Positions 1 to 64,000 are shown, numbered from the stretch's first letter. The stretch is 64,000 nucleotides of DNA from Oscillibacter sp. (GCA_014799925.1 JAAVHC010000001.1:30998-94997), one strand, 5' to 3'. A program made the numbers and translations. Notes: generated by a model from the sequence alone, not told the origin.

Positions 1-112
1 TGATACTTGCGGGCGGGAACCATCCGTCCCCGGACTGCGTCTATACCGAATGAAACCGTTGTCTGTTCGAGCAAACGATGCATGACCATATATGGATGAG
101 GAGGAGCCGATT

Positions 113-2653
113 ATGAAACGACCTGAAAAAAGAAGGGCGGCCCTGCTGGCGGCGGCGTGCCTGCTGCTGGGCTTGCTGGCGGGCTGCGGAAAGAAGAACG
201 ACGCCCAGCAGCTCTCCGCCAACGTTTATGTACCCCGATACCTGGATCTGGACCTGGATCTGGACTATGTCCGGAGCGGATGCACCGACGGGGAGAATCT
301 TTACATCATAGGTCAGACCGGCCGGGAGACCACGGAGACCGACCCCATCTCCGGGGAGACCTATACCAACTGGACCTATTCCTATGACATCTACCGGATT
401 TCCCTGGACAAAGGGGAGGCGGAGAAGCTGCCCGGCTATGAGGGCCCGTCCATCCCCGAGGGGAGGAGCGGCGACGCTTACATAGAGGATATCAGCATCG
501 CCGCGGATGGCACCCTCTGGGTCAAGGAAGTGACCTACATCTGGGGATACTCGGATATCAAGTATCCGGAGCTGGACGGGGATTTTGGAGTGGACTGGGC
601 GGAGCCGGCGGAGGCTGAGGCGGACGATGACGGCGGCGCGGAGGCCCTTGACGAAGCGGCGGATATGGACATTGTCGTGGAGGAACCCGTCTATTATGAG
701 AACGAGGAGATCGTTGTCCGCCGTCATCTGGACGCCCAGGGAAACGAGCTGGAGCAGATGGACCTCTCCGGTCTGGAGGAGGCTCTGGCGGACGTGCTGG
801 AGGACGCTTACATCCGCAGTACCGTCTTTGACAGGGACGGCAACCTCTACGCGATGACCGGCGACAAAATTTATGTCCTGGATTCCCAGCTGAACGTGAA
901 ATTCGCCGTGGAGGGGCAGGACATGTGGTATGACCTGATCCAGCTCGGCGACGGCACCATGGGGATGCGGCAGTGGGAATACGACGAAGCGTCCGAGACC
1001 AGCATCAACAAGCTGCGGACCATCGACCCGGAGAAGCAGGACTGGGGGACGGAATACCTGCTGCCCACCAATGTATACAGCTTCTATCCCGGCGGCGGGG
1101 AATACCTCTTCTACTATCAGGTCAACGACTCCGTCATGGGCTTTAAGGCCGGAGAGCCGGACGGGGACGGCGCCGGCACGGGGGAGGGGGAGCGTCTCTT
1201 CTCCTGGGTGGAGGCGGATATCAACCGGGACAATATGCGCTCCTTCTTCTTCCTGCCCGACGGCCGGATCGCGGCCATTCTCCAGGAGTGGGACGAAAAC
1301 TATGAGAAGTCGCAGAACAGCGTGGTTGTCCTGACCTCCACCCCCAGAGACCAGCTGCCGGAAAAGACCACGCTGGTCTACGCCACCCTGTACCTGAACT
1401 ATGGGGCCCGGAATCAGATCATTGATTTCAATAAAAAGAGCGACAGCTACCGCATCGAGGTCAGGGATTACGCGGAATACGATACGGACAGCACCGGCAG
1501 CGCGGCGCTGCAAAAGCTGAATACCGAGATCCTGGCCGGTTCGGTGCCGGACATTCTGGACACCACCAGCCTGCCCATCCGGCAGTACGGCGCCAGGGGC
1601 ATTCTGGAGGACCTGTGGCCCTTCATCGAGAAGGACCCGGATCTGGGCCGGGACGCGCTGATGACCCGTCCGCTGGAGGCCAACGAGCAGGACGGCAAGC
1701 TCTATGAGATTTTCAGCAACTTCTCCATCCGGTCGGTGGCCGGTCCCGCCGGGGCGGTGGGCGACCGGATGAGCTGGACCCTGGCGGACCTCCGGGCGGC
1801 CCTGGAGCAGATGCCGGAGGGGTGCTCCATTTTCGGCGTCAGCAGTACCCGTGACTATATGCTCAACACGATTCTGGCGCAGAATATGGACCAGTTTGTG
1901 GACTGGAGCACCGGCAAATGCTCCTTTGACAGCGACGAATTCAAGGCGCTGCTGTCCTTCTGCGCTGAGTTCCCCGCCGAATTCAGCTGGGAGAACGTGG
2001 ACTGGGACGAGTGGGAGGATGAGGAGGCCCGCATCCTTCGCGGCAAGCAGATGCTGATGGAAACCTATGTCAGCGGGCTGGACTGGACGATCCAGTACCT
2101 CGCCGCCATTTTCAGGAACGACTATTCCTTCATCGGCTTCCCCAAGGAGGATGGGAGCGTGGGCAGCAGCTTCACATACTCGCGGGGCATAGCCATGACC
2201 TCCTCCTGCAGGGACAAGGAGGGCGCGTGGTCCTTCCTCCGCCAGACGTTGCTTCCACAGACCGAGGGCGGGGAGCGGTATTACGGCAGCTTCCCCATCA
2301 ATAAGTACGATTTTGACAAGCTGGTGGACCAGGCGCTGAACCCGCCTGAGTATGAGCTGGACAGCGAGGGCAACCCCTACCTGGACGAGGAGGGCAACCC
2401 CATTCCCGTGGAGTACGGCAGCTTCTGGATTGACGACGGGACCGAGATTCCTCTCTCCGCGCCCACGAAGGAGGATGTCGACAAGGTGCTGGCGCTGTAC
2501 GAGGCCGTGAGCGCCATCAACCGCTATGATGAGAAGATTTATAATTCCGTCCAGGAGGTGGCGGGCCAGTTCTTTGCCGGCGACAAGCCTCTGGACGACG
2601 CGGCCAAGCTGATTCAGAGCAAGGTGTCCCTGTACGTCAACGAGAGCCGGTAA
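113..2653 (+). CDS. Large (~846 aa) lipoprotein: beta-propeller-like N-terminal half fused to a family-1-type extracellular solute-binding domain (paralog 1 of 3)
   Basis: ORF 92..2653. The ATG at 113 lies 6 nt after GAGGAGGAG. Signal peptide with lipobox LLAGC. The C-terminal half carries SBP-like motifs (EILAGSVPDILD, ILEDLWPF). 46 of 74 residues are identical to the next gene over one hand-aligned stretch. Confidence 0.8.
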   Translation: MKRPEKRRAALLAAACLLLGLLAGCGKKNDAQQLSANVYVPRYLDLDLDLDYVRSGCTDGENLYIIGQTGRETTETDPISGETYTNWTYSYDIYRISLDKGEAEKLPGYEGPSIPEGRSGDAYIEDISIAADGTLWVKEVTYIWGYSDIKYPELDGDFGVDWAEPAEAEADDDGGAEALDEAADMDIVVEEPVYYENEEIVVRRHLDAQGNELEQMDLSGLEEALADVLEDAYIRSTVFDRDGNLYAMTGDKIYVLDSQLNVKFAVEGQDMWYDLIQLGDGTMGMRQWEYDEASETSINKLRTIDPEKQDWGTEYLLPTNVYSFYPGGGEYLFYYQVNDSVMGFKAGEPDGDGAGTGEGERLFSWVEADINRDNMRSFFFLPDGRIAAILQEWDENYEKSQNSVVVLTSTPRDQLPEKTTLVYATLYLNYGARNQIIDFNKKSDSYRIEVRDYAEYDTDSTGSAALQKLNTEILAGSVPDILDTTSLPIRQYGARGILEDLWPFIEKDPDLGRDALMTRPLEANEQDGKLYEIFSNFSIRSVAGPAGAVGDRMSWTLADLRAALEQMPEGCSIFGVSSTRDYMLNTILAQNMDQFVDWSTGKCSFDSDEFKALLSFCAEFPAEFSWENVDWDEWEDEEARILRGKQMLMETYVSGLDWTIQYLAAIFRNDYSFIGFPKEDGSVGSSFTYSRGIAMTSSCRDKEGAWSFLRQTLLPQTEGGERYYGSFPINKYDFDKLVDQALNPPEYELDSEGNPYLDEEGNPIPVEYGSFWIDDGTEIPLSAPTKEDVDKVLALYEAVSAINRYDEKIYNSVQEVAGQFFAGDKPLDDAAKLIQSKVSLYVNESR

Positions 2654-2770
2654 CGGTGACCGCCCGGTACATTTCCAAAATATAACAAATTAGATGGCGG
2701 TAGGATGCAAAAATGATACATGTGGGTGATAGAGTACGGACAGCTTCAATGGATAAGGAGGAACCATCCG

Positions 2771-5320
2771 ATGGATAGAACAAAAAAACGGGTCGCGGCG
2801 CTGCTGCTGGCCCTGAGTATGCTGCTGGCTCTGAGCGCCTGCGGAAAGAGCCAGGACAAGGACGGCGCGCAGCTTTCCGGCACGGTGTATGTGCCTCAGT
2901 TTATGGACCTGAACCTGGACGTGGGGAAGCAGTATGACATTGACGGCGGATGTACGGACGGGACAAATGTCTACCTGCTGGTGGACATATACCCCGACTG
3001 GGAAAACGGGGAGGTGGGGGATGCCCGCTGCGCCATCATCCGCATCCCCCTGGATGGCGGAGAGCCGGAGGAGCTGGAGAATTTCCAGCCCGCCGCGGCC
3101 CCGGAGGGCTACAGCGAATCCAGCGTCTATTGCAGAGGCCTCCGTGCCGGCGCGGACGGGTCATTGTGGGTGGAAGAGAGCATATACGCCTATTCCTATA
3201 ACCTGCCGGAAGATTTTGACCCGGAGACGGACTATGCCTCGAACTATGAATTGCTGGACAGAGTCAACCTGGAGTATCAGGTCCAGCTGGATTCCACCGG
3301 CAGTGAAATCACCAGCATAGACGTCAGTAACCTGCGGGAAAAGGCGGAGGTGGAGTATCTTTACTCCGACGGGGTCCTGATTGACAGGGAAGGGGACTTG
3401 TTTGTCAGCAGCGACGGTAAGATCGTGGTGCTGGATTCCTCCATGAACATCCGTTTCACGGTGGAGGACGAGAGCCTGTGGGGCGACAGCCTGGTGCTGC
3501 TGTCGGACGGCAATGTGGGGGCCCTGGTGACGGTCAGAGATCCCGCCAACAACACTTACTCCCGCCAGGTGCGCGCCGTTGACAAGTCCGCCCGGAAGTG
3601 GGGAGAGTCCTATGAGATGCCTCAGAACGCCTATGAGATCTATTCCGGCGGCGGGGACTATCTGTTCTACTATAAGATCGGTGAGACCCTGTACGGCTTC
3701 AAGGCCGACGTGGAAGAGGGGGCCGACCCCGGCGAGCGGCTGCTGAGCTGGCTGGAGGCTGACATCGACTCGGACACCATCGTATTTTTCTCCTTCCTCG
3801 CCGATGGCCGTGTGGCGGTCATGACCCGCTCCTGGCGCGGCAACGGCGGTCCGGAGGTCAACCTGGCCACTCTGACCGCGATGGACCGTTCAGAGCTGCC
3901 GGAGAAGGTGACCCTGACTTACGCCACCATGAACCTGGGTCAGGATGAGCGCCTGCGGATCCTGAATTTCAATAAGAACAGCACGACCCACCGCATCGAG
4001 GTGACGGATTACTCCGAGTATGCCACGGAGGAGGACTACATGGCCGGCATCACCAAGCTGAACGCCGAGATCCTGGCCGGCACGGTGCCCGATATGATGA
4101 ATGTCGACAATCTGCCTATCCGGCAGTATGGAGCCAAGGGGATACTGGAGGACCTGTGGCCCTTCATTGACGGCGACGCGGAAATTGGCCGGGAAAAACT
4201 GATGGACCGGGTGTTTACCGCTGCGGAGCAGGATGGAAAGCTGTATCAGGTGTTCAACAGCTTCTCTATCCAGACCATCATCGGCGCCACCGATGTGGTG
4301 GGCGAGGATATGGGCTGGACCATAGCGGAGTTCCGGGAGGCGCTGGCCTCCATGCCGGAGGGCTGCACCGTCTTCGGCGAGGACAGTACCAAAAGCGAAA
4401 TGCTCACGGCCCTGCTCAGCCAGAATCTGGGCAGCTTTGTGAACTGGGAGACCGGGAAGTGCAGCTTTGACAGCGACAGCTTCAAGTCTGTCCTTGCCTT
4501 CTGCGACACCTTCCCCATGGACTTCGATTATACCAACTACGAGTACAGCGACAGCAACAGCGTACCCGCCCGCATTGCCGACGGCCGGCAGATGCTGAAC
4601 CAGACCTCACTGTACGATTTCCGGAGCATCCAGATGCACGAGGCCATGTTCGGCGGCACGGATGCCCTCCAGCATCTCTATCTGAACGAAAGCTATGGCC
4701 CCGACGGATATACGGTGGAGGTCTCGGAGGTGCCCGTGGTGAACGAATGGGGCGGCACCAATGAGTCCAACCGCCTGATTCCAGGCCGCTACATAACCTT
4801 CAAGGGCTATCCCATGGAGGACGGCGGCTGCGGCAGCGCGTTCAATATCGGCGACGGCGTGGCCATGTCCAGCGTCTGCAAGGATAAGGAGGCCGCCTGG
4901 TCCTTCATGCGCCAGCTTCTTCTGCCGATGTCGGATGATTCCTCCTCCTATTACTACTGGGGCTTCCCCGTCAACAGGGAGGATTTTGAGAAGCAGGCCC
5001 AGGAGGCGATGAAGGTGGAGTACCTCACCGACAGCGAGGGCAACCAGGTGCTGGACCTGGACGGCAACCCCATTCAGCGGAGTAAAGGCGGCTGGGGCTG
5101 GGGCACGCTGGATATTGACACCCAGGCCACCACCCAGAACGAGTATGAGCAGATTCTGGAGCTGTACAACGCCGTTGATTCTGTCTACAGCTACGATACG
5201 AAGATTTTTGAGATTGTCACGGAGGTGGCGGGCAGCTACTTTGCCGGCGACAAGCCTCTGGACGACGCGGCCAGTCTGATTCAGAACAAGGTAAATACCT
5301 ATGTCAATGAAAACCGTTAA
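2771..5320 (+). CDS. Large (~849 aa) lipoprotein: beta-propeller-like N-terminal half fused to a solute-binding domain (paralog 2 of 3)
   Basis: ORF 2720..5320. The ATG at 2771 is preceded by AAGGAGGA. Lipobox LSAC. Same architecture and same C-terminal signature (YFAGDKPLDDAASLIQNKVNTYVNENR) as the upstream gene. Confidence 0.8.
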   Translation: MDRTKKRVAALLLALSMLLALSACGKSQDKDGAQLSGTVYVPQFMDLNLDVGKQYDIDGGCTDGTNVYLLVDIYPDWENGEVGDARCAIIRIPLDGGEPEELENFQPAAAPEGYSESSVYCRGLRAGADGSLWVEESIYAYSYNLPEDFDPETDYASNYELLDRVNLEYQVQLDSTGSEITSIDVSNLREKAEVEYLYSDGVLIDREGDLFVSSDGKIVVLDSSMNIRFTVEDESLWGDSLVLLSDGNVGALVTVRDPANNTYSRQVRAVDKSARKWGESYEMPQNAYEIYSGGGDYLFYYKIGETLYGFKADVEEGADPGERLLSWLEADIDSDTIVFFSFLADGRVAVMTRSWRGNGGPEVNLATLTAMDRSELPEKVTLTYATMNLGQDERLRILNFNKNSTTHRIEVTDYSEYATEEDYMAGITKLNAEILAGTVPDMMNVDNLPIRQYGAKGILEDLWPFIDGDAEIGREKLMDRVFTAAEQDGKLYQVFNSFSIQTIIGATDVVGEDMGWTIAEFREALASMPEGCTVFGEDSTKSEMLTALLSQNLGSFVNWETGKCSFDSDSFKSVLAFCDTFPMDFDYTNYEYSDSNSVPARIADGRQMLNQTSLYDFRSIQMHEAMFGGTDALQHLYLNESYGPDGYTVEVSEVPVVNEWGGTNESNRLIPGRYITFKGYPMEDGGCGSAFNIGDGVAMSSVCKDKEAAWSFMRQLLLPMSDDSSSYYYWGFPVNREDFEKQAQEAMKVEYLTDSEGNQVLDLDGNPIQRSKGGWGWGTLDIDTQATTQNEYEQILELYNAVDSVYSYDTKIFEIVTEVAGSYFAGDKPLDDAASLIQNKVNTYVNENR

Positions 5321-6260
5321 GGAAAAGAAAATCAGGAAGTCCAGGCCTCCCAGAGCGAAAAAGGCCGGGAAGGTCCGGAGGGCATGGAACCGGGGCAACG
5401 ACCATATCCGGGACGTTATGCACTCCGTGGCCTTCCTGACCCCCAGCGTAACGGGTGTGGCGGTGTTTTTCATCCTGCCGTTTCTGGTGGTGGTGTATTA
5501 CTCCGTCATCCGCTCGCCCATGAATCCGGAATTCGTGTTTCTGGATAATTTCATCGCGGTCCTGAAAAACTCCTCCTTCCGCACCGCCGCCAAAAACACC
5601 GCTATGTTCTCAGCCATAGCGGTGCCTTTGGCCGTTGTGCTCAGTCTGGTCCTGGCGCTGATGCTGGAGTGCCGCATCCCCTGCAAAAGCCTGCTGCGCA
5701 CCTTTTTCCTCAGTCCCATGATGGTGCCGGTGGCGTCGGTGGTGCTGATCTGGCAGGTGGTGTTCCACTACCGGGGGACGCTGAACGTCGTCCTGGCCAA
5801 CTTTGGCGTGGACCCGGTGGACTGGATCAACAGCTCCGGCTGCCTGATGGTGATCGTGGTGCTGTTTTTGTGGAAGAACCTGGGATACAACATGATCCTT
5901 TTTATGGCGGCGCTGAACAATATCCCCAAGGAGCTGCTGGAGGTGGCGGACGTAGAGGGAGCGTCGGCGGCCCACAAGTTTTTCAACATCAAGCTCCGCT
6001 ATCTGTCCCCCACGGTGCTGTTCGTGGCGATTCTCTCCATTATCAATTCCTTCAAGGTATTCCGGGAGATCTACCTGCTGACGGGGGACTATCCCTTTGA
6101 CGGACTGTACATGATGCAGCACTTCATGAACAATACCTTCAACAACCTGGATTATCAGAAGATGTCCTCGGCGGCGGTGCTGATGGCGCTGGTGATGGTG
6201 GCGCTGATCGCGCTTCTGTTCAAGGTGGAGGATATCTTCGGAAAGGATGTGGAGGGGTGA
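5301..6260 (+). CDS. ABC importer permease, MalF/UgpA/LplB-like (binding-protein-dependent type)
   Basis: Multi-TM protein with an EAA-type loop (LLEVADVEGASAAHKFFNIKLRYLSP). Overlaps the stop of the preceding SBP gene. Confidence 0.85.
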   Translation: MSMKTVKEKKIRKSRPPRAKKAGKVRRAWNRGNDHIRDVMHSVAFLTPSVTGVAVFFILPFLVVVYYSVIRSPMNPEFVFLDNFIAVLKNSSFRTAAKNTAMFSAIAVPLAVVLSLVLALMLECRIPCKSLLRTFFLSPMMVPVASVVLIWQVVFHYRGTLNVVLANFGVDPVDWINSSGCLMVIVVLFLWKNLGYNMILFMAALNNIPKELLEVADVEGASAAHKFFNIKLRYLSPTVLFVAILSIINSFKVFREIYLLTGDYPFDGLYMMQHFMNNTFNNLDYQKMSSAAVLMALVMVALIALLFKVEDIFGKDVEG

Positions 6261-7144
6261 GGAAGAAACACTACTTCGGGCGCTTCGCCCTGACGGTGCT
6301 GGCGGTATTTTTCGCGCTGTGGTTCCTGCTGCCCACGGTGCTGACCATCACCAACTCCTTCATGACCCAGTCGGAGATCAGCTCCAACTACGGCAAGGTT
6401 TTTGCCAACGTCTCCGGCAGCGACGGCAAGGCGTATATCGCCGACACCGTCAACCTGAAATTCATTCCGGACAAGGTGACGTTCAACCAGTATATTTCCG
6501 TGCTGATCCGCAGCCCGGAGTATCTGCTGAAATTCTGGAACTCGGTGATCCTGGTGGTTCCCATCGTGCTGCTGCAGCTGGTGGTGGCCTCCATCACGGC
6601 CTACGGCTTCACCCGGTGGCGGGGGAAGGTGAGGTCCTTCCTGTTTTTCTTCTATGTGATATTGATGCTGATGCCCACACAGGTGACTCTGGTGCCCAAT
6701 TATCTGGTCAGCGACTGGGTGGGGATCCTGAACACCCGGTGGTCCATTATCCTGCCGGGAACCTTCGCGCCGTTCTCGGTATTCCTGCTGACCAAGTCCA
6801 TGCGCCGCATTCCCGCCTCGCTGATTGAGGCGGCGAAGCTGGACGGTTCCAGCGAGTGGCAGATTTTCAAGGACATCTGTCTGCCCCAGTGCCGCAGCGC
6901 CCTGTACTCGATCGCCATTCTGGTGTTCATTGATTACTGGAACATGGTGGAGCAGCCCATCGTCCTGCTGCCCAACGCGGATTTGCAGCCGCTGAGCGTC
7001 TATCTGTCCACCATCAATTCCAGGGAGGTCGGTCTGGCCTTCGCTATCGCCACCATTTATATGGTGCCTTCCCTGCTGCTGTTCCTCCACGGGGAGGACT
7101 ATCTGGTGGAGGGGATTGCCCACCAGGGGTCGGTAAAGGGATGA
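6257..7144 (+). CDS. ABC importer permease, MalG/UgpE/LplC-like
   Basis: GTG start overlapping the upstream TGA (GTGA). EAA-type loop LIEAAKLDGSSEWQIFKDICLP. Six predicted TM segments. Confidence 0.85.
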   Translation: MRKKHYFGRFALTVLAVFFALWFLLPTVLTITNSFMTQSEISSNYGKVFANVSGSDGKAYIADTVNLKFIPDKVTFNQYISVLIRSPEYLLKFWNSVILVVPIVLLQLVVASITAYGFTRWRGKVRSFLFFFYVILMLMPTQVTLVPNYLVSDWVGILNTRWSIILPGTFAPFSVFLLTKSMRRIPASLIEAAKLDGSSEWQIFKDICLPQCRSALYSIAILVFIDYWNMVEQPIVLLPNADLQPLSVYLSTINSREVGLAFAIATIYMVPSLLLFLHGEDYLVEGIAHQGSVKG

Positions 7145-7212
7145 GGCGGCCGGCGGCGGCCCGGGCAATTATTGGCCGGCAGGTCCAATGGCGCGGGCCT
7201 CTGCGGCCAGGC

Positions 7213-7296
7213 ATTGCTTCCGAATTGAGCTTGGAAGTAATATTGCCATGTTTTGCGGCTGCCGCCCCCGGCGGCGGGCAAAACGGCTCAAATCAA
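7213..7296 (+). repeat. Two-hairpin interspersed repeat, family 1, copy 1
   Basis: ATTGCTTCCGA..TTGGAAGTAAT hairpin, then GTTTTGCGGC..(GC-rich sub-hairpin)..GCAAAACGGCT. Near-identical modules occur at 22146..22236 and 57139..57207. Confidence 0.8.
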
Positions 7297-7357
7297 GCTT
7301 CATTATCCCTGCGGCTTTACACAGGAATAATGAAATCCTCCTGAAAGGAAAAAGATT

Positions 7358-9460
7358 ATGGAAGTAAAAGAAAAGTCCAAGAAAAGGGAATTGATCAAGA
7401 CCATCGCCATCGTTTTTCTGGCGGTGCTGCTGGTGCTGACCTTTTTTTCCGGGACCATTATGAATTACTCCCTGCCCGAGGTGGCCACCCAGCTGGTTTC
7501 CTCCGGCACCATCAACGCCAAGATCCGCGGCAGCGGTACTGTGGCCGCCAACGAGAGCTATGAGGTTGTTATCCAGCAGACCCGCGAGATTCGCTCCGTG
7601 TGCCTGGGGGTGGGCCAGGAGGTTCAGGCGGGCGATTTGCTGTTCGTGTTGGGCGACATTGAGAGCCAGGAGCTTCGCAGTGCGCAGGAGGCCCTGGCGA
7701 ACGCGAAAATGGCCTACGAGAGGCGGAGACTGGAGCTGGCCAAGAGCTATGAGTCCGACGACCAGAATCTGAAAATCATCCGGGAGGATCTGGAGGAGGT
7801 CTACGCCAGGCGGGACGCCAACTATGTCACGGACGAGGAGGTGTCCTACGCCAAGGGCGACCTGGCTGCCGCGAAGAGCGAGCTGGACCGTCTTCAGTTT
7901 GAGCTGAAGGAGCTGAACGCCCTCCAGTCCGACAGCGAGGAATACGCCAACGCCAAGGCGAAGGTGACGGAGCTGGAGAGCAGGATCAAGAGCCTGGATG
8001 CCGCGATTGAGGAGTATGAGGCACAGCTGGAGAAGCTGGAGAGCGGGGAAGACGTAGCTGCGAGCCGGAGAATTGAGGACGCGGAAGCGGCGTTGAGCAA
8101 AGCGGAAAATGAGCAAAGAAGCAGCTGGATGGCGTATATAGATGATTTAAATGCATTGATTCGGAGAATGAATACCAATAATGGCGATGGCCTGTCCCAT
8201 TATATTGGCAGGGTCAGGGAAATCACGACGTCATCCCCGTCAGAGATTGACGCAAGCGACCAGATGTATATTGAGGCATATTTGACGGAATGGGAAAAAA
8301 ATAATCAGATTGCGTCCGGAGAAGACAAGGACGGCAATCCGATTTACAGTACGGACGCGACCTATCTTACATGTAAAACGGCATACAATGTTTTAATCAA
8401 AGCACAGGAAGATGTCGAGGAAAAAGCAGCGGCTCTGGATCGTCTTGTGAAAGACCAGAACATCTCCTCTGGCGATGCTCGCCAGCAGCGCCAGGCCATT
8501 CAGAACAAGCTGGACGAGGCCGAGTTTAACCGCAGGGGCGTCCAGTGGGACCTGAGCGTCGCTCAGACGGAGCTGGAGGCCGCCTCCAACGCCGACGACC
8601 AGTTGAAGCAGCTGATCCGCAGCAACGAGGCCAACCAGCGGCAGAAGGAGGCGGAGATCAGCACGCTTCAGGATAACCTGACCACGCTCCAGGAGAAGCA
8701 GACCATCTATAAGACGGCTGTGGAGACCGCCGGCGCAAAGGAACGGGAGCTGGAGCAGGCCCTGTCCGGCAAGAACATTGACAAGCAGCTCAACAACCTG
8801 GACCTCCAGTCCATGAGCATGGACATTCAGAAATACCAGGAGCAGGTGGATAAATATACCAAGGACTCCGTGGACACGGAGATCACATCCCCCGTCACCG
8901 GCGTGATCACCGCGATCAACGTCACCGCCGGCAAGGAGACCACGCCGGGTCAGGCCATGGCCGTGATCGACGTGGTGGACCGGGGCTATACCATCAAGGT
9001 CTCCGTCACCAATGAGCAGGCCAAACAGGTCAAGGTGGGCGACACTGCCGAGGTGACCAACTACTATTGGGGCAGCAGCGTTGCCGCAACCCTGGAGCAG
9101 ATCGTTTCCGATCCCTCCAGCATGGGCCAGAAAAAGACGCTGGTCTTCCGGCTCACCGGGGATGTCTCGGCGGGGGATAACCTTTCCCTCTCCATCGGCC
9201 AGCGCAGCGCCAACTTTGACACCATTGTGCCGAAAAGCGCTCTGCGGGAGGATGCCAACGGGAAGTTTGTCCTGGTGGTCACCAGTAAGAACACCCCCCT
9301 GGGCAACCGGTACACGGCGACCCGCGCCGACGTGCAGGTGCTGGCGGAGGACGATACCAGCGCCGCCGTTTCCGGCCTCGCGGCCAATGATTACGTGATT
9401 ACCACCGCCAGCAAGCCGATTTCTCCCGGCAGCCAGGTGAGGATGGTGGAGAACCCCTAG
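7358..9460 (+). CDS. HlyD/MFP-family periplasmic-adaptor-like protein with N-terminal TM anchor and unusually long coiled coil (700 aa)
   Basis: N-terminal TM. Split lipoyl/barrel-sandwich motifs (GTINAKIRGSGTV...GDLLFVL and ITSPVTGVITAINVTAGKETTPGQAMAVI). Beta-barrel C-terminus. About 400 aa of heptad-like E/K/A/L/Q-rich sequence lies between them. RBS GAAAGGAAAAAG. Confidence 0.75.
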   Translation: MEVKEKSKKRELIKTIAIVFLAVLLVLTFFSGTIMNYSLPEVATQLVSSGTINAKIRGSGTVAANESYEVVIQQTREIRSVCLGVGQEVQAGDLLFVLGDIESQELRSAQEALANAKMAYERRRLELAKSYESDDQNLKIIREDLEEVYARRDANYVTDEEVSYAKGDLAAAKSELDRLQFELKELNALQSDSEEYANAKAKVTELESRIKSLDAAIEEYEAQLEKLESGEDVAASRRIEDAEAALSKAENEQRSSWMAYIDDLNALIRRMNTNNGDGLSHYIGRVREITTSSPSEIDASDQMYIEAYLTEWEKNNQIASGEDKDGNPIYSTDATYLTCKTAYNVLIKAQEDVEEKAAALDRLVKDQNISSGDARQQRQAIQNKLDEAEFNRRGVQWDLSVAQTELEAASNADDQLKQLIRSNEANQRQKEAEISTLQDNLTTLQEKQTIYKTAVETAGAKERELEQALSGKNIDKQLNNLDLQSMSMDIQKYQEQVDKYTKDSVDTEITSPVTGVITAINVTAGKETTPGQAMAVIDVVDRGYTIKVSVTNEQAKQVKVGDTAEVTNYYWGSSVAATLEQIVSDPSSMGQKKTLVFRLTGDVSAGDNLSLSIGQRSANFDTIVPKSALREDANGKFVLVVTSKNTPLGNRYTATRADVQVLAEDDTSAAVSGLAANDYVITTASKPISPGSQVRMVENP

Positions 9461-9535
9461 TGGGCCAAATCCGCTCTTTGTGCGGTGGATATCCAGGCCT
9501 GCCGCACGGCAGCGGGCAAATGATGGGAGAATAGC

Positions 9536-10648
9536 ATGAGAAAATTCTTTCAACGCATGAAAGATGCGATCAAAGCCTTCGGCTTCAAGCAGTGGTTTCT
9601 GCTGATATTGAACATCGTGCTGGCCCTGGGGGCCGTTGGCTGTGCCGCGGGGGTGAGCCGGATCAGCGGCACGCTGACTTCGCTCACCGCGGCAAGCCGC
9701 TTCCAGGGGACGGGAGAGGGCCGCTTCGCACAGCTGGCCTGCTATCTGCCGGTGGACGACGGCAAGACGGAGGATGACATCCGCGCCTTCCGCCGGGACC
9801 TGGAGAACAAGGTGGTGGAGCAGTCCCTGGAGGCTCAGGAAGGGGGACGGCTGTACCTGGACGGATACAGCGGCGCCGCCACGCTGACCGTCAGATCGGA
9901 CAACGGCGGCAGCGCGGCGGTGAAGGCAGTCGGCGTAGGGGGAGATTTCTTCTATTTCCACCCTCTGCTCCTTCGGGGAGGGGCCTATATCAAAGAAGAT
10001 GACCTGATGGACGATCTGGTGGTGCTGGATGAAGAGATGGCCTGGAGGCTCTTCGGCGGCGTGGACCTGGCGGGATTGACGGTGTATCTGAACGGCGAGC
10101 CCTTTGTGGTTGCCGGGGTCGTTGCCAGGGAGACGGACTTTGCCACCAACCGGGCCTATACCGGCGATGGCGGCTTGTATATGTCCTTCTCCGCCATGAG
10201 CCGGCTGAATGAGAGCGCCGAGATTACCTGCTATGAGATCGTCATGCCCAACCCCATTACCGGTTACGCCGAGGGGATGCTGAAGGACGTCTTCCCGATT
10301 GGGGAAGGGGACATCGTGGAGAATTCCAGCCGGTACAGCCTTACCCACCTCTGGGAGGTCATTCAGAACTTCGGGCAGCGGTCCATGCGGAACAATGGCG
10401 TGATCTATCCCTATTGGGAGAACGCCGCCCGGCTGACGGAGGATTACGCGGCGCTGCTGGCGGTGCTGGTGGTGCTGCTGTCCCTGTGCCCGCTGACCTT
10501 TGTGATCGTACTGGGTATTCGCGATATCCGGCGGGCCTACCGCTTCGCCAAGGTCAGGATTCCGGAGAAGGTGGACGAGGCGGTGGAGAAGCACCGGGAG
10601 GTGCGGCTGGAAAAAGCCTATAAGAAAAAGCAGGAGGGTGAGGACTGA
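9536..10648 (+). CDS. Half-FtsX/MacB-like membrane protein: TM1, MacB_PCD-like extracytoplasmic domain, TM2, short basic tail; no FtsX TM3-TM4 bundle
   Basis: PCD-like motif VGVGGDFFYFHPLLLRGGAYIKEDDL..VVLDEEMAWRLFGGVDLAGLTVYLNGEPFVVAGVV. Only two hydrophobic segments (about residues 20-40 and 306-330). The stop overlaps the ATG of the next gene. Confidence 0.6.
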   Translation: MRKFFQRMKDAIKAFGFKQWFLLILNIVLALGAVGCAAGVSRISGTLTSLTAASRFQGTGEGRFAQLACYLPVDDGKTEDDIRAFRRDLENKVVEQSLEAQEGGRLYLDGYSGAATLTVRSDNGGSAAVKAVGVGGDFFYFHPLLLRGGAYIKEDDLMDDLVVLDEEMAWRLFGGVDLAGLTVYLNGEPFVVAGVVARETDFATNRAYTGDGGLYMSFSAMSRLNESAEITCYEIVMPNPITGYAEGMLKDVFPIGEGDIVENSSRYSLTHLWEVIQNFGQRSMRNNGVIYPYWENAARLTEDYAALLAVLVVLLSLCPLTFVIVLGIRDIRRAYRFAKVRIPEKVDEAVEKHREVRLEKAYKKKQEGED

Positions 10649-11931
10649 TGGCGGATCTGAGCCTGCGTAAGGTAAAAAAAGTATATGACAATACGGTAGT
10701 GGCGGTGCAGGCGTTCGATCTGGAGATCGCCGACAAGGAGTTCATCGTGCTGGTAGGCCCTTCCGGCTGTGGAAAGTCTACAACGCTGCGGATGGTAGCG
10801 GGACTGGAGGAGATTACCGACGGGGAGATTTACATCGGCGGCCGGAAGGTGAACACCGTATCCCCCAAGGACCGGGACATCGCCATGGTGTTCCAGAACT
10901 ACGCCCTGTATCCCCATATGACCGTCTACGACAACATTGCCTACGGCCTGAAGCTGCGGAAGTTCCCCAAACGGGTGATTGACCAGAAGGTCCGGGAGGC
11001 GGCGGAGATCCTGGACATTACGGAGCTCCTCAAGCGGAAGCCAAAGGCCCTCTCCGGCGGCCAGCGCCAGCGCGTGGCCATTGGCCGGGCCATTGTCCGG
11101 GAGCCCCAGGTGTTCCTCATGGACGAACCCCTCAGCAATCTGGATGCCAAGCTGCGCAACCAGATGCGCTCGGAGATCATCAAGCTGCGCCAGAAGGTGA
11201 ACACCACCTTCATCTACGTTACCCACGACCAGACGGAGGCCATGACCCTGGGGGACCGGATCGTCATCATGCGTGACGGCTTTGTCCAGCAGGTGGGCAC
11301 CCCGCAGGAGGTGTTCCATCATCCGGCCAACCTGTTCGTGGCGGGCTTCATCGGCACGCCGCAGATGAACATTTTTGACGCCCGGCTGGTCCGGGAGGGC
11401 GAACGGTACTTTGTGGCGGTGGGAGAGGGCGCGGCGGCCCACACCGTGGAGCTGTCGCCGGAGAAGCAGGCCCGCCTGCGTGCCTGCGGCGTGGAGTCCC
11501 AGCCGGTGAAGCTGGGACTGCGGCCCGAACACCTGACCCTCACAGAGTCGGACGACGCCGTCTACGCGGCGGTGGACGTGTCGGAGATGATGGGCAGCGC
11601 GGTGCATATCCACGTCAGCGCCTGCGGTCAGGATGTGGTCATCGTGGTGCCCCTCAGCGAGGAGGAGGACGGGGAGGCCCTGCCCATGGGCACGCCGGTG
11701 CGCTTCACCTTCCGGGGCAGCGCCGCCCATGTTTTCGACGTGGAGACCGGACGGAACCTGGAGTATCCCATTGCCCGGGAGTCCGAACCGGAGGCCCCCG
11801 CCGGGGAGGAACAGGGCCCTGCGGAGAAACCCGCCGCTCCCACGGAGGAAGCGCCCCCTGCGCCGGAGGGAATCCCGGAGCGGGAGACGCTGGACGATCC
11901 CTTCGCGGAGGACGACGGCCAGGAGGGATAA
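10648..11931 (+). CDS. MalK/MsmX/UgpC-type sugar ABC transporter ATP-binding protein with acidic, proline-rich C-terminal extension
   Basis: Walker A GPSGCGKST, LSGGQRQR signature, Walker B FLMDEPLSNLD, and a MalK-type regulatory C-domain. The last ~55 aa are low-complexity E/P/A-rich. Confidence 0.9.
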   Translation: MADLSLRKVKKVYDNTVVAVQAFDLEIADKEFIVLVGPSGCGKSTTLRMVAGLEEITDGEIYIGGRKVNTVSPKDRDIAMVFQNYALYPHMTVYDNIAYGLKLRKFPKRVIDQKVREAAEILDITELLKRKPKALSGGQRQRVAIGRAIVREPQVFLMDEPLSNLDAKLRNQMRSEIIKLRQKVNTTFIYVTHDQTEAMTLGDRIVIMRDGFVQQVGTPQEVFHHPANLFVAGFIGTPQMNIFDARLVREGERYFVAVGEGAAAHTVELSPEKQARLRACGVESQPVKLGLRPEHLTLTESDDAVYAAVDVSEMMGSAVHIHVSACGQDVVIVVPLSEEEDGEALPMGTPVRFTFRGSAAHVFDVETGRNLEYPIARESEPEAPAGEEQGPAEKPAAPTEEAPPAPEGIPERETLDDPFAEDDGQEG

Positions 11932-11982
11932 GCTGTAAGCTGTACATTAAAAAAGGGGACGTAAGGCTATGGAGAGTTATTA

Positions 11983-13362
11983 ATGAAAGGAAAATCCTGT
12001 CTGTTTCTGACGGTCCTCTGTCTCCTGCTGGCCCTCACCGCCTGCCAGGATACGACCAACCCCAGCCCCGAATCTGTGGACCCCGTCCCGGAGGTCACAG
12101 AGCCGGAGACGCCCGATCCCGCCCCCGTGGAAGAGCCGGAGGAGGAACCGGAGTCTGAACGATCCCAGCGGGAGCAGGACTGGATAACCGACTTGAACTA
12201 TCTGAGCCAAACCTACAAATCGGTCCACAAGGACCCTTTCTACCTTGTCTCGGAGGAAGAATTTGACTGGAAAATCGAGCGGCTGAAGGCGAAGGTGGGC
12301 CAGCTGTCCGACGAGGATATGTATTTTGAGATTGCGGCCTTGGTGGCCGGAATGGGCGACATCCATACCTTTGTCAACGCACCCCAAAGCTTGTATGACC
12401 GGCAGTTTCCGATCGGCACCCAACACTTCGGAGATAAATTATATTTAACGTTTTACTTGGAGGGCTATGAGCAGTTTGCGCCCTACCTGCTCCATGAGAT
12501 CGTGGCCGTGAACGGCATAGATATCACCTATCTTGAACAGAAAGCGGCGTCTCTTAATAACCCGTTCAGTTACTGGTACAGCAAAGAGAATTTTTGGCTT
12601 AATCCAATAGCGTTTCTTGACTGGGCAGGCTGTGATTACAAAGAGGGCTATACCATCGAGTTCCTGAACGACAACTGTGAGGTCGAGTCCGTTGAGGTTC
12701 CTGTGATAACCCCTGCGGTCATGCAGAGCGGGTCTCGTGTGCGCCATGAAAACTGGGACCAGCTTCTTTTCAAGAAATACGGAAACCAGGCGGAATATGT
12801 TTACGGTGAAAACGGCGGCCTTGTCTATCTGTCCCTTTCCAGTCTGTATGATGCTTCATCGATTACGGAGCCTTTTGAAGCGGCAATCGAGCTGATCAAG
12901 TCACATCCGGACTGCGGCAAATTGGTCCTCGACCTTCGCTCGCTCCCCGGTGGGATGGATGTCATGCTTGTATGGGTCAGAGCATATGTGCAGGATCTGA
13001 AAGACCTCTCCATTGGGAAGGTCTATGTTGCCGCCGGCGGTTATTCCGCATCCGCTGCAATCAGCTGCCTTGCTTCTTTCAAGAATGATCTGGGCGCGGT
13101 GATCATCGGTGAGCCTACAGGGCAGTTCACATCTTTTTTTGCCGGTACGCCTGGGGTGTACGTTCTCCCCAATTCCCAGATATCCGTTCATATTGCGCAC
13201 TTTTGGTATGAGGCAGGAACCATCGGCGAGGAGTACTACGACGAGGACGGCAAGCTCTACCCATGGGAGAGTACCATCCTCCCGGACGTGTATGTCTACC
13301 AGGACATTGAGGACATCCGCCAGGGGAAGGACAGCGTGCTTGAGTGGGTCCTGGCACAGTAA
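11983..13362 (+). CDS. Lipoprotein with S41 (C-terminal processing/tricorn-core type) peptidase-like domain
   Basis: Lipobox LTAC. Motifs LVLDLRSLPGG and GGYSASAAIS..IIGEPTGQ resemble the S41 catalytic region. RBS GGAGAG. Confidence 0.55.
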   Translation: MKGKSCLFLTVLCLLLALTACQDTTNPSPESVDPVPEVTEPETPDPAPVEEPEEEPESERSQREQDWITDLNYLSQTYKSVHKDPFYLVSEEEFDWKIERLKAKVGQLSDEDMYFEIAALVAGMGDIHTFVNAPQSLYDRQFPIGTQHFGDKLYLTFYLEGYEQFAPYLLHEIVAVNGIDITYLEQKAASLNNPFSYWYSKENFWLNPIAFLDWAGCDYKEGYTIEFLNDNCEVESVEVPVITPAVMQSGSRVRHENWDQLLFKKYGNQAEYVYGENGGLVYLSLSSLYDASSITEPFEAAIELIKSHPDCGKLVLDLRSLPGGMDVMLVWVRAYVQDLKDLSIGKVYVAAGGYSASAAISCLASFKNDLGAVIIGEPTGQFTSFFAGTPGVYVLPNSQISVHIAHFWYEAGTIGEEYYDEDGKLYPWESTILPDVYVYQDIEDIRQGKDSVLEWVLAQ

Positions 13363-13389
13363 ACATACAAACGATAGGGGGCATATGTT

Positions 13390-14064
13390 GTGCTCAAGCA
13401 CTATTTGAAAGTGTTTGCCGTGGCGGTCTGCTTCGGGATCGTACTGGCCGTTTTAAAGGAAAGGCTGGCTATTGACAGCACGCTGTTCTGGCAATGGTAT
13501 GTGGCTGCCGCCGCAGTCATCATCGTGGGCGCGATTGCGTTCAATATCCTGTACGCAAGGCGTTATGGGAAGAGGATGCAGGAGCTGGTCCCGCTTCTGG
13601 AGAACGGCCAGCCCGCGGCGTACCTTGCCGGCCTGGAGGAGCTCCTTGCAACTGTGAAGACCCGCGGCCTGCGGGATATGCTGCGGCTGAACCTGTCGGC
13701 GGGCTACTGCGAGCTGGACCGCTACGAGGAGGCAATCGCTGTTCTGGAGAGCTTGAAATTTGGCGGCAGCCGCGTCCCGGAGATGGTGCGCCGGCTCAAT
13801 CTGTGCGTGTGCTTGTTCCATACCGGACGGACTGCGGAAGCCATGGAGCTGTACCGCGCAAGCGAAAAGTGGTTCGCGCCCTACCGTGAGAAGGAGCCTT
13901 ACGGCGGCAATATCGCCGTGCTGGATATACACGCCGCAATGGTGGAGGGCCGCTACACGGAGGCCCGCGCTCTGCTGGACCACACCCGGAAGACCTGGGA
14001 CAGGCCCCGTCTGCAGAAATACTACGACCAGCTGGAGCAGCTGATGAAGGATAATAAACTATAA
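13390..14064 (+). CDS. Membrane-anchored TPR-like repeat protein (hypothetical)
   Basis: GTG start after AGGGGG. Two N-terminal hydrophobic segments followed by TPR-like helices (YCELDRYEEAIAVLESL). Confidence 0.5.
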   Translation: MLKHYLKVFAVAVCFGIVLAVLKERLAIDSTLFWQWYVAAAAVIIVGAIAFNILYARRYGKRMQELVPLLENGQPAAYLAGLEELLATVKTRGLRDMLRLNLSAGYCELDRYEEAIAVLESLKFGGSRVPEMVRRLNLCVCLFHTGRTAEAMELYRASEKWFAPYREKEPYGGNIAVLDIHAAMVEGRYTEARALLDHTRKTWDRPRLQKYYDQLEQLMKDNKL

Positions 14065-14072
14065 TATGGATG

Positions 14073-14113
14073 AAAAAGCAGGTCCGCGTCATTGAGGCGC
14101 GGACCTGCTTTTA
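14073..14113. terminator. Bidirectional intrinsic terminator between convergent genes
   Basis: AAAAAGCAGGTCCGCG-loop-CGCGGACCTGCTTTT: an 11 bp GC-rich stem flanked by an A-run and a T-run. Confidence 0.75.
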
Positions 14114-14118
14114 TAAGA

Positions 14119-15549
14119 TCAGGCCGCCCCGGAGGACTCTTCCTCCGGCTTCGGACTGGAGCTGAGGTTCTGGATGTCCGCGCTCCTGGCGTAGGCGTGC
14201 CTGCGGATAAAGAAGAAAAAGACGATATGGACGGCGGCGGTCACCGTCCAGCTGACGGGGTAGGAGGTGTAGAGGACGGCGGGCGTGTGGTAGACCTGAA
14301 AGATGGTGGCGATCCAGACCAGCCGGACGCCGCAGGCGCCCACCATGGATACCACCATGGGGATCATGGAACACCCCAATCCCCGCAGAGAGCCCACCAT
14401 GACGTCCATCACGCCGCAGAGGAAATAGGTGCTGCAAATGATTCGCAGGCGCTCCATGGCCTGAAGGATGACATCCTCCTCGCCGGGGGCGTAGATGGAG
14501 GCCAGGGCGTGGCCGAAGAAAACCACCAGGCGGCCCAGCACCAGGCCAATGGACACGACATAGGCCTGGCAGAGGATCAGGCACCGGTCTACCCGCTGGC
14601 ACTGGCCCGCGCCGTAGTTCTGACTGGTGAAGGTCAGATTGGTCTGATAAAAGGCGTTCATGCCGGTATAGACGAAGCCCTCGATGTTGGCGGAGGCGGC
14701 GGAGCCGGCAATGACGGCGGTGGAGCCAAAGGAGTTGATGGAGGACTGGATGACCACGTTGGACAGGGAGAAGACGATGCCCTGGAATCCGGCGGGCAGG
14801 CCCACCTGCAAAATCCGGCGGATGACCCGCTTATCCATTCGCAGCGCCTTCAGATCCAGGTGCAGCGGCCCCTGGTCCCGCGTCAGGCAGAGGAGCACCA
14901 GCACGGCGGAGATGGCCTGCGAGACAATGGTGGCCAGGGCTACGCCGGCCACGCTCATGCGCAGGACGATGACAAAGAACAGGTTCAGCAGGACATTGGT
15001 CACTCCGGCGATGGAGAGGAAATACAGGGGCCTCCGGGTGTCCCCCTGGGCCCGCAGGATGGCCGCGCCGAAATTATAGAGCATATTGAAGGGCATTCCG
15101 CAGAAATAGATCCGCAGATAGACGGTGGCCAGGTCAATCACGTCCGGCGCGGAGGCCGTCCAGACCAGCAGCCGGTGAGCAAGCGCCGCGCCGGCCGCTG
15201 TCAGGAACAGGCCGCTGAGCAGAGAGAGGGCGACAGCGGTGTGAACGCCGCTGGACACATCCTGTTCCCGTCCGGCGCCCAGATCGCGGGCCACCACCAC
15301 GTTGGTGCCCACGGAGAAGCCGATGAAGAGATTGATCAGCAGATTGATGAGGGAGGAGGTGGAGCCCACGGCGGCCAGGGCCTCCTTGCCCGCGTAGCGG
15401 CCCACCACCACCACGTCGGCGGCGTTGAACAGCAGCTGGAGCAGGCCGGAGAGCATCAACGGCAGGGCGAACAGCAGCAGCTTCACCGCCAGAGGACCGT
15501 GGACCATATCCATTTGATATCCGGATTTTTGTTGTTTTTCCCTGTCCAT
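14119..15549 (-). CDS. MATE family efflux transporter
   Basis: N-terminus ...GPLAVKLLLFALPLMLSGLLQLLFNAADVVVVGRYAG is typical of MATE/NorM. About 12 TM segments. Confidence 0.9.
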   Translation of the reverse strand: MDREKQQKSGYQMDMVHGPLAVKLLLFALPLMLSGLLQLLFNAADVVVVGRYAGKEALAAVGSTSSLINLLINLFIGFSVGTNVVVARDLGAGREQDVSSGVHTAVALSLLSGLFLTAAGAALAHRLLVWTASAPDVIDLATVYLRIYFCGMPFNMLYNFGAAILRAQGDTRRPLYFLSIAGVTNVLLNLFFVIVLRMSVAGVALATIVSQAISAVLVLLCLTRDQGPLHLDLKALRMDKRVIRRILQVGLPAGFQGIVFSLSNVVIQSSINSFGSTAVIAGSAASANIEGFVYTGMNAFYQTNLTFTSQNYGAGQCQRVDRCLILCQAYVVSIGLVLGRLVVFFGHALASIYAPGEEDVILQAMERLRIICSTYFLCGVMDVMVGSLRGLGCSMIPMVVSMVGACGVRLVWIATIFQVYHTPAVLYTSYPVSWTVTAAVHIVFFFFIRRHAYARSADIQNLSSSPKPEEESSGAA

Positions 15550-15732
15550 TTCCAGACTTCGCTCCTCTCATCCGCTGTCCGTCAGGACAGCAAGCATGTT
15601 ATACCATATCTTTCAGAAAAGAACAATCGTGAAATCAGAAAAAATAAGGGAAGAATGGGTGATTTTTTTCCATCTTCTTGAGCAAAACGCAGGAAGGGCG
15701 GAAAATTCTCTGTAAAAAATCCGTTTTCCCTC

Positions 15733-15780
15733 TTGACAAACTGTTCATACTGTGTATACTGTTTATATACAGATGAACAG
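15733..15780 (+). promoter_or_regulatory. Sigma-A-like promoter with overlapping palindromic operator upstream of the GntR gene
   Basis: TTGACA (15733..15738), 16 nt spacer, TATACT (15755..15760). Inverted repeat CTGTTCAT..N24..ATGAACAG spans 15741..15780. Confidence 0.5.
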
Positions 15781-15790
15781 AGGTGGATCC

Positions 15791-16168
15791 ATGGACATCA
15801 TCATCAGTAATTCCGGCGGACAGCCCATCTATGAGCAGATCTGCCGTCAGGTAAAGGGGGCCATCGCCACAGGAAAGCTCAAACCCGGCGAACCGCTGCC
15901 GTCCATCCGCTCTCTGGCCCGGGATCTGCGCATCAGCGTGATTACCACCAAGCGGGCCTATGAGGAGCTGGAACGGGACGGATTCATTCAGACTGTGGCA
16001 GGGAAGGGCAGCTTCGTGGCCCAGCAGGACCTGGAGCTGGCCAGGGAGAGCGGCCTGCGGGAGATGGAGGAGCATCTGACTGCCGCCCTGGAGCTGGCGC
16101 GGCAGAACGGGCTTGATTTGGAGGAGCTGGTCAATATACTGCGTGTACTCAATGAGGAGGAGCCTTAG
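15791..16168 (+). CDS. GntR family (YtrA-subfamily-like, short) transcriptional regulator
   Basis: ATG at 15791 after AGAGGTGGA. Winged-HTH motif LPSIRSLARDLRISVITTKRAYEELERDGFI. Confidence 0.9.
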   Translation: MDIIISNSGGQPIYEQICRQVKGAIATGKLKPGEPLPSIRSLARDLRISVITTKRAYEELERDGFIQTVAGKGSFVAQQDLELARESGLREMEEHLTAALELARQNGLDLEELVNILRVLNEEEP

Positions 16169-16260
16169 GCGGGCGGCCAATGCGCTCTGGAGCGCGGCAA
16201 TCCATTGGGTTTGCCGTACGGTAACGGAAAATTCTATGACATGGAGGAATCAATACAATC

Positions 16261-17121
16261 ATGGATACCAACGCGATTGAAATCAGAGGGCTTTGCAAGC
16301 GCTACAAGGACTTCGCCCTGGAGAATCTGAACCTGGATCTGCCCTATGGCTGCGTCCTGGGGCTGGTGGGCGAGAACGGGGCGGGGAAGAGCACCACCAT
16401 CCGCCTGATTATGGACGCCCTGGAGCGGGACGCCGGAACGGTGTCGGTGCTGGGTACGGACAACAGGAGCAGGGCGTTTCAGGACTTGAAGGAGGACATT
16501 GGCGTGGTGCTGGACGAGACCTTCGTCCCGGAGGTCATGAGCGCCAGACAGCTGGGAAAGGTCATGGCGGGGACCTACAGGAACTGGGACCAGGCCGCCT
16601 ACGACGGCTGGCTGAAAAAATTCCAGCTTCCCCTGGACAAGAAATTCAAGGACTACTCAAGAGGCATGACCATGAAGCTGGGCATCGCGGCGGCGCTGAG
16701 CCATCACGCGCGGCTGCTGCTCCTGGACGAGGCCACCGGGGGCCTGGACCCCATGGTCCGGGAGGAGCTGCTGGAGGTATTCGCGGACTTCGCCGCCCAG
16801 GAGACCGCATCGGGCCACGCGGTCCTGCTCTCCAGCCACATCGTCAGCGACCTGGAGCGCATCTGCGACTATATCGCCTTCCTGCATAAGGGAAAGCTGG
16901 TGCTGTGCGAGGAGAAGGATGTGCTGCTGGATCGCTACGGCATCCTGAAATGCAGCAAGGAGCAGCTGGCCAACATTCCGGAGGAGGCCATTCACGGCAA
17001 GCGGGTGGGGACCTATGGCGTGGAGGCTCTGGTGGAGCGTGAGTTTATGCCCCGCGACGTGGTAGTGGACCGCGCGAATCTGGAGGATATCATCCTGTAT
17101 ATGGTGAAAGGAGAGACCTAA
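16261..17121 (+). CDS. ABC transporter ATP-binding protein (ABC-2 type partner of the GntR regulator)
   Basis: Walker A GENGAGKST, signature YSRGMTMKL, Walker B LLLLDEATGGLD. Confidence 0.9.
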   Translation: MDTNAIEIRGLCKRYKDFALENLNLDLPYGCVLGLVGENGAGKSTTIRLIMDALERDAGTVSVLGTDNRSRAFQDLKEDIGVVLDETFVPEVMSARQLGKVMAGTYRNWDQAAYDGWLKKFQLPLDKKFKDYSRGMTMKLGIAAALSHHARLLLLDEATGGLDPMVREELLEVFADFAAQETASGHAVLLSSHIVSDLERICDYIAFLHKGKLVLCEEKDVLLDRYGILKCSKEQLANIPEEAIHGKRVGTYGVEALVEREFMPRDVVVDRANLEDIILYMVKGET

Positions 17122-17200
17122 CGCCGGTATGCTCTATATTGCGGGGAGCTTCTGAGCCTGCCGCAAAGTAACCAAATTTCTTTTATATGGAGGTAGTAAA

Positions 17201-17833
17201 ATGATTGGCCTGTTAAGAAAGGACCTGTTTGTGGCGGATAAATCCGGGCGGATGCTGCTGGTGCTGGCCGTGGTATTCAGTGTGGTGCCCGGAATGGGGA
17301 GCTTCGGATCGACTTATGCCATGATGCTGGCGCTGATGATGCCCATGACGTCCATTGCCTACGATGAGCGGAGCAAATGGGACAAATACGCCGCTATGCT
17401 GCCGTATACGCCGGGACAACTGGTATGGAGCAAGTACCTGCTGGCATATTTCTATACCGTACTGGGCGGGGGTATCATTGTGCTGGGTACGCTGCTGCGG
17501 GGATTTACCACAGGGACGGTGGACTGGAAGGAGACCATGGAGCTGGCCGCCCTGATGGGAGTGGTGATGCTGTTTGTCATGGCGCTTGGCCTGCCGGTGA
17601 TCTATCGGTTTGGTTCGGAGAAGGGGCGGTTTATGATGATTGTTATCATGGGCGTAGGCGTGGGCGCGGCCCTTGGAATCTTTGGCGTCTTTGGCGAACT
17701 GCCGGAATTGCCCCGCCTCCCGCTGCCGGCGGCAGCCGCCGTGCTCGCGGCGCTTGTGGCGGCCGCGACCTATGCCTCCTTCCGCCTGAGCGTGTATTTC
17801 TACAAAAGGCGTCAGAACGGGGCGTATGACTGA
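17201..17833 (+). CDS. ABC-2 family transporter permease
   Basis: Six hydrophobic segments. Position and size are typical of YtrA-type GntR/ABC/ABC-2 operons. Confidence 0.7.
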   Translation: MIGLLRKDLFVADKSGRMLLVLAVVFSVVPGMGSFGSTYAMMLALMMPMTSIAYDERSKWDKYAAMLPYTPGQLVWSKYLLAYFYTVLGGGIIVLGTLLRGFTTGTVDWKETMELAALMGVVMLFVMALGLPVIYRFGSEKGRFMMIVIMGVGVGAALGIFGVFGELPELPRLPLPAAAAVLAALVAAATYASFRLSVYFYKRRQNGAYD

Positions 17834-17985
17834 TGCGCTCATATTTGGCAGAAGCACAGGCGAAACGGGCGGATAGTCTGCAAAATTTGGCGAAACTGTG
17901 AAACCTTTTTCAGCATATTGACATAAAAATTCTTCCGTGCTACCATACCTGAGGAATTGAATTTTCCAGAAAGGAAGCGAAATGT

Positions 17986-19353
17986 ATGGAAGAGAAAGAA
18001 ATCAGGCCGCAGGAAAACAAAATGGGCGTCCTGCCCATCAACAAGCTGCTGGTGAGCATGTCGGTGCCTATTATGCTCAGTATGCTGGTGCAGGCCATGT
18101 ACAACATCGTGGACAGCGTCTTTGTCTCCCGGATCAGTGAGAACGCGCTGAACGCGGTGAGCCTGGCCTTCCCGGTGCAGAACCTGATGATCGCGGTGGC
18201 GACCGGCACCGGCGTGGGCATCAACGCCCTGCTGAGCAAGAGCCTGGGGGAGAAGCGTTTTGACCGGGCCAACCTGGCCGCCTCCAACGGTTTGTTCCTG
18301 GGGATTTGCAGCGCGGTGGTGTTTGCGGTGCTGGGCGCCCTGTTCTCCCGGACGTTTTTCATGGTCCAGACGGGCGTGGAGGAAATCGTGGAGGGCGGCG
18401 CCGCCTATATCCGGGTGTGCAGCGTCTGTTCCTTCGGCATCTTTATTGCCATTACCGTGGAACGTCTTCTCCAGGCCACCGGAAAAACCATTTACACCAT
18501 GATCACTCAGATGCTGGGGGCTGTAATCAACCTCATCTTTGACCCCATTTTTATCTTCGTGTTTGGCATGGGCGTGGCTGGCGCGGCCTGGGCCACGGTG
18601 CTGGGGCAGGTGATTGGCGCGGCGCTGGGAATCTACTTCAACGCAACGAAAAATACGGAGATCACCCTGACTCTTCGGGGCTTCCGGCCCAACGGGGAGA
18701 TCATCAGACGCATTTACTCCGTAGGCGTGCCTTCTATCATTATGGCCTCCATCGGGTCGGTGATGACCTTTGGCCTGAACAGGATCCTCATCGACTTCAC
18801 CACCACCGCCACCGCTGTGTTCGGCGTGTATTTCAAGCTTCAGAGCTTTGTGTTCATGCCGGTGTTCGGCCTGAACAACGGCATGGTGCCCATTGTGGCG
18901 TACAACTTCGGCGCGCGAAAGCCGGACCGGATGATAAAAACCGTGAAGCTGGCGATTGTCTACGCCACCTGCATCATGCTTCTGGGCATGGCGGTTTTCC
19001 AGCTGCTTTCCCCTGCGCTGCTGGGCTTTTTTGACCCCTCGGACTACATGCTGGAAATTGGCGTGCCGGCTCTGCGGACGATCAGTCTCAGCTTTCTGTT
19101 CGCGGGATTTATCATTGTCTCATCCTCCTTTTTCCAGGCGCTGGGACATGGGGGATTAAGTCTCACCCTCTCCCTGGTGCGGCAGCTGATCGTGCTTCTG
19201 CCGACGGCGTGGCTGCTGAGCCTGTCGGGGAAACTGGGACTGGTCTGGCTGGCGTTTCCCATTGCGGAGATTTTCACGGTGATCCTGGCCGTAATTCTCC
19301 TGACCTACACGTACCGGAAGGAGATCAGGCCGCTGCTGGCGGAAGCCGAGTGA
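17986..19353 (+). CDS. MATE family efflux transporter
   Basis: N-terminus INKLLVSMSVPIMLSMLVQAMYNIVDSVFVSRI is typical of MATE. 12 TM segments. Confidence 0.9.
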   Translation: MEEKEIRPQENKMGVLPINKLLVSMSVPIMLSMLVQAMYNIVDSVFVSRISENALNAVSLAFPVQNLMIAVATGTGVGINALLSKSLGEKRFDRANLAASNGLFLGICSAVVFAVLGALFSRTFFMVQTGVEEIVEGGAAYIRVCSVCSFGIFIAITVERLLQATGKTIYTMITQMLGAVINLIFDPIFIFVFGMGVAGAAWATVLGQVIGAALGIYFNATKNTEITLTLRGFRPNGEIIRRIYSVGVPSIIMASIGSVMTFGLNRILIDFTTTATAVFGVYFKLQSFVFMPVFGLNNGMVPIVAYNFGARKPDRMIKTVKLAIVYATCIMLLGMAVFQLLSPALLGFFDPSDYMLEIGVPALRTISLSFLFAGFIIVSSSFFQALGHGGLSLTLSLVRQLIVLLPTAWLLSLSGKLGLVWLAFPIAEIFTVILAVILLTYTYRKEIRPLLAEAE

Positions 19354-19478
19354 TACTTTTCTTTCAAGAAAGGTATAGCTGACACACTTGAGAAAGTATA
19401 TGTTGGGCTTCGCCCAAACCCACCAGGGGCGTTGCCCCCGTGGGCCGCGCTTTGCGCGGCTTAGGGCTGGGGCGGCCC
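19354..19478 (-). repeat. Compound repeat: family 2 palindromic core followed by three consecutive GC-rich hairpins
   Basis: TACTTTTCTTTCAAGAAAGGTA (19354..19375), then TTGGGCTTCGCCCAA, CCACCAGGGGCGTTGCCCCCGTGG and GCCGCGCTTTGCGCGGC. Confidence 0.7.
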
Positions 19479-19534
19479 TGAATTTTATCATTTTTAGTGT
19501 GTCCACTTATACTGCAAAAAGCATCTTTTTGACA

Positions 19535-19571
19535 CGAAAAGACCGCCGGTCCCCCGTCAGGACCGGCGGTC
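19535..19571 (-). terminator. Intrinsic terminator of the nifS-iscU operon
   Basis: 12 bp stem GACCGCCGGTCC/GGACCGGCGGTC with a 7 nt loop, followed on the minus strand by TTTTCG. Lies 13 nt after the iscU stop. Confidence 0.75.
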
Positions 19572-19583
19572 TCATTATGTTCA

Positions 19584-20042
19584 TCAGTCTTCCTCGTGGC
19601 CGTGCTCATGCTCGTGGCCGCAGCAGCCCTCCGCGCAGTCGTCGCAGGGAGATTCAAAGGGTACGCCTTTGCGCTTGTAATAGTCGGCGATAGCGGCCTT
19701 GACGGCCTGCTCGGCCAGGACGGAGCAGTGGACCTTCACGGCGGGGAGGCCGTCCAGAGATTCCACCACGGCCTGGTTGGTGAGCTTCAGGGCCTCGCTG
19801 AGGGGCTTGCCCTTGATCATGTCGGTGGCGATGGAGCTGGTGGCGATGGCGGAGGCGCAGCCGAAGGTCTGGAACTTCACGTCCTCGATGATCTCGTCGT
19901 CGCTGATTTTCAGGTACATGCGCATGATGTCGCCGCACTTGGCGTTGCCCACCTCGCCGACGCCGTTGGCATCGTCCAGGGTGCCCACGTTGTGGGGATG
20001 GGCAAAGTGCTCCATTACTTTTTCACTGTATTCCATTGCCAT
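19584..20042 (-). CDS. iscU: Fe-S cluster assembly scaffold IscU/NifU-like, with Cys/His-rich C-terminal tail
   Basis: MAMEYSEKVMEHFAHPHNVG..GNAKCGDIM..FGCASAIA motifs. ATG at 20042 after GAAAGGAAA. The upstream part of ORF 19584..20186 was rejected. Confidence 0.9.
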   Translation of the reverse strand: MAMEYSEKVMEHFAHPHNVGTLDDANGVGEVGNAKCGDIMRMYLKISDDEIIEDVKFQTFGCASAIATSSIATDMIKGKPLSEALKLTNQAVVESLDGLPAVKVHCSVLAEQAVKAAIADYYKRKGVPFESPCDDCAEGCCGHEHEHGHEED

Positions 20043-20204
20043 AGCGGTTATTTCCTTTCTTTTATGGATGGTTGTTGTAAATTCCTCTTCGCGCCCTTTG
20101 GGTGTGAGGGTGAGGGAAGTTTGTTTCCATTCATCCTGGCCCGCCGGCCTGTTAAGGAGAGACTGCCCTGCAAGGGGCGCACGCACGGCCGTTATTCCGG
20201 ACGC

Positions 20205-21395
20205 TTATTCCTGGTATGGATCCGGCATCTTTTCAAGCATGTGCATCCACACCGGACTCATTTGTCTCAATGTTTTCACGACCTCCGGCACCTGCTCCAG
20301 AATGTAATCCACTTCTTCCATGGTGTTGTATTCGCACAGGCTCAGCCGCAGGGATCCATGGGCGATCTCATGGGGCATCCCCAGCGCCAGCAGCACATGG
20401 CTGGGGTCCAGGGACCCGCTGGTACACGCGCTGCCGGAGCTGGCGCAGATGCCCGCCAGGTCCAGCCGCAGCAGCAGGCTCTCTCCCTCGATGCCCTCGA
20501 AGCAGAAGCTGACTACGCCGGGAGCCTTGTGGTCCGGGTTTCCGTTGCACCGGGAATGAGGGATTCTGCTTAGGCCCGCGGTCAGCTTATCCCGCATGGC
20601 GGTAATGTGCGCCATGTTTTCCTCCATGTGCTCGCAGCTCTCTTTCAGCGCCGCCGCCATAGCCAGGATGGACGGGATGGCCTCCGTGCCGCCCCGCTTG
20701 CCCCGCTCCTGCGCGCCGCCCTCGATGAAGTTCTTCAGGCGGACCGACTTCTTGCAGTACAGGGCGCCTACGCCCTTGGGGGCGTGGAACTTGTGGCCGG
20801 AGAGGGACAGCATGTCGATGTTGTCCGCCGCCACGTCCACAGGTACGTGCCCCACCGCCTGAACGGCGTCGGTATGGAACAGCACGCCCTTTTCCCGGCA
20901 GACCGCGCCGATCTCCCGGATGGGCTGGAGGGTGCCGATCTCGTTGTTGACGTACATGATGGTCACCAGGCAGGTGTCCTCCCGGATGGCGGCCTTCAGC
21001 TCCTCCACCCGGACCAGCCCGTCCCCATGGACCGGTAGGTAGGTGACCTCAAAGCCCTGCTTTTCCAGCTTCTTCAGTGTGTGCAGCACCGCGTGGTGCT
21101 CAATGGTGTCGGAAATGATGTGCTTTTTGCCCTTTTCCGCTCCCATGCGGGCTCCCTCGGTGATGGCCCAGTTGTCGGCCTCGGTGCCGCAGCCGGTGAA
21201 GTAAATTTCCCGTGCCTCGGCGTTCAGGCATTTGGCAATGGTTTCTCTGGCGTCCATTAAAGCGTAATTGGCCTCCCGGCCCTTCTGGTGCAGGGAGCTG
21301 GGGTTGCCGTACACCTCGCCCATGGCGGGGAGCATGGCGTTTACCGCCGTCTTGCTCATGGCAGTGGTGGCGGCATTGTCCGCGTAAACAAACAT
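20205..21395 (-). CDS. nifS: Cysteine desulfurase NifS/IscS type (PLP-dependent)
   Basis: Class V aminotransferase motifs: SLSGHKFHAPKGVGALY (PLP lysine) and SSGSACTSG (active-site Cys loop). Confidence 0.92.
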   Translation of the reverse strand: MFVYADNAATTAMSKTAVNAMLPAMGEVYGNPSSLHQKGREANYALMDARETIAKCLNAEAREIYFTGCGTEADNWAITEGARMGAEKGKKHIISDTIEHHAVLHTLKKLEKQGFEVTYLPVHGDGLVRVEELKAAIREDTCLVTIMYVNNEIGTLQPIREIGAVCREKGVLFHTDAVQAVGHVPVDVAADNIDMLSLSGHKFHAPKGVGALYCKKSVRLKNFIEGGAQERGKRGGTEAIPSILAMAAALKESCEHMEENMAHITAMRDKLTAGLSRIPHSRCNGNPDHKAPGVVSFCFEGIEGESLLLRLDLAGICASSGSACTSGSLDPSHVLLALGMPHEIAHGSLRLSLCEYNTMEEVDYILEQVPEVVKTLRQMSPVWMHMLEKMPDPYQE

Positions 21396-21494
21396 GAAGC
21401 GAATTCCTTCTTTCTTGTGATGGCCGCAGGTCCGTGGCCCTGTTTTCCCTGTTTCCTATAGGGATATATGAATTATGGACGAAAATCGGGGCGT

Positions 21495-21953
21495 TCAGCA
21501 GTTGCAGCGCTGGCTCTCATGACCGGCACGGCGGGCGTCCAGCCGCCGCTGTTTGTCCACCAGGTCGGCCAGGGTCACATGGTCCACCACGTTGCTGATG
21601 GCCTGATCCACCTGTTCCCACAGGTCCAGCGTGACGCAGGCCTTGCACCGGGCGCACTGATTGACCTCGTCGTCCATGCAGGAAACGGGGGAGAGGCTGC
21701 CCTCCACCGTGCGGAGGATCATCCCGACCGTGATGTCCTCCGGACTTTTCATCAGGTGGTAGCCGCCCTTGGCCCCGCGCACACTGTGGACCAGCCCGGA
21801 GCGCACCAGCACGGGAATGATCTGCTCCAGATATTTTTCGCTGATTCCCCGCCGGTCGGCCACGGACTTTACCGACAGGTTGACCCCATCGTCCTGCATG
21901 GCCAGCTCCAGCATCAGATGCAGGGCATAGCGGCTTTTTGCGGAAAGCTTCAC
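21495..21953 (-). CDS. Rrf2 family transcriptional regulator (IscR/CymR-like)
   Basis: GTG start. KLSAKSRYALHLMLELA.. N-terminal wHTH. Cys-containing region CMDDEVNQCARCKAC. First gene of the nifS-iscU operon. Confidence 0.9.
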   Translation of the reverse strand: MKLSAKSRYALHLMLELAMQDDGVNLSVKSVADRRGISEKYLEQIIPVLVRSGLVHSVRGAKGGYHLMKSPEDITVGMILRTVEGSLSPVSCMDDEVNQCARCKACVTLDLWEQVDQAISNVVDHVTLADLVDKQRRLDARRAGHESQRCNC

Positions 21954-21974
21954 AGCGTCACCGTCCTTTCCTGT

Positions 21975-22010
21975 AAATCCTATCTTAATCTAGGATTTAT
22001 TTCCTGTCAA
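21975..22010 (-). promoter_or_regulatory. Promoter of the Rrf2-nifS-iscU operon with overlapping palindromic operator
   Basis: Minus strand: TTGACA (22005..22010), 17 nt spacer, TAAGAT (21982..21987). Palindrome AAATCCTA-N8-TAGGATTT (21975..21998) covers the -10 region and spacer. Confidence 0.55.
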
Positions 22011-22145
22011 GCGGAATTTGCAACAAATTCCAGGGTTGGAACTTGGACACTCTGCCCAACAGTTTACAATTTCTGGCTTGGCAGAGTATTATTTCCGGGT
22101 TTTTGGCTCGGAAATAATGTTAGTCTGCCCAGTTGAGGTGGTTTT

Positions 22146-22236
22146 ATTACTTCCGAGCGAAAAGGTCGGAAGCAATACGTGCCCTGTTTTGCGGCTGCCG
22201 CCGTTTACGGCGGCGAGCAAAACGGCTCGGATCAAA
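22146..22236 (+). repeat. Two-hairpin interspersed repeat, family 1, copy 2 (a related extra hairpin lies at about 22080..22130)
   Basis: ATTACTTCCGA..TCGGAAGCAAT, then GTTTTGCGGCTGCCGCCGTTTACGGCGGCGAGCAAAACGGCT. Confidence 0.8.
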
Positions 22237-22276
22237 TAATATCTGCGGCAGCGGGACTGCTGTCTGAAAATTTCCC

Positions 22277-22305
22277 TTGCGTCGCCGTATCCGGGAAGCT
22301 ATAAT
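22277..22305 (+). promoter_or_regulatory. Sigma-A-like promoter for the PatB/MalY-type gene
   Basis: TTGCGT (22277..22282), 17 nt spacer, TATAAT (22300..22305). Lies 34 nt upstream of the ATG. Confidence 0.5.
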
Positions 22306-22338
22306 AGGGAAAGAAAGCAGGAAAGGAAATCTTCCGAC

Positions 22339-23544
22339 ATGAAATATGATTTTACCACGATTTTAGACCGCCGCGGCCGGGACGCCATGGCCGTGGACGC
22401 TCCGGGCGGCATGCCCGGATTTGGCCTCTCCAGGCCCAGGGAGGGCTTCGATCTCATTCCCATGTGGGTGGCGGATATGAATTTCCCCGCTGTTCCCACG
22501 ATTCCGCAGGCGATCATGGAGCGGGCGCGGCACGCCGCCTACGGTTATTTCCAGCCGCCGGAGGGATATTTTGACGCCATCATCCGCTGGCAGGCGGACC
22601 GCAACGGCGTGACCGGCCTGACCGGGGAGTGCATCGGCTATGAAAACGGCGTTCTGGGCGGTGTGCTCAGCGCCCTGGGCGCGGTGTGCTCCAGGGGGGA
22701 GGAGGTGCTGGTTCACTCGCCCACCTACATCGGGTTTACCAGCTGCATGGAGAACTGTGGCTATCGCATCGTCCACAGCCCCATGGTCCGGGATGGGGAC
22801 GGAGTCTGGCGGATGGATTTCGAGGACATGGAGAAAAAACTGGCGGAGCACCGGATCCATGCGGCGGTTTTCTGTTCGCCCCACAATCCATGCGGCCGGG
22901 TCTGGGAGCGCTGGGAGATCGAGCGGGCCATGGAGCTGTTCCGGGAGTATGGCGTGTTTGTGATTTCCGACGAAATCTGGTCCGACCTTACTCTTTCCGG
23001 TTACAGGCACATCCCCACCCAGTCTGTTTCCGAGGACGCCCGGCGGCGGACCGTGGCCCTGTACGCGCCCTCCAAGACCTTTAACCTGGCGGGGCTTGTT
23101 GGCAGCTACCGGATCATCTACGATCCGTGGCTCCGGGACAGAGTGGAGCGGGAAGCGTCCCTGTCCCACTATAACAACATGAATGTGCTGTCCATGCACG
23201 CGCTGATGGGCGCTTACAGCCCGGAGGGCCGGGAGTGGGTGGACGAGCTGCGGCAGGTACTGACGGAAAATGTGGACTACGCCACGGATTTCATCCGGGA
23301 GCACTTCAAGGGCGTGGAGCTGTTCAAGCCCCAGGGGACCTACATGCTGTTCCTGGACTGCACCGAGTGGTGCGCTCATCACGGCAAGACCATCGGCGAG
23401 CTCCTGCAAGCCGGCTGGGACGTGGGCGTGGCCTGGCAGGACGGACGGTCCTTCCACGGCCCCTGTCATATCCGGATGAACCTGGCGCTGCCTCTGAGCC
23501 GGGTGCGGGAGGCCATGGCGAGGCTGGAGAAGCACGTGTTTTGA
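22339..23544 (+). CDS. MalY/PatB-family PLP-dependent C-S lyase (cystathionine beta-lyase-type aminotransferase)
   Basis: DLIPMWVADMNFP, SPHNPCGRVW and YAPSKTFNLAG (PLP lysine) motifs characteristic of MalY/PatB. Confidence 0.85.
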   Translation: MKYDFTTILDRRGRDAMAVDAPGGMPGFGLSRPREGFDLIPMWVADMNFPAVPTIPQAIMERARHAAYGYFQPPEGYFDAIIRWQADRNGVTGLTGECIGYENGVLGGVLSALGAVCSRGEEVLVHSPTYIGFTSCMENCGYRIVHSPMVRDGDGVWRMDFEDMEKKLAEHRIHAAVFCSPHNPCGRVWERWEIERAMELFREYGVFVISDEIWSDLTLSGYRHIPTQSVSEDARRRTVALYAPSKTFNLAGLVGSYRIIYDPWLRDRVEREASLSHYNNMNVLSMHALMGAYSPEGREWVDELRQVLTENVDYATDFIREHFKGVELFKPQGTYMLFLDCTEWCAHHGKTIGELLQAGWDVGVAWQDGRSFHGPCHIRMNLALPLSRVREAMARLEKHVF

Positions 23545-23683
23545 GGAAATAGAAATGCCAAAGGTAAAACCTGCGATTACGGACGGCAGATGCATTTTAA
23601 AGTGGAAAAATATTTGATGCCAGATGCCCGGATGAAGGCAGAGTGGGCATTCACGGAGAAGCCGTGGATAATTGACGGTCCGT

Positions 23684-23728
23684 AAAAACCAACAGGCGGC
23701 AAGACTGGAAAGTCTTGCCGCCTGTTGG
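23684..23728. terminator. Strong hairpin terminator between convergent genes
   Basis: Perfect 18 bp stem CCAACAGGCGGCAAGACT / AGTCTTGCCGCCTGTTGG with loop GGAA. An A5 run upstream provides the T-run for the minus-strand VWA/MoxR operon. Confidence 0.8.
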
Positions 23729-23754
23729 ATACTATTTCTTTCAAGAAAAAGCAT
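23729..23754 (-). repeat. Family 2 palindromic core, copy B
   Basis: ATACTATTTCTTTCAAGAAAAAGCAT closely matches the reverse complement of the core at 27485..27512. Confidence 0.65.
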
Positions 23755-25022
23755 TATTTCATCAATTTCCGGCACGACCGGGTCAGCTCCTCCAGGGTGG
23801 AGCATGGCGCCATCTGGCAGAGGCCCGCCATGGTCTGGATGCTGGCCATATAGGGCCACTTCCGCTGGGGGATGGGGTTCAGCCACAGCACCCGGCCCGC
23901 CTGACGGCGGGCCTCCACCAGGGCCTGAGCGGCGCGGGGGAGGTCGATGGTCTTGGTGTCCGACAAAATCAGCAGGGTAGTGGAGGGGCCCAGCGCCGGG
24001 GGGCGGTGCCGGCACAGCTCCTCCAGGGCCTGTCCCAGATCGGTGCCCCGGCCAAAGAGGCCGGAGGAGCGGACGTAATCCCGGAAAGCGTCCATATTTT
24101 GCAGGGCGAAGGGGTCCACTTCACGAGTCTCCTCAGAAAAGAGAAAGGTCTGGGAGGACTCGGACACCTCGCTCATGGACTTGATGAACCGCAGCACGAA
24201 CTCCGAAAATTGCAGCATGGACCCGGACACGTCGCACAGCAGCACCAACCGCCGCTTCTTCTGCCGTTTTTTGCGGTAGGCGAGGCGGTAGAAGCTGCCG
24301 CCGGTTTCCAACCCCTTCCGGATGGTGCGGCGGAAATCCAGCTTGCCGCTGTGGCCCCGGTTCTGGCGCTTGCGGCTCAGTTCCGCGTCCAGCTGCCGGG
24401 AGATGGCGGCAATCAGGGCGGCGGCCCGGGGGATGTCGGCTTCCCTGAACTGGGAGATGTCCCGGTATAGCAGGGCCATGTCCGGGTCCAGCGCCTCGCT
24501 GCCCGTGGCGGCGTCGTCCTCCATGGCCATCTGCTGTTCCAGCAGGAAGCGCATGAATACCGAGCGGATGAAGTTGCTGTACAATTTTGGGCTGCGCCGG
24601 AGGTTGCCCTGCATTTTTTCCAGCATCTGCCGCAGCTGGTCCCGCTTCTCCTCGCTCATGCGGACGTAGACCTCCTGGAGGTCCTCACGCAGGTTCATGG
24701 GCTGGCCGCCCACCTGCATGTCCTGTTCGGCCTCCCGGCGGCGGCGGGCCATTTCCTGCGCCTGCGCCTCCTGCTTCCGCCGGATGGCGTCCCGTTGCTC
24801 CACGCTGACAAAGAAGCCGTCAAAGCAGTGCTGGAAGAGGGTCTGCTCCTCGCGGCTCTTGGCGTAGACCGCCTGGAGGACCAGGCGGACGGTTTCCCGG
24901 TCGGTGAGATCCAGAAGCGACAGGATCTCACAGGTGTCCGCCGTCTCCTGGGTGCCCACCGCAAGGCCCTCTCCCCGCAGCATGGCGGAGAATTCCGCCA
25001 GCTTTTCCAGATAGACGCTCAT
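23754..25022 (-). CDS. VWA domain protein, CoxE-like
   Basis: N-terminal CoxE-type region, then the VWA MIDAS region LLCDVSGSM. Start overlaps the MoxR stop (ATGA). Confidence 0.8.
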   Translation of the reverse strand: MSVYLEKLAEFSAMLRGEGLAVGTQETADTCEILSLLDLTDRETVRLVLQAVYAKSREEQTLFQHCFDGFFVSVEQRDAIRRKQEAQAQEMARRRREAEQDMQVGGQPMNLREDLQEVYVRMSEEKRDQLRQMLEKMQGNLRRSPKLYSNFIRSVFMRFLLEQQMAMEDDAATGSEALDPDMALLYRDISQFREADIPRAAALIAAISRQLDAELSRKRQNRGHSGKLDFRRTIRKGLETGGSFYRLAYRKKRQKKRRLVLLCDVSGSMLQFSEFVLRFIKSMSEVSESSQTFLFSEETREVDPFALQNMDAFRDYVRSSGLFGRGTDLGQALEELCRHRPPALGPSTTLLILSDTKTIDLPRAAQALVEARRQAGRVLWLNPIPQRKWPYMASIQTMAGLCQMAPCSTLEELTRSCRKLMK

Positions 25023-25957
25023 GCCTGGTGGCGGCCGCAGGCGCCGCAGTGCTCGTGGTCCTGCCCGTGGCTGTGTCCGTGGTCGTGGTCATGGCCGCAG
25101 CCGCGGCCCTGACCGTAGAGAACGTCTCCGGCGGCCTCCATATCCTCGCTGCTTTTCAGCACGAACCCCATGGTCTGCCGGGCGGCGTCCATGGTCAGAT
25201 CGCGGATCCCCAGCGCCTCCAGGGCGGAGGTCCAGTCCAGTGTTTCGGCGATGGAGGGCTTTTTCAGGATGGACTCGCTCTCGCGGAGGCTGTGGATGGC
25301 CTGGGCCACCTGAACGGCCAGATGTTCGCCGACGTTGGGGCGCTTGGCCTTGATAATGGCGGTTTCCTTTTCGATATCCGGGTATTGCAGGTAGAGATAG
25401 GCGCACCGCCGCCGCAGCGCCTCGCCCAGGGGGCGGGTCCGGTTGGAGGTCAGGACCACAAAGGGGATGGACCTGGCCGGAATGGTACCCACCTCAGGGA
25501 TGGTGACCTGCATCTCGGAGAGAAGCTCCAGCAGGAACGCCTCAAATTCCTCGTCCGCCTTGTCGATCTCGTCGATGAGCAGCACCACCGGCTTTTCCGA
25601 CCGGATGGCCCGCAGCAGGGGACGCTCCAACAGGTATTCGTCGCTGAAAAGGGACCGGGTCAGCTCGTCCGCGTCCCGCCGGTTCATCTGAACCTGAATG
25701 CTGAGCAGCTGTTTCTGATAGTTCCACTCGTAGAGGGCCTTGCTCTCATCCAGCCCCTCGTAGCACTGGAGGCGTACCAGTTCCCGGTCCAGGGCGGAGG
25801 CCATGACCTTCGCGATTTCCGTTTTGCCGACGCCCGCCGGCCCCTCGATCAGCAGGGGACGGCCCAGCCGCAGCGCCACCAGCAGCGTGGCGGCCACATC
25901 GCCGCCGCAGATATATTTGGCCTCGTCCAGGCGGGCCTGTAAAGCAGGAATGTCCAT
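25019..25957 (-). CDS. MoxR/CoxD-like AAA+ ATPase with His-rich C-terminal tail
   Basis: ATG at 25957 lies 6 nt after AAGGAGA. Walker A GPAGVGKTE, Walker B LLIDEIDKA. Tail GCGHDHDHGHSHGQDHEHCGACG. Confidence 0.85.
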   Translation of the reverse strand: MDIPALQARLDEAKYICGGDVAATLLVALRLGRPLLIEGPAGVGKTEIAKVMASALDRELVRLQCYEGLDESKALYEWNYQKQLLSIQVQMNRRDADELTRSLFSDEYLLERPLLRAIRSEKPVVLLIDEIDKADEEFEAFLLELLSEMQVTIPEVGTIPARSIPFVVLTSNRTRPLGEALRRRCAYLYLQYPDIEKETAIIKAKRPNVGEHLAVQVAQAIHSLRESESILKKPSIAETLDWTSALEALGIRDLTMDAARQTMGFVLKSSEDMEAAGDVLYGQGRGCGHDHDHGHSHGQDHEHCGACGRHQA

Positions 25958-26102
25958 ATACAGTCTCCTTTGTGAAGCATTTAACAGAAAGCCGTCCAAA
26001 TGATACCATAATTTCGGAGAAAATGCAATGAAATTTTACTGGAAAAACGGACGGCAATGGAGTACAATAGGGGCGACAGAACCATACAGGGGAGGAAGCG
26101 CC

Positions 26103-26642
26103 ATGACAGAACGGGAAATGATCGACCTGGCAGTAGCAATGGGCTTTGCCAACGCGGCGGTGATGGATACGGAGCGGCTGGTATTTGTACCCACCTTCCG
26201 GCCATTATGTCAGGAGAATCTCTGCGGGAAGTATGGCGTCAACTACGCCTGTCCGCCGGACTGCGGCACGGTGGAGGAGATGGCCGCCCGAATCCGGCGC
26301 TGGCCCAAGGCCCTGGTCATGCAGACCATGTGGGACATTGAGGACCCTATGGACGAGGCCCGGACCAAACCCGCCAAGGGGACCCACAACAAAATGACCC
26401 GGCAGCTGATTGATCAGATGGGACGGCCCGGACTGATGGTGGGAGCGGGAGGATGCAGTCTCTGCTCTCCCTGCGCCATCGTGGAGGGAAAGCCCTGCCG
26501 GTTCCCGGATAAGCGGTACTCCTGCATGTCGGCCTACTGCGTTTTTGTGCAGGAGATGGCGGAGAGCTGCGGGATGGAGTACGACTGCGGGTCGGGTGTG
26601 GTGGCGTTTTTCAGCATGTTCTGCTTTGATCCGGAGGAATGA
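26103..26642 (+). CDS. DUF2284-like Cys-rich predicted metal-binding protein
   Basis: ATG at 26103 after GGGAGGAAG. Cys motifs CQENLCGKYGVNYACPPDCG and GGCSLCSPCA..KPCRFPD. Family name recalled from memory. Confidence 0.55.
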   Translation: MTEREMIDLAVAMGFANAAVMDTERLVFVPTFRPLCQENLCGKYGVNYACPPDCGTVEEMAARIRRWPKALVMQTMWDIEDPMDEARTKPAKGTHNKMTRQLIDQMGRPGLMVGAGGCSLCSPCAIVEGKPCRFPDKRYSCMSAYCVFVQEMAESCGMEYDCGSGVVAFFSMFCFDPEE

Positions 26643-26651
26643 GGCGGCGCC

Positions 26652-27437
26652 ATGCTTTTAGCCATTGACGTTGGAAATTCCAACATTTCCCTGGGAATTT
26701 TTCGGGAGGCGGCCCTGCTGATGAAGGGAAGGATTTCCGTCAGGACCCGCCGGAGCGCCGATGAATACGCGGCGATTGTGTATGATCTCATGCGGATGAA
26801 CCAGATTGCCAGAGAGGAGCTGGACGGCTGCATTCTGGCCTCCGTGGTGCCGGAGCTGACCGGCCTGGTGGAGGAAGCGGCCCGGATCATTACCGGGACC
26901 AATGTTCTCCGGGTGGGGCCCGGCATCCGCACGGGCTTCCGCATCCGTATCGACGATCCCTCCCAGCTGGGAGGAGACCTGGCGGCGGACGCCCTGGCGG
27001 CGCTGACGGAATACGGCGCGCCTCTGGTGGTGATCGACGCGGGGACGGTGACGACCATTGTGGCCGTGGACCAGAGCCGTACCTATCTGGGCGGCTGCAT
27101 CCTTCCCGGCATCCGGCCCAGCGCGCAGCTGCTGAAGGAAGCCACCGCCCTGCTGCCCTCCATTGAGCTGGGCGATAAAGAGGACATCTGTCTGGGCCGC
27201 AACAGCGCCGATGCCATGCGCTGCGGTCTGCTGCTGGGCAATGCCATGATGGTGGACGGTTTTATTGACCGCTATGCCGCCCTGCCGGGAATGGCGGGGG
27301 CGAAGTGCATCGCCACCGGCGGCTCCGCGCCGCTGGTCACCGCCCGGTGCAGGCACGGGATCAGGCAGGACCCGGATCTGACCCTGAAGGGCCTGCGGTA
27401 TCTCTACGAGGCCAACCGGCCGAAGCCGAAGCGTTGA
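26652..27437 (+). CDS. coaX: Type III pantothenate kinase
   Basis: MLLAIDVGNSNISLGIF.. N-terminus and ..VIDAGTVTT.. motif typical of CoaX. Confidence 0.9.
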   Translation: MLLAIDVGNSNISLGIFREAALLMKGRISVRTRRSADEYAAIVYDLMRMNQIAREELDGCILASVVPELTGLVEEAARIITGTNVLRVGPGIRTGFRIRIDDPSQLGGDLAADALAALTEYGAPLVVIDAGTVTTIVAVDQSRTYLGGCILPGIRPSAQLLKEATALLPSIELGDKEDICLGRNSADAMRCGLLLGNAMMVDGFIDRYAALPGMAGAKCIATGGSAPLVTARCRHGIRQDPDLTLKGLRYLYEANRPKPKR

Positions 27438-27484
27438 TAATAACGGCAGCCGCCGTTGTTATACATAATTTGCGCGCCGTACTC

Positions 27485-27540
27485 CATACTTTTTCTTGAA
27501 AGAAAAAGTATGCAAAAAGAACTTTTGCATACGCTCTTTC
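27485..27540 (+). repeat. Family 2 repeat, copy C: two abutting palindromes
   Basis: CATACTTTTTCTTGAAAGAAAAAGTATG overlapping GTATGCAAAAAGAACTTTTGCATAC. About 45 nt nearly identical to 37876..37928. Confidence 0.8.
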
Positions 27541-27652
27541 GTCCTGTGCACATCCAAAATTTCCACACGGTGACGTAAGTATTTTCTATTCGGGAAAAGG
27601 TACACTAGAGACGACAGCGCGAGGTGAAATACCCTCAAAAGGAGAAACAAAC

Positions 27653-28255
27653 ATGAGCAACCACAACAAAGTCCGGCAGATCACACTCGCGGCGATACTG
27701 ACGGCAATCATCCTCCTGATGGCATTTACCCCCTTGGGCTACCTGCGCATTGGGCCGATGTCCATCACTCTTCTGGTCATTCCCGCGGTCATCGGCGGCA
27801 TGACGCTGGGCCCCATCTGGGGCGGTTTGCTGGGCGCTGTGTTCGGCGCGACCAGTCTGGCACAGTGCTTCATGGGTGATCTGTCCGGGGCGGCCATGTT
27901 CGCGGCCAACGCATTCGGTACGGTCATCGCCTGCTTCGTCCCCCGTATCCTGATTGGCGTGGTGTCGGGCCTCCTGTTCCCCTTCCTGATGAAGATTACC
28001 AGGAAGAGCGCCATTGCTTTCATCGTGACTGCTGTGGCCGGTACGCTGACCAACTCCATTCTGTTTATCGGTCTGGTGGTTGCCTTCTTCAAGGACAGCG
28101 TACTTGGCGGCGGCTCCTTCTGGGCCATCTTTGTCAGCTTCTTTTCTGTCAACGTGGCGGTGGAGCTGGCGGTAGGCATTGTCGTCAGCGCGGCGCTGAG
28201 CGCGGCGCTAGACCGGTTTGTCCTCAACGCGCCCCGGTATCAGGGTGCAAAGTAG
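27653..28255 (+). CDS. ECF transporter S (substrate-capture) component; pantothenate specificity is only a guess from coaX adjacency
   Basis: Six-TM small membrane protein with an N-terminus typical of ECF S components (ITLAAILTAIILLMAFTPLGYL..ITLLVIPAVIGGMTLGP). Confidence 0.7.
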   Translation: MSNHNKVRQITLAAILTAIILLMAFTPLGYLRIGPMSITLLVIPAVIGGMTLGPIWGGLLGAVFGATSLAQCFMGDLSGAAMFAANAFGTVIACFVPRILIGVVSGLLFPFLMKITRKSAIAFIVTAVAGTLTNSILFIGLVVAFFKDSVLGGGSFWAIFVSFFSVNVAVELAVGIVVSAALSAALDRFVLNAPRYQGAK

Positions 28256-28305
28256 ATTGATTATTTGATTTCCGGCGCATCATATTTTCCGTGGAGGGCA
28301 ATGGA

Positions 28306-28920
28306 ATGGAGAAAACATCTAATTATGACCTCATGCGCAATAAGATGGAGCAGGCGTTTGTCCGGTATGATCAGCAGGAGATGATAGACAGATTTCATCT
28401 GCTGCATACATCAGAGCACCTGTTTATTACGTTTGTTGGAGAAAAATATCGTGTTGACCGTCTGACCGGAAAGGTGGAACGCTGCGCTGCTGATGGAACG
28501 TTTGTCCATGCCGGCTTCAATGAGAGCATGACGATTTTCGACGTCCTCTGCTGCTCAAAGCCCGGCTGCCGCTTGAGCGGCGAATACGCAGCTGCAACGA
28601 ATCTTCCCGGCATAGCAAACATCTCCGCGCCCGGGGCAGGGATGTTTGCTGACGCTGCCCGCTTTTTTACATACCGCTGCGATGTGCTGCGGCAAAACTG
28701 CGAGCGGTTGAATGGCGTTGAGCAGAAGTTTGGCGATGTCTCCTATCTCATCCCTCTTTTTGATTTCATGCCGGTCATTGTCCAGTTTTGGGACGCAGAT
28801 GATGAATTTGATGCGGTCCTGAAGATCCTGTGGGATAAAAATACACTGGATTTTATGCACTTTGAAACCACATTTTACGCGGCCGATCATCTTATGAAAC
28901 GACTGACAGAATCAATTTAG
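28306..28920 (+). CDS. DUF3786-like hypothetical protein
   Basis: ATG at 28306 lies 7 nt after GGAGGG. Family resemblance recalled from memory only. The gene has visibly lower GC (about 40-47% in hand-counted 60-mers). Confidence 0.4.
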   Translation: MEKTSNYDLMRNKMEQAFVRYDQQEMIDRFHLLHTSEHLFITFVGEKYRVDRLTGKVERCAADGTFVHAGFNESMTIFDVLCCSKPGCRLSGEYAAATNLPGIANISAPGAGMFADAARFFTYRCDVLRQNCERLNGVEQKFGDVSYLIPLFDFMPVIVQFWDADDEFDAVLKILWDKNTLDFMHFETTFYAADHLMKRLTESI

Positions 28921-28957
28921 CGTTATTACGTTGGCGATTATTTAATTGCCGCCAACG

Positions 28958-29001
28958 CAAAAAAATACCCGGCTCCGAGGAGAAGTCTCGGAACCGGGTA
29001 T
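28958..29001 (-). terminator. Intrinsic terminator of the valS operon
   Basis: 15 bp stem (one mismatch) ATACCCGGTTCCGAG/CTCGGAGCCGGGTAT, followed on the minus strand by T7. Starts 3 nt after the stop of the kinase-like gene. Confidence 0.8.
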
Positions 29002-29003
29002 TC

Positions 29004-29912
29004 TTATAGAATTGCGTTGGCAGTCTCTGCCGCCCGCCGGTAGTAGAAATTCTCTTTGATCTCCTCGACGGTGATTTCCGGGTCATTGATGAGCGCTTCC
29101 AGAAACTCCGCGTACTCATTGAGCGCGGCAAGCTTGATATCCTGAATATACCGGTCCCAATCAGGCTTGTGCTCCAGCCGCTCGTGGTGGGCCCGAACGA
29201 AGGCGGAGCGCAGGTCCGCGTCCATATAGAACGGGAACGCGCAGGGCTCCGGCTTTTCCGCGCCGTGGGCAATCAGGCGGGCTATGTCCAGCGCGTAGGG
29301 CATAATGCCGCCGAAGCTCCAGTCGATCATATACGCCCTGCCGCCGTGGAAAATGCCGTTGCATTGGAGAAAGTCGCCGCTGCACAAAGTCCGGGGACAG
29401 CTCTCCTGGCGTGCCAGGAACAGCTGGTAGGCTTTCGCTATTTCAGGGTAGTTTTCCAGACGCCTTGCCCGACGATTGATGCGTTCCCGGTAGCGCTGGA
29501 AGCGGCTGGCATCAATCTGGCTGTCCCAATAAACGTTCTGAATCTGCGCCAGGGTCTCGGCACTGGCAAGGGCCATTTCCCGGTCAAAGCGCCGCAGGTC
29601 CGGACCGTTGATGTGTTCCATCAACAGCCAGAGCGTACCCTCGTGTTCCACGCCGCCGAGGTATTCCGGTACGGCGAAGCCCCTGCCTTGCAGAAAGTCG
29701 CGATAGATGGCGATCTCCCTGCTGTCGGACTTTTTCAGTACAAAGCTTTTTTCGCCGGCGGTGATTTTGTAGACGTTATACTTGCGCTTATAGTTCCCGT
29801 CGTTATCGCAGAAACGCTCTATTTCCAGGGGACCGTCATATCCCAGCAGATTCTCTGCCAGCCTTGCGGCCGGCAGGGAATCCATAGCCGTTGGTTCAAA
29901 ATACGGGCCCAT
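29004..29912 (-). CDS. Phosphotransferase enzyme family protein (APH/choline-kinase fold)
   Basis: Brenner-like motif region CSGDFLQCNGIF..MIDWSFGG. Its start lies 1 nt after the valS stop. Confidence 0.65.
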   Translation of the reverse strand: MGPYFEPTAMDSLPAARLAENLLGYDGPLEIERFCDNDGNYKRKYNVYKITAGEKSFVLKKSDSREIAIYRDFLQGRGFAVPEYLGGVEHEGTLWLLMEHINGPDLRRFDREMALASAETLAQIQNVYWDSQIDASRFQRYRERINRRARRLENYPEIAKAYQLFLARQESCPRTLCSGDFLQCNGIFHGGRAYMIDWSFGGIMPYALDIARLIAHGAEKPEPCAFPFYMDADLRSAFVRAHHERLEHKPDWDRYIQDIKLAALNEYAEFLEALINDPEITVEEIKENFYYRRAAETANAIL

Positions 29913-29913
29913 A

Positions 29914-32550
29914 TCAGCTCTGCATGGCGGCGGCGGACTGCTCCAGCTGAGCGATCAGCGCCCGCAGCTTCTCGGCCTGGTCCCGCTGGTTCTGGACAAT
30001 ATGGGCGGGGGCCTTGGAAGTGAATGCCTCATTGTTCAGCTTGGCCTCGATGCCCTTCAGATGGCCCTCGGCCTTGGCTTTCTCTTTGGCAATGCGCTCC
30101 AGCTCCTTAGCGATGTCCACCAGCTCCGCCAGGGGCATGAAGGCACGGGCGGCGTGGGTAATGACCTCCACCATCCCCTGGGCGGCGGGAGTCTGAGTGG
30201 CATCCGTTACATGGACCTCGCTGGCTCCGGCCAGTCTCTGGAAGAAGGGCGCGCCGGCGGTGAAGATATCCTGGTGCGCGGCGGCGACCGTCAGCTGGAC
30301 CTTCTTTCCGGGGGCCACGTTCATCTCCGCGCGGCGGGTTCGGATGGCCCGGATCAGGTCCATGATTTCCTCCATGGCCGCCTCCTCGGCAGGGAAAGCG
30401 AATTTCTCGTCATACACCGGCCAATCGGTTTTCATAATAAACTCGCTGGCTTCCCCCGCCGCATGGGGCAGGGCCTGGTAAATTTCCTCGGTGATGAAGG
30501 GCATGAAGGGATGCAGGAGCTTCAGCATCTGAATCAGCACATAGCACAGGACGTTCTGCGCATTTTCCGCGCCCTCGCCCTGCATCCGGGACTTGGTCAG
30601 CTCGATATACCAGTCGCAGTAGGTGTCCCAGATAAAGTCATAGACCTTGGCGGAGGCCACGCCCAGCTCGTAGGCGTCCAGGTTCTCGGTGACTTCCCGG
30701 ATGAGGGTGTTCAGCCGGGAGAGGACCCACTTGTCCTCCAGCGCCAGCTCCTCCGGCAGCTTCACCTCGTCGATGGTCAGGTTCATCAGCACGAACCGGC
30801 TGGCGTTCCAGATCTTGTTGGCGAAGTTGCGCATGGCCTCGCACTTCTCCACGTAGAAGCGCATGTCGTTGCCGGGGCTGTTGCCGGTGATGAGGTTGAA
30901 GCGCAGCGCGTCCGCGCCGTACTTGTCGGCGATTTCCAGGGGGTCGATGCCGTTGCCAAGAGATTTGGACATCTTCCGGCCCTTGTCGTCCCGGACCAGG
31001 CCGTGGATGAGGACCTTCTCGAAGGGGTATTTCTTCATCTGCTCACAGCCGGAGAAGATCATCCGGGATACCCAGAAGAAGATGATGTCGTAGCCTGTCA
31101 CCAGCACGCTGGTGGGGTAGAAATAGTCCAGCTCCGCCGTCTGCTCCGGCCAGCCCAGGGTGGAGAAGGGCCACAGGGCCGAGCTGAACCAGGTGTCCAG
31201 CACGTCGGGGTCCCGCTCGATGTGCTCGCTGCCGCACCTGGCGCATTTTGTGGGGTCCTGACGGTCCACGGTGATGTGGCCGCAGTCGGCACAGGTCCAG
31301 GCGGGGATCTGGTGGCCCCACCACAGCTGGCGGGAGATGCACCAGTCGTGGACGTTCTCCATCCAGTTGGTGTAGGTCTTGCTGAACCGCTCGGGGATGA
31401 ACCTGACCTCGCCTTCGTTCACCACCCGCAGGGCCTCCTTGGCCAGGGGCGCCATCTTTACGAACCACTGGGCGGAGATCAGAGGCTCCACGTCGCTGCC
31501 GCAGCGGTAGCAGGTGCCCACGTTGTGGCTGTAGTCCTCGGTTTTCACCAGATAGCCCTGCTCCTCCAGGTCCTTCACCACGGCCTTCCGGCATTCGTAG
31601 CGATCCATGCCGTTATAGGGCCCGCCGTTCTCGTTGATGGTGCCGTCGTCGCTGATGACCCGGATGGTCTCCAGGTTGTGGCGCAGGCCCACCTCAAAGT
31701 CGTTGGGGTCGTGGGCGGGGGTCATCTTCACCGCGCCGGTGCCGAAGCCCAGCTCCACGTAGTCGTCCGCCACAATGGGGATTTCCCGGTTCATAATGGG
31801 CAGGATGCAGGTCTTTCCCACCAGATGCCTGAACCGTTCGTCCTCCGGATTCACGGCCACGCCGGTGTCGCCCATCATGGTCTCCGGACGGGTGGTGGCC
31901 ACCACCAGGTCGCCGCTGCCGTCGGCCAGGGGATAGCGGATATGCCACAGGTGGCCGGGCTTGTCCTCGTACTCCACCTCCGCGTCGCTCAGGGCGGTGA
32001 CGCAGTGGGGGCACCAGTTGATGATGCGGCTGCCCTTATAGATGAGCCCCTTTTCATACAGCTCGCAGAAGGTCTCCCGGACGGCCTTGGAGCAGCCCTC
32101 ATCCATGGTGAACCGGGAGCGGTCCCAGTCGGCGGAAATGCCCAGCTTCTTCTGCTGCTCCACGATGCGGGCTCCGTACTTGTTCTTCCAGTCCCAGACC
32201 CGCTCCAAAAACTTCTCCCGGCCCAGATCGTACCGGGTGACGCCCTCGTTTTTCCGCAGCTCCTCCTCCAACTTGATCTGGGTGGCGATGCCGGCGTGGT
32301 CCGTGCCGGGGAGATACAGGGCGGCATAGCCCTGCATCCGCTTATAGCGGATCAGCATGTCCTGAAGCGAGTCGTCCATGGCATGGCCCATGTGAAGCTG
32401 TCCGGTGACGTTGGGGGGCGGCATGACAATCGTGAAGGGCTTCTTATTGGGATCAGGCTCCGCGTGGAAGCAGCCCGCGTCCATCCACGCCTGGTAGATT
32501 TTCCCCTCTACCTCCTGGGGCTCGTAGGTTTTCGGCAATTCTTTTCTCAT
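29914..32550 (-). CDS. valS: Valine--tRNA ligase
   Basis: ATG at 32550 after AGGAGA. Class I motifs [13 protein letters not shown] (HIGH) and KMSKS. C-terminal coiled coil. The 84 codon N-terminal extension in the ORF track was rejected. Confidence 0.95.
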
Positions 32551-32590
32551 GGTGCTCTCCTCTGTTCTGTATGAATTGTTTTGCAAGCCG

Positions 32591-33106
32591 TTATCGGATA
32601 TTCCTGACCAGAAGTCCGGTTTTCCGGGTGATAAATTCCCGGAAGCCCATGGCCGTGCCCTTGGTAAAGCCGTTTTTATCGTAGATCTGGCCCAGATTGT
32701 GGTCCAGGTAGAACAGGAAATACTCCGACGTCTCGCAAATATTCTCGATCTGGTCATACCGGAAATGGCCCTCGGCGGCCTTGCTGACCTGGGTGAAGCC
32801 ATCCGGGCCGAAGGTGGTGACGACCTCCTGGGCGTCGGGCATCACATACTTTCCGGTAAGCTTCAGATCGAACCAGTCCTCCCGCAGGGTGATGACCAGC
32901 AGGAACACCGCCACCAACCCATTGAGCAGCCACCGGCCGTCCCCTACCCGAAGGGCCGCCCAGGCGAACAGCAGATTCAGCGCGATGATGAGTACCGCCA
33001 GAAGCTGCACGATGATGCTGCGCCGCTTGTGCATTGTTTTCCGGTTCCCACGAGAAAGGGCCGTCAGCGATTGATCCCCAAGCACAGTCCGATTGACGTA
33101 TTCCAT
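32591..33106 (-). CDS. YcxB-like small membrane protein
   Basis: ATG at 33106 after GGAGGTG. Two TM segments followed by a C-terminal domain resembling YcxB-like proteins (recalled from memory). First ORF downstream of the T-box leader. Confidence 0.5.
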
Positions 33107-33121
33107 CCTATCACCTCCCCA

Positions 33122-33358
33122 AAATAAAAACCGCCCCGGACGAATATGTCCAGGGCGAATCAACCGATCCGCGGTACCACCTGAATTCCCCCGCAGAAGC
33201 GGGGACGCTCTGCCTCTGTAACGGGAGGACCCGCCGCCCCTTACTTCCTTCGGGGGCGAAGCTCCGGGGCGACTTCGGCTCGCGCTTCACGAAGCCTTGC
33301 ACCATCCGGCCCCTCTCTGCGCATCCGCGGCGAGCGTACTGATCCCTTTCACAGCTTT
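33122..33358 (-). promoter_or_regulatory. T-box leader (tRNA-sensing riboswitch), candidate Val specifier
   Basis: Read on the minus strand: AGAGAG..GGTG stem I elements; specifier-loop-like GAA-GUC (GTC is the complement of 33271..33273); T-box sequence AGGTGGTACCGCG (complement of 33169..33181); then terminator CGCCCTGGAC-ATATTC-GTCCGGGGCG plus TTTTTATTTT. Confidence 0.85.
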
Positions 33359-33367
33359 TCCGGATAC

Positions 33368-33396
33368 AGTATAGCCAACGGGAGCGGATTTGTCAA
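33368..33396 (-). promoter_or_regulatory. Sigma-A-like promoter driving the T-box leader
   Basis: Minus strand: TTGACA (33391..33396), 17 nt spacer, TATACT (33368..33373). Confidence 0.7.
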
Positions 33397-33638
33397 GTGG
33401 GGTTTTGGCGGATCACGGAGATCCATTTTTCGCCGGCCGACGGGGCAGCGGGTTTTTGATTTCCCAAACAATTTCTGAATCAGAATATCAATTATATGAA
33501 AAGCGTGAAAAACCGACGGAGGAAAAATCCGCCTGTTTTTTTCTCCGCGTATTACTTTTTAGAAAAAAGTGCCGATATATATACAAAGACGCCGTCAGGG
33601 AAGACGGCAAAATATGTTTTAGAGGAGGACAGTTTATT

Positions 33639-34280
33639 ATGGTCGATATCGTCAGCACAGTAAATCCCAATTATCAGAAGTCCATTGACGCCGTTTCCAG
33701 GACCAGGACCAGCGCAGAGGCCGAGAGCGCTGAAAAAGAGACCGCTTCCACAGAGACCCAGGAAAACGTGGACACCTATGTACCAGAGGACAAGAACACG
33801 GTGGAGGAAGACGCCGGCACCACTTACAAGCCCAACGCCGCCCTGGTTCAGGCGCTGAAGGACGAGCAGGCCGCCAATCAGGAGCGGTTCATCAGCATGA
33901 TGAAGTCCATGCTGAACAAGCAGGGCAAGGTGTTCGGCGAGAGCACCGACTATACCGTGAGCGAGGAGGTCCAGGCCGCCGCCAAGGAGGCTATTTCCGA
34001 GGACGGCTACTGGGGTGTGAAGCAAACCTCCGAGCGTATGGTCAGCTTCGCCAAGGCCCTGGTGGGAGGCGACCCGTCCCGGGTGGGCGAAATGCGCGAC
34101 GCTTTCATCAAGGGCTATGAAGCTGCGGCCAAGGCGTGGGGCGGCGAGTTGCCCAGCATCGCCAGGGAGACCTATGACGCGGCCATGAAGCTCTTTGACG
34201 AGTGGGAAAAAGAGGGCAAACAGAACGAGACGGACCAGGCTGTCCAGGAAGCCCCCAAGACCGGAAAAACCGAGGAATAA
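33639..34280 (+). CDS. Hypothetical soluble acidic protein (213 aa)
   Basis: ATG at 33639 after AGAGGAGGA. The upstream part of ORF 33390..34280 overlaps the divergent promoter and was rejected. No family recognised with confidence. Confidence 0.55.
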   Translation: MVDIVSTVNPNYQKSIDAVSRTRTSAEAESAEKETASTETQENVDTYVPEDKNTVEEDAGTTYKPNAALVQALKDEQAANQERFISMMKSMLNKQGKVFGESTDYTVSEEVQAAAKEAISEDGYWGVKQTSERMVSFAKALVGGDPSRVGEMRDAFIKGYEAAAKAWGGELPSIARETYDAAMKLFDEWEKEGKQNETDQAVQEAPKTGKTEE

Positions 34281-34290
34281 CCAGACAAGG

Positions 34291-34331
34291 AAAACGTCCA
34301 GCTCAGCCAAGTGCCGAGCTGGACGTTTTTT
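34291..34331. terminator. Bidirectional intrinsic terminator
   Basis: AAAACGTCCAGCTC-loop-GAGCTGGACGTTTTTT. Overlaps the stop codon of the minus-strand ydcF-like gene. Confidence 0.8.
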
Positions 34332-34932
34332 AGAGCATGGTGTACTGCTTGATATCCCCAACAAATTGATTACCGCACCGGGCCAATTCGCCAAGAACAC
34401 GGTCTGTTCCCGTTTCACTTTTATACCAATTATCTTTGGTGATGTTATAGCAATGTACAGGGCACACTTTTATGTCCACGTGAGGAAAGGCCATTTGATA
34501 TAACATAAGACACCGCCGGGCATGAAACGCTTTGCAGACGATCAACGCAGTTTTGATATCAACACCTCTTTTGTCAGCAGCCTTTCGTGATAGGAAAGCA
34601 TTGTCACGGGTGTGACCGGACTGATCTTCTCCAATAATTGCCGGGGCCGGCACGCCATTTTTCAGGAGTACGTCTGTAAAAAATTCACAGTCGGATTGAT
34701 AATTGCCGTTGTATATGTCTGCTTTTGATCGAACTCCCGGCCATTTATCACGTTTTACGCTGATTCCGCCGGAGGGTATAAGCCACTTTGCATAGCCCTG
34801 ATGATACAGTCCGGCAGCATATTCGGGTTGCGCGGGATGTGAGCCGCCGGGCAGAAAAATGGCATCAGCTTTTTCAACTTCATCAGATATGAATATAAAG
34901 TTTGATATATCGGTAATTATGCGACTATTCAT
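34330..34932 (-). CDS. YdcF/DUF218 family protein (ElyC/SanA-like fold)
   Basis: Motifs DAIFLPGGSHP and LIPSGG. ATG shares one nucleotide with the hemB stop (TAATG). About 42-43% GC in three hand-counted 60-mers. Confidence 0.7.
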   Translation of the reverse strand: MNSRIITDISNFIFISDEVEKADAIFLPGGSHPAQPEYAAGLYHQGYAKWLIPSGGISVKRDKWPGVRSKADIYNGNYQSDCEFFTDVLLKNGVPAPAIIGEDQSGHTRDNAFLSRKAADKRGVDIKTALIVCKAFHARRCLMLYQMAFPHVDIKVCPVHCYNITKDNWYKSETGTDRVLGELARCGNQFVGDIKQYTML

Positions 34933-35915
34933 TACCCGATTTCTCCCTGTTCAATCGCGTCCGCGATTTCCTTCGCGTAGTAAGTAATCAGCATATTTGC
35001 CCCGGCCCGGAAGACGGACAGCGCTGTCTCGCACATAATCCGCCGCTCGTCCACCAGTCCCGCGGCGGCGGCGGCCTTGATCATGGCGTACTCCCCGGAG
35101 ACGGAGTAGGCGCACAGGGGCAGGTCAAACGCGTCCGCGCACTCCCGGATCACGTCCAGATAGCTCAGCGCCGGCTTGACCATCAGAATGTCCGCGCCCT
35201 CATCCGCGTCCAGGCGGCACTCCCGCAGGGCCTCCTTGCGGTTGTGGGGGTCCATCTGATAGCTCTTCCGGTCCCCGAAGGAGGGGGCGGACCCGGCGGC
35301 CTCCCGGAAGGGGCCGTAGAACGCGCTTGCGTATTTTGCGGAGTAGGCCATGATGGCGGCCTGCTGGAACCCGTTTTCGTCCAGCGCTCTCCGCAGGGCC
35401 GCCACATGGCCGTCCATCATGTCCGAGGGGGCCACCATGTCCGCTCCGGCGGCGGCGTGGCTGACGGCGATTCTTGCCAGATGCTCCAGCGTCTCGTCGT
35501 TGTCCACCTCATGGCCGTGGAGGATGCCGCAGTGGCCGTGGTCCGTGTACTCGCACATGCAAACGTCGGTGATGATGGTGAAATCCGGATGATTTGCCTT
35601 GATGGTCCGCACGGCCTCCTGGATGACCCCGTGCTCCGCCCAGGCGGAGGAGCCGCAGGCGTCCTTTTCCGCCGGAAGTCCGAACAGGATGCAGTGCTTC
35701 ACCCCATGAGCCAGACATTCTTCCACGGCCCGGCACACGCTGTCCGGACCGTAGTGGTTCTGTCCCGGCAGGCTGGGGATGGGGCGGATGTGGTCGAGGG
35801 TTTCGTCAACAAAAATGGGGTAGATCAGCGCCTCCGCGCTTAGCCGGGTCTCCCGGTTGAGACGGCGGATGGCGTCGGTCCGCCGCAGGCGGCGGGGACG
35901 GTTAATGAGGTCCAT
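34932..35915 (-). CDS. hemB: Porphobilinogen synthase (delta-aminolevulinate dehydratase)
   Basis: RPRRLR N-terminus, Cys-rich Zn site DVCMCEYTDHGHCG, active-site Lys regions. Confidence 0.95.
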   Translation of the reverse strand: MDLINRPRRLRRTDAIRRLNRETRLSAEALIYPIFVDETLDHIRPIPSLPGQNHYGPDSVCRAVEECLAHGVKHCILFGLPAEKDACGSSAWAEHGVIQEAVRTIKANHPDFTIITDVCMCEYTDHGHCGILHGHEVDNDETLEHLARIAVSHAAAGADMVAPSDMMDGHVAALRRALDENGFQQAAIMAYSAKYASAFYGPFREAAGSAPSFGDRKSYQMDPHNRKEALRECRLDADEGADILMVKPALSYLDVIRECADAFDLPLCAYSVSGEYAMIKAAAAAGLVDERRIMCETALSVFRAGANMLITYYAKEIADAIEQGEIG

Positions 35916-35930
35916 AGGTGAATCTCTCCT

Positions 35931-36380
35931 TCAGCAGATCATAAAATTGACAATACCATAAATCAAGTGACAAACGGTAAAAATCACAGTGGGGACCGCC
36001 GCGACGATATTTTTCCTGTCAGCGGCAAAAAACAGGAACGCCAGACACGGTGGAACTGTCAGAAGCAGGATGACGGGCGGATTGGTGATCCCCAGATAAT
36101 ACAGAATCCAACCCGCATAGTAGAGCAGTACGCAGCCGATGCAGCCGCGGATCAGCCGTGTCAGTTCCGGCGCGCCCCGCTCCTGATTCACGACCAAGCA
36201 AAGCGCCGCAGCGAACAGAAACTGACACACAGAGGCAATCGCATCAAGAAGTGGTGTGACAGATTCCGCTCTCAGGATATCCTTGGGGGCCGGAACGGCG
36301 AACCAGATGAAATTGGGAAGCATGACCAGCAGGAGGAGAACAAGCCCCCGGATATCAAAGGCAAATTGATATTGTTTCAT
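35931..36380 (-). CDS. Hypothetical 4-TM membrane protein embedded in the tetrapyrrole operon
   Basis: Four hydrophobic segments. Start overlaps the cobA/hemD stop (ATGA). No family recognised. Confidence 0.5.
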   Translation of the reverse strand: MKQYQFAFDIRGLVLLLLVMLPNFIWFAVPAPKDILRAESVTPLLDAIASVCQFLFAAALCLVVNQERGAPELTRLIRGCIGCVLLYYAGWILYYLGITNPPVILLLTVPPCLAFLFFAADRKNIVAAVPTVIFTVCHLIYGIVNFMIC

Positions 36381-37861
36381 ACATTCGCCAGCGCCACCAG
36401 CGCGTCGATGGTCGCTTTGTCCGCAATTTTCACCTGAATTCCAAACTTTTCCGCCTCACGGGCGGTCTGTTTTCCGATGCACAGCCCCGTAAAGCCTCTG
36501 AAATCCGCGTCCGCGCCCACGGCGGATAGGAACCCTTTGACGGTGGAAGCGGAAGTGAAGGTGACAAAATCGAAGCGTCCCGCCTCCAGCTCCTCACGCA
36601 GCTCCGCCGACCGGGGGGTGTCATAAAATGTGCGGTAAACGGGAATGTCGTCGTAAGCCGCGCCGGCATCCGCCAGTGCGTCCGTCAGGGCGGGGGAGCC
36701 CTCCTCCGCCCGCAGCAGCAGAATCCTGCCTGCCGCCGCCTTCGCCAGCGCCCTGCCCATGTGCCCGGCGTCATAGACCTCCGGGATCAGATCGGCAGTC
36801 AGCCCGTGGGCCTCCAGCGCTTTCCCGGTGGCGGGCCCGATGGCCGCCAGCTTCACGCCGCCCAGCGCCCGGGCGTCTTTCCCCATGCCCCGCAGGCAGG
36901 ACCAGAACGCCTCTACGCCGGCGGCGCTGGTAAAGCCCAGCCATTCGTACTCTGCGGCCCGGCCCAGCGCGTCCTCCATTGCGGGGCAGGGGAGGAGGGG
37001 GGAGGTCCGGACGCAGGGAAACGGGACAACCTCCGCTCCCAGCGCCCGCAGCTTGCCGCTCAGCGTTCCCGCCCGCTCTTTGGGCCGGGTGACCAGGATG
37101 CGCTTGCCGTGGAGGGGCAGCCGCTCAAACCAGCACAGCTTTTCTGCCAGTGAGCACACGCCTCCCACGATGATCAGCGCGGGACTGCGGATTCCCATTT
37201 CTGCCGCCCGTTCCGGGAGCGTGCCCAGCGTCGCGCCGCACCGCCGCTGGCCGGGCAGAGTGCCCCGCTCTATCATAGCGGCGGGGGTGCCGCCGTCCAT
37301 CCCGGCGTCCAGAAGTCCGTTTATGATGGTGGGAAGGGCCGTCACGCCCATCAGGAACACCAGCGTCCCTTTTGTCCGTACCAGGGCCTCGAAGTCGATG
37401 TCCGGCAGCTTGCCCTCCCGCGCGCGGCCGGTGATAATGTGCAGGGAGGAGGCGTAGTCCCGATGGGTCGCCGGTATCCCGCCGTAGGCCGCCGCCGCGA
37501 TGGCGGAGGTAATGCCGGGAACCTCCGCGAACGCTACTCCGGCCTGGGCGAGGGCTTCTAATTCCTCGCCGCCCCGGCCAAAGACGAAGGGATCGCCGCC
37601 CTTTAAGCGCACCACGTTTCGCCCCGCCAGCGCTTCCTCCAGCAGGATCTGATTGATTTGCGCCTGCGGCACGGAGTGATGGCCGGCCTCCTTGCCCACG
37701 TTGATCCGCCGGGCGGCGGGGGGGATATGCTCCAGCAGGGCGGGACTCACCAGCCGGTCGTAGACGACGACCTCCGCCTGCTCCAGAGCCTTCCGCCCCT
37801 TGATCGTCAGCAGCTCCGGATCGCCCGGACCCGCGCCTACCAGCGTTACCTTTCCCGCCAT
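36377..37861 (-). CDS. cobA/hemD: Fused uroporphyrinogen-III C-methyltransferase / uroporphyrinogen-III synthase
   Basis: ATG at 37861 after GGGAGGGG. GKVTLVGAGPGDPELLT SUMT N-terminus. C-terminal HemD-like half. The 23 upstream codons in the ORF track are translated repeat sequence. Confidence 0.9.
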   Translation of the reverse strand: MAGKVTLVGAGPGDPELLTIKGRKALEQAEVVVYDRLVSPALLEHIPPAARRINVGKEAGHHSVPQAQINQILLEEALAGRNVVRLKGGDPFVFGRGGEELEALAQAGVAFAEVPGITSAIAAAAYGGIPATHRDYASSLHIITGRAREGKLPDIDFEALVRTKGTLVFLMGVTALPTIINGLLDAGMDGGTPAAMIERGTLPGQRRCGATLGTLPERAAEMGIRSPALIIVGGVCSLAEKLCWFERLPLHGKRILVTRPKERAGTLSGKLRALGAEVVPFPCVRTSPLLPCPAMEDALGRAAEYEWLGFTSAAGVEAFWSCLRGMGKDARALGGVKLAAIGPATGKALEAHGLTADLIPEVYDAGHMGRALAKAAAGRILLLRAEEGSPALTDALADAGAAYDDIPVYRTFYDTPRSAELREELEAGRFDFVTFTSASTVKGFLSAVGADADFRGFTGLCIGKQTAREAEKFGIQVKIADKATIDALVALANV

Positions 37862-37875
37862 GCCTGCCCCTCCCT

Positions 37876-37928
37876 CATACTTTTTCTTGAAAGAAAAAGT
37901 ATCAAAAAGAACTTTACTTTCGCTCTTC
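37876..37928 (+). repeat. Family 2 repeat, copy D, in the hemC to cobA/hemD spacer
   Basis: CATACTTTTTCTTGAAAGAAAAAGTATCAAAAAGAACTTT nearly identical to 27485..27525. Confidence 0.8.
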
Positions 37929-37975
37929 AAGCACTTGTTATTCCTAGATTTTTTCCCGGTTACGAAATTGCGCTT

Positions 37976-38851
37976 TTAATCGGGGAATAGTATCATCTGT
38001 GCCGCCAGCTCTGCCGCCAGCGCGATCCCATCCGAAAGGGGACCGGAAACAGAGGCTTTATGTATGTGTTCCTTCTCGTCCGCGTACATCCCCGTGATGG
38101 TGATCTGCGCTCCGTCCACCGCGGCGTACGCCGCCGCCGGCGAGGAACAGCCGCCGTTCAAAGCGCCCACAAAGGCCCGCTCCGCCAGGGCGCACCGCTC
38201 CGCCTCCCGGTCCTGAAGGCAGGAGAGGAGGGAGGGGTCCATATCCCTGCGGCACTGGACGGCCAGAATTCCCTGCCCTGCGGCGGGCAGCAGCTCCTCC
38301 GGCGAAAAAGTCCGGCTGATGCGCCCGGCCAGTCCCAGCCGCTTCAGGCCCGCCGCCGCCAGCACCAGCGCGCCGTATTCTCCGTCGTCCAGCTTTTGCA
38401 GCCGGGTCAGCACGTTGCCCCGGACGGGTTTTACCGCCAGATCCGGAAACAGGCGCCGCAGCTGGAGACGCCGTCTGGGGCTGGCGCTGCCGATGGGCTT
38501 GTCCGGGTCCGGCGCGTCCGCGCCTTGGGGCAGTACCATTGCGTCCCGAGGGTCCTCCCGAGGGAGAAAGGCCGCGATGGGCAGATCCTCCGGCAGCTCC
38601 ATGGGCAGATCCTTGCAGCTGTGGACGGCCAGATCGATCCGGCCTGCCCGGAGAGCGGCGTCCAGCTCCTTCACAAACAGGCCCTTGCCGCCCACCTGAT
38701 CCAGTGTGCGGTCCAATATCCTGTCTCCGGTGGTTTTCATCGTGATCAGCTCCAGCTCCATATCCGGGTGGGCTGTCCGGAGGGCGGCCATCACCAGCTC
38801 CGACTGGATGATGGCCAGCTTGCTGTCTCTGCTCCCAACGCGAAGTTTCAT
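37976..38851 (-). CDS. hemC: Hydroxymethylbilane synthase (porphobilinogen deaminase)
   Basis: KLRVGSRDSKLAIIQ N-terminus and TTGD motif. Start overlaps the sirC stop (ATGA). Confidence 0.95.
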   Translation of the reverse strand: MKLRVGSRDSKLAIIQSELVMAALRTAHPDMELELITMKTTGDRILDRTLDQVGGKGLFVKELDAALRAGRIDLAVHSCKDLPMELPEDLPIAAFLPREDPRDAMVLPQGADAPDPDKPIGSASPRRRLQLRRLFPDLAVKPVRGNVLTRLQKLDDGEYGALVLAAAGLKRLGLAGRISRTFSPEELLPAAGQGILAVQCRRDMDPSLLSCLQDREAERCALAERAFVGALNGGCSSPAAAYAAVDGAQITITGMYADEKEHIHKASVSGPLSDGIALAAELAAQMILFPD

Positions 38852-39300
38852 GTCATATGTTCTTCCTTTTCCAGGATTTTTCGGATTTCACCGGCAGCTC
38901 TGGCGGTTCTGGCGTGGTTGCTGCCGTCGCCGGCAACCCCCGCCACCAGTCCCTCTCCCTCGCATATGGCGGGAAAGAAGAAGTCGCAGCCGGACCGGCA
39001 GTCCGAGCGGTTAAAGAGGACCCCCAGATGCCTGGCCTCCTGGCCGGCGGCCTCGTTGACCGATGGGTCGTTGGCAGCGGCAATGGCCAGGAACGCTCCC
39101 GCCAGGTCCCCTGGCTGGTAGCGCCTGGCAATATGGCGAATGCCGTCCACGGGCCGGAGCAGGGAAGGGGATACCACCGTAACTTCCGCTCCGAAGCGGC
39201 GCAGGACCTCGGCCCGCCGCAGTCCCACCGTGCCGCCGCCGATGACCACGGCCTTACGGCCGGAGAGATCCATGAACAGGGGAAAGCGTTTATTCTCCAC
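38848..39300 (-). CDS. sirC: Precorrin-2 dehydrogenase / sirohydrochlorin ferrochelatase (SirC, CysG N-terminal type)
   Basis: FPLFMDLSGRKAVVIGGGTVGLRR Rossmann N-terminus. Start placed at GTG 39300, 7 nt after GGAGAG, so that the conserved FPLF is included. ATG 39273 is the alternative. Overlaps the lgt stop. Confidence 0.8.
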   Translation of the reverse strand: MENKRFPLFMDLSGRKAVVIGGGTVGLRRAEVLRRFGAEVTVVSPSLLRPVDGIRHIARRYQPGDLAGAFLAIAAANDPSVNEAAGQEARHLGVLFNRSDCRSGCDFFFPAICEGEGLVAGVAGDGSNHARTARAAGEIRKILEKEEHMT

Positions 39301-40240
39301 CCTGAGACTCTCCGTTGTCCGATGCGGCGGCAGGGACGGTCTCCTCCGCCGCCGGCGCCGCCTGCCGGTTGACAAACAGCGTCTCCTGACCGTGGGGGTG
39401 CTTCCGCTTATTTATGATCAGTACGGTGAGGCCGGCGATGACCAGGATCACGCTGAGTAGCTGGCTGACCCGGATGGGCTGGCCGAACAGCTCCCAGCCG
39501 AACAGCTTCAGGGTGTCCGTGCGCAAGGCCTCGATCCAGGTGCGGCCAGTGCCGTACCAGATGAAGTAGCAGCAGGTGTTTTCTCCATCGAAGGTTCTGG
39601 CCCTGGAGATGATGAACACGATCAGCAGCAGGCCGGCCAGATTCCACAGGCTCTCATACAGGAAGGTGGGGTGGACCTCGATATATTCCGAGGCGGAAAC
39701 CCACACCCGCATCCGCCAGGGCAGGGAGGTCTCTCCGCCGAACACTTCCCGGTTGACGAAGTTTCCCCACCGGCCCACCGCCTGTCCGATGAGCAGGCCC
39801 ATGACGCCAAGGTCCGCGAACGCGCCAAAGGAGATTTTTTTTCTCTTGCAGAACGCGAGCAGCACCAAAAACGCCACAATGACCGCGCCGTAGATGGCCA
39901 GCCCGCCGTCCCAGATCGCGACCATCTTGCTGAAGCTGAGACGGCCGTCTGACTGACGGAAGAAGTCCAGGTTGAACAGCACGTAGTAGGTCCTGGCCCC
40001 GATGATGCACAGGGGGATCTGCCAGATCATCATATCATAGATGTTGTCTTCCGTAATGCCGTATTTCTTGCCCTGCCGGCAGCAGAACAGCACGGCCAGA
40101 ATCAGGCCCGCGCAGATGATGACGCCGTACCAGCGCACGCCGTTGCCGATGGGGATTGCCACCGGACTGGGGTTGATGGACCAGTCCCCGAAGAGGCCTG
40201 GAAAGCTGATGGGCATGTCGGTCCTTGCATATTCATACAT
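39290..40240 (-). CDS. lgt: Prolipoprotein diacylglyceryl transferase
   Basis: Typical Lgt motifs (AIWDGGLAIYG, GRWGNFVNRE). RBS AAGGAGGA. C-terminal hydrophilic tail. Confidence 0.92.
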   Translation of the reverse strand: MYEYARTDMPISFPGLFGDWSINPSPVAIPIGNGVRWYGVIICAGLILAVLFCCRQGKKYGITEDNIYDMMIWQIPLCIIGARTYYVLFNLDFFRQSDGRLSFSKMVAIWDGGLAIYGAVIVAFLVLLAFCKRKKISFGAFADLGVMGLLIGQAVGRWGNFVNREVFGGETSLPWRMRVWVSASEYIEVHPTFLYESLWNLAGLLLIVFIISRARTFDGENTCCYFIWYGTGRTWIEALRTDTLKLFGWELFGQPIRVSQLLSVILVIAGLTVLIINKRKHPHGQETLFVNRQAAPAAEETVPAAASDNGESQGGE

Positions 40241-40269
40241 AATGGATCATCCTCCTTGGACGGGGCGCG

Positions 40270-41541
40270 TCAGGCGCCGGGCTGGATCAGGGAGAGGGCG
40301 GCGCGCTCCGGGGCAATGTTCTCCCGCAGGAAGGCCTCCACGTCCGCCTTGGTCACGGTGTCGAAAACCTCCGGGAAGCGGTAATAGTCAAAGCCGCGGA
40401 AATACCCCTCTGCCATGCTGATGGCGATGTTCTCGAAGGAATTGAGGCTGCGGAGCATCCCGCCGTAGGCTGAGCGGCGGATCTGCTGATAGAAGGCTTC
40501 GTCAATGCCCTCGCGGCCCAGTCTGCCGGCCTGCCGGGTGATCTCGTCAAAAACCCGGCGGGGCTCCTTCGTGTCTCCGCCCACGTAAATATAGGAGGCG
40601 CCCGGCAGCATGTCGAAGTTGCCTCCCAGACTGCCGTTGATCACGCCCTCCTCATAGAGACGGGTATAGAGGGGGCTGCTGTCTCCAAAAAGCGCGTCGC
40701 AGGCCAGATCTCCGATGATGCTCTCCCGCAGCATGGCCTCGCCGGTGCCCGGGCGCCGGCACTTATAGCCCGCCAGGAACATCGGCATGGAAACCTCCAT
40801 GATCTGGGTGCGCTCCGCCTGGACCGGGGCGGGGGACTCCTCCTCGCCGTAGTCCCGGTCAATGACGGGGCCGCCCTCTCTGGGGAGGATGGCCTCCGCC
40901 TCCTCCGCGATCCGCTCCGGGTCCACGTTCCCGACGCATACCAGGACCATGTTCGACGGCGTGTAGAAGGACTTGTGGCAGTCGTAAAGAGTCTGGGAGG
41001 TAATATGGCGGATGCTCTCCACCGAGCCTGCCACCGGGATGCGGACCGGGCTGTTCCGGTACAGGCACTCCATCAGATTGGAGTAGACCCGCCAGTCGGG
41101 GTCGTCCTCCGTCTCCTGGATTTCCTGGGCAATGATGCCCTGTTCCTTGGCGACGCTCTCCGGGGTGAAGTAGGGCGTGGAGACAAAGCGAAGGAGGATA
41201 CGGAGATTCTCATAAAAATTCGCCGTAGAGGTGAAATAGTAGGCGGTGATGGCGTTGCTGGTGAAGGCGTTGTCGGACGCGCCGTTCCGCGCAAAGTCCA
41301 CCATGACGTTGCCGTCTTCCATTTCAAACATCTTGTGCTCCAGATAGTGGGCGATGCCGGCGGGCGTGTCCAGCCACTGGCCGTCCCGGCGGAAACGCAG
41401 ATCCATGCCGCCGTACCGGACGGCGAAAAAGGCGTAGCTCTTGGCGTGGTAGGGCTTGGAAACTGTGATGATTTCCAGCCCGTTGGGCAGCCTCCGCCGG
41501 TAGAGCGTTTCTCCTGCGCGGGGATATTCCGTTGCCTTCAT
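40270..41541 (-). CDS. M16 (pitrilysin/insulinase) family peptidase, catalytic-type subunit
   Basis: Zinc motif HxxEH is present (GIAHYLEHKMF). Start overlaps the upstream M16 gene stop. Confidence 0.85.
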   Translation of the reverse strand: MKATEYPRAGETLYRRRLPNGLEIITVSKPYHAKSYAFFAVRYGGMDLRFRRDGQWLDTPAGIAHYLEHKMFEMEDGNVMVDFARNGASDNAFTSNAITAYYFTSTANFYENLRILLRFVSTPYFTPESVAKEQGIIAQEIQETEDDPDWRVYSNLMECLYRNSPVRIPVAGSVESIRHITSQTLYDCHKSFYTPSNMVLVCVGNVDPERIAEEAEAILPREGGPVIDRDYGEEESPAPVQAERTQIMEVSMPMFLAGYKCRRPGTGEAMLRESIIGDLACDALFGDSSPLYTRLYEEGVINGSLGGNFDMLPGASYIYVGGDTKEPRRVFDEITRQAGRLGREGIDEAFYQQIRRSAYGGMLRSLNSFENIAISMAEGYFRGFDYYRFPEVFDTVTKADVEAFLRENIAPERAALSLIQPGA

Positions 41542-42803
41542 GAGCGGTCCTCCTTGCCTTTCAGGAAATAGATGGTGTCGGGCTTCACCGTCCGGGCGGC
41601 CTCCCGGATGCGCTCCGGCGTCACGGCCTGAATGGCGGCGATCAGGCCGGGGATGGTCTCGTCCGTTCCGGCCACGGCCTGCCCCATAATGAAGTCCTCC
41701 ATTGCTCCGGGGGAATCGTCAACGGTACGCAGGCTGTTGAGAATGGACTGCCGCGCGCCGTCCAGCTCCCAGTCCTCCCAATCGCCCTGCTGAAGGGCTT
41801 CCAGCTGTCTGGAGATTTCCTCCATCGCGCGGTCATAGTTGGCGCACTCGATGCCGGAGGAGACCATGATCAGACCCTTTAACCGGTGAAAGACGCTGTC
41901 CGCGTAGTAGCACAGGGACAGCTTTTCCCGCACGTTGGTGAACAGCTTGGAGGTGGTGACCCCGCCGAACATGGCGGTCATCAGCATGACGGCGGCCGTA
42001 TCCTCGCTGACGGTACGGTATCCGATGCACAGCTTGCCCTGGGTGACGTCCATTTCCTCCGTCAGGAACCGGGGCTGCTCTCTGGCGGGGCGGCGGAGGG
42101 TGGGAACGGGCTCCGCCGTCCCGCTCTGCCGGGGAAGGGCGGCGAAGGCGCGGGTAAAGGCCCCGGCGACCCGATTTTCCGGAGCGGAACCGCAATAGAA
42201 CAGCTCCAGCCGTCCCTTGGGAAGTATTTCGCGGTAATGGCGGTTGAGCTGCTGAAGAGAAATTTTTTCCACGCTCTCGGCGCTGCCCATCCGGCCCACG
42301 CCGTAGCGCTCCTCCGCGCACATCTCCTCCAGCAGCCGCCGGGCGGCGTAGGCCCGCTTATCGTTGATGTCGCTGCGTATGAGATCCGCAAGATTGTCCC
42401 GCTCGCTCTCTACGTAGTCCTCCAGCAGCCGCCCGCCCCTGGTAGCGGGATCGCAGAAAAATTCTCCCAGCAGATCCGCCAGCTTTTCCAGGAGCTTTTC
42501 CTCCTGCGGGAGAAACCGGTCGTCAATGCCGCTGGCCACAAAACCAAAGAGCTGATTTTCTCCCTTTTTTCGCACGGTGGGCTCCAGCCGTGCGCCGTAG
42601 AGCATGTCCAGCTCCCGTCCGATGGCGGCCATGTCCGGGCACCGGACCGTACCCCGATTGAGGACGTTGACCAGCAGGGCGTTGCGGCCGGCAGTTTCCT
42701 TCTCCAGAGGGGCGGACATCTGGGCGCTGAAAAAGCTGGTCTTGAATTTCTCCGATGGAATGTAGGTAAGGTACACATTGTCCATGAGCATCTGTCGGGT
42801 CAT
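41538..42803 (-). CDS. M16 family peptidase-like protein lacking the HxxEH motif (probable non-catalytic partner)
   Basis: Same fold-level pattern and size. The motif position reads NALLVNVLNRGT. RBS AAGGAGA. Confidence 0.75.
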   Translation of the reverse strand: MTRQMLMDNVYLTYIPSEKFKTSFFSAQMSAPLEKETAGRNALLVNVLNRGTVRCPDMAAIGRELDMLYGARLEPTVRKKGENQLFGFVASGIDDRFLPQEEKLLEKLADLLGEFFCDPATRGGRLLEDYVESERDNLADLIRSDINDKRAYAARRLLEEMCAEERYGVGRMGSAESVEKISLQQLNRHYREILPKGRLELFYCGSAPENRVAGAFTRAFAALPRQSGTAEPVPTLRRPAREQPRFLTEEMDVTQGKLCIGYRTVSEDTAAVMLMTAMFGGVTTSKLFTNVREKLSLCYYADSVFHRLKGLIMVSSGIECANYDRAMEEISRQLEALQQGDWEDWELDGARQSILNSLRTVDDSPGAMEDFIMGQAVAGTDETIPGLIAAIQAVTPERIREAARTVKPDTIYFLKGKEDRS

Positions 42804-42971
42804 GAGTGTTCTCCTTCTTTTGTCAATTCCACTTTAGTATATACCTTTTTCCCCGGAGTTTCCATAGGGGAAGCCAGATTTTTCTTCGGGAGGCATAAAG
42901 ATTTGGGAAACTTACCAAAAAAAGATGGCAGCGGCGCCCGGGACTGACCAACGGGCGCCGCTGCTGATTTG

Positions 42972-43334
42972 TCATTGATTGTAATGCTTCTGTACCGGGG
43001 CAGGGAGCTGGTCATAGGAAAGCTCTTCCCAGCTCAGGACGCCCCGCAGGGGGGCGGTAGTGATGGCGATGTAGGCGCCGTCCTTCAGAATGCGGGAGGT
43101 GTCCAGCTCAAGTGATGAGGCAGCGCCGTTTTCGTCATAGACCGTAAGGGAGTAGCGGTAATTCATGCCGCCGTGGGGAGTGATTTCCTGGACCAGAGTA
43201 TTGTCGATCCGCCCGTAGCAGACGGTGGCATTGGCCTCAGTGGATTGGAAGATGATGCCAAGAGCGGCAATGGCCAGGACAAGGACCAGCGCTGCCGCGC
43301 CGGCCGCAGTGAAAAGGATTTTTGATTTCTTCAC
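42972..43334 (-). CDS. YxeA/DUF1093-like small membrane-anchored protein
   Basis: GTG at 43334 lies 7 nt after AAGGAGG. N-terminal TM. Pattern Y.R....G...Y.Y.L..YDENG resembles the YxeA family (recalled from memory). Confidence 0.55.
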   Translation of the reverse strand: MKKSKILFTAAGAAALVLVLAIAALGIIFQSTEANATVCYGRIDNTLVQEITPHGGMNYRYSLTVYDENGAASSLELDTSRILKDGAYIAITTAPLRGVLSWEELSYDQLPAPVQKHYNQ

Positions 43335-43455
43335 AAGAATGACCTCCTTTATTATTACAGGACCATTATAAAGGAGGGACATTTTGCGTGCCATAGATTT
43401 ACCTTACAAAATGGGGGAGAAGCTTACAGTTATGTAAGATTGACGGAGAAGCCCT

Positions 43456-43495
43456 TGCAAAAAAGAAAGGCGGCCACCGGATGGTGGCCGCCTTT
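43456..43495 (-). terminator. Intrinsic terminator after tuf
   Basis: Stem AAAGGCGGCCACC / GGTGGCCGCCTTT with loop, followed on the minus strand by TCTTTTTT. Confidence 0.85.
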
Positions 43496-43506
43496 GCGGG
43501 AATCAA

Positions 43507-44709
43507 TTACTCAGCGATGTCGATAACAACGCCGGAGCCAACGGTACGACCGCCCTCGCGGATAGCGAAGCGGAGGCCCTTCTCGATGGCGATGGGGGTA
43601 ATCAGCTCAACGTTCATATCCACGTTATCACCAGGCATGCACATCTCAACGCCCTCGGGCAGGTTGATGACGCCGGTCACGTCGGTGGTACGGAAATAGA
43701 ACTGGGGACGATAGTTGTTGAAGAAGGGGGTGTGACGGCCGCCTTCATCCTTGCTCAGGACGTACACCTGGCCCACGAACTTGGTGTGGGGGTGAATGGA
43801 GTTGGGCTTAGCCAGAACCTGGCCGCGCTCGATCTCGGTCTTGGCCACGCCGCGCAGCAGGCAGCCGGCGTTGTCGCCAGCCTCGACGTAATCCAGGGTC
43901 TTGTGGAACATTTCCATGGAGGTGACGACGGTGGTGCGCTTCTCATCGGTCAGACCAACGATCTCGACGGTCTCGCCGGCCTTCAGCTGGCCGCGCTCCA
44001 CACGGCCGGTAGCGACGGTGCCGCGGCCGGAGATGGTGAAGACGTCCTCGACGGGCATCAGGAAGGGCATGTCGGCCTTACGGTCGGGAGTGGGGATATA
44101 GCTGTCGACGCTGTCCATCAGCTCCTTGATGCAGGCGTACTCGGGAGCGTTGGGGTCGGTGCTCTCGCTCACCAGGGCCTCCAGAGCGGAACCCTTGACG
44201 ATGGGGATATCGTCGCCGGGGAACTCGTAGAAGGACAGAGTCTCGCGGACTTCCATCTCAACCAGCTCCAGCAGCTCCTCGTCGTCCACCTGATCGCACT
44301 TGTTCAGGAAAACGATGATGGCGGGCACGCCGACCTGACGGGCCAGCAGGATGTGCTCCTTGGTCTGAGCCATGGGGCCGTCGGTGGCGGCGATGACCAG
44401 GATGGCGCCGTCCATCTGCGCAGCGCCGGTGATCATGTTCTTGATATAGTCGGCGTGGCCCGGGCAGTCAACGTGAGCGTAGTGACGGGCGTCGGTCTCA
44501 TACTCGACGTGGGCGGTGTTGATAGTAATGCCGCGCTCGCGCTCCTCAGGAGCCTTGTCGATGCTGGAGTAATCGGTGTAGTCGGCCTTGCCCTGGAAAG
44601 CCAGATACTTGGTGATGGCGGCGGTCAGGGTGGTCTTGCCGTGGTCAACGTGGCCGATGGTGCCGATGTTGACATGGGGCTTGCTTCTTTCAAACTTTTG
44701 CTTGGCCAT
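43507..44709 (-). CDS. tuf: Elongation factor Tu
   Basis: [28 protein letters not shown].. is unmistakable. Confidence 0.98.
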
Positions 44710-44837
44710 TGGGAATTTCCTCCTTAACGGTTAAATGAATGTGTGAGATCAGCACAAACGACAATATGCTGATATTTTACAACAAGTCCGGGGAAAAAGC
44801 AATCCCAAAAACGGACTTTGCCAGGAATATTTTGGCT

Positions 44838-46949
44838 TTATTTCATGGCCCGGCCGCCCATCCGCTGATCGATGATCTTCTCCCGGATGTTTTTGGGGAT
44901 CTCGATATAGTGGCTGGGCTCCATGGTGTACTGGCCGCGGCCCTGGGTGCGGGAGCGAAGGTCGGTAGCGTAGCCGAACATCTCGCTCAGGGGAACAAAG
45001 GCGTCGATCTGCTGCGCGCCGGACCGGGCCTCAAAGCCCTGGATCTGGCCGCGGCGGCTGTTCAGGTCGCCGATGACGTCGCCCATGTATTCCTCGGGCA
45101 CGATGACGCACACCTTCATGATGGGCTCCAGCAGGGTGGGGTCCGCCTTCTGGCAGGCCTCCTTGAAAGCCATGGAACCGGCGATCTTGAAAGCCATCTC
45201 AGAGGAGTCCACCTCGTGGTAGGACCCGTCGTACAGCGTGACCTTCACGTCCACCACCGGATAACCGGCCAGCACGCCGGAGAGCATGGCGCCCTGGATG
45301 CCCGCGTCCACGGCGGGGATATACTCCTTGGGCACCGCGCCGCCCACCACCTCGTTGACGAACTCATAGCCCTTGCCGGACTCGTTGGGTTCCACGCGGA
45401 TCTTGACGTGGCCGTACTGGCCCTTACCGCCGGACTGGCGGGCGTACTTGGTGTCCTGCTGGACGTTCTTCTTGATGGTCTCCTTGTAGGCCACCTGGGG
45501 CGCGCCCACGTTGGCCTCCACCTTGTACTCGCGGAGCAGACGGTCCACGATGATCTCCAGATGGAGCTCGCCCATGCCGGCGATGATGGTCTGACCCGTC
45601 TCCTCGTCGGTATAGGTCTTGAAGGTGGGGTCCTCCTCGGCCAGCTTCATCAGGGCGATGCCCATCTTCTCCTGACCGGCCTTGGTCTTGGGCTCGATGG
45701 CCACCCGGATGACGGGTTCGGGGAACTCCATGGACTCCAGAATAATGGGGTGCTTCTCATCGCACAGCGTGTCGCCGGTGGTGGAGTTCTTCAGACCGAT
45801 GACGCCGGCGATGTCGCCGGAATAGATGGTCTCGATGTCCTCCCGGTGGTTGGCGTGCATCTGAAGGATGCGGCCGACGCGCTCCCGGTGGCCCTTGGTG
45901 GAGTTGAGCACGGCGGTGCCGGTGCCCAGCTGGCCGGAGTACACCCGGACGAAGCTCAGACGGCCCACGTAGGGGTCGGTCATGATCTTGAAGGCCAGGG
46001 CGGAGAAGGGGGCGCTGTCGTCGGAGGGACGCTCCTCCTCCTCGTCGGTCCTGGGGTTGACGCCGCGGATGGCCGGGACGTCCAGCGGGGAGGGCATATA
46101 ATCCACGATAGCGTCCAGCAGACGCTGGATGCCCTTGTTGCGGTAGCTGGTGCCGCAGGTGACGGGGATCATCTCCACGGCGCAGGTCGCCTTGCGGATG
46201 GCCTTGCGGATGCGGTCCTTGGGGATGTCCTGGCCCTCCAGGTACATCTCCATGATCTCGTCGTCAAACATGCTGATGGCGTCCAGCATTTTCTCGTGGT
46301 ATTCGGCGGCCAGCTCGGCCATGTCAGCGGGAATTGCCTCCTCGCTGATGTCCTTGCCCAGGTCGTCGTGGTAGATATAGGCTTTCATCTCCACCAGGTC
46401 GATGATGCCCAGGAAATCGGCTTCCTTCCCGATGGGAAGCTGAATGGGGACGGCGTTGCACTTGAGCCGCTCGTCGATCATGCGAAGCACGTTGTAGAAG
46501 TCCGCGCCCATGATATCCATCTTGTTGACGTAGATCATGCGGGGGACCCTGTAGTGGTCCGCCTGACGCCAGACGGTCTCGGACTGGGGCTCGACGCCAC
46601 CCTTGGCGCACATGACGGTCACGCTGCCGTCCAGCACGCGCAGGGAGCGCTCCACCTCCACGGTGAAGTCTACATGGCCCGGTGTGTCGATGATGTTGAT
46701 GCGGGTCTGGGGAAACTGGTTCCGCATTCCCTGCCAGTAACAGGTGGTGGCGGCGGACGTAATGGTAATGCCGCGCTCCTGCTCCTGGGCCATCCAGTCC
46801 ATGGTGGCGGTGCCCTCATGGGTTTCACCGATTTTATAGTTCACACCGGTATAATACAGGATGCGCTCGGTAGTAGTGGTCTTTCCTGCATCAATGTGAG
46901 CCATAATGCCGATATTTCTTGTGTTTTCCAGTGATACCTTTCTCGGCAT
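44838..46949 (-). CDS. fusA: Elongation factor G
   Basis: [20 protein letters not shown].. and the full five-domain length. Confidence 0.98.
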
Positions 46950-46964
46950 ACTGCTCCTCCTAAC

Positions 46965-47435
46965 TTACCAACGGAAATGGGCGAAGGCCTTGTTAGATTC
47001 GGCCATCTTGTGGGTGTCCTCCCGCTTTTTCACAGCGGAGCCGGTGTTGTTGGCCGCGTCCATGATCTCGCCGGCCAGGCGCTCGGCCATGGTGCGCTCG
47101 CTGCGGTTGCGGGCGTAGCTGGTCAGCCAGCGCAGACCCAGGGTCTGACGGCGGGCGGGACGAACGTCCATAGGCACCTGATAGGTGGCGCCGCCCACGC
47201 GGCGGGCCTTGACCTCCAGGCTGGGCATAATGTTGTCCATGGCGGTGGTGAACACCTCCAGGGGCTCCTTATCGGTCTTCTCCTTGACGATGTCAAAGGC
47301 GCCGTAAACGATCTTCTGCGCGACGCCCTTCTTGCCGTCCAGCATGATGGAGTTGACCAGCTTGGTCACCAGCACGCTGTTGTACATAGGATCGGGCAGA
47401 ATTTCTCTCTTGGGAACATTACCTCTTCTGGGCAC
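46965..47435 (-). CDS. rpsG: 30S ribosomal protein S7
   Basis: GTG at 47435 after AAGGAGGG gives the canonical (M)[16 protein letters not shown]-terminus. Confidence 0.95.
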
Positions 47436-47481
47436 GATGCTTCCCTCCTTCATTAAAATTTCATGAAATCACAGGTACTCG

Positions 47482-47507
47482 CCAAGTCGACGCTTGCGTC
47501 GACTTGG
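47482..47507. repeat. Perfect 12 bp-arm palindrome inside the 233 bp rpsL-rpsG spacer
   Basis: CCAAGTCGACGC-TT-GCGTCGACTTGG. The spacer also holds GTTCGCC-GTCA-GGCGGAC and a TTTTCTT..AAGAAAA hairpin (47589..47609) resembling the family 2 core. Confidence 0.8.
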
Positions 47508-47668
47508 GGGCCGGTCGTTGTTCGCCGTCAGGCGGACAATGATGGCCCTCATGGCGTTTCGCACTGCCAAAGAGGGTTGGGGCACAGCTTTTCTTATCAG
47601 GAAAGAAAACTATGTTCAACCGATTGGCAAAGCGATTCGGACTCGCTCCGGGTCCTTTCAGGCGGGGC

Positions 47669-48085
47669 TTACTTGGACTTCGGGCGCTTGGCGCCGTACT
47701 TGGAGCGGGCCTGCATACGGCCCTGAACGCCCTGGGTGTCCAGCGTACCGCGGATGATGTGGTAACGGACGCCGGGGAGGTCCTTGACACGGCCGCCGCG
47801 GATCATGACCACGGAGTGCTCCTGGAGGGAGTGGCCCACGCCGGGAATGTAGGCGGTGACCTCGTAGCCGTTGGTCAGGCGTACACGGGCGATCTTCCGC
47901 AGAGCGGAGTTGGGCTTCTTGGGGGTAGCCGTACGAACGGCGGTGCACACGCCGCGCTTCTGGGGGGAGGGCAGATCGGTCTCCTTGTTCTTCAGGGTGT
48001 TCAGACCGTACTGCATCGCGGGGGCGGTGGACTTGTAGGTCGCCTGCTGCCGGCCCTTGCGAACCAGCTGGTTGAAAGTAGGCAT
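47669..48085 (-). CDS. rpsL: 30S ribosomal protein S12
   Basis: [12 protein letters not shown].. N-terminus and the PNSALRK motif. Confidence 0.98.
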
Positions 48086-48188
48086 AGCTTTCTCCTTTCT
48101 TACAAAAATAGGGGAGCGTACGCTCCGGTTTATTTTTTACAGGATAGTAAAAAATTATCCTGAAAAAACCCAGTTTGCGGGAAAACGC

Positions 48189-48431
48189 TTATTTTAATAG
48201 TGTGACCACTGCGGCACCCACCTGGATGCCGGCGGCCTGCCCCAGCTCCCGCATGCCCCATTGGTCCATGACGGGCACATTCCGCTCCAGACAGAGCGCA
48301 CGGAGGGGGCCGGTGAGGGCGGGGTCGGCGTCCCTGGCCAGATAGACAGCCCGGGCCAGTCCCTCAAGGACTGCCCGGCGGGACTGCTTGGCGCCGGAGA
48401 CCTTCTTTCCGGAGTACAGTTCCTTCAGCAA
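48189..48431 (-). CDS. L7Ae/L30e-family ribosome-associated protein (YbxF/RplGB-like)
   Basis: TTG start 7 nt after GGGAGG. 80 aa. DADP and ..GIQVGAAVV.. motifs as in B. subtilis YbxF. Occupies the position upstream of rpsL seen in Firmicutes. Confidence 0.8.
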   Translation of the reverse strand: MLKELYSGKKVSGAKQSRRAVLEGLARAVYLARDADPALTGPLRALCLERNVPVMDQWGMRELGQAAGIQVGAAVVTLLK

Positions 48432-48487
48432 ACGGACGCCTCCCTTGGCACGCCAAAATTCGCAGAGTTCTTTCCACGCAGTTTTTA

Positions 48488-48516
48488 ATTATAGCACACC
48501 GGGCACACAGCGTCAA
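48488..48516 (-). promoter_or_regulatory. Strong sigma-A-like promoter of the ybxF-rpsL-rpsG-fusA-tuf operon
   Basis: Minus strand: TTGACG (48511..48516), 17 nt spacer, TATAAT (48488..48493). Confidence 0.7.
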
Positions 48517-48658
48517 GCATATTTTTGCCAAATTCAATGGCCGGAGAGCCTCTTTTCACGGCAAAATTGCCGCTTTTTTCCGCCTGCCGCCCCGCGGAAG
48601 GAAATTTGAGAAGGGAGGAGCGGAGAAAGTGCGGATTTACATAAATGAAAAAAGAATC

Positions 48659-48687
48659 TTTACCTTTCGTTGTTTTTTTGTTATAAT
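48659..48687 (+). promoter_or_regulatory. Sigma-A-like promoter for recJ-rel
   Basis: TTTACC (48659..48664), 17 nt spacer, TATAAT (48682..48687). Confidence 0.5.
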
Positions 48688-48733
48688 GTCTTTTGTTGTA
48701 TAAAAACAGCTGGAAGGAAAGGGGGGAGGCCTT

Positions 48734-50824
48734 ATGAAATACGCCAGATGGACAGGCGGCGGCTATGATGAAGCCGCCGCGGAAGCCCTGTCCGCCGCGG
48801 GCTATCCCGCGCTGCTTTCCGCCGTGCTGGCCGCGCGGGGCGTGGCCTCGCCGGAGGCCGCTGCCGTGGCCCTGGAGCGGGAGCGGGACCTCACCCATTC
48901 TCCTCTCCTGATGAAGGATATGGATAAGGCTGTGGCCCGGATCCGCCGGGCTCTGGCGGAGGGCGAGCGGATCGCCGTCTTTGGCGACTACGATGTGGAC
49001 GGCATCACCTCCACGGTGCTGCTGATGGACTATCTCCGCTCGAAGGGGGCGGACTGCGTCAAGCATATCCCCCGCCGGGTGGAGGATGGCTACGGCCTGG
49101 GAAAGGAAGCCCTGCGTGCCCTGTGGGAGAAGGGGGTCACGCTGGTGATTACCGTGGACTGCGGCATCACCGGCGTGGAGGAGGCCCGGTTCGCCAGGAG
49201 CCTCGGGCTGGATCTGGTGATTACCGACCACCACGAGTGCAAGGAGGAGCTGCCGGACGCCGTGGCGGTGGTGGACCCCCGGCGGCCGGACTGCCCCTAT
49301 CCCTTCAAGCACCTGGCGGGCGTGGGCGTGGCACTGAAGCTGGCGCTGGCGCTGGATGAGCAGCGGGAGGAGGCCCTTTTTGCCCGGTACTGCACCCTGG
49401 CCGCCGTTGGAACCGTGGCCGACGTGATGCCCATGTCCGGAGAGAACCGGACCATCGTTTACCGGGGGCTGGAGGCCATCGGCAGCACGGACTTCCTGGG
49501 CCTCAGGGCCCTGCTGCGGGAGACGGGGCTGGCGGACAGGGAGGTTTCCTCCATCCAGATCGGCTTCATCCTTGCCCCCCGGATCAACGCCGCCGGCCGG
49601 ATGGGGGAGGCGGAGCTGGCCGCCGACCTGCTGCTGACCAATGATCCCGCCAGAGCGGAGGTGCTGGCCAGAGAGCTGTGCGGCCTCAACCGGGAGCGTC
49701 AGGCGGTGGAGCAGGAGATTTTCGCCCAGGCGGTGGAGCAGATCGGCCTTCTGCCCGCCGGGGAGCGCAGCGCCCTGGTCCTCTCCAGCGATGTGTGGCA
49801 TCAGGGCGTGGTGGGCATCGTCGCCAGCCGGCTCAGTGAGAAATATTCCTGCCCCAGCTTTATGATCCATCTGCAAAACGGCGTGGGCAAGGGCTCCTGC
49901 CGCAGCTATGGCGGATTCAATCTGTTTGCCGCGCTGGAGTCCTGCCGGGACCTGCTGGTGGATTTCGGCGGCCATGAGCTGGCGGCCGGGTTCAATATCC
50001 GGGAGGAGGATATTCCCGCCTTCCGCAGGCGGATGAACCGGTGCGTGTGCGATTACCGCAACGGAGAGACGCCGGTGTCCTCCCTGGCGGTGGATGTGGA
50101 GATTCGCCGGCCGGAGTGGATCACGCTGGAGGAAATGGAGGCCCTGGCCCGCCTGGAGCCTTACGGTTCCGGCAACGAGCGGCCGGTGTTCTCCATCATG
50201 GGCGCCCGGGTGGAGAGCATGCAGGGCGTGGGACAGAACCGGCATCTGAAGCTGCGGCTGGTCAAGGGAGAGTGCCGGTTTGACGCGATCTTTTTCTCCG
50301 CCACCGCAGCCGCCTGCGGTGTGTCCGCGGGGATGCGGGTGGACGCGGCTTTCCATTTGCAGATCAACGAGTTCCGGGGGGTCAACAGCATCCAGCTTCA
50401 GCTGGTGGATCTGCGTCCCGCCGCCGGACCGAGCCAGCGGGAGCGGGAGTGCCTGGAGCTGGTGGACCGTCTCGTGGGAGACGGCGGCGTGACGGCGGAG
50501 GAGGCGGTCCGGCTGCTGCCGGAGCGGCGGCAGTTCGCGGCGCTCTGGCGGGCCATCGAGCGGCTGGAACTGGAGGGGGAGGCCTCCGCCTGCCGCCTGC
50601 CCATCCTGCGGAGGCTGGCGGGCGCGCTGGACGGCGCCGAGTCCTTCCTGCGGGCCGCGCTGGGGGTGGAGGTCTTTGCCGAGAGGGGCCTTGTCACCCT
50701 GGTGGTCCAGGAGGATATGATGATATTGCGCCCCGTGCCCGGCAGAAGGGCGGACCTGGAGCAGAGCGCCTACGTGCGCCGGCTGCGCCGGGTTCTGGGG
50801 CAGGACGAGAAGGGAGCTGAGTGA
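48734..50824 (+). CDS. recJ: Single-stranded-DNA-specific exonuclease RecJ
   Basis: DHH motifs (FGDYDVDGITS, VDCG, ITDHHE) and the DHHA1 region. Confidence 0.93.
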   Translation: MKYARWTGGGYDEAAAEALSAAGYPALLSAVLAARGVASPEAAAVALERERDLTHSPLLMKDMDKAVARIRRALAEGERIAVFGDYDVDGITSTVLLMDYLRSKGADCVKHIPRRVEDGYGLGKEALRALWEKGVTLVITVDCGITGVEEARFARSLGLDLVITDHHECKEELPDAVAVVDPRRPDCPYPFKHLAGVGVALKLALALDEQREEALFARYCTLAAVGTVADVMPMSGENRTIVYRGLEAIGSTDFLGLRALLRETGLADREVSSIQIGFILAPRINAAGRMGEAELAADLLLTNDPARAEVLARELCGLNRERQAVEQEIFAQAVEQIGLLPAGERSALVLSSDVWHQGVVGIVASRLSEKYSCPSFMIHLQNGVGKGSCRSYGGFNLFAALESCRDLLVDFGGHELAAGFNIREEDIPAFRRRMNRCVCDYRNGETPVSSLAVDVEIRRPEWITLEEMEALARLEPYGSGNERPVFSIMGARVESMQGVGQNRHLKLRLVKGECRFDAIFFSATAAACGVSAGMRVDAAFHLQINEFRGVNSIQLQLVDLRPAAGPSQRERECLELVDRLVGDGGVTAEEAVRLLPERRQFAALWRAIERLELEGEASACRLPILRRLAGALDGAESFLRAALGVEVFAERGLVTLVVQEDMMILRPVPGRRADLEQSAYVRRLRRVLGQDEKGAE

Positions 50825-50827
50825 CCC

Positions 50828-53056
50828 ATGGTCACAGTGGAAGAGCGGTATGAGCATCTGGAAAAGACCATCCGGGGGTATAATATCTCCGCGGATCTGG
50901 GTCAGATCAGGGCCGCCTATGAATACGCGAGGGAGCACCACGGCGAGCAGATGCGCCGGGACGGTTCCCCTTATATTACCCATCCCATCCAGGTGGCCCA
51001 GATCGTGGCGGAGATGCGGCTGGACAGCGAGTCCATTATTGCCGCCCTCCTTCACGACTGCATCGAGGACACCGACTGCACCTATGAGGACATTGCCAAG
51101 CGCTTTGGCGTGACGGTGGCGGACATCGTGGACGGGGTCACCAAGCTGACGCGGGTGCAGTACTCCACCATGGAAGAGGAGCAGATGGAAAATCTGCGGA
51201 AGATGCTCTTCGCCATGAGCCGGGACATCCGGGTGATCCTCATCAAGATCGCCGACCGGCTGCATAACATGCGGACCATGGAGTACCAGACCCCGGCCAA
51301 GCAGAAGAAGAAAGCCTTCGAGACCATGGAGATCTACGCGCCCATCGCCCACCGGCTGGGCATGCAGAAGGTGAAGTGGGAGCTGGAGGATCTGTCTCTG
51401 AAATATCTGGACCCGGTGGCCTATGACGAGATCACCCGAAGCATTGAGGAGGAGAGCGCCCAGCACGACCAGTTCATGGAGCGGGTGCAGAATGAAATTA
51501 CCAACCGCCTGACGGAGCTGGGGATTCCCCGCGCCACTGTCTATGGCCGGGTGAAGCATCCCTACAGCATCTACCGCAAGATGTACGCCCAGGAGAAGAC
51601 CATGGAGGAGGTCTACGACCTTTTTGCTTTCCGGGTGCTGGTGGACACGGTGTCGGACTGCTATAATGTCCTGGGCGTGATCCACGATCTGTACAAGCCG
51701 ATTCTGGGACGGTTCAAGGACTATATCGCCACACCCAAGCCCAACATGTACCAATCCCTTCACACCACCGTCATCGGCGAGGAGGGCATCCCCTTCGAGG
51801 TGCAGATCCGCACCTACGACATGCACGCCATCGCCGAGTACGGCGTGGCCGCCCACTGGAAATACAAGCAGGGCATCAAAAAAGAGGGCAGCGAGGCCGA
51901 TTACGAGTGGATCCGCCGGCTGCTGGAGAATCAGGAGGACGCGGACGCGGAGGAGTTCATCCACTCGCTGAAGGTGGATATGTTCTCCGATGAGGTCTTT
52001 GTCTTCACCCCCCGGGGGGATGTTGTGAATCTGCCCGCCGGGTCCACGCCCATTGACTTCGCCTACTCCATCCACTCCGCCATCGGCAATACCATGGTGG
52101 GGGCCAGGGTCAACGGCCGGATGGTGGGCTTTGATTATCAGCTCCATAACGGCGACGTGGTGGAGATCAACACCTCCAAGGCCGCCCACGGGCCCAGCCG
52201 CGACTGGATGAAAACCGCCAAGAGCAGCGAGGCCCGCAGCAAGATCCGCCAGTGGTTCAAGCGGGAGCGCCGGGAGGAGAACATCGCCCAGGGCCGGGCC
52301 TCCTTTGAGGCGGAGCTGAAGCATATCGGACTGACCATGGCGCAGATTACCGCGCCTGACGTGCTGCCCAGCATCCTCAAGCGGGTCAGCTTCCAGTCCC
52401 TGGACGAGATGTACGCGGCCATCGGCTATGGCGGACTGACCTCCGTGAAAGCGGCCAACCGGGTCCGCGACGAGATGCTGCAATTGAACCGCGCCGCCGC
52501 CCTGGCGAAAGCCGCCGAGGAGGCCGCCGCCAAAGCCGCCCAGGAGGCGAAGGCCGCGCAGGAAGCCAGGCAGCCGAATCTGCCCAGGAAGGTCAAGAGC
52601 GAGAAGGGGATCGTGGTAGAGGGCCTCAGCAACTGCCTGGTCAAATTTTCCAAGTGCTGCGCCCCCGTGCCGGGGGATGAGATCATTGGCTTCATCACCC
52701 GCGGCTACGGCGTGTCCGTCCACCGGAAGGACTGCCCCAACGCCCAGCCGGGCCACCACGTGGAGGCCAATCAGGGCCGCTGGATCAAGGTCAGCTGGAG
52801 CGACGATATCCGGGATTCCTACTCCACCGCCCTGGAGGTGGTGTGCAAGGACCGGCCCAATCTGCTGGTGGACATCTCCACGGCCATGAGCACCTGCAAG
52901 GTGAACGTCAACGGTCTGAACGTCCACACCACCGCCGACGGCTTCGCCATCTTCCACCTGATGATCTCCGTGACCAACGCCGAGCAGCTGAATCAGGTCA
53001 TGCGGAAAATCCATCAGATCTCCAGCGTGATGAAGGTCAACCGGCCGGCGGGATAA
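50828..53056 (+). CDS. rel: Bifunctional (p)ppGpp synthetase/hydrolase, long RSH (Rel)
   Basis: HD hydrolase (HPIQVA..LHDCIEDT), synthetase, TGS and ACT regions. 742 aa. Confidence 0.95.
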   Translation: MVTVEERYEHLEKTIRGYNISADLGQIRAAYEYAREHHGEQMRRDGSPYITHPIQVAQIVAEMRLDSESIIAALLHDCIEDTDCTYEDIAKRFGVTVADIVDGVTKLTRVQYSTMEEEQMENLRKMLFAMSRDIRVILIKIADRLHNMRTMEYQTPAKQKKKAFETMEIYAPIAHRLGMQKVKWELEDLSLKYLDPVAYDEITRSIEEESAQHDQFMERVQNEITNRLTELGIPRATVYGRVKHPYSIYRKMYAQEKTMEEVYDLFAFRVLVDTVSDCYNVLGVIHDLYKPILGRFKDYIATPKPNMYQSLHTTVIGEEGIPFEVQIRTYDMHAIAEYGVAAHWKYKQGIKKEGSEADYEWIRRLLENQEDADAEEFIHSLKVDMFSDEVFVFTPRGDVVNLPAGSTPIDFAYSIHSAIGNTMVGARVNGRMVGFDYQLHNGDVVEINTSKAAHGPSRDWMKTAKSSEARSKIRQWFKRERREENIAQGRASFEAELKHIGLTMAQITAPDVLPSILKRVSFQSLDEMYAAIGYGGLTSVKAANRVRDEMLQLNRAAALAKAAEEAAAKAAQEAKAAQEARQPNLPRKVKSEKGIVVEGLSNCLVKFSKCCAPVPGDEIIGFITRGYGVSVHRKDCPNAQPGHHVEANQGRWIKVSWSDDIRDSYSTALEVVCKDRPNLLVDISTAMSTCKVNVNGLNVHTTADGFAIFHLMISVTNAEQLNQVMRKIHQISSVMKVNRPAG

Positions 53057-53058
53057 AC

Positions 53059-53089
53059 AAACAAATGTTTCACGTGAAACATTTGTTTT
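53059..53089 (+). terminator. Perfect palindrome (15 bp arms, no spacer) between rel and dtd; possible terminator or attenuator
   Basis: AAACAAATGTTTCAC|GTGAAACATTTGTTT ending in a short T-run. The AT-rich stem makes terminator strength uncertain. Confidence 0.45.
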
Positions 53090-53107
53090 AAAAAGGAGGA
53101 GCTTTCT

Positions 53108-53548
53108 ATGCGGGCAGTCGTCACGCGGGTGAAATCCGCGTCGGTAGAAATTGACGGAAAAATCAACGGCCGGATCGGCCAGGGATATCTGATCCTGCTG
53201 GGGGTAGGCCCCAATGATACGGAAGAAACCGCCGTGAAGCTGGCGGACAGGATATGCAATCTGCGCATCTTCGAGGACGAGAACGGGAAAATGAACCGGA
53301 ACCTGGAGCAGGCGGGGGGGAGCATCCTGGTGGTGAGTCAGTTCACCCTCTATGCCGACACCTCCAGCCGCCGCCCGGGGTTTTCCGGCGCGGCGAAGCC
53401 GGATCTGGCCATTCCATTGTATGAGAAGTTCATGGCCCGCTGCCGGGAGAGGGGCTTTACCGTGGAGCACGGGGAGTTCGGGGCGGATATGCAGGTCTTT
53501 TCCCAGAACGACGGGCCGGTGACGATTCTGTTTGATACAGAGAAATAG
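53108..53548 (+). CDS. dtd: D-aminoacyl-tRNA deacylase
   Basis: MRAVVTRV..SQFTLYAD.. motifs. 146 aa. Confidence 0.95.
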   Translation: MRAVVTRVKSASVEIDGKINGRIGQGYLILLGVGPNDTEETAVKLADRICNLRIFEDENGKMNRNLEQAGGSILVVSQFTLYADTSSRRPGFSGAAKPDLAIPLYEKFMARCRERGFTVEHGEFGADMQVFSQNDGPVTILFDTEK

Positions 53549-53560
53549 GAGTAAATTGCC

Positions 53561-54181
53561 ATGTTTTTTGATACCATCTCCGTTGGACAGATCAGCACCA
53601 ACTGTTATTTGATTGGTGATGAAAAAGAAGGCGTCTGCGCCGTAGTGGACCCCGGCGGGTCCCCGGAGCGTATCCTTGCCATGATCGAAAAGAGCGGGCT
53701 GGAGCTGAAGATGATCCTCCTGACCCACGGCCACTGGGACCATGTGGGAGCCATTCCCGCCCTGCTGGAGAAATGGCCTGATCTGCCGGTGTACGCCCAT
53801 GAGAAGGAGCTGTGCCCCGCGGACGAGCCGAACCCCCACTACTTCTTTCCGCACGCCGGGAAACATCAGCGGACCTGCGGCGAGGGAGATACCCTCTCCC
53901 TGGGAAGCCTGCAATTGCGGGTCCTGCACACCCCCGGCCACTCCGCCGGGAGCGTGGTGGTCCTGACGGAGGACGTGATGCTCAGCGGGGATACCCTGTT
54001 TGCCGGGACCTGCGGGCGCTGCGACCTGCCCGGAGGGGACGAGGAGGACATGCTGGCCTCCCTGGCCCGGCTGGGACGGCTGGAGGGGGACTATCGGGTC
54101 TGCCCCGGCCACGGGGCGCTGTCTACCCTGGAGAGGGAGCGGCAGAGCAATCCCTATATGAAGCAGGCGATGCGTCTATGA
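53561..54181 (+). CDS. MBL-fold metallo-hydrolase (glyoxalase II-like)
   Basis: HxHxDH motif (LTHGHWDHVG). 206 aa. Confidence 0.9.
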   Translation: MFFDTISVGQISTNCYLIGDEKEGVCAVVDPGGSPERILAMIEKSGLELKMILLTHGHWDHVGAIPALLEKWPDLPVYAHEKELCPADEPNPHYFFPHAGKHQRTCGEGDTLSLGSLQLRVLHTPGHSAGSVVVLTEDVMLSGDTLFAGTCGRCDLPGGDEEDMLASLARLGRLEGDYRVCPGHGALSTLERERQSNPYMKQAMRL

Positions 54182-55689
54182 AACTGATTTTTACCGGCCA
54201 CGACTACCGCTATGCCGTGGAGCAGAGCCTGCTGGCCTTTTTCCCCAGCGAGCGCCCCGTCTACGAGGGCGGGGACCCCAACACGGCCCAGGTCCGGCTG
54301 ACGCTGGACGGCCAGACCGCCCATGCCGCCACGGAGCTGTCGGTGGGCGGCAAAACCGCCGGCGGAGCGTCCCGGGCCGACGTTTCCGGGGCCGTGGATG
54401 ATTATGAGCGGGAGCGGCTGCTGCAAAGGGCCGTGAAGCTCAGCTTCTTCGAGGCCGCCCGGTCCCTCACCGGCGTGACCCCCGCCTGGGGAGCCCTTAC
54501 CGGCATCCGGCCCGCCAAGCTGGCGGCGGGACTGCTGGAGGAGGGGAAGAGCGAGGCGGAGGCGGACGCCATCCTGCGGGACACCTACTTTGTCTCCGAT
54601 TCCCGGCGGGCGCTGTGCCTGCCCTGCGCCAGGGCGGGACTGGAGGCCAGGCGGGGACTGGAGAAAAACGAGATATCCCTGTATATCGGAATCCCCTTCT
54701 GCCCCACCCGCTGCGCCTATTGCAGCTTCGTCAGCAACAGCGTGGAAAAGAGCTTCCACCTGGTGGAGCCCTATTTGCAGGCTCTGCTGGCGGAGGTGGA
54801 GAGCGCGGGGGCCATGGTGCGGGAGCTTGGGCTGAACATCAGGTCCTTCTACATGGGCGGCGGCACGCCCACCACTCTGACGGCGGACCAGATGGACCGC
54901 CTGCTGGGGGCGGTGCATCAAAACTTTGACCTCTCCAGTGCGGTGGAGCTGACGGTGGAGGCCGGGAGGCCGGACACCATTACGGCGGAGAAGCTGGCGG
55001 CGCTGGGTCAAAACGGCGTGAACCGGGTCAGCGTCAATCCCCAGTCCATGTCGGACAGGGTGCTTGCCGCCATCGGGCGGCGGCACAGCGCGGACGACAT
55101 CCGCGCCGCCATGGAGCTGGTGCAGAAGGCCGGGTTCCCCCACGTGAACATGGACCTCATCGCCGGGCTGCCGGAGGACACCCCGGAGCAGTTCCGCAGG
55201 ACCCTGGACGAGGCGTCGGCCTTCGGCACCGACAACATCACCGTCCACACCCTGAGCCTGAAGAAGGGAAGCCGCATTACCCTGGAGGGCACCCGCATCC
55301 CCTCGGTGGAGGAGGTGGGGGAGATGCTGGACTATGTGCCGGAAAAGCTGAGACCCATGGGCTTCGCGCCCTACTACCTCTACCGGCAGAAGTATATGTC
55401 CGGCAGCTTTGAGAACGTGGGCTGGTGCCGTCCCGGCGGCACCGGGTGGTACAACATCTATATCATGGAGGAGCTTCACAGCATCCTCAGCCTGGGCGCG
55501 GGAGGCTCCACCAAGATGGTGGACCCGGCTCATAACCGCATCGAGCGGGTGTTCAACCTGAAATATCCCCAGGAGTATATCCAGCGGCCGGAAAAGATTG
55601 CCGCCAACCAGGCGGCCTTCCGGGCGTTTTACCTGAAAATGATGGAATCATCAGAAAGGAGCAGTGGAAATGGCATACTCACTCAGTAA
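54178..55689 (+). CDS. hemZ: Radical SAM coproporphyrinogen dehydrogenase HemZ-like protein
   Basis: ATG at 54178 overlaps the upstream stop (ATGA). CxxxCxxC motif CPTRCAYCSF. The longer ORF 53812..55689 was rejected. Confidence 0.85.
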   Translation: MKLIFTGHDYRYAVEQSLLAFFPSERPVYEGGDPNTAQVRLTLDGQTAHAATELSVGGKTAGGASRADVSGAVDDYERERLLQRAVKLSFFEAARSLTGVTPAWGALTGIRPAKLAAGLLEEGKSEAEADAILRDTYFVSDSRRALCLPCARAGLEARRGLEKNEISLYIGIPFCPTRCAYCSFVSNSVEKSFHLVEPYLQALLAEVESAGAMVRELGLNIRSFYMGGGTPTTLTADQMDRLLGAVHQNFDLSSAVELTVEAGRPDTITAEKLAALGQNGVNRVSVNPQSMSDRVLAAIGRRHSADDIRAAMELVQKAGFPHVNMDLIAGLPEDTPEQFRRTLDEASAFGTDNITVHTLSLKKGSRITLEGTRIPSVEEVGEMLDYVPEKLRPMGFAPYYLYRQKYMSGSFENVGWCRPGGTGWYNIYIMEELHSILSLGAGGSTKMVDPAHNRIERVFNLKYPQEYIQRPEKIAANQAAFRAFYLKMMESSERSSGNGILTQ

Positions 55690-56614
55690 GATCAACGACG
55701 CCGTCCGCAGCGATCCCCAGGGCTTTGTGCAGGAGAGCGACGCGGCCTACGAGAAGAAGATCGAAGCCGCCGCCCGGAAGATCGCGGAGAATCTCTCCCA
55801 ATCCCGGATCGTCCTTCTCTCCGGCCCCTCCGGCAGCGGGAAGACCACCACCGCGAAGAAAATCGAGGCCAGGCTGGAGAAGATGGGCATCAACTCCCAC
55901 GCCGTGTCCATGGACAACTACTTCAGGACCGTGGATCCGGAGACCTCTCCCAGAAACCGGGAGGGACAGATCGACTATGAGTCCCCCTTCTGCATGGACA
56001 TGGACCTGCTCAATCAGCATTTCTCCGCCCTGGACCGGGGGGAGAAGATCCGGATCCCCAAATTTGAGTTTGCCCGCCAGATGCGCTCGGACATCAAGAG
56101 CCAGCCGCTCCAGCTGGGGAAGGACGAGATCGCCATCTTCGAGGGCATCCACGCCCTCAACGACGTCATTACCGGCCGGAACCCCGCCGCCGCCAAGGTC
56201 TATATCTCCGCCCGCTCCGACATTCTGGACGACGCGGGGAATGTGATATTCAAGCGGACCTGGCTGCGCCTGGAGCGGCGCACGGTGCGGGACAGCAAGT
56301 TCCGGGCCTGGAAGGCGGATGTGACGGTAAAAATGTGGGCCAACGTCCGCCGGGGGGAGAAGCTGTACATATCTCCCTTCAAGGACAACGCCAGCATCAT
56401 GTTTGACACCACGCTGCCCTACGAGATCAGCGCCATCCGCGCCTTTGCCCAGCCCCTGTTCGACCACCTGCGGGTGTCCCCGGACATGGAGCGGTACGAG
56501 GAGGTCCACCAGCTGGCGGCGGCCTACCCCCGGTTCGAGGTGCTGGAGGAGAAATACGTGGCCTCCGATTCCCTGATCCGGGAGTTCATCGGCGGCGGCA
56601 TCTATGACGATTGA
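55670..56614 (+). CDS. Uridine kinase-like / nucleoside kinase family P-loop protein
   Basis: ATG at 55670 lies 8 nt after AAAGGAG. P-loop LLSGPSGSGKTTTAKK followed by SMDNYF. Confidence 0.7.
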   Translation: MAYSLSKINDAVRSDPQGFVQESDAAYEKKIEAAARKIAENLSQSRIVLLSGPSGSGKTTTAKKIEARLEKMGINSHAVSMDNYFRTVDPETSPRNREGQIDYESPFCMDMDLLNQHFSALDRGEKIRIPKFEFARQMRSDIKSQPLQLGKDEIAIFEGIHALNDVITGRNPAAAKVYISARSDILDDAGNVIFKRTWLRLERRTVRDSKFRAWKADVTVKMWANVRRGEKLYISPFKDNASIMFDTTLPYEISAIRAFAQPLFDHLRVSPDMERYEEVHQLAAAYPRFEVLEEKYVASDSLIREFIGGGIYDD

Positions 56615-57047
56615 GCGGAGGATGAAGTCTGTGAAATTCGAGATAACGAACGGTTCCCTGGAGAAGCTGGCGCGGGGCGCGGGCGACGCCGCGCTGGACG
56701 CCGCCGCGGTGCTCCGGGAGGGGGCCGCGGCCGCGGCGCGGCACGCGGAGGAGATTTCCTCCCGCGTCCGGCTGGAGCAGGAGATCCGGGATCTGCGGCA
56801 GGAGATCCGCTTGCAGATGCAGGCGGCAGGGGAGATCGTGTATGCCGCCCACCGGGGCGGTCCCTCCGACAGCGACCGGATCCAGACGATTCTGGAATAT
56901 GTGGATGGACTCTATGAGGAGCTGGAGGCCCACCAGCGGGAGAGCGAGACCCTGCGGGGGCATCTGATCTGCCCCGCCTGCGGCGCGGCCAACCATTCTG
57001 ACTGCCTGTACTGCCAGAACTGCGGGAAGCCGCTGAGCAGGCAGTGA
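56604..57047 (+). CDS. Coiled-coil plus zinc-ribbon domain protein
   Basis: C-terminal CPACG..N10..CQNCG zinc ribbon. The start is uncertain (56604 or 56622). Confidence 0.55.
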   Translation: MTIERRMKSVKFEITNGSLEKLARGAGDAALDAAAVLREGAAAAARHAEEISSRVRLEQEIRDLRQEIRLQMQAAGEIVYAAHRGGPSDSDRIQTILEYVDGLYEELEAHQRESETLRGHLICPACGAANHSDCLYCQNCGKPLSRQ

Positions 57048-57138
57048 GCTTCGCGCGCCGGAGGAGGGCTTTTCGAGGGACCGCCGCGCAGCGGGACAAA
57101 TAAAATGCATGTCTTCCACAGCCGCCTCGTATAGTATT

Positions 57139-57207
57139 ATTGCTTCCGAACGAAAGCGCGGAAGTAATATCGCCATGTTTTGCGGCGAGCAAAACGGCTG
57201 AATCCAA
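57139..57207 (+). repeat. Two-hairpin interspersed repeat, family 1, copy 3 (shortest form)
   Basis: ATTGCTTCCGAACGAAAGCGCGGAAGTAAT, then GTTTTGCGGCGAGCAAAACGGCT without the GC-rich sub-hairpin. Confidence 0.8.
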
Positions 57208-57298
57208 TGATATGATGTCTGTGGTTTAACGGTGACATCGTATTACGGGCGCGGCGGGGCCGCTGTCCCGCATTTTATGCGAAAAAAGAGGAAATCCA

Positions 57299-58903
57299 AT
57301 GTCCAGAGAAAAGAAACAGTCCTTTATGGGCGGCGTCACCATTATGGCCGTCTCCACCGTGTTTGTGAAGATCTGCGGAGCCCTCTATAAGATCCCCCTG
57401 AACAACATCCTGGGGGACGAGGGCGTCACCCATTTCATGAGCGCGTACAATATCTACGCGCTTCTCCTGACGCTGTCCACGGCCGGACTGCCTCTGGCGC
57501 TCAGCAAGCTGATCAGCGAGGCCAACGCCACGGGCCGGCGCACCCAGATGCGCCGCTGCTTCAACACGGCCATGGTCATCTTTGTGGCCCTGGGCGCGGC
57601 GGGGTCCGCTGTCATGCTGCTCTTTACCGGACAGCTGGCCGCCATGATGCACAATTCCCTGGCCTACTGGCCCATCAAGTGCCTGGGGGTGTCCGTGGTC
57701 TGCGTGTCCGTCATGTGCGCCTATCGAGGCTTTGCCCAGGGGCGGCAGAACATGGTCCCGACGGCGGTATCCCAGTTTATTGAGGCGTTTACCAAGCTGG
57801 TGGTGGGTCTGCCCCTGGCGTGGTGGCTGATCCGCTCCGGGCAGCCGCTGGAGACCGGCGCGGCCGGCGCGATCGTGGGCGTCAGCGCGGGAATCGTTCT
57901 GGCCATGCTGTACATGTGCCGGAATTACTATAAGAACCGGCGGCCCATCCTCTGGGGGACGGACGTACCCCAGAGCTATGGAACCATTGCCCGCCGCCTG
58001 CTGGCCCTGGGCATCCCCATCACCATCGGGCAGGCGGGCATGAGCCTTTTCAATCTGCTGGACCAGACCATCATTCTGGGCCAGCTGCAAAATGTGCTGG
58101 GCCTCAGCGAACGGGAGGCCGCCAGCCTTTATGGGCAGTATACCTTCAGCAGCACCCTGTTCAATCTTCCGGCGGCGTTCCTGCCCGCCGTGGCGGTGAG
58201 CCTGATTCCCGCCGTCACCGTGGCCGTGACCCGGAAGGATCACCATGAGGTCAATAAGGTGGTCACTACCAGCTTCCGGCTCATCGCCATGCTGGCCATT
58301 CCGGCGGGAGTGGGGCTGTCGGTACTGTCGGGCCCCATTCTGCTGCTGCTGTACCCCGCCCGGCGGGAGACGGCCATCGCCGCCACCTACCACCTCCGGC
58401 TGCTGGGCGCCGCGTCCATCTTCGTGTGTATCATGCTTTTGACCAACTCCATCATGCAGGCCCACGGGAAGGTCAACTGGCCCATCTACACCATGCTCAT
58501 CGGCGGCGCGGTAAAGGTGGGAGTCAACTACGTTCTGGTGGGCAATCCGGCCATCAACGTCAGGGGCGCGCCGGTGGGCACCCTGGTCTGCTATGGGCTC
58601 ATCGCCCTGCTTAATCTGATGATTGTCAGTCATCTCCTGGAGAAAAAGCCCAACTATCCCGCCATCTTCGCCAAGCCCGCGCTGGCCTCGGCGGCGATGG
58701 GCGCGGCGGCGTGGGCCACCCACGGGATGCTGGGCCGCTTCCTGAGCGGCGGATATGTGAAGGAGAGCCTGTGTACCCTGCTGGCGGTCGGCGTCGCGGT
58801 GTTGGTGTACCTGATTCTGGTCATCGCCCTGCGGATGATCACCAGGGAGGACCTGAAAATGATCCCACACGGGGATAAGCTGGCGCGGGTGCTGCGGCTG
58901 TAA
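57299..58903 (+). CDS. MOP-superfamily flippase (SpoVB/MurJ-like polysaccharide biosynthesis protein)
   Basis: N-terminus ..VFVKICGALYKIPLNNILGDEGVTHFMSAYNIYALLLTLSTAGLPLALSKLISEA is typical of SpoVB-type proteins. About 14 TM segments. Confidence 0.8.
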   Translation: MSREKKQSFMGGVTIMAVSTVFVKICGALYKIPLNNILGDEGVTHFMSAYNIYALLLTLSTAGLPLALSKLISEANATGRRTQMRRCFNTAMVIFVALGAAGSAVMLLFTGQLAAMMHNSLAYWPIKCLGVSVVCVSVMCAYRGFAQGRQNMVPTAVSQFIEAFTKLVVGLPLAWWLIRSGQPLETGAAGAIVGVSAGIVLAMLYMCRNYYKNRRPILWGTDVPQSYGTIARRLLALGIPITIGQAGMSLFNLLDQTIILGQLQNVLGLSEREAASLYGQYTFSSTLFNLPAAFLPAVAVSLIPAVTVAVTRKDHHEVNKVVTTSFRLIAMLAIPAGVGLSVLSGPILLLLYPARRETAIAATYHLRLLGAASIFVCIMLLTNSIMQAHGKVNWPIYTMLIGGAVKVGVNYVLVGNPAINVRGAPVGTLVCYGLIALLNLMIVSHLLEKKPNYPAIFAKPALASAAMGAAAWATHGMLGRFLSGGYVKESLCTLLAVGVAVLVYLILVIALRMITREDLKMIPHGDKLARVLRL

Positions 58904-58937
58904 GAAGGAAAAGCCGTTTATATCCGGAGAATATAAA

Positions 58938-58985
58938 GGAGAGCGTCTGAACTACCTTGACTGGTATTTCAGACGCTCTCCTTTT
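58938..58985. terminator. Bidirectional terminator shared by convergent genes
   Basis: 14 bp stem GGAGAGCGTCTGAA / TTCAGACGCTCTCC with a 16 nt loop. AAA upstream and TTTT downstream. The right arm overlaps the last codons of the XRE gene. Confidence 0.7.
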
Positions 58986-59211
58986 CCGCCAGTTTATCCA
59001 TTCCGACACCCAGAGCCACCGATATCTTATAAAATGTTTCCACTGAGAAGTTATAGCGCACTTTTTCGCTTTCAATCTGCCGGATGAAATCATGGGACAG
59101 ATCCACCATTTCCGCCAGCTGCGCAGAGGTCAGCCCCTTTTCCCGCCGGTATCGCCTGATATTTCTGCGGATCGTGTCGTAGATCGCACCGTCAAACTCC
59201 AACTGCTGCAT
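58969..59211 (-). CDS. XRE-family helix-turn-helix transcriptional regulator (about 80 aa)
   Basis: IRRYRREKGLTSAQLAEMVDLSHDFIRQIE is an HTH_3 pattern. Start placed at ATG 59211. Divergent from the third large lipoprotein gene. Confidence 0.8.
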   Translation of the reverse strand: MQQLEFDGAIYDTIRRNIRRYRREKGLTSAQLAEMVDLSHDFIRQIESEKVRYNFSVETFYKISVALGVGMDKLAEKESV

Positions 59212-59356
59212 AAAAACCACCGCCTGACAAAAATATACCGGAATACGGTTTGTTTGTATGTTAGGCATTGACTCACAAATGATACTTGCACTTTAGCTGT
59301 TTATATGGTAAAATTAAACTGCCTTTATAAAAACAGGCGGAAAGGAGGACACAGCG

Positions 59357-62065
59357 ATGAAAATTGGAATCAGCCGTATCACGGCGGCTCTGCTCGTGCT
59401 GGCGCTGGCGCTTGGCCTGACGGGGTGCGGTAAGGACGGAGAGCAGAAAAAGGCGGACCTGGTGTTCCCATCCTCGCTCTACTACGCGGTGGAGGAGATG
59501 CCGCAGCCGGTGGAGAGCGGGGAGCTGGCAGGGTGCTGCACCGACAGGGAAAGCATCTGGTATCTGGTGATCCCCGAGGAGGACGCTGAACCGGTTCTCT
59601 GCCGCGTACCCCTGGACGGCGGGGAGGCGGAGGTCCTGACGGAGTATCAGGCGCCGATGGCGGACGGCCAGCCTGCTGTTGGCTATGTAGGCCCCATTGT
59701 GGGCGGAGACGGTACGCTGTGGGTCTGGGAGCAGTTTTTTGTCCCCGGAACGGAAACGAGCCAGTTCTCTCACACATTTCACATGCGCCAGCTGGACCCG
59801 GCTACCGGCAGGGAGCTGAGCGTGACGGACATCACCGCCGCTATGGACGGCATGAACCTGCAGACGCTGAACGGTATCGTGGTGGACGGGGAAGGGACCA
59901 TCTTCCTGGCGGACCAGAAGCACATAGCCGCCATCGACAGCCAGGGGCAGACCCTGTATACCTTGAAGGCAAAGCTGCCCGGCACATTCTTCTCCTCCGG
60001 TGCGGGAGGAAGCCTGGCCCTGCTGCCTGACGGGACCATCGGGGTCCTCACGGTTCAGTCCAAGGATGAGCGGACGGTGCAGATCATCGACCGGGAAACA
60101 AGGGATTGGACCAAGCAGGAATACTCCATACATAAAGAGGTGAACCGGATTTACCCTGGCAGCGGCGCCTGCGCGTTCTACTATATCTCGGGCGGCATTG
60201 TCTACGGCATCGCCCCCGGGGAGGATATCCCCCTGCGGCTGCTGTCCTGGTCCAGCGCCCAGCTGGATGAGTCCGACGCGGTGCGGTGCTTCGCCCTCCT
60301 GGACGACGGGCAGGCCGCGGCCCTGTCCAGCATCCACACGCCCGGTACGGGCTGGTATGACGACACGGTCCAGGCCGTGCGGCTCCTGCCCACGGATGAG
60401 CCTCCGGCGGGGATGAAGGTAAGGCTGGTCTACGGCGCCATCGGCACCAACTTCCTTACTCAGGAAAAGATTGCGAAGTACAATCGGGGAAATAAGAACT
60501 ACTACATCGAATACCGGGACTACTCCGAGGGACTGCTGGGCTGGACCGGCGAGAAAAATACGCAGGTCTATCAGAACGCGCTGGCCCGGCTGTACGCGGA
60601 TATCGCCGCGGGACGCTGCCCCGACATCCTGGACGAGTCCCTTCCGCTGGACACGCTGGCCAGGCAGGGCGCGCTGGAGGACCTGTGGCCCTGGATCGAC
60701 GGTGATCCGGCCATCAGCCGGGAGGGGCTGATGGCCCATGTGCTGGAGTGCCTGGAGGTAGACGGGAAGCTGCCCCGGGTGTGCGCCGGCTTCGAGATCG
60801 AGACCGCCGTGGCCAGCGCGGCCGTGGCGGGGGACCGGGCGGGCTGGACCATGGAGGAGATGCTGGATGCCTTCGGCGGCGAGACGCCGGAATTCTATTT
60901 TGCGCTGAATAACGATCTTAGTCTGATATACACGATGTTCTACCGGTTTGACCGGCAGACCACCCTGTATGATCTGGTCAATATGAACCTGAGCCGCTTT
61001 GTCAATATGGAGACCGGTGAGTGCGCCTTTGACAGCGAGGATTTCAAGTCCCTGCTGCGGCTGGCCGGCAGCGGAGAGGATGTGGCGGAAACCAGCCTGA
61101 ATCTGGATGATCCCTATGTGCTGCGTGATCTGGGAATCAGCGGACAGGATGCGTCGGTACTGAGCGGCATTGAGCCGTGCCGGGTGTTCCCTTGGGAGGG
61201 TAGGCCCCTCCTTTGCGCACGGACGCTGGCGGACGCCAAGGACCTGGTGGTCGACGACGTGCTGTTCGGCGGCCGGGAGTCCCTGACGGCGGACTATGAC
61301 CAGCGGCTCTGGGACGCGGAGATTATTTACAGCTTCATAAACAACAATGATGTCGAACTCATCAGGACGCGTTATGACAAGGACTTTAACCAGGTGTACT
61401 GGGCGCATGAGAATGGGTTCGAGCCGATCCAGTACCTTCGGAGTGGATTTAGCGATACACCTTTAGCCGGTGACTATCAGGTCGGCGCGGCGGACGGAAA
61501 CGTCTACGCCTCCTATGTAGGGTTCCCCACATCCAGCGGCGCGGGCAGCAGCTTTACCATTCGCCAGGGCATGGGCATCTCCGCTTCCAGCGGGGCGAAG
61601 GAGGGGGCGTGGGCCTTTGTGCGCGGCCAGCTGCTTCCCAACGGCAACGCCAGCGGATACTGGGTGGCCACAGGCGAGCCTTCCAACTTTGACGGCTTTC
61701 CCATCAACCGGGAGACTTTTGACGCGCGGATGCGGATCGGGATGGAATACTGGACCGACCCATACAGCGGGGAGGTTTTCACGGACGCCAACGGGGACCC
61801 GGTGGAATTCACACCCGCCGGAATCGGCGTCGGCAAACCCGGGGACGTCGTCCTGATGGCCTACCTCTTCGCCCCCAGCGAGGCCCAGATGGAGCGGTTC
61901 TGGAGGCTCTACGAGTCCACGGAGCAGATCACCGGCAGAAACGACGCCATACTGGACATCGTCATGGAGCAGGCGGACGCGTACTTCGCCGGGGACAAGA
62001 GCCTGGAGGAGACCGTCCAGCTGATCCAGAACCGGGCGAGTCTGTACGTCAATGAGCACCGGTAA
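59357..62065 (+). CDS. Large (902 aa) lipoprotein: beta-propeller-like N-terminal half fused to a solute-binding domain (paralog 3 of 3, no adjacent transporter genes)
   Basis: Lipobox LTGC. RBS AAAGGAGGA. Shares motif order with the 113 and 2771 genes (CTD..., DGTLWVW, ALEDLWPWIDGDP, AYFAGDKSLEETVQLIQNRASLYVNEHR). Confidence 0.8.
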   Translation: MKIGISRITAALLVLALALGLTGCGKDGEQKKADLVFPSSLYYAVEEMPQPVESGELAGCCTDRESIWYLVIPEEDAEPVLCRVPLDGGEAEVLTEYQAPMADGQPAVGYVGPIVGGDGTLWVWEQFFVPGTETSQFSHTFHMRQLDPATGRELSVTDITAAMDGMNLQTLNGIVVDGEGTIFLADQKHIAAIDSQGQTLYTLKAKLPGTFFSSGAGGSLALLPDGTIGVLTVQSKDERTVQIIDRETRDWTKQEYSIHKEVNRIYPGSGACAFYYISGGIVYGIAPGEDIPLRLLSWSSAQLDESDAVRCFALLDDGQAAALSSIHTPGTGWYDDTVQAVRLLPTDEPPAGMKVRLVYGAIGTNFLTQEKIAKYNRGNKNYYIEYRDYSEGLLGWTGEKNTQVYQNALARLYADIAAGRCPDILDESLPLDTLARQGALEDLWPWIDGDPAISREGLMAHVLECLEVDGKLPRVCAGFEIETAVASAAVAGDRAGWTMEEMLDAFGGETPEFYFALNNDLSLIYTMFYRFDRQTTLYDLVNMNLSRFVNMETGECAFDSEDFKSLLRLAGSGEDVAETSLNLDDPYVLRDLGISGQDASVLSGIEPCRVFPWEGRPLLCARTLADAKDLVVDDVLFGGRESLTADYDQRLWDAEIIYSFINNNDVELIRTRYDKDFNQVYWAHENGFEPIQYLRSGFSDTPLAGDYQVGAADGNVYASYVGFPTSSGAGSSFTIRQGMGISASSGAKEGAWAFVRGQLLPNGNASGYWVATGEPSNFDGFPINRETFDARMRIGMEYWTDPYSGEVFTDANGDPVEFTPAGIGVGKPGDVVLMAYLFAPSEAQMERFWRLYESTEQITGRNDAILDIVMEQADAYFAGDKSLEETVQLIQNRASLYVNEHR

Positions 62066-62129
62066 GCGCCCCCGTCCGGCCCGCTTCCACGAAGATTGCT
62101 AAAAAAATCCATCTTCTGAAAAATAGGAC

Positions 62130-62158
62130 TGTACAAATCAGACAAAAAATGGTATACT
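62130..62158 (+). promoter_or_regulatory. Extended -10 promoter for hpf
   Basis: TGTACA (62130..62135), 17 nt spacer, TGgTATACT (62150..62158). Confidence 0.45.
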
Positions 62159-62199
62159 GGGTTTACCCCGCAAAGGAGAAGCAAGAAAGGAGCGATCGT

Positions 62200-62739
62200 A
62201 TGAAGTTCACATTTACCTGCAAGAAGGTGTCCCTCAACGACTCAATCAAGGAGTACGCCGAAAAGAAAATTTCCAAGCTGGACCGCTATTTTCGGGAGGA
62301 TGCCGACGCACTTGTGACCTTCTCGGTGGAAAAGGGCCATCGCTGCGTGGTTGAGATCACCATCCGCAGCGGCAGCACGCTTTTCCGCGCCCAGGAGGAC
62401 TCCAGAGACGGCGATATGCGCGGCGCGATTGACGCGGCCTGCTCCACCATTGACCGTCAGATCCGCAAGAACAAGACGCGCCTCAGCAAGCGCCTGCGCC
62501 AGGAGGCGCTGGCTCCCGCCGTGCCCGCCGAGTTCGACGTCAGCGAGGAGACCGAGTTCCAGGTGGTGCGCACCAAGCGCATCGCGGTCAAGCCCATGAG
62601 CGAGGACGAGGCGATTTTGCAGATGAATCTGCTGGATCACGATTTCTTCGTCTACCGCAACACGGATAACGTCATCTGCATTGCCTACCGCCGGAAGAAC
62701 GGCGGCTACGGCCTGCTGGAGACGGACGGCGAGGAATAA
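62200..62739 (+). CDS. hpf: Ribosome hibernation promoting factor, long form
   Basis: ATG at 62200 after AAAGGAG. N-terminal RaiA/HPF fold (MKFTFTCKKVSLNDSIKEYAEKKISKLDRYF) plus C-terminal dimerisation domain. Confidence 0.92.
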   Translation: MKFTFTCKKVSLNDSIKEYAEKKISKLDRYFREDADALVTFSVEKGHRCVVEITIRSGSTLFRAQEDSRDGDMRGAIDAACSTIDRQIRKNKTRLSKRLRQEALAPAVPAEFDVSEETEFQVVRTKRIAVKPMSEDEAILQMNLLDHDFFVYRNTDNVICIAYRRKNGGYGLLETDGEE

Positions 62740-62880
62740 CCTTTGCCGGGGGGAGGGGAAAAGGCCCGGCCCCGGGAAAACGACAAAGGTTCTTAAAAAA
62801 CGGCAAAACCTCCTATGGACATAGGGGCTTGTCTGGTGTATCATACTCTATGGAAGCTTTCCAATATCCCACCCGCCTGG

Positions 62881-62910
62881 GCCGCTGTCATAGACAGCGG
62901 CTCCTTTTTA
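62881..62910 (+). terminator. Intrinsic terminator about 140 nt downstream of hpf
   Basis: GCCGCTGTC-ATA-GACAGCGGC followed by TCCTTTTTA. Confidence 0.7.
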
Positions 62911-62964
62911 TTCCGGCGGCCGGCAGCGCTGGCGCAAAAACCAGTAGATTTTTTCAAAAACCTG

Positions 62965-62973
62965 TGATATAAT
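62965..62973 (+). promoter_or_regulatory. Extended -10 promoter element upstream of the M23 peptidase gene
   Basis: TGaTATAAT. The -35 (TAGATT) is weak. Confidence 0.4.
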
Positions 62974-63058
62974 GAAACGCGGAAGGAATGAAGCTCTTTT
63001 CTTTCAGGAAAAAGGATGAAATGCGCCGCCTGAAACGGCGGCTTTGGAGGAAACGCGA

Positions 63059-64000
63059 ATGAAGAACCGGAGGAGAATCCTGTCCCTGGCGCTGACGCTG
63101 CTGCTGCTGGCCGGCCTGATTCCGGCGGAGAGGGCCGAGCGGCTGATCCCCACGGCGCGGGCGGTAACCCAGGCGGATATCGATAGTTTAAAGAACGAGG
63201 CCAAGGAGCTGGCCGGAGACAGCAGCCGGCTGAAAAGCCAGCTGGCGGAGCTGAAAAATGAGCGCAACAGCGCCGTCCAGCAGAAGCTGCTGCTGGATCA
63301 GCAGATTGCCCTGACGCTGCAGGCTATCGACAACACGGAGAAGCGGATCTCCGGCTTTGATGCCATGCTGGCCCAGACGGCCTATGAGCTGGAAGAAGCG
63401 GAAAAAGAAGAGGAGCGGCAGTACGCCGTCTTCTGCCGGCGGGCCCAGGCCATGGAGGAGGCGGGCACGACCTCCTATTGGGCGGTGCTGTTCAAGGCGG
63501 ACAGCTTCTCCGATCTGCTCAGCCGCTTGTCCGACGTGCAGGAGGTCGTGAACTACGACCAGGGTGTCCTGGACGACCTGCGCCAGCTCCAGACGGACAT
63601 CCGGGCCAAGCGGGATGAGCAGGAGCTGCTGAGGGCCCAGTCCGAAGAGGCCAAGACGGAACTGGAGGCCAACAAGGTGGAGCTGGACCGCCAGTACGCG
63701 GACGCCGAGGCCCTGCTGGCGGAGATCAACGCCAATGTGGACGTATATGAGGAGCAGCTGAAGGAGCTGAGCGCCGAGCAGGACCGCATCCAGAGGGAAA
63801 TCATTGAGAAATCCGAGGAGCTGGCCCGCAAGCTGTCTATAACCGCCACCAAGGGTGGCTATATCTGGCCGGAGTCGGTCAGCCGGCGGATTACCTCACC
63901 CATGGGCAGCCGCAATACGGGCATCAAGGGCGCGTCCACCAACCATAAGGGCGTGGACATCGGCGGCGTGGGCACCAGTACCAGCGTCCTGGCCACCAAG
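63059..64000 (+). CDS. Secreted coiled-coil M23 family metallopeptidase (EnvC/PcsB-like architecture), 3-prime partial at window edge
   Basis: Absent from the ORF track because no stop is reached. ATG at 63059 after GGAGGAAA. Signal peptide, about 230 aa of coiled coil, then the start of an M23 domain (..TSPMGSRN...HKGVDIGG). Confidence 0.75.
   Translation, partial: MKNRRRILSLALTLLLLAGLIPAERAERLIPTARAVTQADIDSLKNEAKELAGDSSRLKSQLAELKNERNSAVQQKLLLDQQIALTLQAIDNTEKRISGFDAMLAQTAYELEEAEKEEERQYAVFCRRAQAMEEAGTTSYWAVLFKADSFSDLLSRLSDVQEVVNYDQGVLDDLRQLQTDIRAKRDEQELLRAQSEEAKTELEANKVELDRQYADAEALLAEINANVDVYEEQLKELSAEQDRIQREIIEKSEELARKLSITATKGGYIWPESVSRRITSPMGSRNTGIKGASTNHKGVDIGGVGTSTSVLATK

Follow-up and report, generated by a model that had tools for sequence, protein, structure and literature searches.

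Gut Clostridia contain a hybrid in which a sugar-type importer operon is always accompanied by a very long adaptor and a half-FtsX protein, parts of MacAB-type efflux machines whose role here is putative. In the window, the whole stretch of 64,000 nucleotides from Oscillibacter sp. (GCA_014799925.1 JAAVHC010000001.1:30998-94997) that was analysed, seven genes are read as one operon encoding a carbohydrate importer of the CUT1 type (type I, like MalFGK2 and UgpAEC) plus two accessory envelope subunits, a reading to which a probability of about one half is given. Adaptors are not known to serve importers. The preliminary description of this DNA had been aware of no report of such an arrangement, and full-text literature searches likewise yielded none, nor any experiments on substrate uptake.

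The importer, adaptor, half-FtsX and ATPase genes were found to be co-directional, all on the + strand. The gene order proposed earlier (two binding proteins, two permeases, a spacer, the adaptor, the 370 aa protein and the ATPase) agreed with the coordinates and lengths throughout. The spacer measured 213 bp at 7145-7357, as claimed, the last three products were found as proteins of 700, 370 and 427 aa, and the overlap between the ATPase start and the stop of the 370 aa gene reads TGATG. The ribosome-binding site of the ATPase (GGAGG/GAGG) lies inside the 3' end of the 370 aa gene. The features are as follows.

113..2653 (ORF opens 92), + strand, giant lipoprotein SBP1, 846 aa, lipobox LLAGC
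2771..5320 (ORF opens 2720), + strand, giant lipoprotein SBP2, 849 aa, lipobox LSAC
5301..6260, + strand, PermF, MalF/UgpA-like permease, 319 aa, EAA-like loop
6257..7144, + strand, PermG, MalG/UgpE-like permease, 295 aa, canonical EAA loop at residue 191
7145..7357, no strand, spacer with REP-like palindromic intergenic repeat, 213 bp
7358..9460, + strand, membrane-anchored MFP/adaptor, 700 aa (Pfam, hydropathy, model, Foldseek)
9536..10648, + strand, 'half-FtsX' PCD protein, 370 aa (Pfam, hydropathy, model, Foldseek)
10648..11931, + strand, UgpC/MalK-type ATPase, 427 aa (Pfam and NCBIfam)
11743..11928, + strand, C-terminal extension of the ATPase, ~62 aa, ends in DDPFAED
59357..62065, + strand, third giant binding-protein paralogue, orphan, 902 aa, lipobox LTGC

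Both permeases match BPD_transp_1 (PermF 58.4 bits, PermG 54.6 bits, cutoff 26.4), the nearest NCBIfam similarity of PermF being to UgpA. A canonical EAA loop was pattern-matched in PermG (EAAKLDGSSEWQIFKDICLP), the only permease matched by the search, and an EAA-like stretch, EVADVEGAS, was spotted by eye in PermF. The operon has, in the manner of CUT1 systems, two BPD_transp_1 permeases with EAA loops, that of PermF by eye only. Identity across loci is 61-94% for PermF and 71-96% for PermG, and no other gene of the cluster is as well conserved as the latter. The ATPase is composed of ABC_tran, OB_MalK and TOBE_2 domains (Pfam) and gave 482.5 bits with NCBIfam UgpC (cutoff 432); both databases place it, with its C-terminal regulatory domain, in the UgpC/MalK type, in agreement with its first designation as a MalK/MsmX-type ATPase. 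It is the sole ATPase of the cluster, where none of the MacB/LolD/FtsE type was found.

SBP1 and SBP2 are both lipoproteins of giant size (846-849 aa, with the lipoboxes LAGC and LSAC; 40% identical), each containing an N-terminal domain of ~380 aa without family assignment followed by the SBP fold. SBP1 gave no Pfam or NCBIfam match of its own. SBP2 gave 23 bits with SBP_bac_1 over residues 417-731, not reaching the cutoff of 26, and its matches among PDB sequences were the sugar SBPs Lmo0181, YesO and CbpC, covering residues 431-592; SBP orthologues at other loci match SBP_bac_8 and SBP_bac_1. Judged by these sequence similarities and the lipoprotein signals, the operon has the extracytoplasmic sugar-class SBP expected of CUT1 systems, with an atypical N-terminal half. 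The orphan paralogue is 29% identical to SBP2 over its full length, has no permease next to it, and is followed by an ORF that reads by eye as a ribosome-hibernation-factor-like protein. It probably acts as another receptor delivering substrate to the same transporter.

The 700 aa protein gave the predicted matches to HlyD_D23 (36.6 bits, cutoff 30) and HlyD_3 (35.6 bits, cutoff 22.2) as well as one to Biotin_lipoyl_2, all three within residues 444-602; with TIGR01730 RND_mfp (NCBIfam) it reached 62.3 bits, under the cutoff of 94.9. The hydropathy scan revealed one TM segment (12-30). The chain is made up of an invariant basic cytoplasmic N-terminus, the single TM helix, a split lipoyl domain, two helical arms of ~170 aa each, a beta-barrel and a membrane-proximal domain, and it has therewith the anchor, split lipoyl, beta-barrel and membrane-proximal domains of an MFP. 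The AlphaFold model is poor overall (pLDDT 65, pTM 0.33), with the helices 104-271 and 334-503 (pLDDT mostly 80-95) placed around an insert, 272-333. As modelled, these helices appear to be an alpha-helical hairpin of unusual length between the lipoyl halves, a single straight hairpin being only presumptive. Foldseek matches included TMexC, AcrA, BesA, Spr0693, ZneB and MacA, plus long coiled coils, and YknX-type Pfam subdomains are present in relatives. Such adaptors are at present annotated as 'HlyD family efflux transporter periplasmic adaptor subunit'. Conservation falls from 1.00 in the cytoplasmic N-terminus, 0.95 in the TM helix and 0.90 in the barrel and membrane-proximal domains to 0.75 in the coiled coils and 0.36 in the hypervariable tip, and the N-terminus, TM helix and juxtamembrane stretch (e.g. 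KKREWVK...LTFFSNTIMNYSLPEVATQ) are nearly identical in two orders of Clostridia. This gradient suggests that the adaptor is constrained by a partner within the membrane, whereas its distal end is free.

The 370 aa protein matched PF12704 (MacB_PCD) at E 3.9e-9 and 37.5 bits (cutoff 27) and gave no match to PF02687 (FtsX) even at E<=10, both outcomes having been predicted. The hydropathy scan located TM segments at 22-40 and 308-326; being the only two hydrophobic segments, they leave no TM3-TM4 bundle, in accordance with the earlier reading. The TM-PCD-TM layout proposed in the preliminary description was also retained, and the tail, given there as basic and ~45 aa long, had to be corrected to ~40 aa with a net charge of ~+4. 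The protein consists of an elbow-like helix, TM1, a MacB-type periplasmic core domain (PCD), TM2 and a conserved, charged cytoplasmic helix of ~40 aa. Its PCD (Porter and Sabre) between TM1 and TM2 is a trait of the type VII superfamily, and the four-TM FtsX domain of type VII permeases is lacking. In the AF2 model, which is of moderate quality only (pLDDT 74.7), the C-terminal end is a single helix, 293-367. The top 28 Foldseek matches in the PDB (all at E<=0.001) were PCDs of MacB, Spr0694/5, YbbP, YknZ or LolC/E, and a profile search of PDB sequences returned the MacB periplasmic domain only (E 1e-6). The two-TM PCD family is large, with 1168 clusters at 50% identity of proteins of ~330-400 aa. 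The homologues of the 370 aa protein are uniformly 330-400 aa long, which disposes of the suggestion that it might be a truncated pseudogene of a full FtsX permease, and no conserved split-off gene for a two-TM partner was seen among the compared loci. PCD proteins of this family carry at present the annotation 'ABC transporter permease'.

The conservation of the arrangement was surveyed in 84 loci of other Oscillospiraceae genomes, the counts being over those with enough sequence; the relatives with a source name shown were metagenome-assembled or uncultured genomes, with no cultured strain among those seen. The PCD gene is immediately preceded by those for PermF, PermG and the adaptor in 66 of the 66 testable Oscillospiraceae loci, and a giant lipoprotein SBP is present in 55/56. 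An ATPase gene is adjacent in 53/72 (absent in 19/72) and in 0/4 Lachnospiraceae loci, three of these four keeping the order SBP, PermF, PermG, adaptor, PCD; at locus L090, at a contig end, a DUF4143 gene stands directly upstream of the adaptor instead of the permeases. Since the permeases and the adaptor are invariant but the ATPase is not, the invariant unit is SBP, PermF, PermG, adaptor and PCD. Thus, of the trio whose conservation had been put forward as a check, the adaptor and PCD genes are always neighbours, and the ATPase is linked to them in most loci but not all; the stress first laid on attachment to the ATPase was misplaced, the invariant link being to the permeases and giant SBPs. 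At the adaptor-PCD junction the stop and start usually overlap (median gap -4), and the PCD-ATPase junction has a median of 2. Flanking genes vary from locus to locus; that the arrangement is found again and again in dozens of genomes with such unlike surroundings puts it far beyond chance.

The 213 bp spacer is enlarged in the lineage of the window by a REP-like repeat at ~7215-7300, further copies of which occur at ~57142-57227 and ~22162-22247. Relatives have a median PermG-adaptor spacer of 31.5 bp, and where long spacers occur elsewhere they contain unrelated hairpins. Promoter and terminator matches in the spacer were at chance level only, with no conserved promoter evident, and Rfam gave no match.

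A natural fusion protein, P0364, was found in one Lachnospiraceae member and is the single representative seen. It joins PCD and giant SBP in frame in a topologically consistent manner, is devoid of the post-TM2 tail, and ties the binding protein to the membrane subunit via an extra TM helix.

Of the three readings offered in the preliminary description, that of accessory envelope proteins for the importer is best supported, by the synteny (66/66), the tight junctions and the PCD::SBP fusion. The adaptor and PCD protein would derive from type VII machines of the MacAB/YknXYZ kind and would have been permanently joined to an importer core, the half-FtsX retaining TM1, PCD and TM2 and losing TM3-TM4 and its own ATPase. 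The PCD protein may serve as a membrane platform seating the membrane-proximal domains of the adaptor, as the MacB PCD does for MacA, and its two TM helices, together with the highly conserved adaptor TM helix, would pack against the permease pair in a putative physical complex. The adaptor, if oligomeric, may form a stalk or tube of up to ~25 nm (an upper bound from the helix lengths of the model) that reaches into or through the wall zone and, acting as conduit or scaffold, would offer the tethered giant SBPs and the permease a guided route towards large glycans, the presumed substrate class. As a counterpoint, with a closed MacA-like adaptor hexamer over a PCD dimer the route of an SBP to the permease is not evident.

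It is rather unlikely that two machines share one ATPase, the adaptor and PCD protein being a minimal type VII-like mechanotransducer, co-expressed with the importer and physically separate from it, whose PCD dimer would be driven by the MalK-type ATPase via the post-TM2 helix. By comparison with the topology of MacB (PMC5985334), the PCD protein retains the full mechanotransmission path of elbow, TM1, stalk, PCD, stalk, TM2 and cytoplasmic helix. Conservation is highest in its pre-TM2 stalk, at 0.94, and in the proximal part of its tail, at 0.83, and its stop is overlapped by the ATPase start. The tail helix occupies the position of the major coupling helix of MacB and is conserved within clades. 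The earlier idea of a tail mimicking that helix is nonetheless weakened: the tail sequence differs from clade to clade, the tail is lost in the fusion protein, and the ATPase gene is missing at 19/72 Oscillospiraceae and 4/4 Lachnospiraceae loci, whereas the permeases are kept (66/66 and 3/4). The unusual C-terminal extension of the ATPase is acidic and proline-rich, with a net charge of ~-15; a [DN]PF motif is found in 37/52 cluster-linked ATPases, whose extension often ends in GDPF[ATS]E. In 36 of 37 cases this terminal motif is accompanied by IPEKV in the PCD tail, IPEKV being present in only 1/15 loci without it, but the co-occurrence amounts to essentially one phylogenetic transition and is not independent evidence. 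Moreover, the grooves of UgpC/MalK-type ATPases fit EAA loops, and as both permeases supply one (that of PermF EAA-like and seen by eye), both grooves would be occupied.

Less probable still is a regulatory or sensing module in which the adaptor and PCD protein would form no substrate path and would inform the importer, or a partner in signalling, of the extracytoplasmic state, e.g. of the wall or of a substrate polymer, comparable to effector control of the FtsEX type or to BceAB flux sensing. A precedent exists in the PCDs of FtsX, which bind long coiled-coil partners such as EnvC, PcsB and CwlO and transport nothing. In 4/4 Lachnospiraceae loci the next gene after the module encodes a Cache-GGDEF sensor, and the cytoplasmic PCD tails end in clade-specific motifs, e.g. 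KHYVRTGI. The Oscillospiraceae loci, however, are without a Cache-GGDEF neighbour, no hydrolase, kinase or other effector was found in their clusters, and the barrel and membrane-proximal domains of the adaptor are complete, as in channel-forming adaptors. An efflux-type unit lying beside an importer operon by chance, favoured only by the prior expectation of MFP and PCD proteins in exporters, with which the annotations agree, is scarcely credible, the synteny (66/66 Oscillospiraceae plus Lachnospiraceae) refuting the juxtaposition of unrelated units and standing together with the overlapping reading frames, the in-frame PCD::SBP fusion and a module without FtsX domain or MacB-type ATPase.

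Like MacAB(-TolC), YknXYZ and Spr0693-0694-0695, the operon encodes an adaptor that is anchored by a TM helix and contains an alpha-hairpin besides its lipoyl, beta-barrel and membrane-proximal domains; as in these systems, a PCD of Porter/Sabre fold stands on stalks between two TM helices, and the adaptor gene adjoins the PCD gene. The conserved N-terminus and TM helix of the adaptor recall MacA and Spr0693, in which this region is required for ATPase stimulation (PMC5985334). In contrast to these systems, the PCD protein of the window has neither TM3-TM4 nor an FtsX domain, the module has no ATPase of the MacB/LolD/FtsE type, and the pair is inserted into a type I importer operon, after the permease genes and ahead of the ATPase gene. 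The adaptor arms of ~170 aa are several times longer than those of MacA, and the hairpin tip is hypervariable, not conserved for docking to an outer-membrane channel as in MacAB.

With CUT1 importers (MalEFGK2, UgpBAEC and the MsmX-powered systems of Firmicutes) the operon shares its pair of BPD_transp_1 permeases, in which EAA-type loops are seen (that of PermF EAA-like, by eye), its UgpC/MalK-type ATPase, whose regulatory domains are OB and TOBE, and its sugar-class lipoprotein SBPs; as in MsmX systems, the ATPase gene is unlinked at some loci. It differs from them in two additional membrane subunits, in SBPs of double the usual size with an unassigned N-terminal domain of ~380 aa, and in an ATPase that at the cluster often has the acidic extension with a terminal GDPFAE motif. 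The pairing of a PCD-type extracytoplasmic domain with a long coiled-coil protein is also found in FtsEX with EnvC, PcsB, CwlO and RipC, which work outside the membrane without transport. FtsX, unlike the PCD protein of the window, spans the membrane with four TM helices and is served by an ATPase of its own, FtsE, and its partners carry or control hydrolase domains, whereas the partner here is an MFP and the conserved module is without hydrolase. Finally, in the P0364 fusion a binding protein is anchored on a membrane subunit in the way of GlnPQ and OpuA, with the difference that in the latter two the SBD is on the translocating permease itself and in P0364 it is on the accessory two-TM PCD protein.

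The seven genes lie on the forward strand within nucleotides 1-12000 of the window, and their layout was found to be exactly that of the preliminary description.

92-2653, forward strand: open reading frame of the first of two paralogous binding proteins (SBP1), its start called at 113 on an identical contig
2720-5320, forward strand: open reading frame of the second (SBP2), its start called at 2771 on that contig
5301-6260, forward strand: open reading frame of PermF, the MalF/UgpA-like permease
6257-7144, forward strand: open reading frame of PermG, the MalG/UgpE-like permease
7358-9460, forward strand: the adaptor, an HlyD/MFP-like protein of 700 aa, preceded by a 213 bp spacer and followed by a gap of 75 bp
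9536-10648, forward strand: the PCD protein or half-FtsX, 370 aa, with a MacB-type periplasmic core domain (PCD)
10648-11931, forward strand: the ATPase, 427 aa

The junctions are tight across the genes of the module. The PCD and ATPase genes meet at TGATG, with a GGAGG/GAGG ribosome-binding site lying within the 3' end of the PCD gene, and across the loci compared the median gap is 2 at this junction, -4 (an ATGA overlap) between adaptor and PCD genes, where it is <=30 bp in 80 of 86 cases, and 31.5 bp between PermG and adaptor genes. The 213 bp spacer of the window is a lineage-specific expansion, the relatives having about 10-35 bp at this place or, where the spacer is long, unrelated hairpins. 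It holds a REP-like palindromic intergenic repeat with the core TTTTGCGGCTGCCGCC...GGCGGCGAGCAAAACGGCT, which occurs in three copies within the window.

7215-7300: REP-like repeat in the PermG-adaptor spacer
22162-22247: REP-like repeat
57142-57227: REP-like repeat

A separate transcription unit starting in the spacer is unsupported, since promoter and terminator matches there were at the chance level of shuffled sequence, no Rfam family was found in it and the REP-like repeat lies inside it. Downstream of the ATPase gene the following were observed.

11983-13362, forward strand: lipoprotein of 459 aa with a weak Peptidase_S41 match, not conserved with the module elsewhere
13390-14064, forward strand: two-TM TPR protein of 224 aa; this gene also directly follows the ATPase gene in locus L020, and it is otherwise not conserved
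14119-15549, reverse strand: MatE-family gene, according to the gene call on the identical contig; the long forward reading frame at 14092-15681 is spurious

Several other long antisense reading frames in this window of 60% GC, such as 8393-10594 on the reverse strand, are likewise artefacts.

In a collection with one genome per species, 463 stretches were found to encode a relative of the PCD protein. For the 80 loci that were kept, all named families and genera are Oscillospiraceae or their relatives (a few Ruminococcaceae and candidate genera), the remaining names being only Clostridia, Clostridiales or Firmicutes; no cultured strain was identified among the cluster members. When 84 loci from other genomes were compared with the seven proteins of the window, the genes of PermF, PermG and the adaptor immediately preceded the PCD gene in all 66 loci with enough sequence, and 55 of 56 had a giant binding protein. 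The ATPase gene follows the PCD gene in 53/72; in 19 loci the cluster stops at the PCD gene and unrelated genes come next, and the genes flanking the module vary from locus to locus. These counts define an invariant unit of giant binding protein, PermF, PermG, adaptor and PCD protein, with the ATPase as a frequent but non-obligatory member. Of the proposed linkage of adaptor, PCD and ATPase genes, the first two thus hold as constant neighbours and the third does not.

In the Lachnospiraceae loci the order is one or more binding proteins, PermF, PermG, adaptor, PCD protein, a binding protein and then a Cache-GGDEF gene, with no adjacent ATPase; this Cache_3-Cache_2/GGDEF diguanylate cyclase gene lies just downstream of the module in all four (L087-L090). 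Locus L087 encodes an in-frame fusion (P0364, 10001-13270) of TM1-PCD-TM2, a short basic loop and a giant binding protein with its own intact signal-anchor, which is topologically consistent and without the usual PCD tail; it is the one representative seen, whereas in the sister loci L088-L090 the two are separate, adjoining genes. Two of the 19 loci that stop at the PCD gene have two adaptor paralogues; a tandem pair, of about 600 aa and 431 aa, stands before the PCD gene in L072 (2960-6190) and L079 (6731-9936). A Band_7/flotillin gene lies just upstream of SBP1 in L005, a locus of this species identical to the window, and in L001, a relative in which the PCD protein shares 74% identity; in L003 no such gene is present upstream of the cluster.

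For the 370 aa protein a match to PF12704 (MacB_PCD) and none to FtsX had been predicted, and this was borne out: MacB_PCD was the sole match (37.5 bits against a cutoff of 27), no FtsX match appeared even at E<=10, and NCBIfam gave weak ADOP and MacB matches. Two TM segments were seen in a hydropathy scan. The best 120 homologues are 315-406 aa long, and PF12704 is the only domain in nearly all of them (for two, none is precomputed). When 1.84 billion cluster representatives were searched exhaustively with a profile, 1168 clusters matched at E<=1e-3, of which 593 did so at E<=1e-30; their length is nearly always 330-400 aa, and the vast canonical FtsX/MacB families stayed outside the matches. 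A second search, with a low-GC member as seed, gave 1697 further proteins, several labelled Lachnospiraceae or Suilimivivens; among the matches listed (120 of 1697) the length is 330-396 aa, and PF12704 again stands alone in nearly all (three without precomputed domain). This uniformity of length rules out a truncated pseudogene of an FtsX permease, which the preliminary description had named as the refuting case, and the sequence relatives indicate a real, ancient family rather than a cut-down permease.

The AlphaFold2 model of the PCD protein (pLDDT 74.7, pTM 0.67) starts with a short N-terminal helix, continues with a long helix for TM1 and a stalk (17-50) and with an alpha/beta domain (64-282), and closes with a single continuous helix (293-367) spanning stalk, TM2 and cytoplasmic helix. 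The top 28 Foldseek matches in the PDB at E<=0.001 are all PCDs (MacB, Spr0694/0695, YbbP, YknZ, LolC/E), and by sequence profile the PDB yielded MacB periplasmic domains only. Conservation is highest in the motif FGFKQWF, which precedes TM1, in the stalk PYWENAARLTEDYAA leading into TM2 (0.94) and in the proximal part of the tail (0.83). Two hallmarks of type VII permeases, a four-TM FtsX domain and a cognate ATPase, were sought for this protein and neither was found, so that it is not a strict member of that permease family. No split-off gene for a TM3-TM4 partner was found either, the downstream two-TM TPR protein recurring in no loci other than L020 and those of the same species.

The HlyD matches expected for the adaptor were obtained in its C-terminal third (HlyD_D23, HlyD_3 and Biotin_lipoyl_2), its relatives bear YknX-type subdomain Pfams, and its structural neighbours by Foldseek include TMexC, AcrA, BesA, Spr0693, ZneB and MacA. 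The hydropathy scan shows one TM segment, which forms an N-terminal anchor. The MFP barrel is present, as are the membrane-proximal domains, and the 700 aa protein is a genuine MFP. Between the lipoyl halves, an insert (272-333) separates two helical arms (104-271 and 334-503, pLDDT mostly 80-95). Because the AlphaFold2 model is too poor overall for geometry (pLDDT 65, pTM 0.33), only secondary structure and domain-level Foldseek matches were used, and the length of up to ~25 nm (170 residues x 1.5 Å) that the arms would reach as one antiparallel hairpin is taken as an upper bound. This is several times the length of the MacA hairpin.

Conservation of the adaptor decreases from the membrane outward, from 1.00 in the cytoplasmic N-terminus and 0.95 in the TM helix through ~0.9 in the lipoyl part and 0.90 in the barrel and membrane-proximal domains to 0.75 in the coiled coils and 0.36 at the tip. 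Its N-terminal, TM and juxtamembrane stretch (e.g. KKREWVK..AAIIFL...LTFFSNTIMNYSLPEVATQ) is nearly unchanged between Oscillospiraceae and Lachnospiraceae. Together these features argue for a membrane partner under tight constraint and for a distal end that is free and exposed. The tip is the least conserved part here, whereas Gram-negative adaptors conserve theirs to dock with the channel.

The importer core is standard except for the receptors and the ATPase tail. The EAA loop of PermG is canonical and that of PermF is EAA-like by eye; the ATPase contains ABC_tran, OB_MalK and TOBE_2 and matches NCBIfam UgpC with 482.5 bits (cutoff 432). The binding proteins are lipoproteins of ~850 aa with no NCBIfam match, whose C-terminal halves resemble the sugar-binding proteins Lmo0181, YesO and CbpC. 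Their N-terminal domain of ~380 aa, which the binding proteins of the module invariably have, gave as its only family hint a sub-threshold Reg_prop match (E 0.015), on which it may be a beta-propeller.

113-1300: N-terminal domain of SBP1 (~380 aa), with ~6 'DG.L..' repeats by eye
2771-3950: N-terminal domain of SBP2 (~380 aa), with ~6 such repeats by eye
59357-62065, forward strand: third giant paralogue, a lipoprotein of 902 aa with 29% identity to SBP2 over its full length
11743-11928, forward strand: C-terminal extension of the ATPase (residues ~366-427, ~62 aa), acidic and proline-rich, with the end DDPFAED

The 902 aa paralogue has no adjoining permease and is flanked by MurJ/MATE-like and ribosome-hibernation-factor-like genes, both recognized by eye. 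A terminal [DN]PF motif (GDPF[ATS]E) is present in 37 of 52 cluster-linked ATPases, and the ends in another clade are basic and hydrophobic (GFHLLRKKK-like). The PCD tail motif IPEKV accompanies the GDPF motif in 36/37 cases and occurs in 1/15 without it, a lead rather than independent evidence, because both traits map to essentially one clade.

Of the readings raised in the preliminary description, the best supported makes adaptor and half-FtsX accessory envelope subunits of a CUT1-type importer, a reading to which we assign a probability of about 0.5. With MacAB as a template (PMC5985334), the adaptor would dock on the PCD protein, whose TM helices, like that of the adaptor, would touch the permease pair, and the adaptor oligomer would extend into the zone of the wall, a stalk or conduit serving the giant receptors. 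The preliminary description also raised a minimal PCD protein with a coupling-helix-like tail; in the form weighed here, the half-FtsX would be a minimal mechanotransducer sharing the ATPase. All of MacB's force-transmission path is indeed retained in the PCD protein, whose tail is under selection; however, the ATPase gene is variably linked, the tails are clade-specific, the fusion protein has none, and the EAA grooves of the ATPase would already be occupied, which makes this reading unlikely. Less probable still is a sensing or regulatory role of adaptor and PCD protein, the sole pointers being the analogy to FtsEX and the Cache-GGDEF neighbour in Lachnospiraceae. Chance juxtaposition of unrelated units is excluded; the module is well supported as a conserved genetic unit, and its mechanism and substrate are hypothetical.

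Starting from accessory subunits of an importer, it is tempting to speculate about a hybrid of ABC types I and VII, in which ATP-driven motions of the MalK-type ATPase and the permeases would be relayed by the two-TM PCD protein, through the post-TM2 helix directly or through TM-TM contact, to the extracytoplasmic PCD and a wall-spanning adaptor tube of ~25 nm, import cycles being mechanically coupled to the capture of large glycans, or to their feeding, across the cell wall. As one joint claim this is unlikely; if true, the MFP/PCD mechanotransmission apparatus would here serve import for the first time.

How large glycans cross the thick wall to membrane-anchored binding proteins in single-membrane bacteria is poorly understood, and the carriers of the module, Oscillospiraceae and Lachnospiraceae, are dominant fibre- and mucin-degrading gut commensals. 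The module is a concrete candidate for such delivery. Under their current labels, 'efflux adaptor' and 'ABC transporter permease', its genes are likely miscounted as efflux or resistance genes in microbiome surveys. The half-FtsX, in which a PCD has been kept over long evolutionary time without an FtsX bundle or a dedicated ATPase, offers a natural minimal system for studies of PCD-adaptor interaction.

The homologues listed in the review of the MacB family are all four-TM proteins paired with ATPases of their own (PMC5985334), and a description of the arrangement was not found in the open-access full-text literature, in which reviews of type VII ABC transporters did come up. Accessory subunits drawn from type VII machines on a type I importer would, if true, constitute a new ABC architecture. 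In plan, the module resembles a MalFGK2-type importer to which the extracytoplasmic half of a MacAB/YknXYZ machine has been added.
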